The translations under genes and the position numbers were made by a program. A stretch of 64,000 nucleotides of DNA from Gemmatimonadota bacterium. GTDB lineage: Bacteria > Gemmatimonadota > Gemmatimonadetes > Gemmatimonadales > Gemmatimonadaceae. Below are positions 1-64,000 of the stretch, piece by piece (position 1 is the first letter of the stretch; each line of letters opens with the position of its first letter). The notes beneath the pieces were generated by a model. The model ran no database searches and was not told the origin of the DNA. It worked only from the letters and a program-made list of their open reading frames with translations. The DNA lies in assembly GCA_028287285.1 (NCBI GenBank), contig JAQBPY010000254.1, forward strand, positions 1,507 through 65,506, in the 5' to 3' direction.

Positions 1-1874
1 GCACGGGCCAGCTCACGGCCGTGGGGCCTGGCTTTGCCACCATCAACGTGACGAGCAGTGAGTCCACCACGGGCTCGGTGACGGTTCAGGTGTGCCCGAA
101 TCTCGCGGTTGGCGAGGTGTATACCACGTCTGGACCAGGCGCGGGAAACGTCTGTGTCGGCGGCACCGCGTCCGATGCGGAGTACACGTACATGCCGCTG
201 AATACGTCCACTTCCGGTGCCAGCCTGAGGACCATTGGCACGGGTATTCAGGCCGTGACGGGACCACCTACTCCCGACCGTATTCCAACGAGCGTTGCGA
301 GCAACCTTGGTCCGCTTCCAGCATCCTCCGTTGTCAACGACTTTTCGATTGGCACATTTGCCGGTGCGGATGCCAAGCTCGCTGCGTTCCAGGCCAGACG
401 GGCATTCCGGCAGTCAATCCCCCGTGCCACCGCGCCGGAATCGTCAAATGAGGATGTGCATGGCCCGTCCGCGCTGAATGAGGTAAGCCCTACGGCAAGC
501 GGCGTCGCGCCAGCAGAGGGCGCAGATGAGCGGCTCACGTGGTATCCCACCGAGACGAGCGCCGGGCACGTCAATGTTTCTGCTGATGCGATGGTGTCGG
601 GAAGCCTCGCCCTCAGGATGATGTCGGTTCCCTCCGTTGGAGACGCCGTTTCCTACAACACGAACAGCGCGTGTTCCGGGTCTCCGTCCGTTAGAACAGG
701 GCTGGTGCGATCCGTTTCGCAGCACGCCATCATCGTGTCGGACACCATGAATCCGACTGGTGGATTCACCACGGCGCAATACGACTCCATGGCACTGGAG
801 TTTGATACCATCGCCTGGCCCGTGGACTCCGCGAACTTCACGGACCCAACGGACATCGATGTGAACGGGCATGTCATCATTTTCTTTACCCGAGCGTTGA
901 ATGAACTCTCACCTCCAGCGTCCTCGTCGGTGATTCCGGGCTTCTTTGCGAGCAAAGACGTTTTTGGATCTGATGACTGCAGCAACAGCAATGGGGCCCC
1001 AACGATGGGTACGGAAATATTGTACATGGCCGTGCCGGATCCCACGGGGTCCATCAACTCGAACGTGCGGACGGTGTCCTTTGTTCGAGGAAGCGCCATT
1101 GTCACTGCCGTCCACGAGTTCCAGCACCTGATCAATGGCTTCGCGCGCGCATATGTGACCGGCGCATCATTCTTCGAGACGGCATGGACGAACGAAGCGC
1201 TCTCCAGTGTCGCAGAAGAGCTGGCATTCTACCGCACCAGCGTGGGCCTGGCTCCGAAGCAGAACATCGTTGTGGGCAATATCAACACCGGGCCAGATGC
1301 GAGCAGGCGCGTTACGGCGTTCAATGCATTCGCGAATCCGAACTTCGGCAGGCTGCGGCCATGGCTGCAACGCCCGGACACCACGGGTATCACGAGCGGT
1401 ACATCCGCCAATACCTTGGCCCCGCGTGGTATCTCCTGGGCATTCCTGCGATATGCGTCGGACCGTGCCAACGTCGGCGACCCGACATTCTTCCGCAATA
1501 TGGTCAACAGCAATCTCGAGGGGATTCCCAACATCCAGCATGCCATTGGAGGAATGGATCCCTGGCAGTGGCTACGCGATTGTATCATCGCTCTCTACGC
1601 GGATGACGCGATCTCGGTTGCCACGCAATACAAAACGCAGAGCTGGGATTATCGCTCCATGTATGGCGCACTCAGTAGCGGCGGTTATGTGAACGTGCTC
1701 GTTCCCCGTGCCCTCACCAACAACGTCGCCCTCACACTTTTGTACAAGGGCGGTGGTGCGAGCTCGTTCGACCGCTTCGGCGTGCCGGCCACGAAATTCG
1801 CGAACATCAACTTGACCCAGTCATCAGCAGCACCACTGCCCACGGTGCTGTTGGCCATCATCAGAACCAAGTAG
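1..1874 (+). CDS. Secreted HExxH zinc metallopeptidase with Big_2-like Ig domain, paralog 1 (5' end outside window)
   Basis: Reading frame is open to nt 1. PGFATINVTSSESTTGSVTVQVCPNLAVGEVY aligns by eye with PGFATINITSTESTTGSVTIQVCPNLAVGEVY in the 12357..14960 paralog. HExxH site is VHEFQHLIN, with NEALSSVAEE downstream. Both paralogs end in RTK. Confidence 0.75.
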   Translation, partial: TGQLTAVGPGFATINVTSSESTTGSVTVQVCPNLAVGEVYTTSGPGAGNVCVGGTASDAEYTYMPLNTSTSGASLRTIGTGIQAVTGPPTPDRIPTSVASNLGPLPASSVVNDFSIGTFAGADAKLAAFQARRAFRQSIPRATAPESSNEDVHGPSALNEVSPTASGVAPAEGADERLTWYPTETSAGHVNVSADAMVSGSLALRMMSVPSVGDAVSYNTNSACSGSPSVRTGLVRSVSQHAIIVSDTMNPTGGFTTAQYDSMALEFDTIAWPVDSANFTDPTDIDVNGHVIIFFTRALNELSPPASSSVIPGFFASKDVFGSDDCSNSNGAPTMGTEILYMAVPDPTGSINSNVRTVSFVRGSAIVTAVHEFQHLINGFARAYVTGASFFETAWTNEALSSVAEELAFYRTSVGLAPKQNIVVGNINTGPDASRRVTAFNAFANPNFGRLRPWLQRPDTTGITSGTSANTLAPRGISWAFLRYASDRANVGDPTFFRNMVNSNLEGIPNIQHAIGGMDPWQWLRDCIIALYADDAISVATQYKTQSWDYRSMYGALSSGGYVNVLVPRALTNNVALTLLYKGGGASSFDRFGVPATKFANINLTQSSAAPLPTVLLAIIRTK

Positions 1875-1887
1875 CACGCTGTGACGG

Positions 1888-1913
1888 GCGCCGGTGGCCA
1901 GGGCCACCGGCGC
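1888..1913 (+). terminator. GC-rich hairpin after peptidase 1 (possible terminator or attenuator, no U-tract)
   Basis: gcgccggtggcc-ag-ggccaccggcgc has perfect 12-nt complementary arms, 14 nt after the stop codon. No T-run follows. Confidence 0.35.
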
Positions 1914-1952
1914 TGTCGCACGATTGCGGAGCACGGACAGTAGTTTTCCAAG

Positions 1953-3155
1953 GTGCCGAGCGCCCTCCGCGTCCTCTTCATTGCCAGCGCATATCCTCGT
2001 TTCGAGGGCGACGTCATCACCCCGTGGCTCGGGGCGACGATCGCGCATCTGCGCGGGGTAGGGGTGGACGTCGAAGTCCTTGCGCCGGCGTACCACGGCT
2101 CGCCGGATCACATCGTGGACGGCGTGCCGGTGCACCGGTTTCGCTACGCAACATCGGCCTGGGAGATGTTGTCGCATGACAATCCCATTCCGTGGCAGCT
2201 CTCGGAGCGGCCAATTCGACTGGGGCTGGTGCCGGGTTACGTGCTCGCCGCCGCTGCCGCTGCCACGCGGCTGGCCAGGAGCGAGCGGTTTGACGTGGTG
2301 CACGCGTTCTGGCCTGTCCCGCATGCCGTGCCGGGCTTGATTGCACGCCGGCTGACGGGAATCCCCCTCGTCTCCACGTTTTTCGGCGCCGAGCTGCACT
2401 GGCTGGCGCGCAAGCACGGGTGGGCTCGGTGGGCCGTTCGCGCAATCGTCAGCCAGTCGGACGCAGTGACGGCCATTTCCACGCACACGGCAAATCAGCT
2501 TCGCGTCGTTGCTCCCGCCGCTCAGCCGTTCGTGGTCCCCTTTGGTGCAGCCACATCACTTGCCGCAGCGGACGCGCATGTGCCGCATGAGGGAGAGCAG
2601 GCCTTTCTGTTCGTGGGCCGGCTCGTTGCCCGTAAAGGAGTGGATGTGCTGCTCGCCGCACTGTCGCAGCTGGACGACGCACGCCTCGTGATCGTGGGCG
2701 ATGGCGCGGAGCGACAGGCACTCGAGGAACAGACTCGCCACCTCGGCATCGCAGATCGGGTAAAGTTCACCGGGTACCTGCCGCGCACGGAGCTCGAGGC
2801 GTACCTGCAATCATGCCTCGCGCTGGTGCTTCCTGCCGTAACCAACGAGGTCGCCGGCACCGAAGGACTCGGTGTCGCGCTGATCGAGGCGCTGTCGTAC
2901 GGCAGGCCGGTCATTGCCAGCGACGTTGGCGGAATACCGGACGTGGTAATCCATGAGCGTACAGGGCTGCTCGTGCCCGAAGGCGACGCCATGGCGCTGG
3001 CGCGGGCAATGGAACGTCTCGAGCGGGACCATGCATTTGCGTGCGAGCTCGGTGAACGTGGCCGCGCACATGTACAGGACCGATTTTCGTGGTCCGCCAT
3101 TGTCGGCGCACTCCGTTCCATCTACGATACCGCGATCACTCGGCGGGCCACGTGA
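1953..3155 (+). CDS. Glycosyltransferase family 4 (GT-B, retaining type)
   Basis: 400-aa ORF with GTG start. C-terminal GT4 signature EGLGVALIEALSYGRPVIASDVGGIPDVVIHERTGLLVPEGD. Confidence 0.8.
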   Translation: MPSALRVLFIASAYPRFEGDVITPWLGATIAHLRGVGVDVEVLAPAYHGSPDHIVDGVPVHRFRYATSAWEMLSHDNPIPWQLSERPIRLGLVPGYVLAAAAAATRLARSERFDVVHAFWPVPHAVPGLIARRLTGIPLVSTFFGAELHWLARKHGWARWAVRAIVSQSDAVTAISTHTANQLRVVAPAAQPFVVPFGAATSLAAADAHVPHEGEQAFLFVGRLVARKGVDVLLAALSQLDDARLVIVGDGAERQALEEQTRHLGIADRVKFTGYLPRTELEAYLQSCLALVLPAVTNEVAGTEGLGVALIEALSYGRPVIASDVGGIPDVVIHERTGLLVPEGDAMALARAMERLERDHAFACELGERGRAHVQDRFSWSAIVGALRSIYDTAITRRAT

Positions 3156-4294
3156 GTGGTGCGCGCATCAATGTCCTGCACTGCTGCTACGATGATCCGG
3201 ACAATCCGTGGGTCGGGGGTGGAGGAGCGCGCCGGATCTTCGAGTTGTATCGTCATCTGCTCGATACCGTCGACGTCACCATCGCGACGGGCGCTTATCC
3301 TGGCGCGCGTGAAGGGCGATTCCATGGACTAGGCGTTCTTCGGCTCGGCAACGGACGCACCTACTTCGGAAGCCGGCTGACGTATGTAGCGGCGGCATCG
3401 CAGCTGCTTCGCACGGCGCACTATGATGTCGCCATCGTGGACCATTCGGCGTATGCGCCAGTGATGATTCCGTCGGGACGTCCCGTGGGCATGACGGTGC
3501 ACCACCTCACCGGCCCGGTGGCGCGGGAGCGTTGGGGCAGGCTTGGCGGCGCGGCACTCGCACGCGTGGAACGCGCGACGCTGCGCCGAGCGCGCGTGTT
3601 GAGCGCCACGTCGTCAGCCACCGAGCAGGCGTTGCGGGCCATCCTCGCCCCCGACGTCCGCATCGCTCGCGTTTCGTCAGGCGTGGCAGATGAATTCTTC
3701 GGGTTGGTCCGGCACGAGGCGGACTACGTGGCGTACGTGGGCCGGCTCGACGCGGTGCAAAAGGGGCTCGATGTACTGCTCGATGCATGGGCGCTGTTCT
3801 GCCGCTCCAACCTCACCACACACTTGTTCATTGCCGGACGCGGGCCGCATGAGCGCATACTGCGCGCGCAGGCGGAGCGGCTTGGACTCGACACTCGTGT
3901 CACTTTTCTTGGTGCATTGGCCAACGACGCGCGGAACACACTTCTAGCGGGTGCCGCGTGCCAGGTGATGCCCTCACGCTTTGAGGGATTCGGTATCGTG
4001 GCCGCCGAGGCACTCGCCGCCGGTGTGCCGCTCATCGTGTCCGATGATCCGTCGCTGCGCGAGATTGTTGGAGGTCCCGACGCGGGGGTCGTGGTGCCGC
4101 GCGGCGACGTTGATGCACTTGCAGGCGCGCTGCAGCGACTCTTGTTGGACGGGGCAGGGCGCATCCGGTTGTCGGCGCGGGGCAAGGCGCGCGCGGAGCA
4201 GTTTCGCTGGCGTGTCGTTGCCGACGCGCACATTGAATACCTTCACAGCATCATTGCCGCCGGCGGGCGGTCGGGGTACCAGAGTCGCGCATGA
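3152..4294 (+). CDS. Glycosyltransferase family 4
   Basis: EGFGIVAAEALAAGVPLIVSDDPSLREIVGG motif. Preferred start is GTG 3152 (GTGA overlap with the upstream stop). The ORF track extends to 3089, which would overlap the upstream gene by 67 nt. Confidence 0.75.
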   Translation: MSGARINVLHCCYDDPDNPWVGGGGARRIFELYRHLLDTVDVTIATGAYPGAREGRFHGLGVLRLGNGRTYFGSRLTYVAAASQLLRTAHYDVAIVDHSAYAPVMIPSGRPVGMTVHHLTGPVARERWGRLGGAALARVERATLRRARVLSATSSATEQALRAILAPDVRIARVSSGVADEFFGLVRHEADYVAYVGRLDAVQKGLDVLLDAWALFCRSNLTTHLFIAGRGPHERILRAQAERLGLDTRVTFLGALANDARNTLLAGAACQVMPSRFEGFGIVAAEALAAGVPLIVSDDPSLREIVGGPDAGVVVPRGDVDALAGALQRLLLDGAGRIRLSARGKARAEQFRWRVVADAHIEYLHSIIAAGGRSGYQSRA

Positions 4295-6741
4295 GCCTTC
4301 GTCAATTCCTGAGTGATCCTGCAGAGGAGCCGGCGCATCGCGCGATCACGCGCGGAGCGCTCGTGCTGTATGCGGCCGTCGCACTGGTGTTCTTCGCACC
4401 GGCATTCCTGCCGGGCCAGCAGATCGGTGGCACCGACTACCTCACCGGCGGCTACTACTTCCTGGAATTTGCAATGCGCCGGATAGGCGCGGGCGCGTTG
4501 CCAAAATGGGTGCCGTACATTTTTGGCGGCTTGCCCATGTACGCCAATCCGGGCGGGCTGTTCTATCCCGTGCGGCTGCTGATGTCGGCGCTGCTGCCGG
4601 TTGCGCGGGTGATGCCTGCCGTCTTCGTTGTCCAATTCGCACTTGCCGGTATCGGCACACATCTCCTGGTGCGCGCGCTGGGAGTGCGGCACTGGGTCGC
4701 GCTGATCGCGGGGGTCGCATTCGAGCTCACGGGTGTGAGCATCTCGTACGTGTATGCGGGGCACGACGGCCGCATCATCGTGGCAACGCTGTCGCCGTTC
4801 GTTTTCTATTTCGTGTTGAGCGCTGTACGCTCCGGCGAGTTGCGCTGGTTCGTGGGGCTCGCGGTCACTCTGGCGTTCGCGCTGCTCTCGGCGCAGATCC
4901 AGAGCACGTACTACCTGTTGATCGCGGGTGGGCTGTGGGCGGCGTTCCTGCTGGTGAAGTTTCGCCGGGACATGCGCGGCCTCCAGCTCGGATCGCGGAC
5001 GGCACTCGGTCTCGCCGCGGTGGCGCTCGCCTTTGGCGTGGCAGCGGTGAACCTTCTTCCGTTCTCGGGCTACATCAAGGATTCTCCCCGCGCCGAAAGC
5101 ACGAACAGGGACTACGCGTTCTCGACACAGTTCTCCATGCCGCCCGTGGAGACAATGGGCATGGCGGTGCCGGAGCAGGCGGGCATCCTCGGCAATTATC
5201 ACGGCGAGAACGAGTTCAAGCTCCACACCGAGTACGTGGGGGCGTTGGTGGTGCTGATGCTCCTTGTCGGTGTGATGCTGTCGCGGCGAGACAGCACGTG
5301 GCAGTTCATGGGTGGGCTCGCCGCTTTCATGCTGTCGATCAGCTACGGCTCGCACACGCCGCTTTACCGGCTGTACTACATCGCGCTGCCGGGCACGGCG
5401 AAGTTTCGCTCTCCGTCCATCGCACTCTACCTGGTATCGTTGTGCGTCGTCGTCATGGCGGCCCTGACCCTCGAGCGGCTCGCACGTCTGAGCGCCGACC
5501 GCGAGTCGAGTCCCGATGTGCGCAGGCTGGGCAAGGCCGCCAGACTCCTCACGGCTTCTGCCGAGGTTTCGCTGGTGGGGTTCCTGATCGCCGCGGGCAC
5601 CGCGGTTGACGGAAGCGATCGCGCGTTGGGATGGGCGCGCTTCTTCATCTTTGCGTGGGTAACGGCCGTCGTGCTGCGCCGGCTCGCGCGTGGAACGGTT
5701 ACGCTTCGCGCGGCGACGCTCATTCTCCTGGTAACCACCGCCAGCGATCTGCTGTTGATCGATCGGCACTTCATCACCACCGAAGGTGCGCCCGATACCG
5801 TGTTCGCCGAAGATGACGTGGTGCACTACCTGAAGGGCCACACGCCGGGCCGCGTGTGGGTATTTCCCTTTCCCGAGGATGCGAAGGCGGCGCACTACAT
5901 CGCCAACGGCCGGTTTGGTCCACGCTCGGACTACCTGATGCACTTCGGCATCGCGCAGGCAGGCGGTGAGCACGGAAACCAGCTCTACCGGTGGAACCAG
6001 CTCGTGGGCATCGCGAAGAACGGCAATGTGCTCGACTGGCACAATTTCGTGGAGTATCCGGCCATCATGGAGGCCGCGAGCATCCGGTACATCCTGAGTG
6101 GCGTACAGCTGCAGCTCTACGACATGAAGACAAAACAGGGCATGCCGGGCATCAAGGAGGTGCACAACGGCTCCGCGTTCATCTACGTGAACAACCGCGC
6201 GCTGGGACGTGCGCAGCTCGTGCCCACGGTGCGCGTGGTCAAGGATGGCGGCGCACTGGCCGTCATGCGCACGAATGACTGGGATCCGCGCATGGTGGCC
6301 GTCGTCGAGGCGCCGGCCGCCCCGTTCACGAGTCCGGAGCTGCCGCCCGTGGGCCCGACGGGGCCCGACGGTTTGCCCACGAGCGCCCTGGCGATACCAG
6401 GATCCACCCAGATCGACGTTGACGACCCGGATCATGTCGAGGTGTCCGTGCGCGCCACGGCGCCCGCCATGCTTGTCCTCAACGACAACGACGCAGATGG
6501 ATGGATCGCCACGATCGATGGGCGTGAGACGCCCATTCTCCGTACGAACCATGCGTTCCGCGGCGTGGCGGTAACGGCGGGTGCGCACAAGGTGGTCTTC
6601 AGCTTCAGGCCACGACTTTTCTACACCGGGTTGTGGATCTCCCTCGCCGCCGTGCTCGTGCTGGGTGCGGGAGTGGTGGTGGCACTCCTCCAACTCGTGC
6701 GAACCTCGCGTTCGGCGCGGCTCCTGCCTGCTGCCGCCTGA
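4291..6741 (+). CDS. YfhO-like polytopic membrane protein (GT-C-type glycosyltransferase candidate), paralog 1
   Basis: 816 aa, ATGA overlap with the upstream GT4. Many N-terminal TM segments, a large C-terminal extracytoplasmic part and a final TM (LWISLAAVLVLGAGVVVALLQLV). Motifs GTDYLTGGYYFLEF and WVPYIFGGLPMYANPG. Paralog at 17864..20248. Confidence 0.6.
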   Translation: MSLRQFLSDPAEEPAHRAITRGALVLYAAVALVFFAPAFLPGQQIGGTDYLTGGYYFLEFAMRRIGAGALPKWVPYIFGGLPMYANPGGLFYPVRLLMSALLPVARVMPAVFVVQFALAGIGTHLLVRALGVRHWVALIAGVAFELTGVSISYVYAGHDGRIIVATLSPFVFYFVLSAVRSGELRWFVGLAVTLAFALLSAQIQSTYYLLIAGGLWAAFLLVKFRRDMRGLQLGSRTALGLAAVALAFGVAAVNLLPFSGYIKDSPRAESTNRDYAFSTQFSMPPVETMGMAVPEQAGILGNYHGENEFKLHTEYVGALVVLMLLVGVMLSRRDSTWQFMGGLAAFMLSISYGSHTPLYRLYYIALPGTAKFRSPSIALYLVSLCVVVMAALTLERLARLSADRESSPDVRRLGKAARLLTASAEVSLVGFLIAAGTAVDGSDRALGWARFFIFAWVTAVVLRRLARGTVTLRAATLILLVTTASDLLLIDRHFITTEGAPDTVFAEDDVVHYLKGHTPGRVWVFPFPEDAKAAHYIANGRFGPRSDYLMHFGIAQAGGEHGNQLYRWNQLVGIAKNGNVLDWHNFVEYPAIMEAASIRYILSGVQLQLYDMKTKQGMPGIKEVHNGSAFIYVNNRALGRAQLVPTVRVVKDGGALAVMRTNDWDPRMVAVVEAPAAPFTSPELPPVGPTGPDGLPTSALAIPGSTQIDVDDPDHVEVSVRATAPAMLVLNDNDADGWIATIDGRETPILRTNHAFRGVAVTAGAHKVVFSFRPRLFYTGLWISLAAVLVLGAGVVVALLQLVRTSRSARLLPAAA

Positions 6742-6742
6742 C

Positions 6743-7693
6743 ATGACGGACGGCGCGCCGGCTCAACCGCCACGGCAGCGCGCCGCGCCATTTCGCCTCG
6801 CCCGGCTGGCGGCCGTCATCGTGCTTGCGGCGGCGTCCATACTGTACATGGGAACCGCACTCGCTCGCGCGCGCGGCAGTCTGCACAGCATCGCATGGCT
6901 GGCGCACCCGGGCGAGCTTGCGGCAAGCATCGCCATTCAGGCTGTGTCGCTGACGCTGGGCTGCCGCATCTGGTTCGAGATCCTTCAGCGGATCGCGCCC
7001 TCGCCCGTGACGGCAGTGCAGCACTGGCGCATCTGGGCACTCACGAATCCAACACGCTACATCCCCGGCCGCATCTGGCACGTGGCGTCGCTCGCGGCGT
7101 TCATGCGGTCTGCCGGCGTGACACCCGTCGCGATGCTGACGTCGATCGTGGTGCACATGTGGCTCTACGTCCTTGCCGCGTGCGCCATGGGACTCGTGCT
7201 GCTTCCGGTCACGCCAGCATCCGTGGCGGGGGCGGTGGCAGTACTGTGTGGCGTGGCCGCTGGAACGCACCCGCGCCCCCTTCGGGCGATGCTCCACATT
7301 GCATCACGCCTGAGCGGGCAGCCCGCACTCGAGTGGCGCAGCGGCTGGCTCCCAACCCTTGCACTTGTTGCTGCCGACGTGGGCATCCATTCGCTGAATG
7401 GGCTGGGCGTTAGCACGCTGTTAGGGGCAACAATGGATCTTCCCGTGAGCAGCTGGCTGCACGTCGCGGGCGCAAACGCGATCGCCTTCCTCGCCGGATA
7501 CGCCAGCATGGTTCCCGCAGGGCTCGGCGTGCGTGAAGCGACGTTGACGGCTCTTCTGGAGGGAAATTCAATGGCCGGAGGAGCCGCCGCGGCCGCGCTG
7601 GTGGTGCGTGCGGCGGCAACCTTCGTCGAAGTGCTGCTGGCGCTCGTCGCCGGGGTGATGCCAAGAGCTCAGGGGCCTGTTACCGGCGCGTAA
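6743..7693 (+). CDS. UPF0104 / LPG-synthase-TM-like 'flippase-like' membrane protein
   Basis: ATG at 6743, 1 nt after the yfhO-like stop. Polytopic, with YIPGRIWHVASL and VPAGLGVREATL (P-x-G-x-G-x-x-E type motif). The ORF-track extension to 6581 overlaps the upstream gene. Confidence 0.6.
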   Translation: MTDGAPAQPPRQRAAPFRLARLAAVIVLAAASILYMGTALARARGSLHSIAWLAHPGELAASIAIQAVSLTLGCRIWFEILQRIAPSPVTAVQHWRIWALTNPTRYIPGRIWHVASLAAFMRSAGVTPVAMLTSIVVHMWLYVLAACAMGLVLLPVTPASVAGAVAVLCGVAAGTHPRPLRAMLHIASRLSGQPALEWRSGWLPTLALVAADVGIHSLNGLGVSTLLGATMDLPVSSWLHVAGANAIAFLAGYASMVPAGLGVREATLTALLEGNSMAGGAAAAALVVRAAATFVEVLLALVAGVMPRAQGPVTGA

Positions 7694-9963
7694 CCGAGAC
7701 CGGTGGGTGCCTCGAGCACGTTCTTCCGCTCCCGGACCACGGTGAGCAGATCGAGCGCCGCGCCGATGCGCTGTACCTGTGCGCGGACCACCTGCGCAGG
7801 CCTGGCGGAATCACCCTTTTGCGGCAGGACGAAGCCCATGCGTGGCGCCTGCAGGGCGTAGGTGGAGTCCAGTCCGTCCGAAACGCCGAGTCCCACGCGC
7901 ATGTACAGGTAAGGCGCGTTCACAGATGGTATGTCCACCCACCGGCCCTGCCGCTCGAGTCCGGCGGGCCCGCGGAACGACTGCCACAACGCCAGCGTGC
8001 GCGGCACGTCCACGTAGCCGATGCCGGTGTTCACGGCGCCCGGTTCAGCGGCAGGATCGGCGACGAGCTTGCGCGCGAGACCATGCGTGATGAGATGCCC
8101 GCCGAGATACTTGTCCATGGCCGGCGTGCCGGCACCGCTGCTGAAGTAGATGGGACGGTTCACCCCCGCGTCATGGATGATCCGCAGCATGACGACCACG
8201 TCACGCGTGAGCATCGTGGGCGGGATGTCCACCTGAAAGCCATTGAGCTGCGCTCGGCTCGCACCCGTCTGCATCTCCTGCGGAATGGCGTTGGCCTCGC
8301 TCCGCGTCAGCGCCAGCACAGGGGTGAGCGGCCGCGCGGGAAAATTCCTGTAGATCGCGGGCCCCCGCGCTGCGTCATAGGGCTCGGGGGTCTTCACGAT
8401 CAGCTCGCGCACGTACCAGTCCGTCGCGAGATAGGCGAGCAGCACGATGGTCACGTCGCGACGCACACCGAGCACCTGCTGTGCGTACCACAGGGGAAAG
8501 GAATCGTTGTCGCCGCCCGTGAACAGCACGCCGTTGGGCTCCACGCTATTGAGCGCGTCGACGGCAAAGTCCTCCGCAAAGGTCTCCTTGCGGCGAGATG
8601 CGGCGCTCCAGTTCACGATAAGTGGCACGAGTGCCACGCACATCACCGGGCCGGCGATGTGCCAGTGACGGGGGCGGGGCACAACGGCGGCGCGTCCATC
8701 GAGCCCTCCGCTACCCGCGACCAGCTCCGCGATGCGGCGCCACACGAACGCCAGTCCCAGGCCGATCCATACCGAGAGCGCGGAATAGCTCCACAGGTAG
8801 AAGTAGTCCCGGTCGCGCACCTCGTGCAGTCGCGGATCCTGCACGCCCATGGCCATGGCCTGCGAGTAGCCGAGCTTGAAGTTCAGGTAGTAGATGAGCC
8901 CCGCGGTGAGCGTGGCAATGAGGGTCGCAAACGGCACGAAGCTGCGCCGGTCTGCCTTCCAGTGCGTATACCCTCCGGCACCGGCAAGCAGGAGCACCGC
9001 CACAGCGATGGCGCTCTGCCAATCCGGAGACATGCCGGCGGGATCACGGAACCACTGCCACTTGAAGTACAACCACCACATCCGCACCTGGTTGGGCAGG
9101 CTCTGCTGGCGATCGAGCAGCGAAGGCTTTGCGTACTGGGTGCGGTTGTTCTCGTAGAGAAACCGGTCGAGCGTTTCCCTGCTCACCGTGCATCCCCAAT
9201 GCGGTGCGCCATCCTCGCATGCCGACGGATGCCCTTCGTTGATTTCCAGCCGGAATGCCGACCGAATGGGCAGCATCGCGTATGGCGTGAGGCCGAGCAC
9301 GAAGAGCGCCGCGCACAGGGCGAGCAACCGCGGCCGCCTGAGCGTGCGGGGCTTCGTGTAGAGCACGGCTGCAAGCAGCGCGGGGCCGGCAAGCAGGCCG
9401 GCAATGTGAATGGTATAGCCGATGCCCAAGCGATAACACAGGAGGCCGAGCCGCTTGTCTGCCGCAGGCCCGTCCGGATCGCTTTGCCAGAGCAGCGTGG
9501 TCCAGAGGTCCAGCGTGAGCAGAAAGAGCGAAACGGTATAGACCTTCTCGTTCACGACCGACTGGTTCCAGACGGTGAACGCACTGGCGCCCACGAGCGC
9601 CGTGGCCGCGCCGGCAACACGCGCGCGCGACGGTGAGAGCCAGTTGCGCGCGACATGTTCGGTAACGAGAAACCACAGGCCGGCCGACAGGGCGCTGGCA
9701 AGTGCCACCAGCACGTTCAGGCGTCCCGCGACAGTTCGGGCAATTGGCAGCAGGGCGACCACGCGCCCGAGCAGCACGAAACCGGGATTGCCGGGCGGAT
9801 GCGGAATTCCAAGACGTGCCGCAGCGGCCACGTATTCGCCCGCATCCCACAAGCCGATCGTCGGCGATAATGTGACCAGATACAGCAGCAACGCGGCGGC
9901 GGACACGGCGCCCGCGGTGCGATACGATGGCGCGGAGAGCGGGCTCGCCCTGGAGTCACTCAT
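7669..9963 (-). CDS. DUF2723 (TMEM260-like) GT-C family membrane protein, paralog 1
   Basis: 764 aa. N-terminal LSPTIGLWDAGEYVAAAARLGIPHPPGNPGF is typical of DUF2723. Multiple TMs and a large C-terminal soluble domain. ATGA overlap with the upstream GT4 at 9960-9963. Confidence 0.7.
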   Translation of the reverse strand: MSDSRASPLSAPSYRTAGAVSAAALLLYLVTLSPTIGLWDAGEYVAAAARLGIPHPPGNPGFVLLGRVVALLPIARTVAGRLNVLVALASALSAGLWFLVTEHVARNWLSPSRARVAGAATALVGASAFTVWNQSVVNEKVYTVSLFLLTLDLWTTLLWQSDPDGPAADKRLGLLCYRLGIGYTIHIAGLLAGPALLAAVLYTKPRTLRRPRLLALCAALFVLGLTPYAMLPIRSAFRLEINEGHPSACEDGAPHWGCTVSRETLDRFLYENNRTQYAKPSLLDRQQSLPNQVRMWWLYFKWQWFRDPAGMSPDWQSAIAVAVLLLAGAGGYTHWKADRRSFVPFATLIATLTAGLIYYLNFKLGYSQAMAMGVQDPRLHEVRDRDYFYLWSYSALSVWIGLGLAFVWRRIAELVAGSGGLDGRAAVVPRPRHWHIAGPVMCVALVPLIVNWSAASRRKETFAEDFAVDALNSVEPNGVLFTGGDNDSFPLWYAQQVLGVRRDVTIVLLAYLATDWYVRELIVKTPEPYDAARGPAIYRNFPARPLTPVLALTRSEANAIPQEMQTGASRAQLNGFQVDIPPTMLTRDVVVMLRIIHDAGVNRPIYFSSGAGTPAMDKYLGGHLITHGLARKLVADPAAEPGAVNTGIGYVDVPRTLALWQSFRGPAGLERQGRWVDIPSVNAPYLYMRVGLGVSDGLDSTYALQAPRMGFVLPQKGDSARPAQVVRAQVQRIGAALDLLTVVRERKNVLEAPTGLGYAPVTGP

Positions 9964-11078
9964 GGGCGCGCGGCCGTCAACAGCAACGCCTCGAACGCAT
10001 CGGCGGCGCGCGCCCAGGTAAAAGTCTGCGCGTACGCGCGCGCCCGCGCGCCTAGCACACGCGCCAGCTCCGCATCGAGCGCGATGCGCCGCATGGCCCC
10101 CGCGAGCTCGGTGACGTTTCCATGCGGCACCAGGATACCCGTCTGTCCATCACGAACAGCGTCGCGCAGGCCCGGCGAATCACTCGCAATGGACGGTGTG
10201 CCGTATGTTGCGGCATCGAGAATGCTCATGCCCCAACCCTCCTTGGCGGACGTGATGACGTTGGCCCATGCGCGCGACATGAGTGCGAATTTTTCCTCCT
10301 CCGGGACGAAGCCGCGAAACTCTACCCGGTGCGCGATACCGAGACGCTCTGCGTGCCGCCGCAGCGCGCGCTCCTCCGAGCCGCGCCCCGCGACGATCAA
10401 CCGCGCCTCGACGTGCTCCTGCGTCAGCCGCGCCATGGCCTGGAGGAGCAGGTCGACGCGCTTGTACGGCTGCAAGCGTCCAATATAGAGAAACTCCGGA
10501 GTGTCGGCGCGCGCCACGTCATCGTGCTGCGGCGGCGCTGACTCGGGAATGCCGTTGTGGATTACCCGCACGGCGTCGCGATGCCGCGTGCGGCGGCGGG
10601 CTTCGACGGCCGAGCTGTCCGAGACGGCGACGACCGGAACCGACGCATACAGCGGCAGCAGCGCGTGCTCCAGCAACACCGTCGCCGTCGCCACCAATGG
10701 ATTGGCGGCGGCGAACGCGGAGGCACCGAATAGATGGTGCACCATCAACACCACCGGCCCGCGCACCCACACCGGCGTCGCCATCGGAATCTTGTTGAGG
10801 TCCTCGACGACTACGTCGAAGTGCCGGTCATGCCGCTCCCGATACCATGCCCGTGCGGCGACCGGGTACGTCCACCGGTTCCCACGGCGATGGACGGCAA
10901 TGCCATCGAGCTCCTGGTCGGGCGCCGCGCCGGCCCACGAGGATGACACGAGCGTCACGCGGTGGCCCCGCCGCGCGAGACGGCCAAAGATCTCGTGGAG
11001 GTTCGTTTCCGCGCCTCCGGCCTCAGGATGCTCACGATCCAGCCAGTTGAAAACGAGCAGATCAAGACAGGGTGGCAC
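9960..11078 (-). CDS. Glycosyltransferase family 4
   Basis: LLVFNWLDREHPEAGGAE N-terminus and KEGWGMSILDAATYGTPSIASDSPGLRDAVRDGQTGILVP motif. Start placed at in-frame GTG 11078. The 590-aa track ORF (to 11732) would run antisense through the GT2 gene. Confidence 0.7.
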   Translation of the reverse strand: MPPCLDLLVFNWLDREHPEAGGAETNLHEIFGRLARRGHRVTLVSSSWAGAAPDQELDGIAVHRRGNRWTYPVAARAWYRERHDRHFDVVVEDLNKIPMATPVWVRGPVVLMVHHLFGASAFAAANPLVATATVLLEHALLPLYASVPVVAVSDSSAVEARRRTRHRDAVRVIHNGIPESAPPQHDDVARADTPEFLYIGRLQPYKRVDLLLQAMARLTQEHVEARLIVAGRGSEERALRRHAERLGIAHRVEFRGFVPEEEKFALMSRAWANVITSAKEGWGMSILDAATYGTPSIASDSPGLRDAVRDGQTGILVPHGNVTELAGAMRRIALDAELARVLGARARAYAQTFTWARAADAFEALLLTAARP

Positions 11079-11114
11079 TGGCGGGACTGTCGGACGCGAC
11101 GATACTGTGCGGGG

Positions 11115-12101
11115 GTGGCAGACTACGAAGGCGCGCCCGCGGAGGCAAGCGCACGACGAAATTTCGCCGTGATCATTCCGGCGTTCAATGAACGCGAGAA
11201 TGTCGCGCCGCTCTTCCGTGCGCTCGCGCTCGCTTTCGAGACTCACGACCTTGCTGGCGAGCTCGTGTTCGTGGACGATGGATCCACCGACGGTACGTTC
11301 GAGGCAGCGGAAGCCGAGGCGCGGCAATTTGCCGGGCCGGCCACCGTGGTTCGGCATGGGCGCAATCTTGGCAAGACCGAAGCGATCCTGCGTGGCGTGC
11401 AGGCCACCACGCGGCGCTTCGTGGTACTGCTCGACGCCGATCTGCAGTATGCACCGGATGACATTCCTCGATTCCTCGACCTGCTTGATCAGGGATGGGA
11501 TGTCGTGGCCGGCCGGAAGGTGGGCGCATATGCCAAGCAGGCGGTGAGCGGCATCTACAACTGGCTTGCGATTCGGTTGTTCGGCGTCACGGTGCGTGAT
11601 GGAAATTCCATGAAGGCGTGCCGGCGGGCGCTGCTCCTGGAAATTCCACTCCGGCACAACTGGCACCGGTTCTTCGTGGTGCTGGCGCACATGCGCGGGT
11701 ACCGTCTTGCGGAGATCGACGTCGCACTCCATCCGCGTGTGGCCGGCGTGGCCAAGTTCGATTCACGCGGCCGCATCCTGGGGGGAGTCGGCGACCTGAT
11801 CGTGGTGTGGCTGGCGCTACGAGTCAGTACGAAGCCGATGCACGTGTTCGGAGGCATCGGGCTGGTGACATTCGGCGTGGGGGCGGTGGTCGGGTTGATC
11901 ACGCTGGCGCTGCGCGCAGCCAACGTTTTGCCGCCGCCCATTGGCTACCGGCCCCTGGTAGGTCTCGCTGCGTTGCTGCTGCTGGTGGGAATCACGCTGT
12001 TCGCGATGGGGATCATCGCGGAACTGGTGGCCATTCTGCACGCGGAGATCGAGTCGCTGCGACGGGAGCTGCGGATACGGACCGGGGCGGGAGCCTCTTG
12101 A
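11115..12101 (+). CDS. GT2 polyprenyl-phosphate sugar synthase (GtrB/DPM1/ArnC-like) with C-terminal TM helices
   Basis: FAVIIPAFNERENV, VFVDDGSTDGT and LLDADLQYAPDD motifs. Two C-terminal hydrophobic helices (IGLVTFGVGAVVGLITL, AALLLLVGITLFAMGIIAELV). Start uncertain: GTG 11115 is preferred, ATG 11028 is possible. Confidence 0.7.
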   Translation: MADYEGAPAEASARRNFAVIIPAFNERENVAPLFRALALAFETHDLAGELVFVDDGSTDGTFEAAEAEARQFAGPATVVRHGRNLGKTEAILRGVQATTRRFVVLLDADLQYAPDDIPRFLDLLDQGWDVVAGRKVGAYAKQAVSGIYNWLAIRLFGVTVRDGNSMKACRRALLLEIPLRHNWHRFFVVLAHMRGYRLAEIDVALHPRVAGVAKFDSRGRILGGVGDLIVVWLALRVSTKPMHVFGGIGLVTFGVGAVVGLITLALRAANVLPPPIGYRPLVGLAALLLLVGITLFAMGIIAELVAILHAEIESLRRELRIRTGAGAS

Positions 12102-12213
12102 CTCGGCACTTCGGTTGTGCTCGCTAGCGACTCACCGTGGCGAATCCGTCAAGACAAAACGCTTACCAAGCACTTCTATTATTCCCCACGGGCGGTGACT
12201 AGATTGGGCCCTA

Positions 12214-12235
12214 TGCGTCTCTGACAAGAGACGCA
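12214..12235. other. Perfect 9-bp stem / 4-nt loop hairpin in the GT2-peptidase 2 intergenic region
   Basis: tgcgtctct-gaca-agagacgca. No U-tract follows. Function unknown. Confidence 0.3.
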
Positions 12236-12356
12236 CGGAGACAACGCCGGATGTGATGCGGTGCAGCGCGCATCGGCTTGAGCTGTTGAAGCCGCCAATG
12301 ATGCCGATGCTTCGCCGGCAGACGTGTTGATCTCCTTTCCGAGTAGAACTCCAAGA

Positions 12357-14960
12357 ATGCCACCAAGCAAGTTCGCGACCATTGCTGCCAGTGTTGTTCT
12401 TCTGTCCTGCGGAGATCGCCAGATTTCCGCTCCAGGAAGCAACGCCGCCGTACCGTCTGCGCCTGTGCCAGGTGCGTCCAATGCGGTCACGCTGCAGCGA
12501 CTTGCCTGTTCGGCACGCGTCGACACGAAGTCCGTGCGCTGTGCCCTTGCGCCCACCGGCGTGAGCCCTGACCTGATCGTTGGTGGCCAGGGTACGTATG
12601 TGACGCTCGCATCGTCGAACGTGACCTATGACGCCGGTACGCATGTCCTCAGCTCTGACGTGTCGGTTACGAACCTCATTCCGCAGGCCCTCGGCACCAA
12701 CGACGGCGTGACCGGCGATGGTACGGGCTTGCGGATCTTCTTTGATCAGGTGCCCACGACGACGAGCGGTACGGGTGTCGTCACGGTGTCGAACGCCACG
12801 GGAACAGGCACGTTCACCGCGTCGAACCAGCCGTATTTCCTGTATCCGGGCACGGCGCTTGGCGGCGACGACATTCTGTCCACGAATGAGACGTCCGCAA
12901 CGGTGCAGTGGCAGTTCACGCTGGACCCCACCGTCACCACATTCGAGTTCTACGTGTACGTGAGTGCGAACGTGCACTATCCCAACGGCTATGTGGACGC
13001 GGTGCAGGCGGACACGATGCTGAATCAGGCCGCGACGTCGTCCATCACGGCAACGTCGCGCACGGCCGTGGGCAATGCGGTGACGGGCTCCACGCTCTCG
13101 TACGCGAGCACGGCGCCGGCCGTCGCGACGGTCAATACCTCGGGTGTCATCACGGCCGTTGCGCCTGGTTTCGCCACGATCAACATCACGAGCACCGAAT
13201 CGACGACGGGCTCGGTGACCATCCAGGTGTGTCCGAATCTCGCCGTGGGCGAGGTGTACAACACCAGTGGCGCGAGCGGCGAGAACATCTGCGTGGGCGG
13301 CGGTGCATCTGCGATGGAATACACCGTGATGCCGGTCAACAGCGGCGGTACGTCGCAGTCGCTCACCGTAACCGGCACTGGGATCCAGGCTGTGACGGGC
13401 CCTCCAACGCCGGATCGCATTCCCGTGAGCCGGCTGCTTCTGACCGCGAGCGCCGCCCCCACAGGCGGCATCCAGAAAGGCGCATTCGGCGGTGAATACT
13501 CGATGAACGCCGCGGCGGTCGACGGCGCCAGCCTGGTGCACCAGGTTGCCATGGCCGAGTCGCGTCACGGTCCGTCCGTCGAGCAGACTCCGGATGCCGC
13601 GGATGGAGTGACGGCCGCAGATGGCGGAAGCCAGCGGCTGATGTGGTACCCGCCCCGGTCGGACGAGGGGAACGACGACTCAGCCCACTCCCCCGGGCTG
13701 GCGCTCATGAAGGCAGCGATGCCTGTCAGGGACGATTTGACGCCCACTGTTGGCGCGCTGCTGGAGTACAATACGACCAACGCCTGCTCAGGCTCCCCCT
13801 CCCTGCGAACCGGCATGGTGAGAACGGTGTCGGCCCATGCGGTCGTCGTCGGCGATACGGCGAACCCGGCAGGTGGATTCACGACGGCACAATACGACTC
13901 CATCGCACTCGAATTCGATACGATTGCGTATCCCACGATCACAGGCAGCTTCGGCACGCCAAGGGATATGGACAGCAACGGTGGCCGCATTGTCCTGTTC
14001 TTTACGCGGGCCGTCAACGAGCTGTCGCCTCCCGCGTCGTCATCGGTAAACCTTGGGTTCTTTGCACGGAAGGATGTCTCCACCACGACCGAGTGCACCA
14101 ATAGCAACGCGGCGGAGATTCTCTACATGCTGGTGCCCGATCCAACGGGGACGGTAAACTCCAACGTGCGTACTGTTTCGTTCGTGCGAGGCAATACCAC
14201 GGGCACGACCGGGCATGAGCTCGTCCATATCATCAACACGGACTACCGGTATTCTCACGGCGCGCCGTATGAGGCGGGCTGGCTGGACGAGGCACTGGCG
14301 CACATCGGCGAGGAGCTGATGTTCTATCGCGCGTCCGTGGGCCTGTCTCCGCGGCAGAACATCCAGCTTTCGACGTTGACGACGGGTCCCAATGCGTCGA
14401 GACGGGTTGCGGCGTTCAACGCGTATGCGAATCAGAATTTTGGCAGGTTTCGCGCTTGGCTCCAGCGGCCGGACACGGCCGGTCTCGTGAACACGCAGGG
14501 TGCTTCCCTGGCGCGGCGCGGGTTCGGGTGGGCGTTTCTCCGCTACGCGGCAGACCGGATCAACGGCACGGATGCGACGTTTTTCAGGGCGCTGGTGTCA
14601 CAGGACACGGGGGTCGTGAACCTGCAGGCGGCGATCGGCGTCGGAGCGAACGTCCATGACTGGATCCGCGATTGTATCACCGGAATCTACGCGGACGACA
14701 ACGCGTTCACGGTGTCGAGCGACTACCAGCATCCATCATGGAACTACCGGTCCGTGTACGGGGGGCTGGGTGGCTTTCCGTTGCTGGCACGGCCACTGAC
14801 AAACAATGCTGGGCTTCCACTCAGTTACGGGGCAGGTGGTACCACGGCCTATACCCGGTTCGGTGTGGCTGCGGCAACGTATGCGAACATCAAGATCCAG
14901 GCTCCCGGCGCGACAACGCCCGCTGCGACGGTGAGAATGGCGTTGGTACGGACGAAATAG
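12357..14960 (+). CDS. HExxH zinc metallopeptidase lipoprotein with Big_2 domain, paralog 2
   Basis: Lipoprotein signal MPPSKFATIAASVVLLSCGD (lipobox LLSC). Big_2-like segment ends in GFATINITSTESTTGSVTIQV. HExxH site is TGHELVHIIN, with DEALAHIGEE downstream. Ends in RTK. The track start GTG 12324 adds 11 aa. Confidence 0.75.
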   Translation: MPPSKFATIAASVVLLSCGDRQISAPGSNAAVPSAPVPGASNAVTLQRLACSARVDTKSVRCALAPTGVSPDLIVGGQGTYVTLASSNVTYDAGTHVLSSDVSVTNLIPQALGTNDGVTGDGTGLRIFFDQVPTTTSGTGVVTVSNATGTGTFTASNQPYFLYPGTALGGDDILSTNETSATVQWQFTLDPTVTTFEFYVYVSANVHYPNGYVDAVQADTMLNQAATSSITATSRTAVGNAVTGSTLSYASTAPAVATVNTSGVITAVAPGFATINITSTESTTGSVTIQVCPNLAVGEVYNTSGASGENICVGGGASAMEYTVMPVNSGGTSQSLTVTGTGIQAVTGPPTPDRIPVSRLLLTASAAPTGGIQKGAFGGEYSMNAAAVDGASLVHQVAMAESRHGPSVEQTPDAADGVTAADGGSQRLMWYPPRSDEGNDDSAHSPGLALMKAAMPVRDDLTPTVGALLEYNTTNACSGSPSLRTGMVRTVSAHAVVVGDTANPAGGFTTAQYDSIALEFDTIAYPTITGSFGTPRDMDSNGGRIVLFFTRAVNELSPPASSSVNLGFFARKDVSTTTECTNSNAAEILYMLVPDPTGTVNSNVRTVSFVRGNTTGTTGHELVHIINTDYRYSHGAPYEAGWLDEALAHIGEELMFYRASVGLSPRQNIQLSTLTTGPNASRRVAAFNAYANQNFGRFRAWLQRPDTAGLVNTQGASLARRGFGWAFLRYAADRINGTDATFFRALVSQDTGVVNLQAAIGVGANVHDWIRDCITGIYADDNAFTVSSDYQHPSWNYRSVYGGLGGFPLLARPLTNNAGLPLSYGAGGTTAYTRFGVAAATYANIKIQAPGATTPAATVRMALVRTK

Positions 14961-15034
14961 ACCGCACGGTTCCAGAAGCAAGGGGCAAAGCAGCCCCCAC
15001 CGCAGCATTCGCCCTTTTCACGCAGGATGAACAG

Positions 15035-15214
15035 ATGTCAAAAGCGATACCACGCACCAACGAATTCTCAGGTACGAACCATTCGGAGAACCTGACTCGC
15101 TCTCCGTGGGAGATGCCGACGCTCACCAAGCTTCCGCCGTTGACCGAGTTGACCCTGGTCACCGGTGCTGGCATTCATGGTGGCGGAGGAAGCAGCGGCG
15201 GAAGCGTTTTCTAG
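15035..15214 (+). CDS. Candidate RiPP precursor peptide (59 aa, Cys-free, Gly-rich C-terminus)
   Basis: ATG 15035 is preceded by AGGA 7 nt upstream. Peptide: MSKAIPRTNEFSGTNHSENLTRSPWEMPTLTKLPPLTELTLVTGAGIHGGGGSSGGSVF. It lies in the 315-nt gap between the peptidase and the PqqD-like gene. ELTLVTGA fits E(-8)L(-7)xxV(-4)xG(-2)A(-1) of double-glycine leaders. By hand count about two thirds of codons end in G/C; I judge this below neighbouring genes but did not count them, so coding status is uncertain. Confidence 0.45.
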   Translation: MSKAIPRTNEFSGTNHSENLTRSPWEMPTLTKLPPLTELTLVTGAGIHGGGGSSGGSVF

Positions 15215-15275
15215 TAGACTGTTGCTGAACCACGAATAACGCGCAGCACGCCGGATGGATCAGCGGCCTGGCAAG

Positions 15276-15551
15276 TCAGGTCGCCTGACGAATCAGGGTC
15301 TGTTCGCTGAGGTCGCGGAGCAGTGCATTCACGGCATCGGTTGCCACATTCGAGGAAACATCGAAGGTGGCGACCAGTTGCGCCGTGATGCTATCCGTAT
15401 CAAGGCCGCTCTCCAGCAACTTCCATACGTGCGCACCCACGCGATTGAGCCGGAAGTAGTGTTTGCTGCCCATGTGGAGCAGGATCGCCTCGCCGTCCAG
15501 GTGTGACACGAGGACATCGGGTGAGGGCACGTAGCGCAGCGCGGTGCTCAT
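15276..15551 (-). CDS. PqqD-family protein (stand-alone RiPP recognition element candidate)
   Basis: 91 aa. VLVSHLDGEAILLHMGSKHYFRLNRVGAHVWKLLESGLDTDSI matches the PqqD pattern (dge.vll...yy.LN..ga.iW.ll). Its start codon abuts the stop of the upstream propeller gene. Confidence 0.75.
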   Translation of the reverse strand: MSTALRYVPSPDVLVSHLDGEAILLHMGSKHYFRLNRVGAHVWKLLESGLDTDSITAQLVATFDVSSNVATDAVNALLRDLSEQTLIRQAT

Positions 15552-16709
15552 CTATCTGATTGCCGCCGAATGTTCGGTGGAGAGCGCGGCCACGGGAATG
15601 GCGTGGAGCTCAAATGGAATGGCAGGATCCACCCAGCGCAGCGACGACTCGTTCCCGCTGAAGGTGGTGAACACGATGCGTCCATCGGAAAGCCATGCAG
15701 GCTGGCCGCTCGACGCCGTGTTCCGCGTGATTTGAGCGGTCGCATTGGTCCGCAGATCGCGCACGAAGATTTCCGTCGCTCCGCCAATGACCGCGGCATA
15801 CGCGAGACGGAAGCCATCGGGACTCCATGCCGGCTCCACTTCCACGCCCTGCGTTCCCGAGCCCGTCACCAGCACCGGCGTGGCACCCGCTGTGGCCGCA
15901 CTCGTGAACAGGCCCGAGGACCCCGTATTCGTCGAGGCAGACACGAACGCGATCTTGTCCGAGGCAGGCGCCCATGTGGGAGAGGATTCAGGCGCCGACG
16001 GGCTGCCGAAGGTCGCAACGGCAAGACGCGCCGCGCCCGACACGGGAGTCGTGGCCGCCGCCAGGTTGAGCGACGCGATCCATATCTTGCTCACGCCGCT
16101 CGCGTTGGTGGTGTACAGGACGTGCTTCGCATCCGGAGCAATGGACGGCTGCGTCTCACTCTCGTCCGACGTGGTCAGGCGCCGCTCCACGCCCGTGGCC
16201 AGCGACAACGAATACAGCTCCGCATTCCCGTCGCGAAAGCTGGAGTAGAGCACGACGTCGCCCGCGACGGTGGGCCTGGCATCGTCGCCCGCGTTGGTGG
16301 TGAGGCGCGTGAGTGACGTGCCGTCGAGCGCAACGCGATAGATGTCGCGATTCCCGGCGGCGCGTCCGTCGAACACGATGAGCGGAGGGGTGGCTACGGT
16401 GACGGACAGCGAGAGGCTGGTACCGTCGGGGGCGGTGGCGGTGAACACCACCACGCCGGCCTTGGTGAACTGCACGTCGCCGCTGGCCGCGATGGTCACC
16501 GCATCGGCGGGGCTGGCGGCAAGCGCTGACACGGCGGCGACGGAAGAGCCGTCGCCCGTGCTGCTCCGCGCACCCACGTGTGCCGTGAGGCCGCGCTCGG
16601 TGCGGCCGGCGACGGCCAGCGAATACGGCGACGAAGGTGCCACGCCCTTGTCGCCGCCGCAGGCGACGGCGGCGAGGAGAATCACAACGGCTCCGCGGAC
16701 TATACGCAT
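15552..16709 (-). CDS. TolB-like (PD40) beta-propeller lipoprotein
   Basis: Signal MRIVRGAVVILLAAVACGGD (lipobox). Repeated PD40-like units (RLTTNAGDDARPTVAGDVVLYSS, RLTTSDESETQPSIAPDAKHVLYTT, EVEPAWSPDGFRLAY, SSGQPAWLSDGRIVF). Start chosen at ATG 16709, a 10-nt overlap with the rSAM stop. The track ORF to 17120 overlaps the rSAM gene. Confidence 0.7.
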   Translation of the reverse strand: MRIVRGAVVILLAAVACGGDKGVAPSSPYSLAVAGRTERGLTAHVGARSSTGDGSSVAAVSALAASPADAVTIAASGDVQFTKAGVVVFTATAPDGTSLSLSVTVATPPLIVFDGRAAGNRDIYRVALDGTSLTRLTTNAGDDARPTVAGDVVLYSSFRDGNAELYSLSLATGVERRLTTSDESETQPSIAPDAKHVLYTTNASGVSKIWIASLNLAAATTPVSGAARLAVATFGSPSAPESSPTWAPASDKIAFVSASTNTGSSGLFTSAATAGATPVLVTGSGTQGVEVEPAWSPDGFRLAYAAVIGGATEIFVRDLRTNATAQITRNTASSGQPAWLSDGRIVFTTFSGNESSLRWVDPAIPFELHAIPVAALSTEHSAAIR

Positions 16710-17692
16710 GCGGCGACTCCCTGCCATGCACTTGCCTCGCCCTCGGCGAGCCACTTGAGCTTTCCGAGCGCGTGCGCGCAACGGAGACACGGGAGCGTGG
16801 CGAGCGCGCCCGAAAAATTGGATGGTGCCGCCTTGGCGCGAAGGGACGCCATTGACTCGAGATAGATGTTCCATGCATCGCGGAACGACATGTCGTGCAG
16901 GTCTGCCACGACGTCGCTCTCGGTGAATCCATATTCGGACATCTGGCAGCAGAGGGACACGCGTCCGTTGGCGTCCACGTACACGCGATTGAGCGCCATC
17001 GTATCGCAGACAGTCTCCGTCTTTCCGTCGAGCGGCGGCGCGCCGTAGTCGAGCTGAATGACGGTGCGCCGGTGCGGCTCGGCGGCGATGGCGTCGATCT
17101 CCCTCTGAACGGCGGGCCATTCATGCGGTGCGAGATCGCTGTCGCGTACAACGCTGCCGGGCACCGGCTGCGGCAGGATATAGTGCAGGCGGAGGCAGCC
17201 GAGGCTCTCGGCGAGATCCGCGACCGTGCGCACTTCGTGCCGGTCCCTCCGATCGATGACGATGGAGAGCGCGTTGGGAATCTGACGGCTGGTGAGCAGC
17301 GCAATGGCCATGAGCACGCGGCGAAAGCTGTCACGCCCGCGATCTGCATCGTGTGTCTCTTCCGAGCCGCCGGACAGGCTCACCCGCACGTATGACGGTG
17401 GCCAGCGGTCGAACGAGGGCATCATGCGGCGCATGTGCCACCCATTGGTGACCAGGCGGTATGCGATGCCTCGTGCCGCCAGCGCGGAGACGATCTCGTC
17501 CCAGCCCTTGTGCAGCGTGGGCTCTCCGCCGGTAAAGCTGGCCGTGACGCTTCCGAAGAGCTCCAGGGCCTCGTCGCACGTGCGTATGACGAGCTCGGGC
17601 TCCAGCGAGCGTACCTTCAGCACGTCATCGCGAATGCAGTGCGGACAGCGAAGGTTGCAATGTGTCGTAAGCGCAAAACCCAGCAGCATCAA
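16700..17692 (-). CDS. Radical SAM enzyme with partial SPASM/twitch-like C-terminal domain
   Basis: N-terminal LTTHCNLRCPHCIRDD is CxxxCxxC. C-terminal C-x13-G-x4-CC (CDTMALNRVYVDANGRVSLCC) matches the first half of the SPASM motif. A later CLRC is present, but the full CX2CX5CX3C is absent. Confidence 0.8.
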   Translation of the reverse strand: MMLLGFALTTHCNLRCPHCIRDDVLKVRSLEPELVIRTCDEALELFGSVTASFTGGEPTLHKGWDEIVSALAARGIAYRLVTNGWHMRRMMPSFDRWPPSYVRVSLSGGSEETHDADRGRDSFRRVLMAIALLTSRQIPNALSIVIDRRDRHEVRTVADLAESLGCLRLHYILPQPVPGSVVRDSDLAPHEWPAVQREIDAIAAEPHRRTVIQLDYGAPPLDGKTETVCDTMALNRVYVDANGRVSLCCQMSEYGFTESDVVADLHDMSFRDAWNIYLESMASLRAKAAPSNFSGALATLPCLRCAHALGKLKWLAEGEASAWQGVAACV

Positions 17693-17863
17693 ATTCTCGC
17701 TGTGTACCCGCTACCGTGGTCATGCATGGGACGCACCCGTGGCGTCCGGCAGCTAATAAATACCCAATGAACAATCTACACAGGTCGACCCGGAAAGTCC
17801 CCCTCAACAACAAGCTCGTGCATAGAGCTACCGGTGCCAGGCCAATGAGCGTACTATCGAGCC

Positions 17864-20248
17864 ATGATGTCACGGATGCAGTCTGGACCGCCGCTTCAGC
17901 CAGCCGAATGGCCTGTGATCACGCTTCGGGCGATCGCCGTATACCTGCTGTTGGCGTTCATGGCCTTCGCCCCTGCGTTCTTTCCATGGCAGCAGATCGC
18001 CGGCACGGACTACGTCACCGGCGGCTTCTACTTCCTGGAGTATGCCGCGCGCGCGCGGCAGGGGGGCCACTTCCCCACGTGGGTTCCCTACATCTTTGGC
18101 GGGGTTCCCATGTATGCGAACCCGGGCAGTCTGTTCTACCCCGCGCGGATGCTGTTCATCGAGATCCTGCCCCTCGAGCGTGTGATGCCGGCGCTGTACG
18201 TCGTGCAATTCGCGCTCGCCGGCATCGGCATGCATCTCTTTGCGCGGACCCTGGGTGTGCGTCCGTGGGTCGCGTTCCTTGGCGGCCTGCTCTATGAGTT
18301 CACCGGGGTCACGTTCTCGTACGTGTATGCCGGTCATGATGGCCGCATCATAGGCGCGACGCTCGCGCCGTTCCTGTTCTACTTCGTGACGGTGGCCGTG
18401 CGCACCGGCCGCGCATCCTGGTTCGCCGGCATTGCCGCGAGCGTCGGACTGATGCTGCTTTCCTTCCAGCTCCAGAGCACCTATTACGTGCTGCTCGGTG
18501 CCGGGGCATGGGCCGTGTTTCTCCTGGCGCGCGCGCGCGCCGGCATGCCCACGCCGGTGCTCGTGCGCCGTGCCGTGCTGGGTGGCGCGGCGGTGGCGTT
18601 CGGCTTCATGCTCGCTGCCGTGAATCTGCTTCCGTTCTCCGGCTATGTGGAGGATTCCCCGCGCAGCAGCGTGGCCAAGCGGGACTACGCGTTTTCCACG
18701 CAGTTCTCCATGCCGGTGGTGGAGACCGTGGGCCTGGCGGTGCCGGAGCAGGCGGGCCTGCTCGAGGAGTACAAGGGCGACAACCCCTTCAAGCTACATA
18801 CCGAGTACGTGGGCGCGATCGTCCTGCTGCTGCTCGTGGTGGGAGCGATGAGCTTTCAGCGGGATGCCGTCTGGCAGTTCATGGCCGGCCTCGCGCTGTT
18901 CATGCTGACCGTCTGTTACGGCTCGTATACGCCGCTCTACTCCCTCTATTACCGCGTTCTCCCCGGTACGACGAAGTTCCGCTCGCCCTCCATTGCGCTT
19001 TTCATGGTGTCCTTTGCGCTGGTCGTCATGGCCGTGCTCACACTGGAGAGCATGGCCGATGCGCTCGACGAACGACCAGCGTCGCGCGGCTTCGTCCTTC
19101 CGCGGCGCCTGCTGACGGCGCTCATCGGCGCGTCGGTGCTCATCGTCACCGTCGCACTCGGCACCGCGCTCGATGGCGGACACCGGGCGCTGGGGTGGGC
19201 GCGCTTTGGCGTGTGCCTGCTGCTCGCCTCGCTCATCGTCCGCACCTGGATCTTCGGGCGCATCAGGGTGCGCACGGCCTCCATACTGCTCAGCGTCCTG
19301 GCGGTGGCGGATCTCTGGGTCGTGGATCGCAACTTCCTGTGGACGCAGCCTGTCTCCGACATCGTCTACGCGGCGGATGACGTGGTTCACTTTCTCAAGT
19401 CCATGCCCGATGCGCGCGTGTGGGTATTTCCATTTCCCAATGCCGCGGGCGCGGAGCACTACATGGGCAACAAACGCTTCCCGCCCAATAGCGACTACCT
19501 AATGCACTTCGGCATCAGGCAGGCGGGAGGCGAGCATGGCAACCAGCCTTTCCGCTGGAATCGCCTCGCTGGAATCGGGACCACCGGTAATGTGGACTGG
19601 CACAACTTCGTGGAGTATCCCGCCATTCTTGGGGCGGCGGGAGTGAAGTACATCGTGAGCGCGGTGTCGCTGAGCATGGTGAAGGGCAAATCCCGCATGG
19701 GAATGAAAGGGCTGCGCGAGCTGTACCATGGAAGCGCGTACGTATACGAGAACGAGAGCGCCGTTCCGCGCGCCACGCTCGTGCCCTCCGCCGTGTCGGT
19801 GTCGTCGCCACAGGTCGCGGTCATCGCCATGCGGAACGCCGATTGGGACGCACGCAGGGTAGCGGTGGTGGAAGGTGCGTTGCCGGAGCTCGCGGATACG
19901 TCAGCGGCCGGCATGTCGGCGGCCAGCACGGTACGCATGGTCGTGGATGAACCCGAGCACGTTGCCATTCACGTGGATGCCGAACGCCCGGCGCTCCTCG
20001 TGCTCAGCGACAATTATGTCGAAGGATGGACGGCGCGCGTGGATGGAAGCACGGTCCCCATCCTGCGCACCAACCTCGCTTTTCGCGGCGTGCCCGTATC
20101 GAAGGGATCGCATGACGTGGTCTTCGAGTTCGCCCCACGCCGACTTTACGCGGGCATGTGGATGTCGTCGGTTGGCTGGACGGTGCTCCTGATCTCCGTC
20201 GCAGGGCTCGTGTTTACAGGACGGCGGCGCGAGCCGGCCATCGGCTAA
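17864..20248 (+). CDS. YfhO-like polytopic membrane protein (GT-C candidate), paralog 2
   Basis: 794 aa, co-linear by eye with 4291..6741 (GTDYVTGGFYFLEY, WVPYIFGGVPMYANPG, FSTQFSMP, HFGIRQAGGEHGNQ). C-terminal TM present. Confidence 0.6.
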   Translation: MMSRMQSGPPLQPAEWPVITLRAIAVYLLLAFMAFAPAFFPWQQIAGTDYVTGGFYFLEYAARARQGGHFPTWVPYIFGGVPMYANPGSLFYPARMLFIEILPLERVMPALYVVQFALAGIGMHLFARTLGVRPWVAFLGGLLYEFTGVTFSYVYAGHDGRIIGATLAPFLFYFVTVAVRTGRASWFAGIAASVGLMLLSFQLQSTYYVLLGAGAWAVFLLARARAGMPTPVLVRRAVLGGAAVAFGFMLAAVNLLPFSGYVEDSPRSSVAKRDYAFSTQFSMPVVETVGLAVPEQAGLLEEYKGDNPFKLHTEYVGAIVLLLLVVGAMSFQRDAVWQFMAGLALFMLTVCYGSYTPLYSLYYRVLPGTTKFRSPSIALFMVSFALVVMAVLTLESMADALDERPASRGFVLPRRLLTALIGASVLIVTVALGTALDGGHRALGWARFGVCLLLASLIVRTWIFGRIRVRTASILLSVLAVADLWVVDRNFLWTQPVSDIVYAADDVVHFLKSMPDARVWVFPFPNAAGAEHYMGNKRFPPNSDYLMHFGIRQAGGEHGNQPFRWNRLAGIGTTGNVDWHNFVEYPAILGAAGVKYIVSAVSLSMVKGKSRMGMKGLRELYHGSAYVYENESAVPRATLVPSAVSVSSPQVAVIAMRNADWDARRVAVVEGALPELADTSAAGMSAASTVRMVVDEPEHVAIHVDAERPALLVLSDNYVEGWTARVDGSTVPILRTNLAFRGVPVSKGSHDVVFEFAPRRLYAGMWMSSVGWTVLLISVAGLVFTGRRREPAIG

Positions 20249-22500
20249 CGGCCGATGACGGGGGCGTAGCCCAGCCCGGTGGGCGCCTCGAGCACGGGGC
20301 CGCGGCGGAGATAGCGCACAAAATCCACCGCACGCCCCATCCGCAGCACATCGTCGCGCAGGCGTTTCGCGCCCGCGTGATTGCCCGTTGAATCCTGTGC
20401 ATCGGCAAGGGCAACGCCGATGCGCAGGTACAGGTAGGGCATGTTCGCCGAGGCTTCGTCCGTCCATACGCCGCGCGCACCCATGGATTCGCGTGCGTGG
20501 AGATGATCCCAGAGCGATTGCGTCCGGGCCACGTCGAGCAGGCCCACATGCTTCGTCATGATGGCGCCGGGTATCGCGGCGGCGTTCGGCACGACCTTGC
20601 GCGCGAGACCCTGGGTGAGCAGGTGGGGCTTGAGGAAATTGTCGATGACTTCAGACCCTGCGGCCCCGCTGAAGTACACAGGCCGCGCCCGTCCCGCGGT
20701 CTGGATGATGCGCATCATGACCAGCACGTCGCGGTCGATGGTCATTGCCGGAATGGTGAGGTCGAAACCCGGCATTCGAACGCTCTGTGCCCGGAGTGTG
20801 CGTGTATGTGCGGGAATCGAGTCAGCCTGCGCGAGCGTGAAATCGAGCACGGGCTGGCGAAGCGGCGTCACCGGCACGGTGCGGTAGATGGCCGGCCCCG
20901 TGGCGGCATCGTACGGCTCGGGCACGCGTGCGATCAGCTCCCGCGCGTACCAGTCGGTGGACAGGTATGGCGTGAGCACGACGGATACATCGCGGCGCAC
21001 GCCAAGCACCTGCTGTGCGAACCAGAGAGGAAACGAATCGTTGTCGCCGCCGGTAAAGAGAATGGCATTGGGCTCGACGCTGTTGAGCATGTCGACGGCG
21101 AAGTCCTGGGCGAAGCGATCCGCTCGGCGCGATGCCGAGCTCCAATTGGCGAAGAACGGAATGAGCGCGACGGCAAGGACGACCGACGTGAGGGGCCAGC
21201 GCCGCTCGAGCAGCTCCGCCCATGGATCATCCTGGGATGGGGTATTGGTGGTGGAGAACTCCGACAGGGCCTTCCAGACAAAGGCGAGACCCAGGCCGAT
21301 CCAGATGGCGAGCGCGGAGAAGCTCCAGAGGTAGAAGTAATCCCTGTCGCGTGTTTCGCGCGCGTTGGGATCGGCAATCATCATGGTGATGGCCTGGGTG
21401 TAGCCGAGCTTGAAGTTCAGGTAGACGATGAGGCCGGCTGTGAGCGTGGCGACCAGCGTGGCGAAGGGGACGAATGTCTGCCGGTCGTAGCGCCAGTGCG
21501 CGTAGGCTCCCGCACCGGCGAGGAGCAGCATGAGGATGGCGAGGGCACTCTGGGCCTCGGGAGCGGTCCACCGCACGTCTCGCAGCCACTGCCACTTGAA
21601 GTACATCCACCACATGGCGACCTGGTTGGGCAGTGTCTGCTGCCGGTCCAGGATGGAGGGCTTGGCGTACTGTGTTCGATTGTGCGCGTAGAGAAATCGG
21701 TTGACGGTCTCGCGGCTGACGGTGCAGCCCCAGTGTGGACGTCCATCTTCGCACGCCGTTGGATGCCCCTCATTGATGTCGAGGCGAAATGCGGCGCGAA
21801 TGGGCAGTGCGGCGAAGGGTGTGAACCCCAACAGGAACAATGCACCGCATGCCATGAGGAATCGGGTGCGGCGCAGCGTGCTCGGCCGAGTGTACAGCAC
21901 TGCGGCGAGCACTGCGGGGCCGGCAAGCAGGCCGGCGATGTGCACGGTATATCCGAGGCCCAGCCGGTAGCAGATGAGCATGAGCCGACGGTCCGCGGCG
22001 GGGCCATCGGGGTTGGACTGCCATCGGATCGCGGTCCAGACGTCGAGCACGAGGAGGAAGAGCGAGATGGTGTAGACCTTCTCGTTCACGACGGACTGGT
22101 TCCAGACGGTAAACGCGGTGGCGCCGAGGATCGCGCAGGCGGCGGCAGCGTATCGTGCCCGTGGCACGGTGAGCCAGTGTCGCACGACGTGCTCGGCGAC
22201 CAGGAACCAGAGACCGGAGGACAGTGCACTCGCGAGCGCGACCAGGACGTTGAGGCGCATCGCCGCGGTGCGGGCGAGGGGCAGCATCGTCGCTAGGCGG
22301 CCGAGCAGCAGGAATCCGGGATTTCCGGGCGGATGCGGAATGCCCATGCCCACGGCGGCGGCAACGTATTCGCCGGAGTCCCAGAGCCCGATGGTTGGTG
22401 CGAGCGTGAGCAGGTAGAGCGCAAAAACGCCGAGTGCTACGCCCGCTGCCGTTCGGTAGGAGGGCGTGGCGATCACATGGTCATTCTGCGCGATCGTCAA
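20245..22500 (-). CDS. DUF2723 (TMEM260-like) GT-C family membrane protein, paralog 2
   Basis: LAPTIGLWDSGEYVAAAVGMGIPHPPGNPGF. Co-linear with 7669..9963 down to the C-terminus (LEAPTGLGYAPVIGR vs LEAPTGLGYAPVTGP). Track start 22500 is TTG; GTG 22476 is an alternative. Confidence 0.7.
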   Translation of the reverse strand: MTIAQNDHVIATPSYRTAAGVALGVFALYLLTLAPTIGLWDSGEYVAAAVGMGIPHPPGNPGFLLLGRLATMLPLARTAAMRLNVLVALASALSSGLWFLVAEHVVRHWLTVPRARYAAAACAILGATAFTVWNQSVVNEKVYTISLFLLVLDVWTAIRWQSNPDGPAADRRLMLICYRLGLGYTVHIAGLLAGPAVLAAVLYTRPSTLRRTRFLMACGALFLLGFTPFAALPIRAAFRLDINEGHPTACEDGRPHWGCTVSRETVNRFLYAHNRTQYAKPSILDRQQTLPNQVAMWWMYFKWQWLRDVRWTAPEAQSALAILMLLLAGAGAYAHWRYDRQTFVPFATLVATLTAGLIVYLNFKLGYTQAITMMIADPNARETRDRDYFYLWSFSALAIWIGLGLAFVWKALSEFSTTNTPSQDDPWAELLERRWPLTSVVLAVALIPFFANWSSASRRADRFAQDFAVDMLNSVEPNAILFTGGDNDSFPLWFAQQVLGVRRDVSVVLTPYLSTDWYARELIARVPEPYDAATGPAIYRTVPVTPLRQPVLDFTLAQADSIPAHTRTLRAQSVRMPGFDLTIPAMTIDRDVLVMMRIIQTAGRARPVYFSGAAGSEVIDNFLKPHLLTQGLARKVVPNAAAIPGAIMTKHVGLLDVARTQSLWDHLHARESMGARGVWTDEASANMPYLYLRIGVALADAQDSTGNHAGAKRLRDDVLRMGRAVDFVRYLRRGPVLEAPTGLGYAPVIGR

Positions 22501-22705
22501 TGCGCCCTATTTGGGCGCCAGGGGGTAACGCCTGTGTTCCGGGCCTTCGGTGTACCAGGCAACGAGGAAGGAAAAACCCTGTGGTAGGGAACGTAGACGC
22601 ACGCGGCGGTGGCTCGAGACACGGAATCCCCAGCTATGCCGTCTCGGCTGCCAGGTCGGTTCCTGATTCCGAACTTAATGCGTAATTCGAGCTCCGCCAA
22701 GCGTT

Positions 22706-22818
22706 TATCGCCGGACGCCTGTGCGCGTGTCGGGATACTGTCCCGGTCCTTTGCGCCAGATGTGTCACCAGTGGTGGAGAGTTTCTCCCGACAGTCGCTG
22801 CGCTCCTGCGGGATGACA
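22706..22818. repeat. BIME-like composite element: two inverted family-A REP-like hairpin units plus linker
   Basis: Left unit ends ...gtgcgcgtgtcgggata and the linker contains tgcgccaga. Right unit is tctcccgacagtcgctgcgctcctgcgggatgaca. It aligns along its length with the copy at 38642..38758. Confidence 0.7.
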
Positions 22819-22906
22819 GTGGCTGCTTCGCTGCTGCAGGATGACAGTGGCTGCTTCGCTGGCTGCAGGATGACAGTCGCTGTTTTCGGTGCTGTCATCC
22901 CGGAGG
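22808..22906. repeat. Three tandem 28-29 bp units derived from the family-A repeat, closed by an inverted gtcatcc
   Basis: Units: gcgggatgacagtggctgcttcgctgct / gcaggatgacagtggctgcttcgctggct / gcaggatgacagtcgctgttttcggtgct. The last unit contains an 8-bp inverted repeat gatgacag...ctgtcatc. Confidence 0.75.
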
Positions 22907-23149
22907 CCCTTCGATCGTCGACGTGAGCACCCTGACAATCGACGACATCGAAAGCATGGACGTGCACCCCCGAAGCAATACCGAGCGGGACACGGTGAAC
23001 ATCACACGATGTATGTCTTGCCGGCGACGTATGGCTGGCTGCGCTAAGGACGGTTGTCTGGATTTTGTATGCGTGTCGAAGAAATGGGAACGTTGGCACG
23101 CGGTTGATCATACCAAGACGCATACGACACCTCACTCACGGAGAGTCTC

Positions 23150-23563
23150 ATGCGCACGCCTTGTCTCATCGCTCTTGGTTCAATGATCTCACTCGCCGCC
23201 TGCGCGAGAACCACCGCCTCCCTGCTGACGCCCGGTACATCACTGCCCGCTACCTGCGAAAGCGCGATCATGGTTTACGACACGCCGGCGCAGGCGCCGT
23301 CGGGCTACAAAGAAGTGGCGCTCATCAAGTCGGAAGGGCACGGTCTCCTCACGTCACCGGCCGCGATGCGCCGAAGCATGCGCTCGAAAGCAGCGTCCGT
23401 AGGCGCCACGGGCATCATCCTTACCGGAATCGACGGCCCGGGCACTGTCTCGGCAGCCGTGGAGACCGCGCTCAGCATTCCATCGCGTCGAGAAGGTATG
23501 GCGCTCGCTATCTATTCACCGGCTGATAGCTCACGTACCTCAGCCTGTACCACGCAACGATGA
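23150..23563 (+). CDS. Small lipoprotein, unknown function
   Basis: GGAGAG Shine-Dalgarno upstream of the ATG. Signal MRTPCLIALGSMISLAAC (lipobox LAAC). 137 aa. Confidence 0.55.
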   Translation: MRTPCLIALGSMISLAACARTTASLLTPGTSLPATCESAIMVYDTPAQAPSGYKEVALIKSEGHGLLTSPAAMRRSMRSKAASVGATGIILTGIDGPGTVSAAVETALSIPSRREGMALAIYSPADSSRTSACTTQR

Positions 23564-23597
23564 ACACGTGCACGACACGGCGAGACGGCAACCCTTT

Positions 23598-23668
23598 GTC
23601 GTCCTGAGCGCAGCAAAGGACCTGTTTTCATGTCGGACGAGCAGGTCCCTCGCTGTACTCAGGACGAC
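23598..23668. repeat. Inverted pair of family-B REP-like units (long hairpin between convergent genes)
   Basis: gtcgtcctgagcgcagcaaaggacctg, a 17-nt linker, then caggtccctcgctgtactcaggacgac. Lies between the lipoprotein stop (23563) and the tspO stop (23698). Confidence 0.7.
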
Positions 23669-23697
23669 AGCGCCATCACAACGTGTGTCACAATCCA

Positions 23698-24336
23698 CTA
23701 CACACCCTCGAGCGCAGCGATCACATGGCGCTCGGTGACGGGACGATTCAGGCGCACGATCTCCGCATTGAGATACCCCGCGAACGTGACCCACCCGAGG
23801 TACGGAATCATCAGCGCTGCAGCGCCCCTGTCCACCTTTCGCGCCGAGGCAGTGAAGCCGCCAATCGCGCCTGTGAGGGCCACGAGATCCGCGAGCGCGG
23901 CGCGCGGCTTCCGCTCGCCGAAAAACAGCGGCGTCCACGCTGCGTTCAACGACATCTGCGCCGCCCACCACACGAGCGCCTCACTCCTTGCTCGGCTCCG
24001 CGGCGCTCGATACACGCGCCATCCCGCCACGGCGATCATTCCGTAGAGCGCCGCCCACACCGGACCACGCACCGCCGGCGGCGGATTGAAGCGCGACGTC
24101 TTCTGCGCCGCGTACCAGAGCTCGGTGTCCGGGTTCCGAGGTGTCGGGTTGAACTGCGATCCGTATGCGGCCGCGGCAGTGGTGACAGCCAGGAAACCGA
24201 CGAGCGGTGCATACTGGGCGGCGGAGCCACGAACCGCGGCAAGCGCGCGCGTGCTCCGCTTCACGACGCGTGGTGCCTTTCGGTTCCTGCGCACCACGGC
24301 TGTCACAGGACGGGTTTTTGGTAGCGTTGGTGACAT
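23698..24336 (-). CDS. tspO: TspO/MBR family tryptophan-rich sensory protein
   Basis: FNPPPAVRGPVWAALYGMIAVAGW, LNAAWTPLFFG and LMIPYLGWVTFAGYLNAEIVRLN match TspO signature regions. About 60-aa basic N-terminal extension. Confidence 0.8.
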   Translation of the reverse strand: MSPTLPKTRPVTAVVRRNRKAPRVVKRSTRALAAVRGSAAQYAPLVGFLAVTTAAAAYGSQFNPTPRNPDTELWYAAQKTSRFNPPPAVRGPVWAALYGMIAVAGWRVYRAPRSRARSEALVWWAAQMSLNAAWTPLFFGERKPRAALADLVALTGAIGGFTASARKVDRGAAALMIPYLGWVTFAGYLNAEIVRLNRPVTERHVIAALEGV

Positions 24337-24648
24337 GATGTGCTCGATTGCCTGTAGTCAGTGTGTTTGGCACTTGCAGGCATCATTCGCGCCATCCGCC
24401 GTGTGGCGAATGCGTCGGCGTGGACGCACCGCTGCCAGGACGACGCGCGCCGAGCTCACACATGATGCGCGACAGAATTCGCTGAATCGAGCGCGGAAAG
24501 CACGGTAGCTGCTTCGCTCCCTTGGCCGCCTCATAGCTGTCGCCGCGGTAGAGCGAACGGACGTGGCCACGAGACTGGAGAGCCGATAGACGATTGCCGG
24601 GCCGATTGCCACATCCAGGATGACGGAACCGAACGTGAGACACGCTCC

Positions 24649-25590
24649 TTAGAAGATGTACGGCAGCAGTTGCTGATCCACACCAAACACGAATTGCCTG
24701 TCGCTGCCAAAGATGGCGCCCACGTGATATTTGCCGCGCGCCCAGTACACGCCCCCGCGATGGCGAAGCTGCCACGGATTGTTCAGCGGCGTATCTCCGC
24801 GTCCCACCAGAAATCCTCCGGCCGATTGCTGGCATGGTCTGAGGAGATCGGCAAAGCGCCCGGTGCCGCAGTCGACGCCGAAGTTGTAGCGGCGAAGCCC
24901 GAGCTGCGCACTCGTCACCACGCGCGCCTGAAACGGACCGCTCGTGCCCCGCGTTGCGGTAAGATCGGTGGTGCGATACGTCGCCACCAGCTCGTTGGGC
25001 GTGGGCCGTCCGTTTACGCTCGGCAGGAAGCCTGGAATCCACAGCTGTGCCACGTAGTTGAGCAGCACTTCGGCCGCGTTCAATCGCGGCGCATCCGGCC
25101 CGTACTTGATGAAGAAGCGCCGAAGGTTGTCCTTGTTCGCCGCGAGCTGCACTGCGGTGAGCTTGTCCTGCAGCGTGTCGAGTGGCGGCCACAGCGAATC
25201 CCGGGCGGACTTCGGCAACTTGTCGCGGAGCATCGGATACAGCTCGCCGTTGGCAATGAGACGGACCGTCGTGATGGAATCCACGATGCCCACGCTCCAC
25301 CGGTCACGATTCCAGCCGGCAATGGTCGGGAGGTCCATGGCACGACCGACGTAGACGTCGATCACCTGTCCCAGACTGGCATCGAGCAGACGAACCCGGT
25401 CGAAGTAGGACTCCAGTGCGCGCATGTGCGCGTCGGAGGCCGCATTCGACGACGCAAAGTTCACGCGGTCCGCGGCCGCCCGCAAGTTGACGAACACATC
25501 ACGCAACGTGAAAGGTGCCGGCTCCTGCGCGATGAGGGGCGTTGCGCACAGATACAGCATGACGCTCGCGGCCCTCACGGCACGACGCAT
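24649..25590 (-). CDS. Secreted protein of unknown function, possibly outer-membrane associated
   Basis: ATG 25590 shares 1 nt with the upstream TGA (TGATG). Signal peptide MRRAVRAASVMLYLCATPLIAQEP. C-terminus ...FVFGVDQQLLPYIF ends in an aromatic residue, as OMP barrels do. Confidence 0.5.
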   Translation of the reverse strand: MRRAVRAASVMLYLCATPLIAQEPAPFTLRDVFVNLRAAADRVNFASSNAASDAHMRALESYFDRVRLLDASLGQVIDVYVGRAMDLPTIAGWNRDRWSVGIVDSITTVRLIANGELYPMLRDKLPKSARDSLWPPLDTLQDKLTAVQLAANKDNLRRFFIKYGPDAPRLNAAEVLLNYVAQLWIPGFLPSVNGRPTPNELVATYRTTDLTATRGTSGPFQARVVTSAQLGLRRYNFGVDCGTGRFADLLRPCQQSAGGFLVGRGDTPLNNPWQLRHRGGVYWARGKYHVGAIFGSDRQFVFGVDQQLLPYIF

Positions 25591-26558
25591 CACGCGAGCC
25601 ATCCCTTGAGGTCTGCTGCATGGCGCTGCACGTACTGCCCCCAATCATGCGGATTGTTCGGCGTAATGGTGGGCGGACCACCATTCTGCAGCGCACTTTG
25701 CAGGATGTTCACGAGTGTCAACGATTCGGATCCATTTACCGATGCGAGCTGCTCCTGGTCGATGAACGTCGTCTGTCCCGGCAGCTTCATGTACGCCCAG
25801 TCGAGCTGCTTGCGAAGCAGGTATCCGCCCACGGGATCAAGGTTGCCGGTGATCGCAACGGTCCGTCTCGCACACGGTACAACGATTCCACTGGGCGTCG
25901 TCTCCGACGGGATGTCGAGCGAAGGCCTGGAGACGCTGTAGATCGTCGACTGCTGCGGCACGGCGCCGCCGAGTGCCGTTCCCACATACCGAATGAGCTG
26001 GACGGGTGACGCCATCATGATCAGGTTGTCCAGCACGAACCCTGACGACGCGGGCGAAAGCCCGGACGTCGGCGTGGCGGCCGCGTAACTCAACGCCTCA
26101 TAGGTGTGGAAGTTCCCCATGCTGTGTGCAATGATCGAGACGCGCTGGTCATTCGTTCGCACTCCCGAGCTGGTGCCGTCGCGCGTGATCTGGAGCAGCT
26201 GCGCAACGAGTGCGGTCCGTATGGCGAGACGGGCCTCGGCCACGAGGACGGGCCAGATCACGTCGCCGCCAAAGCTCGCGGCAACGTTGCCAAGGGCGGA
26301 GCCGTCGTAGTTCTGCCTGATGACATTGACGAGCTGCGTAAACAGCACGTTCGCGTGAATCTTGTCCGCGACAGCCTGGTCGATCACATCGTAGTAGAGG
26401 AAGTAGATGGCGATCGATTGTGCCTCGGCGCCCAGAATGGCCTGGAGCTGCTGCACGAGTGGCGTGTAGTCGCCTGGCTGCGCGTTGCCGATGCCGTGGA
26501 CAAAGAGAATGGCCCGGTCGCCGGGCCACGGCTGGGATTGCGGGTCCTGGACCGACAT
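25590..26558 (-). CDS. Alpha/beta-hydrolase, lipase/esterase-like, no signal peptide
   Basis: AILFVHGIGN and nucleophile-elbow IIAHSMGN (GxSxG type). Start is ATG 26558 with AGGA upstream. The track ORF extends to 26651. Confidence 0.6.
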   Translation of the reverse strand: MSVQDPQSQPWPGDRAILFVHGIGNAQPGDYTPLVQQLQAILGAEAQSIAIYFLYYDVIDQAVADKIHANVLFTQLVNVIRQNYDGSALGNVAASFGGDVIWPVLVAEARLAIRTALVAQLLQITRDGTSSGVRTNDQRVSIIAHSMGNFHTYEALSYAAATPTSGLSPASSGFVLDNLIMMASPVQLIRYVGTALGGAVPQQSTIYSVSRPSLDIPSETTPSGIVVPCARRTVAITGNLDPVGGYLLRKQLDWAYMKLPGQTTFIDQEQLASVNGSESLTLVNILQSALQNGGPPTITPNNPHDWGQYVQRHAADLKGWLA

Positions 26559-26789
26559 GAAGATCCTGTGCGGTGGTCGAGGCAATAGGGGTTGCCGGCT
26601 CCGGTGTCGGGCGGCGCGTGGTAGCGAAGGTATAACGCGCCAGCGCCTCACGCATCATGTATTGCCAGTGGGCACTGCTGCGAAAGTACATGAGAATATT
26701 CTTATCAAGTTGACGTAGTGGACGATGGTTGCGACGTCTCCCTCATTGTCTGATACTCAGGGCGACAGGTATCTCTGACAAGGGACGTC

Positions 26790-27125
26790 ATGCCGTTCAC
26801 CTGGCAGATCAGCATCAACAGGAGCAGGAATGCCGCTGGCTACGTGTACGCACCTGCCGTCCTCGACCCCGTTGCGATTGGCGACGAGATCATCTTCATC
26901 AACAACGACAGCACGCCGCACTGGCCTGGACTTGTCGATGCCACCGGAATGGCGCCCAGCTCGGCGACTTACTTCATGCGGTATCAGATCCCACCGCACA
27001 CGTCGTCCACGCCGTGGGTGCCTGGCGTAAACGGCACGGTGAGCTTTGCCGACTCGCTCGACACGAAGCCCTCGCCGCCCGCAGGCACCATTGTCGTGGC
27101 GGGCATCACGACGGTGCCTGAATGA
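26790..27125 (+). CDS. Small cupredoxin-like protein lacking Cys (hypothetical)
   Basis: 111 aa. Codons are predominantly G/C-ending on inspection (not counted). VAIGDEIIFINNDSTPHWP resembles the cupredoxin GD-x-v-x-f-x-N-x-D-x-x-x-H strand, but the protein has no Cys. ATGA overlap with the multicopper oxidase gene. Confidence 0.45.
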   Translation: MPFTWQISINRSRNAAGYVYAPAVLDPVAIGDEIIFINNDSTPHWPGLVDATGMAPSSATYFMRYQIPPHTSSTPWVPGVNGTVSFADSLDTKPSPPAGTIVVAGITTVPE

Positions 27126-29341
27126 AGACGAACATGATCGCAGGCGCATTGGCGGTGGTCTGCGCCGTCACAGCGCAGGGGCAAGTCGTGGCGTGCCCCG
27201 CGCAGCAGGACAGCCTCATCAACATGCCGGTCATCAACAGCAGCAGTGTCGATCACACCTTGCGTGCGACGCTCAAGCTCGTGGACGGTGTTCGCACAAT
27301 GTGGGGTCCGTCCGGTGATCCCCGATGCGCAAAGCAGGTGATACGGCTGCTGCAGGGCTTTGATCCTGCGCACATGAAACCTTGGCCGTCGAGCGGCGAG
27401 CCGATTCCCGGTCCCACATTTCGCGCGAGGCTCGGCGATCTGGTGGAGGTGTCATTCTTCAACCAGATCGACCTGAAGAACTTTGGCGCGTCGCTCGACA
27501 AGGGCGACATGGGCACCATGTCGTCGTGCGACCAGTTCACCGCGTCCACGTCGGCGACCACGAGCAAGGATGGTCCCGCCCAGAATGACGGAATGCCCAA
27601 CTGCATTCATGGCTCGAGCACGACGAACGTTCACTGGCACGGTACGCATACCACGCCAAGTACCACGGGCGACAACGTGTTGCTCTTCATCAGGCCGGCG
27701 TTGCGGACCAACGGCAAGCTGCGGCCGGCCGACGAAACGCGCGCGATGAACGCGTTCTCGAGCATTTACAAAGCGTGTGAAGCACACGGTCCGCCAACAC
27801 GCTGGACGCAGCTGCCAACAGCGTGGCAGACGGCACAGCGCGCGCTCGTCAAGGAATACGACAGCTCGGCGGTGTATGAAGGAAAGGCGGGCACCATGCC
27901 GGACAGGTTCCGATTGTGGCCGTTCGATTCTCTGGAGATTGCCGCTGGCGGCTGGCCGCAGTATCAGATTGGCGCGAACCCATATTGTTTCCCGCTGCCG
28001 AAGTACGATTCCACGACCATGCGCATGGGCCAGGCACCCGGTACGCACTGGTACCACGCGCACAAGCATGGGTCCACCGCACTCAACGTCGCCAATGGAT
28101 TGACCGGCGTCTTCATTGTGAGCGGTGATTACGATGACGCGCTTCATGCGTATTACGGCCCGGCTTTCCGGGAGCAGGTGCTCATGATGCAGCAGCTCGC
28201 AACGGTGCCGTTTCCGTCCGTTCCGCTTCCGTCCACCGTCGGTATTGCACCAATCTCCATCAACGGCCGGCTCAACCCTGTCGTGGCAATGCGGCCCGGC
28301 GAAATACAGCTGTGGCGCATCGTGAATGGCGCATTTCGCGACGCCGTCGACTTCGCCTACTTCGAGCCGACGTCGCCGACGTCGTGCAGCAGCGCCACGG
28401 CACCGCGCACTAATGTGCAATGGCGCCAAGTTGCGCAGGACGGCGTGCAGTTCAGGGCGGCCACGTACGAGGCGGAGGGCACGGTGAACCACACATTCAA
28501 TCTCGCGCCCGGCAATCGCGCGGATCTTCTCGTCAAGGCTCCCGCGGCCACGGGCCTCTACACGTTATGCGTCGCGCGCAACATTGCAGTGTACGTCCAG
28601 AGCACCGGCGGTCCGCAGCCGCCAAGCGCGCTGCTGACCGTCTCAGTGGGCGGTGCTGACATGAGTCCGGTGCAGGACTTCATTCCGGCTGAGCGTTTTC
28701 CGGTGCAGCCATCGTTCCTTGCCGACATCCATCCGGACTCCATTCGATTCAAGCGCGAGCTGGTGTTTGGCCCGGCATTCAACATGATTGACGGCAAGGT
28801 CTTCGTCGATCACCATTTCGATCAGGCGATGCTGCTCAATACCGCCGAGGAGTGGACGGTGAAGAATACCGCGAGTGACATCGCGCATCCCTTTCACATC
28901 CACATCAATCCGTTCCAGATCTTCGAGCTCTTCGAGCCCAATTCGCCGGCCGCGAAGACCAGGGGCAATCCGTGCTATGTGGACCCCGACAATCCGGCCA
29001 CATTCAAGCCATGCGCGGCCGGGCAGCCGCACGCGCCGTATATCTGGTGGGACGTCTTCGCCATACCCACGGGCCAGCAGATCGATGTAACCGCGCGCTG
29101 TGTACCGGCAGGCGGCGGTGCACCCTTACTGCAGCGCTGTCCCGCTCCGCTACACGATTACATCAAGTGCGTGAGCGGCAAGTGCATGGAGTACATCCCG
29201 GGTTACTTCAAGATGCGAAGTCGCTTTGTGGATTTCACCGGGCAATTCGTGCTGCACTGCCACATTCTCGTGCATGAAGACCGTGGGATGATGCAGCTCA
29301 TCGAAGTGGTGTCGGACAAGTCCGGCTACACACACCACTAA
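27122..29341 (+). CDS. Multicopper oxidase (three-domain laccase/CueO-like, extended)
   Basis: All four copper motifs are present: HWHGTH, HWYHAHKHG, HPFHIHINPF, HCHILVHEDRGMM. Signal peptide MKTNMIAGALAVVCAVTAQG. Confidence 0.85.
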   Translation: MKTNMIAGALAVVCAVTAQGQVVACPAQQDSLINMPVINSSSVDHTLRATLKLVDGVRTMWGPSGDPRCAKQVIRLLQGFDPAHMKPWPSSGEPIPGPTFRARLGDLVEVSFFNQIDLKNFGASLDKGDMGTMSSCDQFTASTSATTSKDGPAQNDGMPNCIHGSSTTNVHWHGTHTTPSTTGDNVLLFIRPALRTNGKLRPADETRAMNAFSSIYKACEAHGPPTRWTQLPTAWQTAQRALVKEYDSSAVYEGKAGTMPDRFRLWPFDSLEIAAGGWPQYQIGANPYCFPLPKYDSTTMRMGQAPGTHWYHAHKHGSTALNVANGLTGVFIVSGDYDDALHAYYGPAFREQVLMMQQLATVPFPSVPLPSTVGIAPISINGRLNPVVAMRPGEIQLWRIVNGAFRDAVDFAYFEPTSPTSCSSATAPRTNVQWRQVAQDGVQFRAATYEAEGTVNHTFNLAPGNRADLLVKAPAATGLYTLCVARNIAVYVQSTGGPQPPSALLTVSVGGADMSPVQDFIPAERFPVQPSFLADIHPDSIRFKRELVFGPAFNMIDGKVFVDHHFDQAMLLNTAEEWTVKNTASDIAHPFHIHINPFQIFELFEPNSPAAKTRGNPCYVDPDNPATFKPCAAGQPHAPYIWWDVFAIPTGQQIDVTARCVPAGGGAPLLQRCPAPLHDYIKCVSGKCMEYIPGYFKMRSRFVDFTGQFVLHCHILVHEDRGMMQLIEVVSDKSGYTHH

Positions 29342-30033
29342 CGTGTCGTCCCGGGCGCAGCGAAGGAGGACCCACGTGCATACGTTGTGCAAACTTTCCT
29401 TACCGGGCACACATGGCAATGCGCTACGCGCGCCGTACACACCAGGGCGCCCAGCTCCATGATCGCCTGGTTGTGCACCCATGTGGCCTTGCCCGTTCGC
29501 GGCAATATCGCCTTCGCGATGGCCCACACCTGCTTTTGCCCTTTGCCTGTCTTGAGATCGGCGTGCGGCGCGAAGACGCGCTTGATCACGCGCCCCACGT
29601 TCGTATCCACCAGCTCGGCGCGACGCTCATAGGCAAATGAGCTGACCGCGCCTGCCGTGTACGCGCCGATCCCCGGCAGCTCGCGAAGATCCTCGGCGTC
29701 GGGCGGCAGGACGCCGTACACATTACGGCCGCTGTCGGTCACGACCTTGGCAAGCGCATGCAGGTTGCGGGCGCGCGCATAATAGCCAAGCCCTGACCAC
29801 GCCTCCGTCACGCGCATGGGTTTGGCCCGCGCAATGTGGTGCAGGGTGGGAAATGTCTCCAGAAACTCCGCGTACTTTGGCACCACGCGCGACACCTGCG
29901 TCTGCTGTAGCATCAGCTCGGAAACGAGAATGCGGTACGGATCACGCGTCTTCCGCCACGGAAGGTCACGCCCATTCTTGCGAAACCATTTGCGCAGCTG
30001 CGTGCCGAAGGTGCGGACTACTGTGGGGTCCAT
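29338..30033 (-). CDS. MutY-type adenine DNA glycosylase catalytic domain (HhH-GPD, 4Fe-4S), no C-terminal NUDIX-like domain
   Basis: RDLPWRKTRDPYRILVSELMLQQTQV, LPGIGAYTAGAV and cluster loop C-x6-C-x2-C-x5-C (CTARVAHCHVCPVRKVC). Only 231 aa. Confidence 0.7.
   Translation of the reverse strand: MDPTVVRTFGTQLRKWFRKNGRDLPWRKTRDPYRILVSELMLQQTQVSRVVPKYAEFLETFPTLHHIARAKPMRVTEAWSGLGYYARARNLHALAKVVTDSGRNVYGVLPPDAEDLRELPGIGAYTAGAVSSFAYERRAELVDTNVGRVIKRVFAPHADLKTGKGQKQVWAIAKAILPRTGKATWVHNQAIMELGALVCTARVAHCHVCPVRKVCTTYARGSSFAAPGTTR
29345..29373. repeat. Single family-B REP-like unit at the MCO / mutY-like convergent junction
   Basis: gtcgtcccgggcgcagcgaaggaggaccc is flanked by acgtg...cacgtg. On the minus strand it encodes the last residues GSSFAAPGTTR of the mutY-like ORF. 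Confidence 0.6.
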
Positions 30034-30689
30034 GTGGGCGTGTTGGTGAACAATCCGTCAACGAAGCCGATGCGGTGCGCGAGAAAGAGCCCGAACAAGA
30101 TGCTCACCACCCCTGACGCGATGCGCAGGGTCCTGTTCAATCCGTGAAAGCGGTGTGTTGCGACGAGTGAGGGTGCTGCGATGGACACGGTGATGAGCAA
30201 CATCCCCGCGATGGTCCCGACGCCGAACACCGCGAGGTACGCCACGGCCCACAGCGGATTGGGAATGAGCGCCACCTGCGGAAGCGTCGCCACGGCGGCC
30301 GAGCCTGCCAGGCCGTGAATGAATCCTACCGTGAGCGGACGAGCAGTGCTGTCGGCGACCTTGCGCTCGCCGCCGGCAAGAGTGAGGAGGCCAAGCACGA
30401 CGAGCATCACCGCGACGGCGAACTCGAGCGACAGTCCCACGCGCGCCGGAATCGCCGAGAGCTGCACCTTGAGGACGATAATCGCGCCGCCCACGAGGAA
30501 AATCGTGGCCGTATGGCCGATGCCCCACAACACGCCCGTGCGCGCCGCGCGGCCCAGCGATTTCTGCTGCGACACGATGGTGGTCACGGCGACCACGTGG
30601 TCCGGGTCGGTCGCGTGGCGCATGCCGAGCAGGAAGCCCAGCACGATGACGGAGAGGAGCGCGGTCAGCACTCTGTCACCCGCGCGCAC
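30018..30689 (-). CDS. NicO/UreH-like metal (Ni/Co-type) transporter family membrane protein
   Basis: Six predicted TMs. GMRHATDPDHVVAV resembles the NiCoT/RcnA HAxDxDH signature. GTG start. 16-nt overlap with the downstream mutY-like start. Confidence 0.5.
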   Translation of the reverse strand: MRAGDRVLTALLSVIVLGFLLGMRHATDPDHVVAVTTIVSQQKSLGRAARTGVLWGIGHTATIFLVGGAIIVLKVQLSAIPARVGLSLEFAVAVMLVVLGLLTLAGGERKVADSTARPLTVGFIHGLAGSAAVATLPQVALIPNPLWAVAYLAVFGVGTIAGMLLITVSIAAPSLVATHRFHGLNRTLRIASGVVSILFGLFLAHRIGFVDGLFTNTPTWTPQ

Positions 30690-30800
30690 GAAGCGCCGCG
30701 AATGTCATCTCGAACGCACCAAGCGCCCGCAATGTCATCCCGCGCGCACCAAGCGCCGCGAATGTCATCCCGCATGAGCGAAGCGAATGTCGGGACATAC
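30681..30800. repeat. Four tandem 30-bp units ending in a complete family-A REP-like hairpin
   Basis: cgcgcgcacgaagcgccgcgaatgtcatct / cgaacgcaccaagcgcccgcaatgtcatcc / cgcgcgcaccaagcgccgcgaatgtcatcc / cgcatgagcgaagcgaatgtcgggacatac. Lies between crcB and the NicO-like start. Confidence 0.8.
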
Positions 30801-30838
30801 CCCCCACCGTAACTCCCCCGCTGCAATGATGCCAGACC

Positions 30839-31261
30839 TCAAACCCCTCGCCCCAATACCATTCGTGTCAGGTACAAACCGGCAAACGTCCCCGCAAATG
30901 CGAGCGCAAAACTCAACGCGACATTGAGCGCCGCAATCCCGAGCGCCCCACTTTCCACCAGCAATACGCTATCCGCACTGAATGCGGAAAAAGTGGTATA
31001 CCCGCCGCAAACGCCCACCACCAGCAGCAGGTAGACAAAGTGCGACTGATGCGTTTCGCGGCCGATGGCCACGAGCAGCACGCCGATCAGAAATGACCCC
31101 GTCACATTGACGACGAGTGTCCCCACGGGCAGTGGCATGTACGGTGGGAATGCCCCGCGCGGCACCACGCCGTTGAACCGCCGCTGGACCAGGGTGCCCA
31201 GGCCGTATCGCGCCAATCCGCCAATGGCACTGCCAATGGCGACGCAGAGAAATCTCAGCAT
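30839..31261 (-). CDS. crcB: Fluoride ion channel CrcB/FluC
   Basis: 140 aa. GSAIGGLARY, GTLVVNVTGSFLIG and CGGYTTFSAFS are typical CrcB motifs. Confidence 0.85.
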   Translation of the reverse strand: MLRFLCVAIGSAIGGLARYGLGTLVQRRFNGVVPRGAFPPYMPLPVGTLVVNVTGSFLIGVLLVAIGRETHQSHFVYLLLVVGVCGGYTTFSAFSADSVLLVESGALGIAALNVALSFALAFAGTFAGLYLTRMVLGRGV

Positions 31262-31308
31262 GCGGAGGCTTTGCGCATTTCAGTGGAACAATCTAATGTC
31301 CCAGCACC

Positions 31309-32280
31309 ATGACCGCTCCCATTTCCTTCGACGACGTCCTCCGTGCGCGCGAGCGCATTGCCCCCTACCTCGCGCCCACGCCGCTGCGCCAGTACCCGTC
31401 GCTCGACGCGGCCGTACCGGGCGTGCACCTGTTCGTGAAGCATGAGAACATGCAGCCCACCGGCTCCTTCAAGGTCCGGAATGGGCTCTCCACGGTTACC
31501 GCCCTCACCATCCAGCAGCGCGCCGCGGGCATCGTGGGTGCGTCGACGGGAAATCACGGACTTGGCCTCGCCTACGCGGGACGTCAGCTCGGCACCTCCG
31601 TCTCGATCTGCGTGCCGCAGGTGAACAATCCGGAAAAGAACGCGGCGATGCGGGCCTGGGGCGCAAACGTCGTCGAAGAAGGCACGGACTACGACGCAGC
31701 CACGCTCGTCGCGAATCGACTCGCCGAAACGGAGGGGCGGACACTCTGCCACTCCACCAACAATGTGCACGTGCTCTCCGGAGCGGGCACGATGACGCTC
31801 GAGATCCTCGAGCAGGTCTCCGACCTCGACGTCCTCCTCATTGCCACGGGCGGGGGTTCCCAGGCACTCGGCGCTGTCACCGTCGCGAAGGAGTTGCAGC
31901 CTTCGCTGAAGGTGATCGGCGTGCAGGCGGCGGGCGCGTCGGCATTCTGCGACAGCTGGCATGCAAAGACGCCCATGACCACGCCTCGCGCGGAGACGTT
32001 TGCCGAAGGTGTGGCCACGCGGTCCACTTATGCGCTCACCTTCGAGCCGCTGGTGGATGGGCTGGCGGATTTCATCACGGTCACCGATGCCGAAATCGCC
32101 GAGGCGGTGCGGATGATCCTGTCGGCGACGCACCACCTGGTGGAAGGATCGGGCGCGATTGGTGTTGCCGGGGCGGTCAAGATGCGCGACCTGCTCCAGG
32201 GGCAGCGGGTTGGCGTGGTGTTCTGCGGCGCGAACATGGACTCCGCCGTGCTGCAGCGCATTCTCAATCGCGAGCTCTGA
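31309..32280 (+). CDS. PLP-dependent serine/threonine dehydratase family enzyme
   Basis: PLP-lysine motif TGSFKVRNG, glycine loop GGGSQALG. 323 aa. Confidence 0.75.
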   Translation: MTAPISFDDVLRARERIAPYLAPTPLRQYPSLDAAVPGVHLFVKHENMQPTGSFKVRNGLSTVTALTIQQRAAGIVGASTGNHGLGLAYAGRQLGTSVSICVPQVNNPEKNAAMRAWGANVVEEGTDYDAATLVANRLAETEGRTLCHSTNNVHVLSGAGTMTLEILEQVSDLDVLLIATGGGSQALGAVTVAKELQPSLKVIGVQAAGASAFCDSWHAKTPMTTPRAETFAEGVATRSTYALTFEPLVDGLADFITVTDAEIAEAVRMILSATHHLVEGSGAIGVAGAVKMRDLLQGQRVGVVFCGANMDSAVLQRILNREL

Positions 32281-32291
32281 CAACAAGCAGG

Positions 32292-33572
32292 TTACGACAC
32301 CTTGCGTGTTTTCCGCTTCAGGAAGTCCATCAGGATGAACTGGCCCAGCGTCATCGTGGTGGTGAAGTAGGCCTTGCCCCTGCTGATCATGCTCATCTGC
32401 TTCACGAACTCCACGAGCGCGCGGTCGCGGGCCAGCATGAACGTGTTGATCATGATCCCCGACTTCCGGCACGACGCCACCTCCTGTAGCGTGCGCTCGA
32501 TGACGGTGACGTCGAGCCCGAAGGAATTCTTGTAGATCTGGCCATCCTCGAGCGTGAGCGCCGAGGGCTTGCCGTCGGTGATCATGATGATCTGGCGCAT
32601 GTCCTTCTTCTGTGCCATCAGGAGCCGGCGCGCCAGCTTCAGCCCTTCAGCCGTATTGGTGTGATACGGGCCAACCTGCGCACTGGCCAACGTGGCCAGT
32701 GGAATTTCCTCGGCCGAATCGTGAAAGAGCACGACCTTGATGGAATCGCCGGGAAACTGTGTGCGGATGAGGTGCGTTAGCGCGAGTGCCACCTTCTTGG
32801 CAGGAGTGAAACGGTCCTCTCCGTAAAGGATCATCGAGTGCGAGCAATCCAGCATCAGCACGGTCGCGCAGCTCGACCGGTACTCCGCCTGCCGCACCAT
32901 GAGATCCGAATAGTCCAGATCCATCGGCACTTCAATCTTGCCCGTGCGGATGAGCGAATTCTTGAGCGTCTCGTTCACGTCGATGTTGAGGACGTCGCCG
33001 AACTCGTAGTTCTTGCTCCAGCCGTCGGCCTCGATGCCCGTGGCCAGATAGGGCGTGTCATGACTGCCAAAGCTCGACTTGCCCAGTGAGCCGAGCAGGC
33101 CGCGCAGGGTCTTGTAGCCAAGGAAGTCGATGCCTTTCCCCGTGAGGTTGAAGTTGACCTCGCGCGCGGCCGCCTGGGCCATCGAGCCCTTGCCCGTGAC
33201 CGGCTGGTATCCCGCGGGCATCTGCGGCGGCGTCTCCAAATTGAGGTAGCCTTCCTTCACCAACCGCTGGACAAGGTCGTCGAGGAGCTTGGCGAGCTTC
33301 TCCTGGGCCTCCTCGTCGCCGTCCCCACGGAGGGCCTCGAGCATCTCGGGGGTGAACTGGCCGCTCTCCATGAGCGCTTCCAGAATTGCCTGCCGCAGCG
33401 CGTCGAGCGAGCGGTCGCCGGGCTCATCGTAGCCCATGCCGTAAAAGGGCTGGCCCTCCCCGCCGGCAAAGCCGGATTGGAGAAGAAAGTCTGCCAGCTT
33501 GTCGAGCAGCGACTGGAGATCGACCGCGTCGGCCATCTCCGGCGAGAACTTGCTGTAGGTGTGGAAACGCAT
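32292..33572 (-). CDS. vWA domain protein (MIDAS DCSHS)
   Basis: 426 aa. [18 protein letters not shown] is a DxSxS MIDAS motif. The N-terminal acidic helical region resembles the vWA partners of ChlI/MoxR-like ATPases. Confidence 0.6.
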
Positions 33573-33754
33573 GTCCGGCCTCCTCCCTGAGAGATACTGC
33601 CGGTGGAGGTCCGAAGGTAGTAGCGCGTTCAGTTTTGACGCGGATCGAAATCAGCACGTATCCACAAGCCAACGTCCGCTCTCTGCAATCAGAAACAGTC
33701 CATTTGTGGCGGCGACGTAGTGGGCAGGGACGCAGCGCACCTATATTTGAGGCC

Positions 33755-34981
33755 GTGAACCAACCGACGTCGATCAACCCGTTCCGTGTCATCATCAAGC
33801 ACCGGAACTTCCGCCTGTTTCTCATCGGACAGACGCTGTCCCTGATCGGCACCTGGATGCAGACCATGGCGCTCGGCTGGCTCGCCCTGGTGCTCACCAA
33901 CAGCGCGTTTCTGGTCGGCCTCGTGGCCACGGCCTCCTCCATCCCTATTCTGCTGTTCACCATGCCGGCCGGCGCAATCGTGGACCGGTCCGACAAGCTC
34001 AGACTCGTGCGCATCGCGCAGTGCGCGTTCCTGGCCGATGCATCGCTGCTCTGGTGGCTCACCTACACCAACCGGATGACGATCGCGCCGCTGCTCGCTC
34101 TTGCATTCCTGAGCGGGCTCATCTCGTCGGTGGAAATTCCGGCGCGGCAATCGATGTTCATCGACCTCGTGGGCCGCGAGGACCTGCCCGATGCCATCGC
34201 ACTGAACTCGAGCGGCTTCAACCTTGCGCGCGTGGTCGGTCCGGGGCTGGCCGCCGCGACCATCGCGAAGCTCGGCATCGCGTGGTGTTTCTTTCTCAAC
34301 GCCGCAAGCTTCGTGACGGTGCTCATCGGGCTGTTCATGATCCACCTGCCCAAGTGGGTCCCGCATGTTCACACGACGACACCCTGGCAGGGCGTGCAAC
34401 AGGCATTCCGGTACATGCGCGACACGCCAAAGGTGCGTGCGCTCATGCTGATGGTGACGGTTTACTCGATCCTCGGCGTGCCGGTGCTCGCGCTCATGCC
34501 GGTGGTCGCGCGCGAAATGTTCGGATTGGGCGCGGCGGGATACGGCCTGCTCATGTCGTGCCTCGGCGTTGGCGGACTGGCCGGCGCGCTGGGACTCGCC
34601 GCGGTGGGATATCGATATTCCCGCGCGAAGCTTCTCGTTGGCGCGTCCATGACGTGGCCGGTGCTGCTCATCGCCTTCTCGTTTACGCACTCCGCGCGCG
34701 TCGCTTACGCGCTGCTGTTCTGGATCGGTTGCACCATGATCCTGAATGGAGCGATCGCGAATGGGTTGCTGCAGGGCATCGTGCCGGACGCACTGCGTGG
34801 ACGCATCATGGCAGCGTACGGGCTGGTTGTCGTGGGCTTGTCACAGGTGGTCGGGGCGTTCGTTGGCGGCGTCGTCGCTCACACGGTTGGTGTCGCAATG
34901 TCCATACTCGGCGGCGGGGTACTCATGCTGCTGTACGGCGTATGGGCGTTCTATCGCCGCACGGAGCTGCGAACATTGTAA
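33755..34981 (+). CDS. MFS transporter (EntS/DUF894-like)
   Basis: GTG 33755. FRVIIKHRNFRLFLIGQTLSLIGTWMQ and 12 hydrophobic segments. The track ORF start (33386) overlaps the vWA gene. Confidence 0.75.
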   Translation: MNQPTSINPFRVIIKHRNFRLFLIGQTLSLIGTWMQTMALGWLALVLTNSAFLVGLVATASSIPILLFTMPAGAIVDRSDKLRLVRIAQCAFLADASLLWWLTYTNRMTIAPLLALAFLSGLISSVEIPARQSMFIDLVGREDLPDAIALNSSGFNLARVVGPGLAAATIAKLGIAWCFFLNAASFVTVLIGLFMIHLPKWVPHVHTTTPWQGVQQAFRYMRDTPKVRALMLMVTVYSILGVPVLALMPVVAREMFGLGAAGYGLLMSCLGVGGLAGALGLAAVGYRYSRAKLLVGASMTWPVLLIAFSFTHSARVAYALLFWIGCTMILNGAIANGLLQGIVPDALRGRIMAAYGLVVVGLSQVVGAFVGGVVAHTVGVAMSILGGGVLMLLYGVWAFYRRTELRTL

Positions 34982-35096
34982 GGGCTGGTGAACCGGTGAC
35001 AAAGTGCGGTAGGCGGTGTGGCTCAGCGAATTCCGTGATGTACTTGCGCGCGGCCTCCGGCGCCTCCAGAATCACGAAACCGCCTGCCAGGTTATC

Positions 35097-36188
35097 ATGT
35101 CGCTTGATCGCCGAGAGTTCCTGAGAGCGTCCGCCCTTGCCGTTGCCGGCGTACCACTCCTGAAATCCGGACTGGGCACCGTGCCACAGGAGAAAAAGCT
35201 CGGCTTTGCCCTTGTGGGACTTGGCAGTCTGAGCACGAATCAGATTGCGCCGGCGCTGATGAAAACGAAAAACTGCCGGCTTGCCGGAATCGTGACCGGC
35301 ACGCCCGCCAAGGCCGCGGCGTGGAAGGCGAAATACAACATCCCCGACACGAGCATCTACAACTACGACACCATCGAGTCGATCGCGCGCAATGCCGACG
35401 TCGACGTCGTCTACGTCGTCACACCGAACGCCCTCCACGCGCGTGACGTGATCAAGGCGGCAAAGGCGGGCAAGCATGTGCTCTGTGAAAAGCCGATGGA
35501 GGTGAGCACCGCGCAGTGCGAGGCCATGATCGCCGCCTGCAGGAAGGCCGGCAAGCAGCTCGCCATCGGGTACCGCTGCCAGTTCGACCCGACACACCTC
35601 GAATGCTTTCGGCTGGCGCGCGAGAAAGTCCTTGGCGACGTCCGCCTCATTGATGCCGCGTTCGGATTTCCGGCCGGTGATCCCGGTCAGTGGAGACTCA
35701 ACGCGGCACTGTCGGGCGGCGGTCCGATGATGGACGTCGGCATCTACGCGCTGCAGTCCGCGTGCCTGCTCACGGGTGAATCACCGGTCTCGGTCAGTGC
35801 CACGACGACGAAAACAGATCCGGTGAAATTCAGGAGTGTCGAGGAGACGATGACCTTCGACCTGAAATTTCCCGGCGGCGTGATTGCACACTGCAGCACG
35901 TCGTACAAGGTCCCAGGGCTCAACCGCTTCACCGTCCATGCCGATCGAGGGACATTCGGCATGGAGCCGGCGTACAACTACGGCGGCAATCGTGCGTGGC
36001 GGAGTGACAACGTGCCGTTCACGACGCCGCCGGTAGATCAGTTCGCGATGGAGATGGACGATTTCGCGAATTGCATTATCAACGGCAAACCCACCAGGGT
36101 GCCGGGAGAGCAGGGATTGCGCGACGTGAAGATCATGATGGCGGCATACGAGTCGGCGCGCGTTGGCCGCGTCATTTCGCTCGTGTAG
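35097..36188 (+). CDS. Gfo/Idh/MocA family oxidoreductase with Tat signal
   Basis: MSLDRREFLRASALAVAGVPLL (twin-arginine). Rossmann GFALVGLGSLS, then EKPM motif (HVLCEKPME). Confidence 0.8.
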   Translation: MSLDRREFLRASALAVAGVPLLKSGLGTVPQEKKLGFALVGLGSLSTNQIAPALMKTKNCRLAGIVTGTPAKAAAWKAKYNIPDTSIYNYDTIESIARNADVDVVYVVTPNALHARDVIKAAKAGKHVLCEKPMEVSTAQCEAMIAACRKAGKQLAIGYRCQFDPTHLECFRLAREKVLGDVRLIDAAFGFPAGDPGQWRLNAALSGGGPMMDVGIYALQSACLLTGESPVSVSATTTKTDPVKFRSVEETMTFDLKFPGGVIAHCSTSYKVPGLNRFTVHADRGTFGMEPAYNYGGNRAWRSDNVPFTTPPVDQFAMEMDDFANCIINGKPTRVPGEQGLRDVKIMMAAYESARVGRVISLV

Positions 36189-36206
36189 CGATTGTGCGGG
36201 ATATGG

Positions 36207-36737
36207 TTATTTCATCGCATCGAGCTTCTGCTGTGCTGCCATCATGTGCGCCTGAAAGGCGGGCCCGACCTTCGTAACGAGGTCCTTCACCTCCTGATTG
36301 TGCAGCGCGGGAAGCAGCGTGGTCGTCACCGCGTCCAGGACGGCCTTGTGATAGGCGATCTCGTGCGCGAGAAACGCCCTGTCAAAGTCCTTGCCCGACG
36401 CCGTCTCCAGTTTCTTCACGGCGGCAGCGTGATCCTTCGCCATGGCGAAGTCCTTTGGCGCCGTGGGCGTGACGCCGAGCTTTTTCGCGAGATCGCGGCC
36501 CTGCTGCCGCACCATCGTATGATCGTGTGACAGCATCTTCCCGAACTCGCGGATTTCGGCGGTGGAACCTTTCGTTGCCGCGATATTGCCGGTCTCGATG
36601 TCCCAGGTATTCGCTGCATCGAAGATCGCGACGATGGTGGGATCATCCAGCGTCTGCGAGTGCGCGGGACGCGTGAACATCGCGAGCGCTGCGAGGGCGA
36701 GGACAGCGGTGCGAGCGGTGGACCGGTGAACGAACAT
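36207..36737 (-). CDS. DUF4142 domain secreted protein
   Basis: AGGAG Shine-Dalgarno. Signal MFVHRSTARTAVLALAALAMFTRPAHSQ. Duplicated helical pattern with EIREFGKMLSHDHTMV and FLAHEIAYHKAVLD. Confidence 0.65.
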   Translation of the reverse strand: MFVHRSTARTAVLALAALAMFTRPAHSQTLDDPTIVAIFDAANTWDIETGNIAATKGSTAEIREFGKMLSHDHTMVRQQGRDLAKKLGVTPTAPKDFAMAKDHAAAVKKLETASGKDFDRAFLAHEIAYHKAVLDAVTTTLLPALHNQEVKDLVTKVGPAFQAHMMAAQQKLDAMK

Positions 36738-36784
36738 ATGGGCTCCTGGTGGAATGAGGTGTCCGTGGAACTTGACTCTCGAGG

Positions 36785-36818
36785 AATAATAAGTCAAGTA
36801 AATATTTGACTTATTATT
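36785..36818. promoter_or_regulatory. AT-rich perfect 13-bp inverted repeat (candidate operator) in a divergent promoter region
   Basis: aataataagtcaa-gtaaatat-ttgacttattatt. It lies between the DUF4142 start (36737, minus) and the HTH regulator start (36853, plus), and contains TTGACT. Confidence 0.6.
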
Positions 36819-36852
36819 TCAGGTGCTATCTTTCACCCAGACCGGAGGAGCC

Positions 36853-37497
36853 ATGCGCTGGTGGGAGCAGCAGGTTGGAGGAGCCACGCGCGGGCGCATC
36901 ATTGCGCTCATTCGCCGAGGCATGTCGACGATCGAGGAGCTTGCCGCCGAGCTTGGCGTGACGGACAATGCCGTTCGAGCACAGATACAGACGCTCGAGG
37001 ACGCGGACCTGGTCGCAAGCGTGGGCACTCGGCAGGGCGCGGGGGCGGGTAAGCCAGCCACGCTGTATCAAATCACGCAGACGGGAGAGGCAATGCTTTC
37101 CGCAGCGTACGCGCCAGTCCTCACCTCGTTGCTCGAATCGCTCGCCGATCGCCTCGCACCAGCCGACATCGCGGAGATCCTGCGCGAGACCGGCCGCCGA
37201 CTCGTGCCGGCGGATTCGATCGCGACCGGCTCGATGGAATCACGCGTCCGCACCGCCGCTGCGGTGCTCATTGCACTCGGCGCCGAGATCGACGTCGAGA
37301 AGATCAATGGTGGCTTCAGGTTGCGAGGCTACGCCTGTCCGCTGTCTGCCGCGGTGCGCGCGGAACCCGGGGCCTGCCAGGTCGTCGAGGAGCTGGTGGC
37401 ATCGCTCGTCGGATCACCCGTCAGGGAATGCTGCGATCGAACCCACGGCGCTCGGTGCCGCTTCGAGATTCTTTCGAAGGTCGGCGTTCGCAACTGA
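36853..37497 (+). CDS. ArsR-like winged-helix transcriptional regulator with Cys-rich C-terminal domain
   Basis: GGAGGAG Shine-Dalgarno. RGRIIALIRRGMSTIEELAAELGVTDNAVRAQIQTLEDADLV is the HTH. C-terminal region contains GYACP...GACQ...ECCD...ARC. Confidence 0.6.
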   Translation: MRWWEQQVGGATRGRIIALIRRGMSTIEELAAELGVTDNAVRAQIQTLEDADLVASVGTRQGAGAGKPATLYQITQTGEAMLSAAYAPVLTSLLESLADRLAPADIAEILRETGRRLVPADSIATGSMESRVRTAAAVLIALGAEIDVEKINGGFRLRGYACPLSAAVRAEPGACQVVEELVASLVGSPVRECCDRTHGARCRFEILSKVGVRN

Positions 37498-37503
37498 GTA
37501 TCC

Positions 37504-38562
37504 GTGTACTCCACCTGTCTCTTCTGCCAGAGTGCGCTCGGCCGGAATGAATCCGTCGAGCATTTTCCAATTGGCCGCCGGCTGGCGTTCGACGGCGCGA
37601 AGGGGCGTCTCTGGGTTGTGTGCCGCACGTGTGAGCGATGGAATCTCACGCCGCTCGAGGAGCGGTGGGAAGCCATCGAGGAGTGCGAGAAGTTGTTTCG
37701 CTCCACCAGGCTGCGCGTATCCACCGAGCACATCGGCCTCGCTCGGCTCAGGGAGGGCCTCGAGCTGGTGCGCATCGGCGAGCCGCAGCGGCCGGAGATG
37801 GCCGCGTGGCGTTACGGTGATCAGTTCGGGCGCAGGCGGCGCAGAAACTATGCGCTCGTTGCGGGCGGCGTTGCCGTTGTTGGCGTTGGCGTCGTTGCCG
37901 GTCCGATGATGGGTCTCGTTGGAGCGGGCGCGTTTGGACCAGCGCTCAACATCCTCAGTTTTGCCCGTAGCCTGTATCAGACTCGGACCGTCATTCGTGT
38001 TCCCGATGGTGACGACACCATTCGCGTGCGTCTCGTCGATCTCAAGAAGGCCAAGCTGTACTTCGACCCCGATGGAATCGTGCTCCGGACGCCCGCGTTG
38101 CGTGCCGACAGCACCGTTTGGACTCTCGGCAATGCGACCGGTGAAATTGATCTGATTGGCGAGAAGGCGATCCGCGCGGCCGGGGCGCTGCTTCCGTACC
38201 TGAATCACACTGGCGGTTCGGCGAGCGAAGTCTCGCGCGCTGTTGGATATCTGGAGGAGGCGGGGAATCCGGCGGAACTCTTTCGCCGAGCCGTGATTGC
38301 CATCGAGGAACGCGATGCGGCGAAGTGGGTTCAGGCCGGTAGGACGAACGTTCTGGGCACACTGCCCAAAGCCGGACGCCTGGCGCTCGAGATGGCCGCA
38401 CACGAGGACTCGGAGCGACGGGCGCTCGAAGGTGAGCTGCACGTTCTGAAAACCGCATGGAAGGACGCAGAGGAAATTGCGCGGATTGCTGACGATATGT
38501 TCCTGCCCGAGTCCGTGGACCAGGACCTCGCGCGCTTGAAACGCGAACGCGACAAGACCTGA
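37504..38562 (+). CDS. Hypothetical zinc-ribbon / membrane protein
   Basis: N-terminal CLFC...CRTC (CxxC-x34-CxxC). Central hydrophobic stretch YALVAGGVAVVGVGVVAGPMMGLVGAGAF. Starts 7 nt after the regulator stop. Confidence 0.5.
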   Translation: MYSTCLFCQSALGRNESVEHFPIGRRLAFDGAKGRLWVVCRTCERWNLTPLEERWEAIEECEKLFRSTRLRVSTEHIGLARLREGLELVRIGEPQRPEMAAWRYGDQFGRRRRRNYALVAGGVAVVGVGVVAGPMMGLVGAGAFGPALNILSFARSLYQTRTVIRVPDGDDTIRVRLVDLKKAKLYFDPDGIVLRTPALRADSTVWTLGNATGEIDLIGEKAIRAAGALLPYLNHTGGSASEVSRAVGYLEEAGNPAELFRRAVIAIEERDAAKWVQAGRTNVLGTLPKAGRLALEMAAHEDSERRALEGELHVLKTAWKDAEEIARIADDMFLPESVDQDLARLKRERDKT

Positions 38563-38641
38563 AGCGCACTTCGTACCTTTACGTCATCGCACTACAGGCG
38601 ATATGGTCGTCACTGCACGAGTGTTGGAATACGGGCACCGT

Positions 38642-38758
38642 TGTCATCCCGCACGCGCTATGCGCGTGTCGGGATATTCCGTACAGGTGCTCTGCGCCAG
38701 AATGCCAAAATGAGGGAATGGTATCTCCCGACACTCGCTGCGCTCATGCGGGATGACA
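38642..38758. repeat. BIME-like composite element: inverted pair of family-A REP-like units
   Basis: tgtcatcccgcacgcgctatgcgcgtgtcgggatat, a linker containing tgcgccaga, then atctcccgacactcgctgcgctcatgcgggatgaca. The outer 11 nt are perfect inverted termini (tgtcatcccgc / gcgggatgaca). Confidence 0.8.
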
Positions 38759-38966
38759 GAAGCGTCGTCTATGCGACACGATCATCTATTGCTCGAGGAG
38801 GGCGCCATGGTGGGATACATGGTCACTTGCGCAAAGCTCGAGGTGTTAAGATATCTCTCGCAGGCCGCACGGAGGCGGGCCATGGTGAGCAGACGCGGAC
38901 CGGTACAAACCCGAAGTAGAACGCGAATCGGGCGGAAACGTTGTTTGTTTCCGCCCGATCGAGAGA

Positions 38967-39380
38967 TCAGGGCGCCGTCATCGTCGAATCCCGCTTCGCA
39001 TCCTTCAGCTTCTTGTTCTCGTCGCGATGCACCATCGTCGCCTTGATGCCGCCCAGCTCGTGGTTCTTCACCACCTCACCACTCATGGCATCCACCGCCA
39101 CTTCCGTAGCGCGCTTGCCCTTGGTCAAGAGCTTGACGTTGTACACGAGCCGCTTGTCCATCATGTTCAGCTCAGCGGAGCTCACTTCACCCCCGGGGGC
39201 CGCCACGCGTGCGAGGGCCATCGCCGAATCGCCGCTGACCTTCACGGAGTGCGCAAGGGTCTTGCTGACCTTGATGTCGACCTTGGCGGCCTGCGTGCTC
39301 TGCGGCTTCGCCATGTCCTGCGCGGCGGCGGGTACGGAAAGCACCCCGGCGAGCGCGAGTGTCAGAAGTTGGATTTTCAT
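38967..39380 (-). CDS. PepSY domain secreted protein
   Basis: GGAG Shine-Dalgarno. Signal MKIQLLTLALAGVLSVPAAAQ. PGGEVSSAELNMMDKRLVYNVKLLTKGKRATEVAVDAMSGEVV is PepSY-like. Confidence 0.6.
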   Translation of the reverse strand: MKIQLLTLALAGVLSVPAAAQDMAKPQSTQAAKVDIKVSKTLAHSVKVSGDSAMALARVAAPGGEVSSAELNMMDKRLVYNVKLLTKGKRATEVAVDAMSGEVVKNHELGGIKATMVHRDENKKLKDAKRDSTMTAP

Positions 39381-39554
39381 GTGAATTCTCCAGTCGGTAA
39401 ATGAGGACGTCCAGCACCCAGCACGGCCTACACGTGCACAATGCGTGCTTGCCCACCACCCCCAGCGAGCTCGGCCCGGCACCGCGAGGAACCATTCGTC
39501 GCCGGAATTAGTTTACAGGTAACGGTCACCCCATAAACGAGGAGCACGAGGACG

Positions 39555-40061
39555 ATGAGCACGCCGACCACAGCAAACACCGAAGTCGCCGTCATTGCCG
39601 GTGGCTGCTTCTGGGGGGTGGAGGACATCCTCCGCACGGTGCCCGGTGTGATCGATACGGACGTGGGATACACGGGAGGCTGGCTCGAGAATCCCACCTA
39701 CCACGACACGCACGAGAGCAAGTCGGGGCACGCCGAGGCCATTCGGATCACGTTCGATCCAACCGTCCTGTCATTCGAGACGCTGCTCGAGAAGTGGTTC
39801 TTCAAGCTGCACGACCCCACCACGCTCAATCGTCAGGGCAACGACATCGGCACGCAGTATCGCTCGGCAATTTTTCCGCAGTCACCGGAACAGAAGGCCA
39901 TCGCGGAGCAGGTCATCGCCCGCGTGAATGCCTCGGGCTTCTGGAAAAAACCCATTACCACCACCATCGAGGCTGCGGCACCGTGGTACAGCGCGGAGGG
40001 CTATCATCAGGATTACCTGAAGAAGAATCCGGGCGGCTACACCTGCCACTTCATGCGCTGA
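39555..40061 (+). CDS. msrA: Peptide methionine-S-sulfoxide reductase MsrA
   Basis: AGGCFWGVE active-site motif, GYTGG, HAEAIRITFDP, YHQDYL. Confidence 0.9.
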   Translation: MSTPTTANTEVAVIAGGCFWGVEDILRTVPGVIDTDVGYTGGWLENPTYHDTHESKSGHAEAIRITFDPTVLSFETLLEKWFFKLHDPTTLNRQGNDIGTQYRSAIFPQSPEQKAIAEQVIARVNASGFWKKPITTTIEAAAPWYSAEGYHQDYLKKNPGGYTCHFMR

Positions 40062-40062
40062 C

Positions 40063-41322
40063 TCAGGGCGACGCCGGCCGTTCGGGAGCGAGCGTGAGGT
40101 CAACGATGAGGGGCAGATGATCGGAGCCGACGTCATCGCCGAGCGTGACGCGGTCGGCATACCAGCCAGGTCCGCTCAGCACATGGTCGATGCGGGCGCG
40201 GATCCAGCCATTGCGCTTCGTCATGCCGAGCCCGTAGCCAACGCGCGAGAAGGCATCGGTCATGTCACCCCACGCGGTGCGAAAGATCTGGCTCTCTACG
40301 GGGGTGTTGAAGTCGCCGACCACGAGTGTGGGAGCCTTGCCCACGTTGACCCACTGCCGCGCGAGCTGCGCTTCGATCGCGCGCAGCTCCGTGTTCTGCT
40401 GCAGCCGCTCCGACTGCAGCCAGCCGCCCAGCAGGTCTTCCAGGCCCTTGCGCGGCGTCTCGAGATGCAGGTTGGTAAGGTTGATCGGACCGCGCGGCGT
40501 CTGCAGCGTATAGCGCACAACGTAGCCCGCACCGCCAATGCCTTCTTCGGTGTCGCCGTGAATGCGCTCGAGCGTGCGCCGGTTCATCACACTCGAATCC
40601 GTGATGGGAAAATGGCTCACGAGACATTGGTCGTTAGCGGAGTGGGTGTACCATCCCTTGAGCTCCTTCAGCTCTGACCGCAGTGCCTCGCCGCACTCCT
40701 GTAAAGCGAGGACGTCGGGCTTCCAGCGCTCGAGGTATTCGGAAAGGAGCACCCAGTTCCTGTCGCCGCCCTCGATATTGAGCGTGACGATGCGAACGTG
40801 CATCCCCGCCGGATGTGAAAGCATGCGCTGCCATCCCGCACGGAATCCCATGATGGGCCCAACGGTGATGAGCGCCGCGCCCAGGAGGGGGATGAGTGAT
40901 TTCCTGTGCAGGAACAGCGCAGCCACGGCGAGGATTCCGCCCGGCACGAGAAAGATCCAGCGGCCGATGAACAGCAGCACGGTGCCGACCCACCATGTGT
41001 CGCCGTAGGTCCACATGACGGCACACACCACGCAGACGGCGATGAAGTACAACCATGCGAGCCGCGCGACGAGGATAGCCCGGCTGGGCGCAAGGAGGTA
41101 ACGCCAATGGACTCGCGCGATGGATCGGCCGATGCCCTTGAACAGCAAGCCCACATTATGCAACGTCCAGACGCCTTGTGTCGTGGGCGCGGGCGCGGGG
41201 CGTGTCTCCAAGGGCACGCGCATGACGACGCCACACTGCCGGCACTTGATCTTCACGCCCCGGTGCTGATCGGGCACGGACATCGTTTTGCCGCACGTGC
41301 ACCGGAGAGTGAGGTTCGCCAT
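40063..41322 (-). CDS. Membrane-anchored endonuclease/exonuclease/phosphatase (EEP) family protein with N-terminal zinc ribbon
   Basis: CTCG...CRQCG zinc ribbon, four to five TMs, then EEP motifs (VTLNIEGG, LALQEC, IDHVL, SDHLPL). Confidence 0.7.
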   Translation of the reverse strand: MANLTLRCTCGKTMSVPDQHRGVKIKCRQCGVVMRVPLETRPAPAPTTQGVWTLHNVGLLFKGIGRSIARVHWRYLLAPSRAILVARLAWLYFIAVCVVCAVMWTYGDTWWVGTVLLFIGRWIFLVPGGILAVAALFLHRKSLIPLLGAALITVGPIMGFRAGWQRMLSHPAGMHVRIVTLNIEGGDRNWVLLSEYLERWKPDVLALQECGEALRSELKELKGWYTHSANDQCLVSHFPITDSSVMNRRTLERIHGDTEEGIGGAGYVVRYTLQTPRGPINLTNLHLETPRKGLEDLLGGWLQSERLQQNTELRAIEAQLARQWVNVGKAPTLVVGDFNTPVESQIFRTAWGDMTDAFSRVGYGLGMTKRNGWIRARIDHVLSGPGWYADRVTLGDDVGSDHLPLIVDLTLAPERPASP

Positions 41323-41359
41323 CCGGCAAAGCTACGGTGCCGTCGGAGAAATCACACCG

Positions 41360-42115
41360 TCAGAGTGCTGGCCGTGGCAGCATTTCTCCCGTGAGAAACT
41401 GACGTCGATGAAAAGCAAAGGCTTCTGCCTTGAAGTAGTCCCGCTTCGCCAGCTCCACTCTGTCCCGCGTCGCCGTGCAGTACCACGTCTCGAAGCCATG
41501 CGGTTTCGCGCCGCCAAAGACATTCACCGAAAACGCGCCCACATTCACGCCATCCTCAGCATCGCGCGCGGATGGATATCGAAACAGCTCCACGCCTGCC
41601 TCACGCATGGCCGTGCCGAGTGCCTGCGTGGGTCCGTACTTCGACGGCGACGTGATCGCACGCCGATGGACGTCGAACGGCGGAGCCACGAGATCCACAC
41701 CCCGCGCCGAGCGCATGCGAACCGTGAATGCCGTGAGCGGCGTGATGACCGCGCCCAGCTCCGCGCTCGTTCCCTCGAGAAACAGCAGCCGGTAATAGGC
41801 CAGCTCCGCGAATGCGGTACGCAACGTCTCCGAGCCGTACCAGATGCCGCGCTCCTGCCGGCTGCCGAAGCGCGAGCCGTGGCGGAGCGGCGGATATCGA
41901 AATGGCGTGAAGAGCAGGTAGTGCGTGCGGCCGCCGGTGGTGTCGGGCGGCTTGGCGCGGTCGATCAGCTCCTCGAGCAGCGCCTGCTCCTGGGCCGAGT
42001 CGACGAGCTTGCGCGTGGAGACCTGATGCTGTGCCTCCACCACTCGCCAGGGCGAGAGACGAAGGGCGCGGAGCTCAGAGTCGTCCGCGCATCGCGTCCA
42101 GATACTGGACGACAT
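41360..42115 (-). CDS. RES domain toxin (type II TA; MbcT/ParT-like NAD+-targeting family)
   Basis: GSRFGSRQERGIWYGSETLRTAFAELAYY and FRYPSARD give the R/E/S pattern. Start ATG 42115 overlaps the antitoxin 3' end by 41 nt, so the start is uncertain. Confidence 0.7.
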   Translation of the reverse strand: MSSSIWTRCADDSELRALRLSPWRVVEAQHQVSTRKLVDSAQEQALLEELIDRAKPPDTTGGRTHYLLFTPFRYPPLRHGSRFGSRQERGIWYGSETLRTAFAELAYYRLLFLEGTSAELGAVITPLTAFTVRMRSARGVDLVAPPFDVHRRAITSPSKYGPTQALGTAMREAGVELFRYPSARDAEDGVNVGAFSVNVFGGAKPHGFETWYCTATRDRVELAKRDYFKAEAFAFHRRQFLTGEMLPRPAL

Positions 42116-42458
42116 CAACCAGTCCTTCGACAGTGCGAATTCGCTCGGCGGGCACTCCGCCAAGGTGTGCATTCTCCGCGTGCAGCCATGCACGCGCCTT
42201 GCCGTCGTCGCCACCCACCAGCGCATCGAGCGCGCGGTAGAGACGGAGGAACATGAGTGCGAGCTCGCCTTCTTTTGTATCCGGGTCGAGCCCGCGCGCA
42301 CTTTGCAACCGGGAAACGGAGGCTTCGCTGGAGCCGATGATGGCCGCGAGGTGCCGGTGGCGGAGCTCGAGGCGTTCCGCCGCGGCAAGCGTGGCCCGGG
42401 CAAGCACCTGGGCCGGCTCGGGCCGTGGTGCGGTGCGGAGTCGCGTGGGGGCTGTCAT
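42075..42458 (-). CDS. Xre-type antitoxin with DUF2384 toxin-binding domain (MbcA/ParS-like)
   Basis: ARAWLHAENAHLGGVPAERIRTVEGLVDVVQYLDAMRG is the typical DUF2384 C-terminus. ATG 42458 (the track start 42461 is TTG). Confidence 0.7.
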   Translation of the reverse strand: MTAPTRLRTAPRPEPAQVLARATLAAAERLELRHRHLAAIIGSSEASVSRLQSARGLDPDTKEGELALMFLRLYRALDALVGGDDGKARAWLHAENAHLGGVPAERIRTVEGLVDVVQYLDAMRGRL

Positions 42459-42463
42459 CAAAT

Positions 42464-42491
42464 GAAAGTTAATAGATAAATACTTTCATGT
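42464..42491. promoter_or_regulatory. AT-rich 8-bp inverted repeat overlapping a promoter-like TTGCAC/TATTAA, directly upstream of the antitoxin
   Basis: atgaaagt-N12-actttcat. The minus strand reads TTGCAC-15 nt-TATTAA-10 nt-ATG. Candidate autoregulatory operator, possibly giving a leaderless mRNA. Confidence 0.4.
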
Positions 42492-42497
42492 GCAAGA

Positions 42498-42995
42498 TCA
42501 CCCTTCGAAGGCTTTCTCGAGCGTTTCAATGTCGAGCTTCTTCATCTTCAGCATCGCGGTCATGGCACGCGCGGCGCCGTCGGAGCTCGCGTCCCTGAAG
42601 AGGTCGGGCAGCATGGATGGAACGATCTGCCACGAGAGACCGTACTTGTCCTTGAGCCAGCCGCACTGCTGGGCCCTGGGGTCCCCGCCCGACGACAGCC
42701 TGTCCCAGTAGTAGTCGATTTCGTGCTGTTCCTCGCAGTTCACCTGAAAGGATATTGCCTCCGTGAACTTGAACTGCGGCCCGCCGTTCACGGCTGTGAA
42801 CTCGTGGCCGTCCAGCTCGAACAGGACGCTCATCACCGAGCCAGCCGGCCGGCGATGCGTCTCGAAGCCGGCCTTGCCGTAATAGTTGATGGTGACGATC
42901 CGCGAGTTCTTGAAGATACCGGTATAGAACTGCGCGGCTTGCTCGGCCTGGCTATCGAACCACAGCGATGGGGTGAGCCGCTGGAGAGTGCTCAT
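42498..42995 (-). CDS. VOC-fold protein (PhnB/3-demethylubiquinone methyltransferase-domain family)
   Basis: LTPSLWFDSQAEQAAQFYTGIF, NGGPQFKFTEAISF, CGWLKDKYGLSWQIVP. Confidence 0.75.
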   Translation of the reverse strand: MSTLQRLTPSLWFDSQAEQAAQFYTGIFKNSRIVTINYYGKAGFETHRRPAGSVMSVLFELDGHEFTAVNGGPQFKFTEAISFQVNCEEQHEIDYYWDRLSSGGDPRAQQCGWLKDKYGLSWQIVPSMLPDLFRDASSDGAARAMTAMLKMKKLDIETLEKAFEG

Positions 42996-43136
42996 GTCAG
43001 AGCTCCGGTGAGTCGCGAAGAGTGTCGGTGAGCCGTCGACACCAAGGAATATCCGTACCATAGACTCGCTGGGGCAGGCGAGCACAAGTATTCCGGCGAA
43101 ATGAGTCTGAGGGCGTTCTCTCGTGTTGTCAGCCCG

Positions 43137-45606
<2,470 letters not shown>

Positions 45607-45614
<8 letters not shown>

Positions 45615-46149
45615 TCGCGAGCTCCCTCCGCAGCCAGGCGCGAGATGCGCTCCATTCCCGCTTGACCGTGGCCGGCGAGATGTCGAGCACCGCCGCCGTT
45701 TCCTCGACGCCAAGACCCGCAAAGAAACGCAGCTCGACGATCTGCCCGGCACGCGGGTCCATGGCCGTCAGTCGCTGCAGCGCTTCATCGAGGGCAATGA
45801 CGTCGAGCTCCGTTTCCGGAACATCGCTCGCGAGCGACTCCTCGAGGGTGATGCAGACCTGATCGCCTCCCCGTTTTGCGGCACGCCGGGCCAACGCGTG
45901 ATTCACGAGAATGCGCCGCATCATCTCGGCGGCAAGGCCAAAGAAACGCCCACGATCTGCCGGCGGAACATCCTGGGCCGCCAGCCGCAGGTAGGCCTCG
46001 TGGACGAGCGCCGTCGGGCTGAGCGTATGACCTTCGCGCTCGTGCCACAGAAAGCGCTCGGCAAGCTCGTGCAGCTCCGAGTAGACCCGCGGAAAGAGCA
46101 CATCCAGCGACGTCTTGCCTTCTCCCGGACCGTCCTGTCTGGCGCTCAC
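45607..46149 (-). CDS. ECF sigma factor of the kinase-associated type (TIGR02999/ECF43-like)
   Basis: HTLSPTALVHEAYLRL, FFGLAAEMMRRILVNHALARRAAKRGGD, region 4 ELRFFAGLGVEETAAVLDISPATVKREW. Confidence 0.8.
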
Positions 46150-46378
46150 GATCAGATAACGGACCTGGAAAAGCGCCGCTTCGCCATGGCCGGCGCGTCA
46201 CTTGGTCCGGCAGCGCGGACAACAGGCGGTTGCATCACGTGAGTCGCAGTCTCTGGAAACGGTGGGGCGTTCCTGAATCTAAACCTGCCACGCACGCCCT
46301 CGCGCCAACCCCGCAGACCTGCCAACTTACTGCTGAGCACGAACACATCTGCTCCGTACTTTGAATCAGAGGCACCAC

Positions 46379-46813
46379 ATGACCGAAAACTCACAGAGCT
46401 CCGACGGCGCCGTCACGCGCGCCGCGCCCGAATCGTTCCGTGCCCGCGCCCTGGCGGCGTCGTTCACGGTAAACGATCTCGAAAAAAGCCTGGCGTGGTA
46501 TTGCGACGTCGTCTGCTTCATCATCGACCAGAAACATGAACGAGAAGGGAAACTGGTCGCCGTCTCCCTCAAGGCCGGTGACATCAGACTCCTGCTCGGC
46601 CGGGACAATGGCGCCAAGGGGTGGGAGCGCGTGAAAGGCCAGGGGATGTCACTCCAGTTCTCTACCGCTCAGGATATCGATGCGCTCGCGGCGGGGATCA
46701 CGGAGCGGGGCGGCACGCTGGATGCTGAGCCCGCGGACATGCCGTGGGGGACACGTGTCTTTCGCCTGAAGGACCCCGATGGCTTTACACTGGTCATCTC
46801 GTCAATGGCCTGA
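46379..46813 (+). CDS. Glyoxalase/bleomycin-resistance (VOC) family protein
   Basis: FTVNDLEKSLAWYCDVVCF ... FRLKDPDGFTLVISS. ATG 46379 with GAGG upstream. Confidence 0.65.
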   Translation: MTENSQSSDGAVTRAAPESFRARALAASFTVNDLEKSLAWYCDVVCFIIDQKHEREGKLVAVSLKAGDIRLLLGRDNGAKGWERVKGQGMSLQFSTAQDIDALAAGITERGGTLDAEPADMPWGTRVFRLKDPDGFTLVISSMA

Positions 46814-47247
46814 GCGCTCGGCCAAATCGCTCGCGTGCGACGGATGCCACGAGCGTTGCGGCGCCGTCCCATCCAAGCCCCGTATTGACACACAGATGGT
46901 AGTTCGCAGGATCGGTCCAGTCCCGTGACCAATGGCGATGAATGAACTGCGCTCGCCGTTCATTCATCGCCTGCACGGAGCCGCTCCTCGCTGGGCGGCG
47001 TCGCCGCATCACCCACCAATGGCATGACCTCGGGTGCGCTCAGCGAGATCGCCGAGGCCAGGCGTTCCGCGAGCGACGGCACACGTTCTTCGCGCGATGA
47101 CACCTCGGCCACCGTCAGCCCGAGGCGTGCTGCTACTTCGTCGACCAGCGCATTGTCATAGAGTGTCCAACCGAGCGCCGATGCGACTTGCTCCGCGACT
47201 TCCGACCCTCCGGAGCCGAACTGGCGCGTGATGGTGACGATGGGCAT
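46794..47247 (-). pseudogene. Cytidylate-kinase-like family gene, frameshifted and apparently internally shortened
   Basis: N-terminal part MPIVTITRQFGSGGSEVAEQVASALGW (47247..46960) and C-terminal part ERRAQFIHRHWSRDWTDPANYHLCVNTGL (47012..46794) are in different frames. The central segment expected for this family is not seen. Confidence 0.45.
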
Positions 47248-47750
47248 CAGCCGTCCTTTCTCGACGTCACGTTTTTCACGCGCACCTGTTCCACCACGTC
47301 GAAGCCGAGCGCGCTCCACGCACCTTCGGCCTCCATACTTCCCGCGACGTTGTGCAGCCGCATCTGCTCGAGCCCTCGTAGCCGTGACCAGCGCTCCACG
47401 GCCAGCAACAGCGCACGGAGCACACCGCGCCGGCGGAACGACGGTTTCACGTAGGCCGACGATACATAGGCATATCGCGCCGGATCGAGCAGCAGGGAGC
47501 CGATCGACTCGACGCAGCGCAGGATGCCGGCGACGTCGTCACCAATGAGCGCGAGGTAGATCGTTTCATTCATCGCGCGCAGCTGCGTGACGAACAGGTC
47601 TCGTGCACGCTTGTCGACGTCGGGCCTCAGCCGCCCGTAGATGGGATGCGTGGGATGTTCGCGCAGCAACGCGAGTCGCATCTCGAGGACCGCCTCGAGA
47701 TCGTGCAGGGTTGCGGCGCGAACGATGATCTCACCCCCCAAACAAGTCAT
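47247..47750 (-). CDS. GNAT family N-acetyltransferase
   Basis: VSSAYVKPSFRRRGVLRALLLAVERW is the acetyl-CoA motif A (R-x-x-G-x-A/G type). Start uncertain: ATG 47750 overlaps the upstream gene by 20 nt. Confidence 0.65.
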   Translation of the reverse strand: MTCLGGEIIVRAATLHDLEAVLEMRLALLREHPTHPIYGRLRPDVDKRARDLFVTQLRAMNETIYLALIGDDVAGILRCVESIGSLLLDPARYAYVSSAYVKPSFRRRGVLRALLLAVERWSRLRGLEQMRLHNVAGSMEAEGAWSALGFDVVEQVRVKNVTSRKDG

Positions 47751-49194
47751 CACTCGGCCGGCGTCTGCGGCGTTCCGGCTCGGCACGTCCATACAATCCT
47801 CCATCCGAGCGCGAGATTTTCTTGCGCGCGACGAGTGCCTCGAGCACGAGCTCGCATGCGGCGACCGTCTGCGATGCATCACCCTCCGCCGCCAGTCCGA
47901 TGTGCCTGACCAACTCGACGAGCCCAGGCACGAGCTGAAATGCGGCCTGCATGCCTTCGGCGCGCTCGTCTTCCGTGAGCTGGAGGTTTCCACCTTCGTC
48001 GAACCAGATGATGACGTCGTCCGTGTTCATGCCGCCCGCGCGCTCGCTGAACGTGGCATCGGCGGCGCGCCGAATGAGCTCACGTGCGATTGCATGTCCA
48101 CCCACGAGCTCACCCTGGTACTCGAGCTCGATCTTGCCGGTGATGGCCGGCTGTGCCGCGTAGACGTCCGAGATGCGCGGGACGATTTCCGTTTCGCCCG
48201 TCACGATTGCGCGACGCTCCGCGTTGGAAACGGCATTTTCCATCACGCTGATGGGCATGCGCTGCGATACGCCGGAGCGCCGGTCGATGCGCTTGTCCTC
48301 GCGCGCCTCGAACGCGACGCGCTCCACTACTTCGGCGATGAAGTCGGGGATGCGCACGCTCTTGCCTTCGCGCGCCGTCCATGCCTCCTGGCTCGTGATC
48401 GACATTCCCAGCTCGACCGTTTCAGGATAGTGCGTGATGATCTCGCTGCCGATGCGATCCTTGAGCGGCGTGATGATCTTGCCGCGCGCCGTGTAGTCCT
48501 CGGGGTTCGCGGTGAAGCACAGCTGCACGTCGAGCGGAAGGCGAACCGGATAGCCCTTGATCTGGACGTCGCCTTCCTGCATCACGTTGAACAGTCCGAC
48601 CTGTACCTTGCCGGCGAGGTCCGGCAGCTCGTTCAGGGCAAAGATGCCGCGATTTGCACGCGGCAGCATGCCGTAGTGGATGGTCAACTCATCGGAGAGC
48701 ACATGTCCACCGCGGGCAGCGCGGATGGGGTCGAGATCGCCGATCATGTCTGCGATGGTGACGTCAGGAGTCGCGAGCTTTTCAACGAACCGGCTGTCGC
48801 GATCCACCCACGCCACGGGCGTGTCGTCGCGTGCGTCGGCAATGAGGTTCTTGCCATAGCGCGAAATGGGCGCGAATGGATTGTCGTTCACCTCGCTGCC
48901 GGCAATGATCGGCATGACGTCGTCGAGCAAGGTCAACAACGCGCGAAGAATGCGTGACTTGGCCTGGCCGCGGAGCCCAAGCAGGATGAAGTTATGCTTC
49001 GACAGCAGCGCATTGACGATCTGCGGCATGACTGTCTCTTCGTATCCGATCACTCCTTCGAACAGCGGCCCGCCCCGGGCCAGCCTGCCAAGGAGATTCT
49101 GGCGCATCTCATCCTTTACGGACCGTGTGGCGCGGTTTGCCGCTCCCCACGGGGAACGGGCGAGGGCGCCGAGTGTTTCTGGGTGCTGCGACAA
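47731..49194 (-). CDS. ChlI/MoxR-like AAA ATPase (often annotated 'sigma-54 interacting' or 'Mg chelatase-like')
   Basis: ILLGLRGQAKSRILRAL is a P-loop variant. 487 aa. Family resemblance to ATPases that normally pair with vWA proteins. TTG start at 49194. Confidence 0.6.
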   Translation of the reverse strand: MSQHPETLGALARSPWGAANRATRSVKDEMRQNLLGRLARGGPLFEGVIGYEETVMPQIVNALLSKHNFILLGLRGQAKSRILRALLTLLDDVMPIIAGSEVNDNPFAPISRYGKNLIADARDDTPVAWVDRDSRFVEKLATPDVTIADMIGDLDPIRAARGGHVLSDELTIHYGMLPRANRGIFALNELPDLAGKVQVGLFNVMQEGDVQIKGYPVRLPLDVQLCFTANPEDYTARGKIITPLKDRIGSEIITHYPETVELGMSITSQEAWTAREGKSVRIPDFIAEVVERVAFEAREDKRIDRRSGVSQRMPISVMENAVSNAERRAIVTGETEIVPRISDVYAAQPAITGKIELEYQGELVGGHAIARELIRRAADATFSERAGGMNTDDVIIWFDEGGNLQLTEDERAEGMQAAFQLVPGLVELVRHIGLAAEGDASQTVAACELVLEALVARKKISRSDGGLYGRAEPERRRRRPSDDLFGG

Positions 49195-49293
49195 CGCTGC
49201 CTCCGGGGCAAAAATCGGTTCTTTTCGGAAGTAGCTTTACGTGCCGTGCAATCGCAAGTGGCGTACGGAAACATTGCGCCGCCGCACCAGCGG

Positions 49294-49485
49294 GCATCTC
49301 GCATGCGCGAAGTGCGTGCCGGGGATTGGTGGCGGATGGCGTGGCAAAGGCCGGCCTCACAGACCAGTACAGTATCTCCCGACATTCGTTCGCTTCGCTC
49401 ACTCCTGCGGGATGAGAGGGTGCGATGCGGCATCCGATTGTCATCCCGCATGAGCGAAGCGAATGTCGGGAGATTGGTGGCGGAT
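49294..49485. repeat. Cluster of three family-A REP-like units (+, -, +)
   Basis: gcatctcgcatgcgcgaagtgcgtgccggggattggtggcggat / atctcccgacattcgttcgcttcgctcactcctgcgggatga / tgtcatcccgcatgagcgaagcgaatgtcgggagattggtggcggat. Confidence 0.75.
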
Positions 49486-49560
49486 CGTTTGCCCAACCGG
49501 CCACGGCGTCCAGCATCTCTCCGGCAGTCGCTCCGCTTCGCACACGCCGGCGAACGACAG

Positions 49561-51663
49561 TCACGCCGACTCCACCTCGACCTGATTGTCGTAGAACACC
49601 GGCCCGTTGCCGAGATCAGTCAACCGCTGCGATGTGGTCTGGTTCGCATTGGCGCCGTCACCGGCGAGCTTGCCCCACCAGATCGACGGCGCCCACACCA
49701 CGCCCTCCCGAATGGACGGCTCCACGCGTGCACGCGCGAGAAATGCGCCACGGTCATTCCGCACGGTCACCATCGCCCCCACGGAGATGCCACGACGCTC
49801 GGCGTCCGCGGGATGGAGCAGGACCTCCGGCTCCTTCGCCTGACGTCGCAGGGACGTGACGTTCACGAACGTGGTGTTGAGGAACTGATGCGCTGGCGAC
49901 GAGATCAACGTGAGCGGATATCGCGCCACGAGCTCGGCGTCACGCTCCACGGACTCATATGGTGGAATGTACGTCGGCAACGGATCGAGTCCCATCTCCG
50001 CGAGCCGCACCGAATAGAATTCACACTTGCCACTCGGCGTCGGGAATTCGCCGTCGGCGTACGGGAGATACGGCGTAGGTACGTTGAGCCGAGTCCACCC
50101 TTTTTCCAGCAGCGTTTCGAACGACACACCCTGAAGCCTGGGTGCCCCTGTGTCGAGCGCCTGCCGAATGAGCGCGAGATCGTCGTCCTGAAATGCCGGA
50201 TCGGTCATCCCCATTCGCGCCGCGAGCAGCCGGAAGATCTCGCTGTTCGGCTTCGCTTCACCGAGCGGCGCGATGGCCGGCTGATTCAGCGACACATAGT
50301 GATGTCCGTACGCGAAGTGGACGTCCCAATGCTCCAGTTGCGTGGTGGCCGGCAGCACGATGTCGGCCCAGTCGCACGTATCGGTCTGGAAATGCTCGAG
50401 CACAACGGTAAAGAGATCCTCGCGCGCGAGCCCGCGCGTGACCGCATTGCGGTCGGGGGCAACGGCGGCAGGGTTGCTGTTGTAGACAACGAGTGCCTTC
50501 ACGGGCGGACCGCCCACACCGCCGTCGGCCGTGGTGAGCGCATCGCCAAGGCGGATCATGTTGATGGTGCGCGTCGCGGGACCGAGGTCGACGCGTGCAA
50601 GCGCCGCCTTGTTGAACATGAAGTTCGCCGACGTGGACAGTTGCACACCGCCGCCGGCGCGCCGCCAATGGCCGGTAACTGCCGGCAGGCATGCAATGGT
50701 GCGAACAGCCATGCCGCCGCCTGCATGACGCTGCAGCCCGTAGTTCACGCGAATGAACGCGGCCCTGGACGCTCCATATCGTTCGCCGAGCGACACGATC
50801 GTCTCCACGGGAAGACCCGTGGCCTCCGACGTGCGCTCGGGAGTCCATTCGGCAGCCCGCTCGCGCAATGCCTCATGGCCGAGTGTAAAGCGCTCCATGT
50901 AGTCGCGATCCTCGAGGCCGCGCGCAAAAATCACGTGCATGACGCCCAGGGCGAGCGCCGCATCGGTGCCGGGCCGAATGGGAATCCACTCGTCGCACTG
51001 GAGCGCGGTCCGCGTCCGGATGGGGTCGATGCAGATGATTTTTGCACCGCGCTCCCGTGCCTTCAGGATGAACGGCCAGAGATGCGGATTTGCCGTGAGC
51101 GTGTTCGTTCCCCACAGGAGAATGAGATCACTTTGCGGTACCCCTTCGCCATCCGCGCCGACATTCGCGCCAACGGTCATCCGCATGCCCACCGTTCCCG
51201 CCATCGAGCAGATGGTGCGGTCGAGCTTCGAGGCGCCGAGTGCATGGAAGAAACGCAGGTCCATCGACGAGCCCTGCACCATGCCCATCGTGCCGGCGTA
51301 CGAGTACGGCAGGATGGATTCTGCGCCGAATTCCTTCGCGATGGATCCAAGGCGAAGCGCGATTTCATCGAGCGCCGCCTCCCACGTGATGGCCTCGAAT
51401 TGTCCGCTGCCTTTTGGCCCGACGCGGCGAAGCGGCGTGCGAAGCCGGTCGTGGTGATACGTGCGCTCCACGTATCGGTTGACTTTCGCGCAGAGGAATC
51501 CGTTGGTGACCGGATGGTCAGGATCGCCGGCAACACGCGTCGCGATGCCATTTTCGACCGTGACGAGCATGGCGCACGTGTCAGGGCAATCGTGTGGGCA
51601 TGCGCCGCGGACCACGCCGTTGCGACGGATCTCGTTTTTCGCGGAGGGAGTTTCGGAAGACAT
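49561..51663 (-). CDS. Molybdopterin (bis-MGD) oxidoreductase, MopB superfamily
   Basis: N-terminal 4Fe-4S motif CPHDCPDTC. 700 aa with typical MopB and C-terminal barrel regions. Substrate unknown. Confidence 0.8.
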   Translation of the reverse strand: MSSETPSAKNEIRRNGVVRGACPHDCPDTCAMLVTVENGIATRVAGDPDHPVTNGFLCAKVNRYVERTYHHDRLRTPLRRVGPKGSGQFEAITWEAALDEIALRLGSIAKEFGAESILPYSYAGTMGMVQGSSMDLRFFHALGASKLDRTICSMAGTVGMRMTVGANVGADGEGVPQSDLILLWGTNTLTANPHLWPFILKARERGAKIICIDPIRTRTALQCDEWIPIRPGTDAALALGVMHVIFARGLEDRDYMERFTLGHEALRERAAEWTPERTSEATGLPVETIVSLGERYGASRAAFIRVNYGLQRHAGGGMAVRTIACLPAVTGHWRRAGGGVQLSTSANFMFNKAALARVDLGPATRTINMIRLGDALTTADGGVGGPPVKALVVYNSNPAAVAPDRNAVTRGLAREDLFTVVLEHFQTDTCDWADIVLPATTQLEHWDVHFAYGHHYVSLNQPAIAPLGEAKPNSEIFRLLAARMGMTDPAFQDDDLALIRQALDTGAPRLQGVSFETLLEKGWTRLNVPTPYLPYADGEFPTPSGKCEFYSVRLAEMGLDPLPTYIPPYESVERDAELVARYPLTLISSPAHQFLNTTFVNVTSLRRQAKEPEVLLHPADAERRGISVGAMVTVRNDRGAFLARARVEPSIREGVVWAPSIWWGKLAGDGANANQTTSQRLTDLGNGPVFYDNQVEVESA

Positions 51664-51899
51664 GAGTGGGGACTTGAGTCAGTCGCGAAGGTAGCGAGGG
51701 CAGGCGCGGAGGACCACAGGCGGGCCGGAATACATTACAAAGTCATCTTATAAGTCGTTGCTGTAGCGCTAGTTACATACTGCATGCAAACATTTGCGTA
51801 CTCATCCGGGGCATTTCGGTGGATTTCCCGAGCCGCCGCAGGGGCGAAACAATGAGGAACCCGTTGGGGCGTAGTCACTTGGCCCACCACAATTCACCC

Positions 51900-51927
51900 T
51901 TGACATGTGGTCCCGAAATTCTAACTT
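51900..51927 (+). promoter_or_regulatory. Candidate sigma-70-type promoter for the small lipoprotein gene
   Basis: TTGACA-16 nt-TAACTT, about 80 nt upstream of ATG 52006. Confidence 0.3.
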
Positions 51928-52005
51928 TTACCCCGCTGAAGCCGGGCACCGAGAACGTGCGCGGACCAACGCGTCATTCACTCAAGACCTAATCAGGAGA
52001 ATTAC

Positions 52006-52266
52006 ATGAAGCGCCTGGCCCTTGTCGCAGTCGTGCTCGTCGCGGCCTGCAGTGCGAAGGAAACCCCCAAGGCTGACACCGCCGCTCCGGCGATGGCACC
52101 TGCGCCGGCACCGGTTGCCGTCGACACCACCAAGAAGGACTCGGCCTCCATGGCCGGCATGAAGATGGACACGGCCAAGGCCAAGATGGACACGTCCATG
52201 AAGAAGATGGAAGAAGCCAAGGGCGCCATGAAGGATGCCAAGGCTGCCGCTCCGAAGAAGCCGTAA
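52006..52266 (+). CDS. Small Lys/Ala/Met-rich lipoprotein
   Basis: AGGAGA Shine-Dalgarno. MKRLALVAVVLVAACS lipobox. Repeats KMDT(A/S)K. Confidence 0.7.
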   Translation: MKRLALVAVVLVAACSAKETPKADTAAPAMAPAPAPVAVDTTKKDSASMAGMKMDTAKAKMDTSMKKMEEAKGAMKDAKAAAPKKP

Positions 52267-52290
52267 TTTTCTTCACTGCGTCTTGAGATC

Positions 52291-52326
52291 GGGGCGGTAC
52301 ACCTCAGGGTGTGCCGCCCCGTTTCT
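52291..52326 (+). terminator. Rho-independent terminator
   Basis: ggggcggtacacc-tcag-ggtgtgccgcccc (13-bp stem with one G-U pair) followed by gtttct. Confidence 0.65.
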
Positions 52327-52329
52327 CAT

Positions 52330-53394
52330 TCAGTCCGTTGCAAAGGGCAGGGCCATGACGTCGACGGTACGCTCCGCGATCGTGTCATCAACGTTCCAGC
52401 GCGCGATGAGCGCGGCGCCCGCCGCCACTTCACGACGAATCATCGCGATGGCAATGCCGCCGAGCCGCGGTGAGCGCACACTGCTGCGAACGTCGCCCAC
52501 CTGAAGTCCGTCCTCGCCATGCAGTGTCGCGCCCATGGGCGGCGCATCGAGGCCACTCGCGCGAATCCCACGAAGATGCTTGTTCACGTGTCCACGAAAG
52601 TGAAGACGTGCGACCGTTTCCTGTCCAACGTAGCAGCCTTTCGTGTACGAGATGGCGTGCAGCTCGTCGAAGTTCGCTTCCTGCGGAATAGTGGTGTCGT
52701 CCATGTCGACTCCCCACTCCGGACGGCCCGCTTCGACGCGCGCAATCTCCCACGCGTCCAGACCGGCGGGCAATGCACCCGCCGCAACAGCGCGCTCCCA
52801 CAGCGCATCGAATTGATCCGCGTCGACGATGAGCTCGAACCCCTCGACGTCGAGATCCACCGAGCGAACGACGAGCATCTTGTGCCCGCCCATGTCCACG
52901 GTGATGTGCGCGTAGGGAGCGAGCGCGGTGAGCGCCGGCGACTGCACACCGGTGAGCGCCGCCACCACGTGCCGCGCATTGACGCCGAACACGCCCAGGT
53001 CGCGAAGGGCCGCACTTTCATCGACGTGTGGTGCGATGCGCGGATTCACGAACTTCTTCACCATGGACGCCCACGCCGCGGCGGCGCGCGGCGGCGCGTC
53101 CACCAGCACACTGCCTTCCTCGACGAAAATGCGGACGTCGGCGATGATCTTGCCCTTGGCGGTAAGGGCCGCCGCGTAACAGCCCTGGCCCGCTACGAGT
53201 CCGGAGACGTCATTCGTGACGAGGCCGGTCACCATCTCGGCGGCCTTGTCGCCCTTGAGGCGTACGCGCCCACGATGGCTGCGATCGAAGAGCACGGCGC
53301 CGGCATGCAGGGCTTCGTACTCGACGGCGACACTGCCATACGCGAGCACGACGCTGCGCCCGCCGACGTCGCCAAGGGTGTGCATGGCGGTCAT
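52330..53394 (-). CDS. ygfZ: YgfZ/GcvT-like folate-binding protein
   Basis: KGCYVGQETVARL signature. GcvT-like N-terminal region. Confidence 0.7.
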   Translation of the reverse strand: MTAMHTLGDVGGRSVVLAYGSVAVEYEALHAGAVLFDRSHRGRVRLKGDKAAEMVTGLVTNDVSGLVAGQGCYAAALTAKGKIIADVRIFVEEGSVLVDAPPRAAAAWASMVKKFVNPRIAPHVDESAALRDLGVFGVNARHVVAALTGVQSPALTALAPYAHITVDMGGHKMLVVRSVDLDVEGFELIVDADQFDALWERAVAAGALPAGLDAWEIARVEAGRPEWGVDMDDTTIPQEANFDELHAISYTKGCYVGQETVARLHFRGHVNKHLRGIRASGLDAPPMGATLHGEDGLQVGDVRSSVRSPRLGGIAIAMIRREVAAGAALIARWNVDDTIAERTVDVMALPFATD

Positions 53395-53993
53395 GGTGTA
53401 CGCTCCGCAGTGGTGAGGCCGGCAATGCGCGCGAGGTCCGCGAGCGTCATGCCGTCAATGGCGTCGATGGAGCCATCCGCATCGATGGCGGCGTGCGCCG
53501 GCATTCCGATGGCGATAGCCCTGAGCGCGGCATGCTTTGCCTGTCGCAGGCCGCTGCCGCTCGATACGATGGCCACGGACCGCGTGGCGGAAAGCGGCTT
53601 GCGTTTCGCGAGGAGGTCGAGCGCCGCCCGAAAGTCGTTCGCGGCATCGTCGTTGGCGGTGACGATGGCCGACGCGGCGCCGTCCAGGCCGGCGAGTCGG
53701 AGGACAAATTCCGTTTCCGGGCGCGTTGCGCGCGTGACGACGGCGAGCCGCGAGCCGAGTTGAATGCGTTCGACAAACTCTCTCGCGCCCGGCTCGAGTA
53801 TGACGCCCTTTCCCAGCCGCTCGGCAAAATGCCTGCTGGCGCGGAGTGCAACGAGGTCGCTCACGGTGGCGTCTTTCGCGGCGGACTCGCGCGTCGCGCC
53901 TTCATCAGCGAGCGCACGACTCAGTGCGTCGCGGCGGGCGGCGGCAGTGGAAACGAGCACACACTCCCAGTCGAGCAGGACAGCATCGAGCAT
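53391..53993 (-). CDS. HAD-like hydrolase with degenerate motif I
   Basis: VLLDWECVLV replaces DxDGT. ATGA overlap with ygfZ. Confidence 0.4.
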   Translation of the reverse strand: MLDAVLLDWECVLVSTAAARRDALSRALADEGATRESAAKDATVSDLVALRASRHFAERLGKGVILEPGAREFVERIQLGSRLAVVTRATRPETEFVLRLAGLDGAASAIVTANDDAANDFRAALDLLAKRKPLSATRSVAIVSSGSGLRQAKHAALRAIAIGMPAHAAIDADGSIDAIDGMTLADLARIAGLTTAERTP

Positions 53994-54107
53994 GCCTGAA
54001 TATACGACGTGTATGTGTGTATATGCGTGGACGGACGGACTGATTCGTTTCAGGGGCCGCGTGTCATGAGGCCGGCGTTGCGGCTCCGGCAGAAGGCGAA
54101 CGCAGGG

Positions 54108-55382
54108 TCAAAGGTTTCCGTACGATGCATCCAACAAGTCAATTGGGTGCACCGCCCTTACCCCCACCCCCGCCTGCTGCAACCCGGCCCCGATCTGCAT
54201 GAGACACCCCGGATTCCCCGTCGCCACCAGCGGCGCACCAGTCAGTGCGATATTCGCCAACTTCGGCGCGAGCACACGATTGCTCACGTCGGGCTCCACC
54301 AGGTTGTAGATACCGGCGCTGCCGCAGCATTGGTCACTCGCGTTCAACGGCACGAGCGTAAGCCCGGGAATGGCGCCGAGCACGCGTAGGGGTGGAGTGG
54401 CGATGCGCTGCGCGTGAAGCAGGTGACAGGGTGCGTCGTACGTGACTGTGAGCGGCAGCGCGCCGCCGGTGCGCGGACCCGCCTCGGCAAGCAGCTCGCT
54501 CACGTCTCGCACGCGCGCGGAAAAGCTGACAGCACGCTCATGCCAGCCGGCATCATGCTCGAGTATCTGACCGTATTCCTTCATCATTGCACCGCAGCCC
54601 GCGGCGTTCACCGCCACGTAGTCGGCACCGGCTGCCTCGAACGCCTCGATGTTCGCCCGCGCCAATGTGCGAGCCGTCTCGGCGTCGCCGGCATGCGCAT
54701 GCAGTGCACCACAGCAGCGCTGCTGTGGCGCGAGCACGAGCGAATAGTCATTCATGGACAATGTGCGTTCCGTCGCCCGATTCGTCTCGGCAAAGAGGCC
54801 TTCCATGACGCATCCTGTAAGCACGGCCACCGAGCCGCGTGATCCCGATGAGTCCGGCGAATAGCGCTTGCGCGTGATGGACGCTCGCGTCGATTCGAGC
54901 ATGGCCATGGCGAAGCCGAGCCGGCCAGGCAAGCTCGCCAACAGACGCGAAAGTCCCAGTGCGCGCGTCAGACGGCCACCAAACATGAACAGCAGCATCA
55001 GTGGACGTCGCGCGAAGGCGAACAGGATGGCCCGTGCCACGAACGGGATGGGCTTGACCGCGGTAAGCGTTGCGCGCGTGGCTTCGAGCAGGTGGCCATA
55101 CGGCACCCCGGATGGACAGGCTGTTTCGCAGGCGCGGCACCCGAGACAGCGATCGATGTGCGTGTGGACGTCTTCGTTCGTCGTCGCGAGCGTGCCCTCG
55201 ACCAGGCCGCGCATGAGGACGATGCGACCACGGGGGCTGTCGTTCTCGTCCTCCAGCGCGAGGTAGGTGGGGCACGCCTGCAGGCAGAACCCGCAATGCA
55301 CGCACGCGTCGATACCACCGCTCGCGAGGTCGAGTGGAGATCCAGGAATTGCACACGGTATGGAGCCCGTAGTCACGCTCAT
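54108..55382 (-). CDS. glcF: Glycolate oxidase iron-sulfur subunit GlcF
   Basis: CVHCGFCLQACP and CLGCRACETACP ferredoxin motifs, plus two CCG-type Cys-rich repeats. Confidence 0.8.
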   Translation of the reverse strand: MSVTTGSIPCAIPGSPLDLASGGIDACVHCGFCLQACPTYLALEDENDSPRGRIVLMRGLVEGTLATTNEDVHTHIDRCLGCRACETACPSGVPYGHLLEATRATLTAVKPIPFVARAILFAFARRPLMLLFMFGGRLTRALGLSRLLASLPGRLGFAMAMLESTRASITRKRYSPDSSGSRGSVAVLTGCVMEGLFAETNRATERTLSMNDYSLVLAPQQRCCGALHAHAGDAETARTLARANIEAFEAAGADYVAVNAAGCGAMMKEYGQILEHDAGWHERAVSFSARVRDVSELLAEAGPRTGGALPLTVTYDAPCHLLHAQRIATPPLRVLGAIPGLTLVPLNASDQCCGSAGIYNLVEPDVSNRVLAPKLANIALTGAPLVATGNPGCLMQIGAGLQQAGVGVRAVHPIDLLDASYGNL

Positions 55383-56485
55383 GTGTTGCCGAGTATGCCG
55401 GGGTTCAAGATGCTGTCGGGGTCAAAGGCGTGCCTGACGCCTCGTGCGAGTGTATCCGTGGAGCGCGCACGCGTTGCCAGCGGCCAGAGCGATGCAGGCA
55501 GCCGCTCGCCAATGAGCGTCATCTCGGCAGACAGCGCCGCTAGCATCTGCGGCAGCTCCTTGCTCTCGCCAGGAGGCAGGATGCAGCGAACCACACCTCG
55601 ACTCACCGTTGCGTGTGCGACGCCGCCGAACATTTCCGTGAGCTCCAGCGCGCGAGCCCACACGTGCGCGATGCGTGCGGGCATCGCGCTCACCCGGAAC
55701 ACAATCGCACCGGGTTGTTCAATGCCCGCGAGCTTGCTCCACACATTTGCCGGAAGCACACGTGAATCGCCGAGTGCGGCCGCAGCATTGCGCGCGGCCG
55801 CAACCAGTGGAGAATTCCCGCCGAGCCGCACCAGGAGGCTCGCGTCGGCACTGCCCGTAAGCGGCTGCGCGAGCGCAGGAGAAAGAAACTCGGCGGCGAG
55901 TGGCGTGTGCACACTGGCACGCACCCAGTCGGCGACAGCCCCGACCGAGCCTGCCGCGATGGCGAGTGTGCAGTCTTCTTCCGGCTTGGCGCGCACACGG
56001 ACGGTGATTTCCGTTAGCATACCAACCGTGCCCCAGGAGCCGGTGGCGAGGCGTACGAGGTCAAAGCCCGCCACGTTCTTCACGACCTGTCCCCCGGCCC
56101 GTACGATGTCGCCTGCACCTGTCACGAATTCACAGCCCAGCACGTGATCACGCGGCACGCCGAAGGCACTTGCCAGCGGCCCCCACGACCCCGTTGCAAC
56201 CGTTGCACCCAGTGTGCCGGTAGTAACTCCAAAGGGATCGAGCGTGAGCCATTGATCGTTGGCGTTCGTGACGCGTTGTATCTCGGAGAACGGCGTACCG
56301 GCGCGCACGGTGAGCACGAGGTCACCTGGCTCGTACGTAACCACGCCCGTGTCGGCACTCAACGTCTCCGATGCATCGCACGGTCGTCCCGCATCGAGCC
56401 AGGTGCCGCCACCCGTGAGTCGCAACGGCATCCGCCGAGCACGCGCATCGGCGATGAGTGCGGAGATCTCGGCGCTGCTGCTCAT
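55379..56485 (-). CDS. glcE: Glycolate oxidase FAD-binding subunit GlcE
   Basis: FAD-binding PCMH-type fold (LRLTGGGTWLDAG, VKNVAGFDL). ATGA overlaps on both sides, placed between glcD and glcF. Confidence 0.7.
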   Translation of the reverse strand: MSSSAEISALIADARARRMPLRLTGGGTWLDAGRPCDASETLSADTGVVTYEPGDLVLTVRAGTPFSEIQRVTNANDQWLTLDPFGVTTGTLGATVATGSWGPLASAFGVPRDHVLGCEFVTGAGDIVRAGGQVVKNVAGFDLVRLATGSWGTVGMLTEITVRVRAKPEEDCTLAIAAGSVGAVADWVRASVHTPLAAEFLSPALAQPLTGSADASLLVRLGGNSPLVAAARNAAAALGDSRVLPANVWSKLAGIEQPGAIVFRVSAMPARIAHVWARALELTEMFGGVAHATVSRGVVRCILPPGESKELPQMLAALSAEMTLIGERLPASLWPLATRARSTDTLARGVRHAFDPDSILNPGILGNT

Positions 56486-57900
56486 GGCCTGGCGGATGGC
56501 GCCGCATGCCACTCGCGGCAACTGTGGATGGGCACGACCTTGCTCGGGTTCGAGCGCTGCTCCGGATCGAACACGGTACGCAGCGTACACATTGCAGTCA
56601 GTGTACTTGGCGTAAACAACGAGGCCATGTATGGTAACTTGTCGAGCCCCACGCCGTGCTCGCCCGTAATGGTGCCGCCCGCCGCGATGCACGCTTCCAT
56701 CACTTCGCGCATCGCCTCATGCACATGCGCCGATTCGACCGGGTCGTTGGCGTTGTAGGGAATATTGGGATGCAGGTTGCCGTCGCCGGCGTGGAACACG
56801 TTGCACACCGTGAGCCCCCGCGCAACACCGATGCGTCCGATCTCCGCAAGAATGGCCGGCAGCTTCGTGCGGGGCACCACCGCGTCCTGCACTACGAGGT
56901 GTGACGACACGCGCCCCATCGCGCCAAAGGCTTTCTTGCGACCCTGCCAGAGACGAGCGCGATCCGCAGCATCGGTGGCGATACGCACCCCGCGCGCTCC
57001 GGCGTCGAGACAGAACTTTTCAACGCGGGCGACGTCTTCCTCTAATCCGGCGAGCGGCCCATCGAGCTCGATGAGGAGAATCGCCGCCGCGTCAGTGGGA
57101 TATCCCGCCGCGTAGATGGACGCTTCGACGGCGTGAATTGTTGGAGCGTCCATCATCTCGAGCGCCGCCGCGACAATGCCCGATGCGATGATCGCCGAAA
57201 CGGCACGCGCGGCGGAGTCCACCGAGGCGAAGTCGGCAAGCAGCGTGCGAATCGCCTGCGGATTCTTCACGAGGCGCACGGTGACGTCGAGCACCACGCC
57301 GAAGCACCCTTCGGAGCCGATGAAGGCGCCTAACAGATCAATGCCGTCGTCCTCGCCGTCGGGATTGCCAAGGGTGATGATCTCGCCGCCTGGCAAGATG
57401 ACCGTCAATGCAATGACATGGTTCAGCGTGACGCCATACTTGAGGCAGTGCGGCCCGCCGGCATTCTCGGAGACATTGCCGCCGATGGTACACGCCGTCT
57501 GGCTCGACGGATCGGGTGCGTAGTGCAGCCCCAGCGGCGCCGTGGCCGCGGTGAGATTGGCATTCACCACACCAGGCTCCACGACCGCCCGGCAATTCTC
57601 CACGTCGATGGAGATGATGCGCTTCAGGCGATGCAGGCCAAGGAGCACCACGCCGTTCGCGAGAGCGCCGCCGGAGAGTCCGGTGCCGGCCCCGCGCGCC
57701 ACGTACGGCGTTTTCGTTTCCGCGAGCAGGCGCACGACGTCGATGACTTCGTCGCGGGTTGCCGGAAAGACAGCGAGGCGCGGCGCATGGTGATAACCCG
57801 GCAGCCCGTCTGATTCGTAGACGCGAAGCTCCGATGGCCTTGCAAGGACGCGCTTTTCACCGACGATTGCGGCGAGACGTGATTCCAGCGCGAGGCTCAT
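56482..57900 (-). CDS. glcD: Glycolate oxidase subunit GlcD (FAD-linked oxidase)
   Basis: VARGAGTGLSGGA, GTITGEHGVGLDK. ATG 57900 (ATGA overlap with the upstream gene). Confidence 0.8.
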   Translation of the reverse strand: MSLALESRLAAIVGEKRVLARPSELRVYESDGLPGYHHAPRLAVFPATRDEVIDVVRLLAETKTPYVARGAGTGLSGGALANGVVLLGLHRLKRIISIDVENCRAVVEPGVVNANLTAATAPLGLHYAPDPSSQTACTIGGNVSENAGGPHCLKYGVTLNHVIALTVILPGGEIITLGNPDGEDDGIDLLGAFIGSEGCFGVVLDVTVRLVKNPQAIRTLLADFASVDSAARAVSAIIASGIVAAALEMMDAPTIHAVEASIYAAGYPTDAAAILLIELDGPLAGLEEDVARVEKFCLDAGARGVRIATDAADRARLWQGRKKAFGAMGRVSSHLVVQDAVVPRTKLPAILAEIGRIGVARGLTVCNVFHAGDGNLHPNIPYNANDPVESAHVHEAMREVMEACIAAGGTITGEHGVGLDKLPYMASLFTPSTLTAMCTLRTVFDPEQRSNPSKVVPIHSCREWHAAPSARP

Positions 57901-58772
57901 GGGCAGATGACGCGCAGGGAATCGCGATTCAGGGAATACTCGAGCGGTGTATCGAGCGGTACGAGCTCGCCATCGAGTGCGACCAGGGTGCGATGGCGCA
58001 GCGTGATGGTACACCGGTCAACGATGAAGCTGTCCAGCTCCGGTGTTCGCGCGGCGGTTTTTACGCCGCGTGCCACGGCGTTGAGTGCGATGGCGAGCAT
58101 GCGGCCGCGCGAGCGCCCGCTCACGATCATGACATGGAGCCCGCGCTTGCCGCCGGCAACACGATTCCCCAGGGTGGGGAGCTGCAGCTCGCGCTCGCCC
58201 ACGCCGATGAAGACGATGGGCGTGCGATAGATGCGGCGCTTGCCGTCGACCTCGATTTCCACGGCCACCTTTCGCAGCTGCACGAGGGTGCGCAGCGCGG
58301 CGAGTGTGGACGCAATGCGATAGCCAAATCGCTTTTCGAGATACTCGCGCACCCGCACGAAGTGCACGTACGCGCCAACGCTGCTGGTATTGAGGAAGAC
58401 CCTTCCGTTCACCATGCCGACGTCGACATCCCGGGCCGTTCCGTTCTCTGCGCACGCGAGCGCCTCACCGGCATCGGTGCTGAGTCCGAGATCGGTGGCA
58501 AAGTGATTCAGCGTACCGCCGGGCAGGATCGCGAGCTCGGTCCCGGTCCCGGCGAGCACCGTGGCCGCGGTGGCGATGGTTCCGTCACCGCCGGATACGA
58601 GCAGGCGCGGAACCCCTTCGTCCACGATGCCCTTCAGCGTGCTCTCGAGCTTGTCGGGCGGACTTTCGCGGACGTCGAACGCGTGGTTGGCCGCCAGCGC
58701 CGTGCGCGCCGCATCCGCGGTGCCGGAGGCGGTATTGATGAGCGCGGGAATACCGCGTGCCTGTATGGTCAT
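57897..58772 (-). CDS. Diacylglycerol/lipid kinase family protein (YegS/BmrU-like)
   Basis: LLVSGGDGTIATAA and LAILPGGTLNHFA motifs. ATG 58772 (ATGA overlap with the upstream gene). Confidence 0.75.
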   Translation of the reverse strand: MTIQARGIPALINTASGTADAARTALAANHAFDVRESPPDKLESTLKGIVDEGVPRLLVSGGDGTIATAATVLAGTGTELAILPGGTLNHFATDLGLSTDAGEALACAENGTARDVDVGMVNGRVFLNTSSVGAYVHFVRVREYLEKRFGYRIASTLAALRTLVQLRKVAVEIEVDGKRRIYRTPIVFIGVGERELQLPTLGNRVAGGKRGLHVMIVSGRSRGRMLAIALNAVARGVKTAARTPELDSFIVDRCTITLRHRTLVALDGELVPLDTPLEYSLNRDSLRVICP

Positions 58773-61700
58773 CCGTGATCGCCCACGGGACTCCGGCGCC
58801 GCAGCCCCTTCACCCACTTGATGATGCCGCGCTTGTCATGCGACGGGATCTCCACCGTGGCCTTGCGATCGAGCTTGCCCCAGCCGACGAGCCGCCCGCT
58901 GAGGGCCGCCGCGAACGAGCGCACCACGACCCAGTACATCACCTGCCGATATGCGAAGCGCTGGATGAAGATGAGCCACGTGAGCTGCTTGTCCTCGTCC
59001 GGCTCCATGAGAAATGCAATCACGGCCGCAAGCCAGTCCACGAGCAGGAAGACCGCGTAATACGTGAAGACCTTTTCGAGGTCGACGAGCGCGTACGTCA
59101 GCCGGTCGTCAATGCTGTGATTTCCCGCGTTGATGTAGACGGACACAATGCTGTACAGGAACATGAAGTCGGCAATGGGCGAGATGGCCGGCAGCAGCAG
59201 CTGGAACAGGAAGACATTGGGCAGTGCGATCCATCCCAGCGATCCGTACTTTGCGCGGAAGAATGCGCTGCGATGCTTCCAGGTGCATTGCAGCGTTCCG
59301 AACGACCAGCGAAAGCGCTGCTTGGCGAGGCCGCGCAGCGTATCGGGTGCCTCGGTATACGCGACGGCGCCATCGGCATACGCCACCGAATAGCCGGCGC
59401 GGCGCATGTCGAGGGTGAGGTCCTGGTCTTCGGCGAGGGTATCCTCCTTGAAGCCGCCCACCTCGAGCACCACCGAGCGGCGCCACGCCCCAACCGCACC
59501 TGGCACCACCGTGATGCAGTCGAGCAACGCAAAGGCACGCCGGTCAAAGTTCTGGCTGGTGACGTACTCGAGTGCCTGCCAGCGTGTCACGAGATTGATG
59601 CGGTTTCCCACCTTTGCGTTGCCCGCAACGGCCGCCACCCTGGGGTTCTGCAGGGGCTGCACGAGCTCCGCGACAGTGTCGTCGTCGAATACGGTATCGG
59701 CATCGAGTCCAATCACGATCTCGTGCTTTGCGAGATTGATACCGTAGTTGAGCGCACTCGCCTTGCCGCCGTTTTCCTTCTTGTAGACCGACACCTGTGG
59801 ATGCGAGCCGTACGCCTCCTGGCAGATCAACGCGGTGTCGTCCGAGGAGCCGTCATCTACCATCACGATCTCGAGCGCCCCGCCATACACCTGGTTGAGC
59901 AACGACGAGATGGTCTGGACGACGACCTTTTCCTCATTGAATGCCGGCACGATCACGCTCACGCCTGGGGTGTACGTGACCGGCACGCCACGCCGCTGGT
60001 GCTGTCCGATGCGCTGGATGATGGCAAGGACGCCGATCACCACGAGCCGGGCGATGCCCAGCACGACGGCCACGGTAAAGACCCAGAACAGCGTCTGCTC
60101 GCCGATGCCAAGGAGCATGAAGCCGATCATGCGCAGGAAGCGCGTGATCTCGCTGGAGGGCGCCGGCGGCATGGCGTCGTCGCGCGTGATGCCCGCCAGC
60201 TCGCTCACCAGCACGATGGTGTCGCCACGCGCGCGCAACGAGTCGATGAGGGGCCCCACCGCCGCAACGGTGTTGTGGCGGTCGCCACCGGAATCGTGCA
60301 GCAGGATGATGTTGCGCGCCGAGTCCTGTGCGAGGGTGTTCAGCTCATTGGGCTCCTTGCGGCGCTCGAGCACGAGCGACACGATCTTGTCGGTGGGGAG
60401 TCCCTTCCAGTCTTCGCTGTCGACGTGCAGGCCGATCGTCCAGTAGTTGCGGCGCGACGCGATACCCACGGGCACGAGCTCCGCATCGGTGCTCGGCTCG
60501 GCATCCCCAAAGTACGGCGGGCGGAAGAACGCGACGCGCCGGTTGAGGACCGCCTCGATCAGCGATGCGGTCGCATCGATCTCGTAGCGACTCTGCCGCT
60601 CTCGTGTTAGCGCGAGGTTAGGATGCGTATACGTGTGATTCCCGATCTCATGCCCTTCATTGTAAACGCGCTGTAAAAGACGAATGTGGGTGTCGACGTT
60701 CTGGCCGATGACGAAGAACGTGGCCTTGACGCCGCGCGACCGGAGGGTGTCGAGAATCTGCGGCGTGTAGCGGCCGTCCGGGCCGTCGTCGAAGGTGAGG
60801 GCCACGCGGTGTGCGTTCTGGACCTGCCCGCCCGTGCGCGCCACCACCCACGGAATGGGCGCCTTCACCAGCGTCTCGTTGGTGATGAAGCCGCTCGGCG
60901 CATCCACCTGCAGGTTGCGGCTGCCATTGAGCGGATAGTTCGTGACCTGCAGGATCTCGCCGACGCCGTTGAATTCCACGTCGTAGCTGGGCCGCATGGG
61001 CTTGAGGCTGTCCGGTGACAGCAGCGCCCCGTCGTTGGTGATCACGTTCCACAGCGACGGATCCTCGCCGCCCAGGTGCCAGATGGCGGTGCCTGCGACC
61101 CCGAGCGCGCGGCCGATGCGCATTTCGTTGTAGGCGGTAACAGCGTCGAGGTACCACAGCACATGATCCGTGGAATCGCGACTCGTCCACTGCATGTACG
61201 GGTTCATGGACACGGGATCAAAGCGCGGACGCGGCTGGCTCCGGCCGCGTGTGGCGGCCATCGTCTCCTGGAAGTTGAAGCTTTCCGCGCGGCCGAGTGT
61301 AACCGCCTCGGCATCGTTCCAGTCGTAGCCGTATGCGCCGATCATCAGGATCAGCTTGGACGGATCCACCAGCTTCGCGAAGCGGCGTGCCTGGGTGAGA
61401 TAGAACTGTTGGCTCGCAACCGGACCCGGCTCGCCCGTGGAATAATGCTCGTCGAACAGCATGGGGAACAGCTTGTCGTTCAACATGCCGGCGCGCAGCA
61501 CGTACGAATCCGGATCGCCGGCGGCGATGGCCTGCGTGGCCAGCTTGCCCATGGAGTGCATCGCATCATGCACCTCGTGCGCAAAGCTCAGGACCTGCGC
61601 GCGCAGCTCCGGATCGGTGAAATTTTCGAGATCGAGCGTGGTCCCGGCCAGGCCGTACGTATTCACGGCATCGCGCAGCTGGCGAATGGCGTTTGCCCGC

Positions 61701-62362
61701 GCGGTGGGGTTGGACAGGAAGCGGCGAACAGCTTCCGGGTCGAACTTGCCGAGCGTCGAGTCCTTGCCGGGCTCCACCACGAAGTTGGAGAGCATCAGGA
61801 AGAGCGACGGACGCGTCTCGATGGGCTTGCTGTGGAGCAGCTCGATGACCTGCGGCTTGATGTGAAGCAGCAGCGTGTCGCCGCTGATGGGAAAGAAGCC
61901 CCACTCGCAGATGACCCAGTCCAGCTTGTCGTAGTTGTGCGTGAGTGATGCGAACGAGTTGTCCGCCCAGTTCACGAAGAAGCCGGCCACGATGGACTCG
62001 TTGCGCGGCGGCCGGCCTCCCGTGCCCACGTTGAAGGCCGGGATCGCCTCGGGCTTTCGCGAGGCCGCCGTGCCGTACCGCTTCATCGCCGCGGCGAGCT
62101 TGCGGCGGTACGCCGTGCGGAGCCGGTCTATCTTGTTGAACGCGCTGGGCTTGCCGGTGGTTGCGCGCGCGATGGGCAGGTTGTTCGCCGTCGCGAGCGG
62201 CAGCTCGGGAGGAATGGGCGGATACAATGCAAGCGTGCCCACGAGCACCAGCGCGATGATCGTCGTGGCGACACCCACCGCCAGCGCCGCGCGCCTGATG
62301 CGGCGCCAGCGTCGTCCGGTGTAGTCGATGAAGATCGGGGAATGTCTGCTGCGGTCGACCAT
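58769..62362 (-). CDS. Fused GH18-like / NodB polysaccharide deacetylase / processive GT2 synthase membrane protein
   Basis: 1197 aa. N-terminal TM. GH18-like region (FFVNWADNSF, TTLDLEN, GAYGYDW). NodB region (ALTFDDGP, GHEIGNHTYTH). TMs. GT2 region (VIVPAFNE, VDDGSSDDT, GLDADT, AEDQDL, QRFRWSFG). C-terminal TMs. Confidence 0.8.
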   Translation of the reverse strand: MVDRSRHSPIFIDYTGRRWRRIRRAALAVGVATTIIALVLVGTLALYPPIPPELPLATANNLPIARATTGKPSAFNKIDRLRTAYRRKLAAAMKRYGTAASRKPEAIPAFNVGTGGRPPRNESIVAGFFVNWADNSFASLTHNYDKLDWVICEWGFFPISGDTLLLHIKPQVIELLHSKPIETRPSLFLMLSNFVVEPGKDSTLGKFDPEAVRRFLSNPTARANAIRQLRDAVNTYGLAGTTLDLENFTDPELRAQVLSFAHEVHDAMHSMGKLATQAIAAGDPDSYVLRAGMLNDKLFPMLFDEHYSTGEPGPVASQQFYLTQARRFAKLVDPSKLILMIGAYGYDWNDAEAVTLGRAESFNFQETMAATRGRSQPRPRFDPVSMNPYMQWTSRDSTDHVLWYLDAVTAYNEMRIGRALGVAGTAIWHLGGEDPSLWNVITNDGALLSPDSLKPMRPSYDVEFNGVGEILQVTNYPLNGSRNLQVDAPSGFITNETLVKAPIPWVVARTGGQVQNAHRVALTFDDGPDGRYTPQILDTLRSRGVKATFFVIGQNVDTHIRLLQRVYNEGHEIGNHTYTHPNLALTRERQSRYEIDATASLIEAVLNRRVAFFRPPYFGDAEPSTDAELVPVGIASRRNYWTIGLHVDSEDWKGLPTDKIVSLVLERRKEPNELNTLAQDSARNIILLHDSGGDRHNTVAAVGPLIDSLRARGDTIVLVSELAGITRDDAMPPAPSSEITRFLRMIGFMLLGIGEQTLFWVFTVAVVLGIARLVVIGVLAIIQRIGQHQRRGVPVTYTPGVSVIVPAFNEEKVVVQTISSLLNQVYGGALEIVMVDDGSSDDTALICQEAYGSHPQVSVYKKENGGKASALNYGINLAKHEIVIGLDADTVFDDDTVAELVQPLQNPRVAAVAGNAKVGNRINLVTRWQALEYVTSQNFDRRAFALLDCITVVPGAVGAWRRSVVLEVGGFKEDTLAEDQDLTLDMRRAGYSVAYADGAVAYTEAPDTLRGLAKQRFRWSFGTLQCTWKHRSAFFRAKYGSLGWIALPNVFLFQLLLPAISPIADFMFLYSIVSVYINAGNHSIDDRLTYALVDLEKVFTYYAVFLLVDWLAAVIAFLMEPDEDKQLTWLIFIQRFAYRQVMYWVVVRSFAAALSGRLVGWGKLDRKATVEIPSHDKRGIIKWVKGLRRRSPVGDHG

Positions 62363-62422
62363 TCAGGGAGCGCGGCGTGTTGACTGGCCGCGCATGCCAT
62401 TCACACGGCGCGGCCCATTCCC

Positions 62423-64000
62423 TTAAGCTAGCGCACGCTGCGCAACCGTGCCGTTGAGGACGGTCGCGATGATCGTATCGAGCGCCTGAAGCTCGAACGG
62501 TTTCTGGAGCACCGGGCAGGCAGTCCGCTGGACAAAGCTGGCCGCTTCGGCCGAGGCCACATCGCCGGTGCTGAACACGAACCGGCGCAGCAGCTCCGGG
62601 TGCGAAAGGGCGAGCTGGTCATGCAGCTCGATGCCCGAGAACCCCGGCATCCGGAGGTCTGAAATGACGACGGCAATGCGATCACCGAGCCGCTCCAGCT
62701 GCTTGATGCCGGCGGCACCGTCGCCGGCCTCTTCCACAGCCCATCCACGGCGCGTGAAATATCGCTTGAGCGCGGCACGGATGGTGGGCTCGTCATCGAT
62801 GATCAGGACGATCCGGGCATCGGGCCCGGGCTCATCCTTGGGGGTGACCCGCACGACGGGAACGGACTCGGGCGTCCGGCGCGGATCGCCATCTGCCGAG
62901 GTCTGCCCACTCCTGTCGAATGACGTCATCGTACCCGGCTCCATGTAAGGAAGAAACACCGTAAAGCGAGATCCACTCCCTGCGTCACGCGTGCCCACCG
63001 CAATGCGCCCGCCGAACTGCTCCACGATGCCCAGCGTGACCGAAAGCCCCAGTCCCGTTCCTTCGCCGATAGGCTTCGTCGTGAAGAACGGATCGAAAAT
63101 CCTGGGGAGAATCTCGGCCGGAACACCGGGTCCTGAATCTTCGACCATCAGGACGCAGCCCGCGTCCGAGCGTTCGGAGACGACCCACACGCCGCCCCCC
63201 GGGCCGGCGGCCTGGGCCGCATTGCTCACCAGGTTGGCCACGATCTGCTCGATGCCCGCGCGATCCGCGAGCACCAGCGTGTTGTACGGCCCTTCGGCGA
63301 GGTGCAGCTGCACGCCGGATTCCTCGAGCGTGGGACGCATGGCGCGCGCCGTTTGCGCCACGACTTCACCCAGCCAGATGGGTACCGTGTTCGTTGCCCG
63401 CTGCCGCACGAACGACAACAGGTCGCGCACGATCGAGCGTGAGCGCCGGGCCTGGTCGCGAATGACGTGCAACGCCTCTGCATCGTCGCTGGAGCGCTCG
63501 TCGTTGAGCAGGTCTTCGGCGTAGTGCATGATGGACGAGAGCGGATTGTTCAGCTCGTGGGCGACGCCAGAGATGAGCTGTCCCACGGCCGCGAGCCGTT
63601 CGCTGCGCCGCAGCGCCAGCTCCGCCGCACGGAGCGACGTGACGTCCTCGGCATACCCCTCCCAGAGCCATACCGTGTTTCGGTCGTCGCGGTATGCCTG
63701 GGCGCTGAGCCTCACCGTCACCAGCGAGCCGTCAGCGCGGCGCCACTCGACTTCCATGCCGCGCACCACGTCGCTCTCGTCGAGCCGACGACAGAGCTCC
63801 ATACGCGCCGCGGCATCGTGATACAACCGCTGCTGCTCCGCGGCGCGGGACAGCTCCGGAACACCGGAATATCCGAGCAGCGCCGCCATGGCCGGATTGG
63901 CGGACACGAGCACGCCACGCCGTGTTTCCCGGAAAATCGCCGCCGGCGCATTCTCCACGAACGACCGAAAGCTTGCCTCGGAGGCGCGCACCGACGCCGC
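62423..64000 (-). CDS. Hybrid sensor histidine kinase (PAS-HisKA-HATPase-REC), 5' end outside window
   Basis: H-box SGVAHELNNPLSSI, N-box NLVSNAAQA, G-boxes EDSGPGVP and GTGLGLS. Receiver domain VLIIDDEP...VISDLRMPGFSG. Frame is open to nt 64000. Confidence 0.8.
   Translation of the reverse strand, partial: AASVRASEASFRSFVENAPAAIFRETRRGVLVSANPAMAALLGYSGVPELSRAAEQQRLYHDAAARMELCRRLDESDVVRGMEVEWRRADGSLVTVRLSAQAYRDDRNTVWLWEGYAEDVTSLRAAELALRRSERLAAVGQLISGVAHELNNPLSSIMHYAEDLLNDERSSDDAEALHVIRDQARRSRSIVRDLLSFVRQRATNTVPIWLGEVVAQTARAMRPTLEESGVQLHLAEGPYNTLVLADRAGIEQIVANLVSNAAQAAGPGGGVWVVSERSDAGCVLMVEDSGPGVPAEILPRIFDPFFTTKPIGEGTGLGLSVTLGIVEQFGGRIAVGTRDAGSGSRFTVFLPYMEPGTMTSFDRSGQTSADGDPRRTPESVPVVRVTPKDEPGPDARIVLIIDDEPTIRAALKRYFTRRGWAVEEAGDGAAGIKQLERLGDRIAVVISDLRMPGFSGIELHDQLALSHPELLRRFVFSTGDVASAEAASFVQRTACPVLQKPFELQALDTIIATVLNGTVAQRALA

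Follow-up and report, generated by a model that had tools for sequence, protein, structure and literature searches.

The window analysed here is a 64-kb stretch of DNA (64,000 nucleotides) from a Gemmatimonadota bacterium. It contains a cassette of a peptide gene, a radical SAM (rSAM) enzyme, a discrete lasso-type PqqD/RiPP recognition element (RRE) and two lipoproteins, one TolB-like and the other with an N-terminal domain that is conserved but unassigned, all within a glycosyltransferase-rich region. The features of the cassette are as follows.

12324..14960, plus strand: cassette lipoprotein, 878 aa, ending 74 nt before the start of the peptide gene, which has the same orientation
15024..15027, plus strand: putative Shine-Dalgarno-like AGGA, 7 nt 5′ of the ATG
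15035..15214, plus strand: putative precursor peptide gene, 59 aa and a stop codon, translation MSKAIPRTNEFSGTNHSENLTRSPWEMPTLTKLPPLTELTLVTGAGIHGGGGSSGGSVF
15107..15124, plus strand: leader motif W25-E-M-P28-T-L30, fitting [Y/W]xxPx[L/V/I]; predicted binding site of the discrete RRE
15152..15154, plus strand: Thr40, 15 residues past W25; Thr in 209/210 family members (position 16)
15173..15181, plus strand: core motif I47-H48-G49 (I-x-G), where conservation within the core is highest, with I and G at ≥90%
15203..15211, plus strand: C-terminal motif S57-V58-F59, family form [S/T]-[V/I/C]-[F/I..]
15276..15551, minus strand: discrete PqqD-family RRE, 91 aa (PF05402, E=1.5e-15)
15552..16733, minus strand: TolB-like PD40 beta-propeller protein, 393 aa (PD40, E=3.8e-19)
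16700..17692, minus strand: rSAM enzyme, 330 aa, with no fused RRE (PF04055, E=5.5e-21)

The ORF at 15035..15214 encodes a 59-residue peptide without any Cys, exactly as translated in an initial annotation of this DNA, and is already present in the NCBI annotation as a 59-aa hypothetical protein (JWM95_3189). The initial annotation had estimated that about two thirds of its codons end in G or C, judged this to be below neighbouring genes and warned that the ORF might not be real. Both estimates hold, as the counted GC3 is 40/60 = 0.667 versus 0.76–0.82 for neighbouring genes. No sigma-70-type promoter was found around the ORF, and a promoter/terminator scan and an inverted-repeat search gave nothing useful. 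The low GC3 and the missing promoter would suit a non-coding element or an ORF arising by chance in GC-rich DNA, but no Rfam family matches the region and the conservation of the ORF points the other way. Twenty-eight codons align with the nearest homologue, of which 9 are identical, 14 differ synonymously and 5 differ non-synonymously, indicating purifying selection on the peptide gene. The stop codon lies 0–5 residues past the conserved C-terminal motif in ~153/165 homologous ORFs. Together with 642 homologous clusters and two-way synteny, described below, this conservation already refutes the spurious-ORF reading, the probability of which is negligible, and answers the earlier warning. By sequence comparison, the 59-codon ORF is a genuine, strongly conserved small gene.

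The peptide family was collected with a profile built from 66 peptides at a threshold of E≤0.1. A search of 5.8 billion proteins returned 642 protein clusters, every one unnamed or "hypothetical", and the best 120 of the 642 are all 45–78 aa long. The profile was needed to reach the family; a protein database search with the single peptide retrieved only itself and one homologue. Metagenomes were scanned with a 10-sequence sub-alignment of the family. Residue counts rest on 210 distinct peptides, for which the Pro of the leader motif was required to set the register, and family positions are numbered such that position 16 is the Thr 15 residues after the leader Trp. The family is large and phylum-wide, yet it is missing from Pfam and NCBIfam, and the cassette is not described in the literature searched.

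Linkage of the peptide to the rSAM enzyme was found from both sides. The initial annotation had proposed searching for small ORFs near homologous rSAM genes, and a homologous small ORF is present at 72 of 80 genome loci retrieved via the rSAM, mostly ending 10–60 nt 5′ of the rSAM gene on the same strand. In the reverse direction, metagenome ORFs were counted if they were found by the peptide motif alone and had ≥400 nt of downstream sequence. The rSAM gene is directly next in 52 of ~70 such ORFs, and the cassette lipoprotein gene is directly next in ~13. The cassette is spread across the phylum Gemmatimonadota and its partners recur in shuffled gene order across related loci. The window peptide gene follows the lipoprotein gene and is convergent with the rSAM–TolB-like–PqqD operon, rather than lying 5′ of the rSAM gene. 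The linkage supports the initial proposal that the peptide serves the nearby rSAM enzyme as precursor or substrate. The ORF is accordingly read, with a probability of roughly 0.85, as encoding the putative substrate (precursor) peptide of an RRE-dependent rSAM modification system conserved across Gemmatimonadota.

The PqqD stop codon is 61 nt from that of the convergent peptide gene. The best NCBIfam matches of PqqD are lasso PqqD chaperones, under their cut-offs (55 bits versus 80), and homologues were detected at 41/80 related loci, many of them short contigs. No PqqD was detected nearby in the very GC-rich Longimicrobium loci, and in the one read by hand (L007) the lipoprotein gene that comes after the peptide and rSAM genes is a different one and PqqD is absent. 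The Longimicrobium loci suggest that RRE dependence may not be universal. The TolB-like protein, found at 46/80 loci, has a lipobox-like N-terminus (…LLAAVAC|GG) and scores 114 bits against a cut-off of 343 for the TolB model. The 878-aa lipoprotein has a lipobox (LLSC) at residue 29, a beta-rich N-terminal domain (residues ~50–300), a Big_2 domain and, at the C-terminus, an HExxH domain similar to lugdulysin, an M30-type metalloprotease. The N-terminal domain is the part common to the cassette and occurs in 42 loci, while the C-terminal domain varies between M30-like, M8-like and propeller-like repeats. An HExxH protease was considered as a universal cassette member and rejected, because most loci match only the N-terminal ~60–300 residues. 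The cassette encodes no exporter and no universal leader peptidase.

The leader follows the family pattern W-x-x-P-x-[V/L]-x9-T. Among the 210 peptides, Trp is present in all and V/L/I in 208, and the leader Pro is unchanged in 66/66 aligned peptides. Lasso and LPP RREs read leaders of the form [Y/W]xxPx[L/V/I/F/A], and Thr(-2) in lasso peptides and Thr(-1) in LPPs are set relative to this motif (PMC13381572, PMC10368454). Thr40 stands in the register of these residues, which predicts a leader/core boundary after T40 or L41. By this analogy the boundary is likely near T40/L41, 4–5 residues N-terminal to the site proposed in the initial annotation, with a leader of approximately residues 1–40/41 and a Gly/Ser-rich core of approximately residues 41/42–59, (L)VTGAGIHGGGGSSGGSVF. 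Weak single-sequence matches of the peptides were to lasso leaders and PqqA only.

The initial annotation had modelled a GG/GA leader cut after G44-A45, with a 14-residue core, GIHGGGGSSGGSVF, modified in an MftA-like manner at Val-Phe or as a His-x-x cyclophane. A C39 peptidase/ABC exporter would make such a cut. Its residue spacing is correct for the window peptide. A cut after A45 places E38 at -8, L39 at -7, V42 at -4, G44 at -2 and A45 at -1, and would leave the 14 residues G46–F59. The fixed-spacing G-[G/A/S] of double-glycine bacteriocin-type precursors is present in this peptide, and Gly occupies family position 20 in 178/210, but the pattern does not extend across the family. The -2/-1 pair is G-[GAS] in 121/210 members (58%) and G-P or G-D in 43/210, and the spacer to the site varies in length. 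The window genes scanned (1953..29341) include no C39 peptidase or ABC exporter, and neither do the conserved neighbour families of the 80 loci, which argues against this mode of cleavage. The S-V-F terminus had been singled out with reason, since it belongs to a conserved motif (TVF 122, TCF 36, VIP 19 and SVF 7 of 210). MftC is also among the better generic model matches of the rSAM enzyme, and mycofactocin (MftA/MftB/MftC) likewise relies on an RRE for its rSAM and has a C-terminal Val-aromatic pair that follows a Gly. However, the MftA comparison fails on the terminus and on the enzyme. Tyr is the last residue in none of the 210 members and Pro in 30, and fusion extends at least ten genes past Phe. 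The rSAM scores 55.4 bits against the MftC equivalog TIGR03962, with a cut-off of 265, and MftD, MftE and MftF are absent here. The variable C-terminus and the genes running in frame past Phe imply that a free C-terminal carboxylate is not needed. The cyclophane lacks its residue in most relatives, as the x of I-x-G is Pro in 126, Gly in 35, Asp in 21 and His in 3 of 210. Cleavage after A45 with either modification is very unlikely.

The core offers few conventional sites for rSAM chemistry. It contains no Cys in 163/210 peptides and exactly two in 47/210. In two-Cys cores, one Cys is at or beside I-x-G and the other takes the place of V or F in the terminal motif. Cys, Trp, Tyr, Lys, Asp and Glu are all absent from the window core. 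The Cys donors of sactipeptides and ranthipeptides are thus missing from the window core and from the 163 Cys-free relatives, and no other conserved aromatic-x-x motif, as in triceptides, was found in the cores of the 210 peptides. Since the usual rSAM handles (Cys, Trp, Tyr, Lys, and in the window also Asp/Glu) are absent, the target of the enzyme is probably an unactivated Ile/Val or else the backbone.

The rSAM enzyme carries a CX3CX2C motif (C12-x3-C16-x2-C19) that is invariant in 75 sequences. Five invariant C-terminal Cys (C229, C248, C249, C302 and C305) form the pattern C229-x13-G-x4-C248-C249 … C302-x2-C305. Pfam SPASM scores 20.7 bits versus a cut-off of 21.5 and covers only profile positions 1–44 of 67. 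The full seven-Cys SPASM motif, with two auxiliary clusters, is not present in the enzyme, and the C-terminus is, from its Cys pattern, a putative truncated, Twitch-like SPASM domain. No known rSAM family fits the window enzyme, and its nearest solved relative by sequence is PqqE (6c8v, E=3.6e-10). The PQQ system (PqqA/PqqD/PqqE) likewise combines a small peptide with an rSAM that carries no RRE of its own and with a separate PqqD. Its leader (W-x-x-P-x-F…E-V-T) is presumably similar to that of the present family. In contrast to PQQ, there is no Glu/Tyr cross-link pair, PqqB, PqqC and PqqF are absent, and the enzyme has five C-terminal Cys rather than seven. The positions of the PqqA Glu-x3-Tyr are occupied by D/E and Q/variable residues in the family, with no conserved Tyr. 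PQQ models score far under their cut-offs (PqqE 50 bits versus 381, PqqD 21 bits versus 46), and out of 66 members one matched the PqqA model PF08042 (E=0.14). The cyclopropylglycine synthases TvgB and TigE also act on Cys-free substrates with conserved Val/Ile in Gly/Ser/Thr-rich motifs, but the core here is non-repetitive and the RRE is discrete rather than fused. In TvgB/TigE a strictly conserved GYW motif ligates the auxiliary cluster (PMC10878394). A cyclopropyl synthase was ruled out by the absence of GYW from the window rSAM, in which the region past C248-C249 reads QMSEYGF.

The leader and RRE resemble those of lasso peptides and LPPs. As in lasso systems, the RRE is discrete and the leader follows [Y/W]xxPx[L/V], with a Thr in the -2 register. 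The core differs from a lasso core, which starts with G/A/S/C and has an Asp/Glu acceptor at positions 7–9; residue 1 fits in 19/210 and D/E stands at 7–9 in 62/210. No Asn-synthetase-like cyclase or B2 cysteine protease was found in the window cassette or conserved neighbour families, and a lasso peptide is ruled out by the absent cyclase and the absent acceptor residue. LPPs and paeninodin-like lasso peptides (Popov et al. 2026, PMC13381572; reviewed in PMC8498205) share with the cassette the discrete lasso-type RRE, the [Y/W]xxPx[V/L] leader and a Thr 15 residues past the aromatic. Tailoring of their type would phosphorylate and then glycosylate a conserved Ser/Thr, with the rSAM as an accessory. 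Candidate sites would be T43, 3 residues past T40 and in the place of the LPP phospho-Ser3, or S57. This fits the common leader register, T/S at family position 19 in 207/210, an HPr-kinase-like and/or NTP_transf_5 gene at ~35/80 related loci (~40%), and surroundings rich in glycosyltransferases, as for LPP clusters. Against it, tblastn found neither an HPr-kinase-like nor an NTP_transf_5 gene in the 64-kb window, and the most constant partner is the rSAM enzyme, accompanied by two lipoproteins. [quoted passage not shown] Ser/Thr tailoring as the main modification is unlikely, although in genomes with the kinase and/or transferase gene, phosphorylation or glycosylation may be as important as the rSAM reaction.

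In at least ten genes the complete peptide is joined in frame to the cassette lipoprotein's signal peptide, including two in L065, P0124–P0126, and four in L162 (P0123 among these). In one frame they encode the peptide, GLLLAAGLLFG[IV][GS]AC and the lipoprotein N-terminal domain. The fusions are confined to one sub-lineage, with the ending …LTLLSPIGGGGGxGGSTVF. An AlphaFold2 model of the natural fusion P0125 (mean pLDDT 67.6) predicts that the lipoprotein domain folds as a beta-sandwich and that the Gly core is disordered; at E≤0.001, Foldseek found nothing in the PDB that matches the model. With an adjoining lipoprotein gene in ~13 metagenome loci and the window, and a cassette without an exporter, the fusions could mean that the peptide is a free-standing N-terminal module, or signal-peptide extension, of the lipoprotein. 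The rSAM mark would then control export, processing or function of the lipoprotein, and there would be no diffusible product. This is doubtful, as most family members are free-standing 45–78-aa peptides beside the rSAM gene, fusions occur in a single sub-lineage, and Rosetta-stone fusions indicate a functional link, not its nature. A broader version has somewhat better odds, though still well below even. The RRE/rSAM pair would act on a module interchangeable between a small gene and a lipoprotein pre-sequence, and the modified peptide would serve as a ligand, retained membrane fragment or signal for the lipoproteins and TolB-like propeller, not as a secreted antibiotic or cofactor. If so, the rSAM chemistry, such as an Ile/Val cross-link or epimerisation on a core that lacks both Cys and a conserved aromatic-x-x, would be new for this enzyme clade.

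For the preferred reading of an RRE-dependent rSAM substrate, four steps are proposed. First, the leader W25-x-x-P28-x-L30 and Thr40 would be bound by the discrete PqqD/RRE (15276..15551), as expected from lasso and LPP work. Second, the RRE would present the Gly-rich core to the rSAM enzyme (16700..17692), which is predicted to offer a single site for a radical-SAM cluster and a Twitch-like one for an auxiliary cluster. This enzyme would abstract H from an unactivated aliphatic C-H in Ile47-x-Gly49 or Ser57-Val58-Phe59. A C-C cross-link closing a Gly-rich loop between the two core motifs is the preferred guess, and epimerisation or an intra-residue change on Ile/Val is about as likely. Third, the leader would be cut near T40/L41, not after G44-A45. 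A candidate peptidase in the window is the lipoprotein HExxH domain, which is absent from most relatives. Fourth, the modified peptide may work with the two envelope lipoproteins, a role suggested by gene fusion; in one lineage the whole peptide forms an N-terminal extension of the lipoprotein signal peptide. The Qhp system (QhpC/QhpD/QhpB/QhpE) is presumably a parallel in outline, in that an rSAM modifies a small polypeptide in the cytoplasm before it meets a periplasmic beta-propeller partner and a protease. We take Qhp to differ in its Cys-Asp/Glu thioethers, Trp-derived quinone, haem subunit and exporter, none of which is seen here, and to have no detectable sequence relationship with the cassette beyond the RRE.

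RRE-dependent rSAM peptide maturation as such is an already-known kind of system. The cassette joins the lasso/LPP leader–RRE toolkit to an rSAM enzyme and extends the recent finding that different RiPP classes reuse this toolkit. Its tie to envelope lipoproteins instead of an exporter, partly by in-frame fusion, suggests that, in this little-studied soil phylum, the system has a physiological function in the cell envelope rather than that of an antibiotic. The cassette is also present in a Gemmatimonas phototrophica MAG (L062), and a short peptide in a cultured genus makes the question directly testable.

Window 15035..15214 (+) is a real gene. Its translation gives the same 59 residues, with zero Cys, that the initial annotation proposed, and AGGA lies 7 nt 5′ of the ATG in the window sequence. 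GC3 is 40/60 (0.667) against 0.76–0.82 in neighbouring genes; the earlier hand count of about two thirds, and the judgement that this is below the neighbours, were both right. The accompanying doubt that the ORF is real is countered by family conservation, mostly synonymous codon changes and a kept stop position. The nearest homologue, P0002, has a wholly diverged N-terminal half and retains PWExPTL..LP.LTELTLVTGA.IHGGG..SSGG.VF, with 14 synonymous and 5 non-synonymous differences across 28 aligned codons. The same 59-aa product is already in NCBI as a hypothetical protein from a Gemmatimonadetes MAG. A 66-member family profile matched 642 protein clusters (E≤0.1; 5.8 billion proteins). The best 120 of these are all 45–78 aa, carry no Pfam domain and, where named by their source, are all "hypothetical protein". 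The stop codon falls 0–5 residues past the conserved C-terminal motif in ~153/165 homologous ORFs. A longer TTG-start ORF in the same frame (14672..15214) was rejected; it runs into the upstream gene and is without homologue support. No Rfam family matches the region.

Genes of the window cassette and its surroundings (window coordinates)
1953..3155, GT4 glycosyltransferase
3089..4294, GT4 glycosyltransferase
4291..6741, YfhO-like membrane protein, paralogous to 17864..20248
7669..9963, TMEM260-like/DUF2723 membrane protein, paralogous to 20245..22500
9960..~11102 (-), GT4 glycosyltransferase
~11100..12101, GT2-looking ORF, judged by eye only
12324..14960 (+), lipoprotein, 878 aa, stops 74 nt 5′ of the peptide gene
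15035..15214 (+), peptide, 59 aa
15276..15551 (-), discrete PqqD-family protein, 91 aa (PF05402, E=1.5e-15)
15552..16733 (-), TolB-like PD40 propeller, lipobox-like N-terminus
16700..17692 (-), radical-SAM (rSAM) enzyme, 330 aa, CNLRCPHC, partial SPASM match
17864..20248, YfhO-like membrane protein
20245..22500, TMEM260-like/DUF2723 membrane protein
23698..24336 (-), TspO/MBR family protein, apparently unrelated to the cassette
27122..29341 (+), multicopper-oxidase-domain protein, apparently unrelated to the cassette

The minus-strand operon reads rSAM, TolB-like, PqqD and is convergent with the peptide gene, with 61 nt between the two stop codons. A 34-nt overlap of the rSAM 3′ end and the predicted TolB-like start (16700..16733) is consistent with translational coupling inside the operon. 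The surroundings are rich in glycosylation genes (1953..12101 and 17864..22500), and both membrane-protein pairs straddle the cassette; these flanks are not kept beside the cassette in other genomes.

The association of peptide and rSAM holds both ways. Scanning a single genome from each species with the rSAM found 94 relatives; the 80 retained are all from Gemmatimonadota or unclassified MAGs (Longimicrobium, Gemmatimonadales, Gemmatimonas phototrophica, HR33). The initial annotation had suggested looking for similar small ORFs by homologous rSAM genes, and a two-sequence peptide profile located them in 72/80 loci, most on the same strand and ending 10–60 nt 5′ of the rSAM. In the reverse direction, a metagenome scan using just the peptide motif ELPRLTDLT yielded 80 loci. 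Where a peptide ORF has 400 nt or more of sequence beyond it, the next gene is the rSAM in 52 cases and the cassette lipoprotein gene in ~13; in only ~2 cases does no cassette gene follow. The other partners occur in shuffled order in the 80 related loci (PqqD 41, TolB-like 46, lipoprotein 42). Locus L061 encodes peptide, rSAM, lipoprotein, TolB-like and PqqD on one strand throughout. The window layout, in which the peptide gene follows the lipoprotein gene and converges on the enzyme operon, rearranges this canonical order.

A census of 210 distinct peptides, numbered from the conserved Trp, defined the family.

Conserved positions in 210 peptides
1, W, 210/210
4, P, 210/210 but demanded for register; invariant in 66/66 aligned peptides
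6, V/L/I, 208/210
9–12, L-P-x-L, LP demanded for register; L15, P16 and L18 at least 90% conserved in the peptide alignment (A1)
16, T, 209/210
17, L, 208/210
19, T/S, 207/210
20, G, 178/210

Past position 20 lie a variable-length spacer, I-x-G and a Gly-rich stretch; Gly makes up 37% of the core. The x of I-x-G is P in 126, G in 35, D in 21 and H in only 3. The terminal motif is [S/T]-[V/I/C]-[F/I...], chiefly TVF (122), TCF (36), VIP (19) and SVF (7), and the final residue is F in 169/210 and P in 30/210. Of the cores, 163 are Cys-free and 47 have exactly two Cys; none has one or three. Each pair places one Cys at or beside I-x-G and puts the other in place of the terminal-motif V or F; nothing else within the peptides hints that these two conserved motifs come together. 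Two types occur, I-x-G-x-C…T-C-F in Longimicrobium and I-P-C…V-C-P; examples are at loci L007 (5805..5969), L012 and L038.

The Thr lies 15 residues past the Trp (W25, P28, L30 and T40 in the window), the same register as in lasso and linear polyphosphorylated peptide (LPP) leaders. Discrete lasso RiPP recognition elements (RREs) recognise [Y/W]xxPx[L/V/I/F/A] in published work. YxxPxL occupies -17 to -12 in lasso precursors, where Thr is at -2 (PMC10368454); paeninodin-like leaders use WxxP, and in the recently reported LPP family Y is at -16 and cleavage follows Thr(-1) (PMC13381572). By analogy with this register, the leader probably ends after T40 or L41, leaving a core of (L)VTGAGIHGGGGSSGGSVF. 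The best NCBIfam matches of the window PqqD are lasso-peptide RRE chaperones, under curated cut-offs. Scanned one by one, the 66 aligned members matched only the rhodolasso leader model (3/66, best E=0.0011), lasso_leader_L3 (1/66) and PqqA (1/66, E=0.14), which is resemblance and not membership. The double-glycine cleavage proposed earlier fits the window peptide but does not carry over to the family: G-[GAS] is present in only 121/210 and G-P or G-D in 43/210, the spacer is not of constant length, and neither the window cassette nor the conserved neighbours in related loci include a C39/ABC gene.

Across 75 rSAM sequences C12/C16/C19 are invariant, and conservation of C-terminal Cys is limited to five (C229-x13-G-x4-C248-C249 ... 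C302-x2-C305). Against Pfam SPASM the window enzyme scores slightly under threshold, with only the initial two thirds of the profile matched. This Cys pattern resembles that of Twitch enzymes with a single auxiliary cluster, for example BtrN. By sequence, PqqE is the nearest solved relative (6c8v, E=3.6e-10), and all NCBIfam equivalogs fall far under cut-offs. A cyclopropylglycine synthase was rejected, as the diagnostic GYW motif (PMC10878394) is absent. Two chemistries in the initial annotation find little echo in the family. A His-x-x cyclophane would need the His found in 3/210 members. For an MftA-like terminus, 0/210 end in Tyr and 30/210 in Pro, fusions run on past the Phe, and the MftC (mycofactocin) model scores 55 bits against the window rSAM (cut-off 265). 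An HPr-kinase-like P-loop protein and/or an NTP_transf_5 protein, the tailoring pair of paeninodin, pseudomycoidin and LPPs (PMC8498205; PMC13381572), is encoded in ~35/80 related loci; neither is encoded in the window.

Only the N-terminal part of the lipoprotein is cassette-wide: a lipobox, a Cys pair and a ~250-residue beta-rich domain (N-domain). The C-terminal part differs between loci and was exchanged between lineages. The window lipoprotein has an M30-like HExxH domain there (lugdulysin 7bb8, E=4e-5), as do those of L068 and L052; a few loci, including L057 (PF01457, E=1.5e-6), combine Big_2 with a leishmanolysin-like M8 domain; and L054 and L064 show HExxH at motif level only. Most loci carry ~40-residue 'GTILHYDGxxW' propeller-like repeats without a Pfam match. 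HExxH is thus not general, and a protease is no universal cassette member.

Some loci encode peptide–lipoprotein fusions, ordered peptide, h-region plus lipobox, cassette lipoprotein. L065 has two diverged tandem fusion genes (941..3412 and 3506..5959) directly 5′ of the rSAM, in which the whole peptide (…LPKLTDLTLLSPIGGGGGIGGSTVF) continues in frame to GLLLAVGLLFGVGAC/SDD and the lipoprotein. Four more proteins from independent assemblies (P0123–P0126) share this architecture; the P0123 contig, L162, a long-read assembly with frameshift errors (rpoC split), has four tandem fusion genes (~6410..14419). Because the junctions contain no intergenic or signal-peptide n-region remnant, the fusions are real and not read-through. 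They therefore argue that peptide and lipoprotein are functionally linked and that the C-terminal carboxylate need not be free; the rSAM of this lineage would be predicted to act on a pre-lipoprotein's N-terminal extension. P0125 modelled with AlphaFold2 (pLDDT 67.6, moderate quality) forms a beta-sandwich with no significant PDB match. Its WxxPxV leader segment (residues 21–30) has pLDDT ~87, in a model that does not include the RRE.

The best-supported reading is that the RRE guides rSAM modification of the Gly-rich core, possibly at Ile47 and/or Val58-Phe59, and that the modified product would work with the two envelope lipoproteins. The Longimicrobium two-Cys-core loci are an exception, with no PqqD, TolB-like or N-domain homologue detected within ~6 kb; the lipoprotein that lies downstream in them, of 632 aa, is a different one. 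The peptide and the lipoprotein domain have no Pfam or NCBIfam model, nor has the rSAM at equivalog level, and no account of the cassette was found in the literature searched. The system is rated as RRE-dependent rSAM RiPP-type, itself a known kind; its lasso/LPP-type leader, truncated SPASM domain, lipoprotein partners and natural fusions are unusual.

Two peptide paralogues are present in L087, L090, L091, L093, L102, L115, L161 and L040, and in several such loci one copy is directly 5′ of the lipoprotein gene and the other directly 5′ of the rSAM. In L151 (1344..2735), a peptide ORF without a stop is joined to the rSAM by a 7-residue linker (…GSGSTV-LEEPAAM-LLGFALTEHCNLRCPHC), either a peptide–rSAM fusion or an assembly error. 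L127/L128 and L160 contain frameshifted peptide copies.
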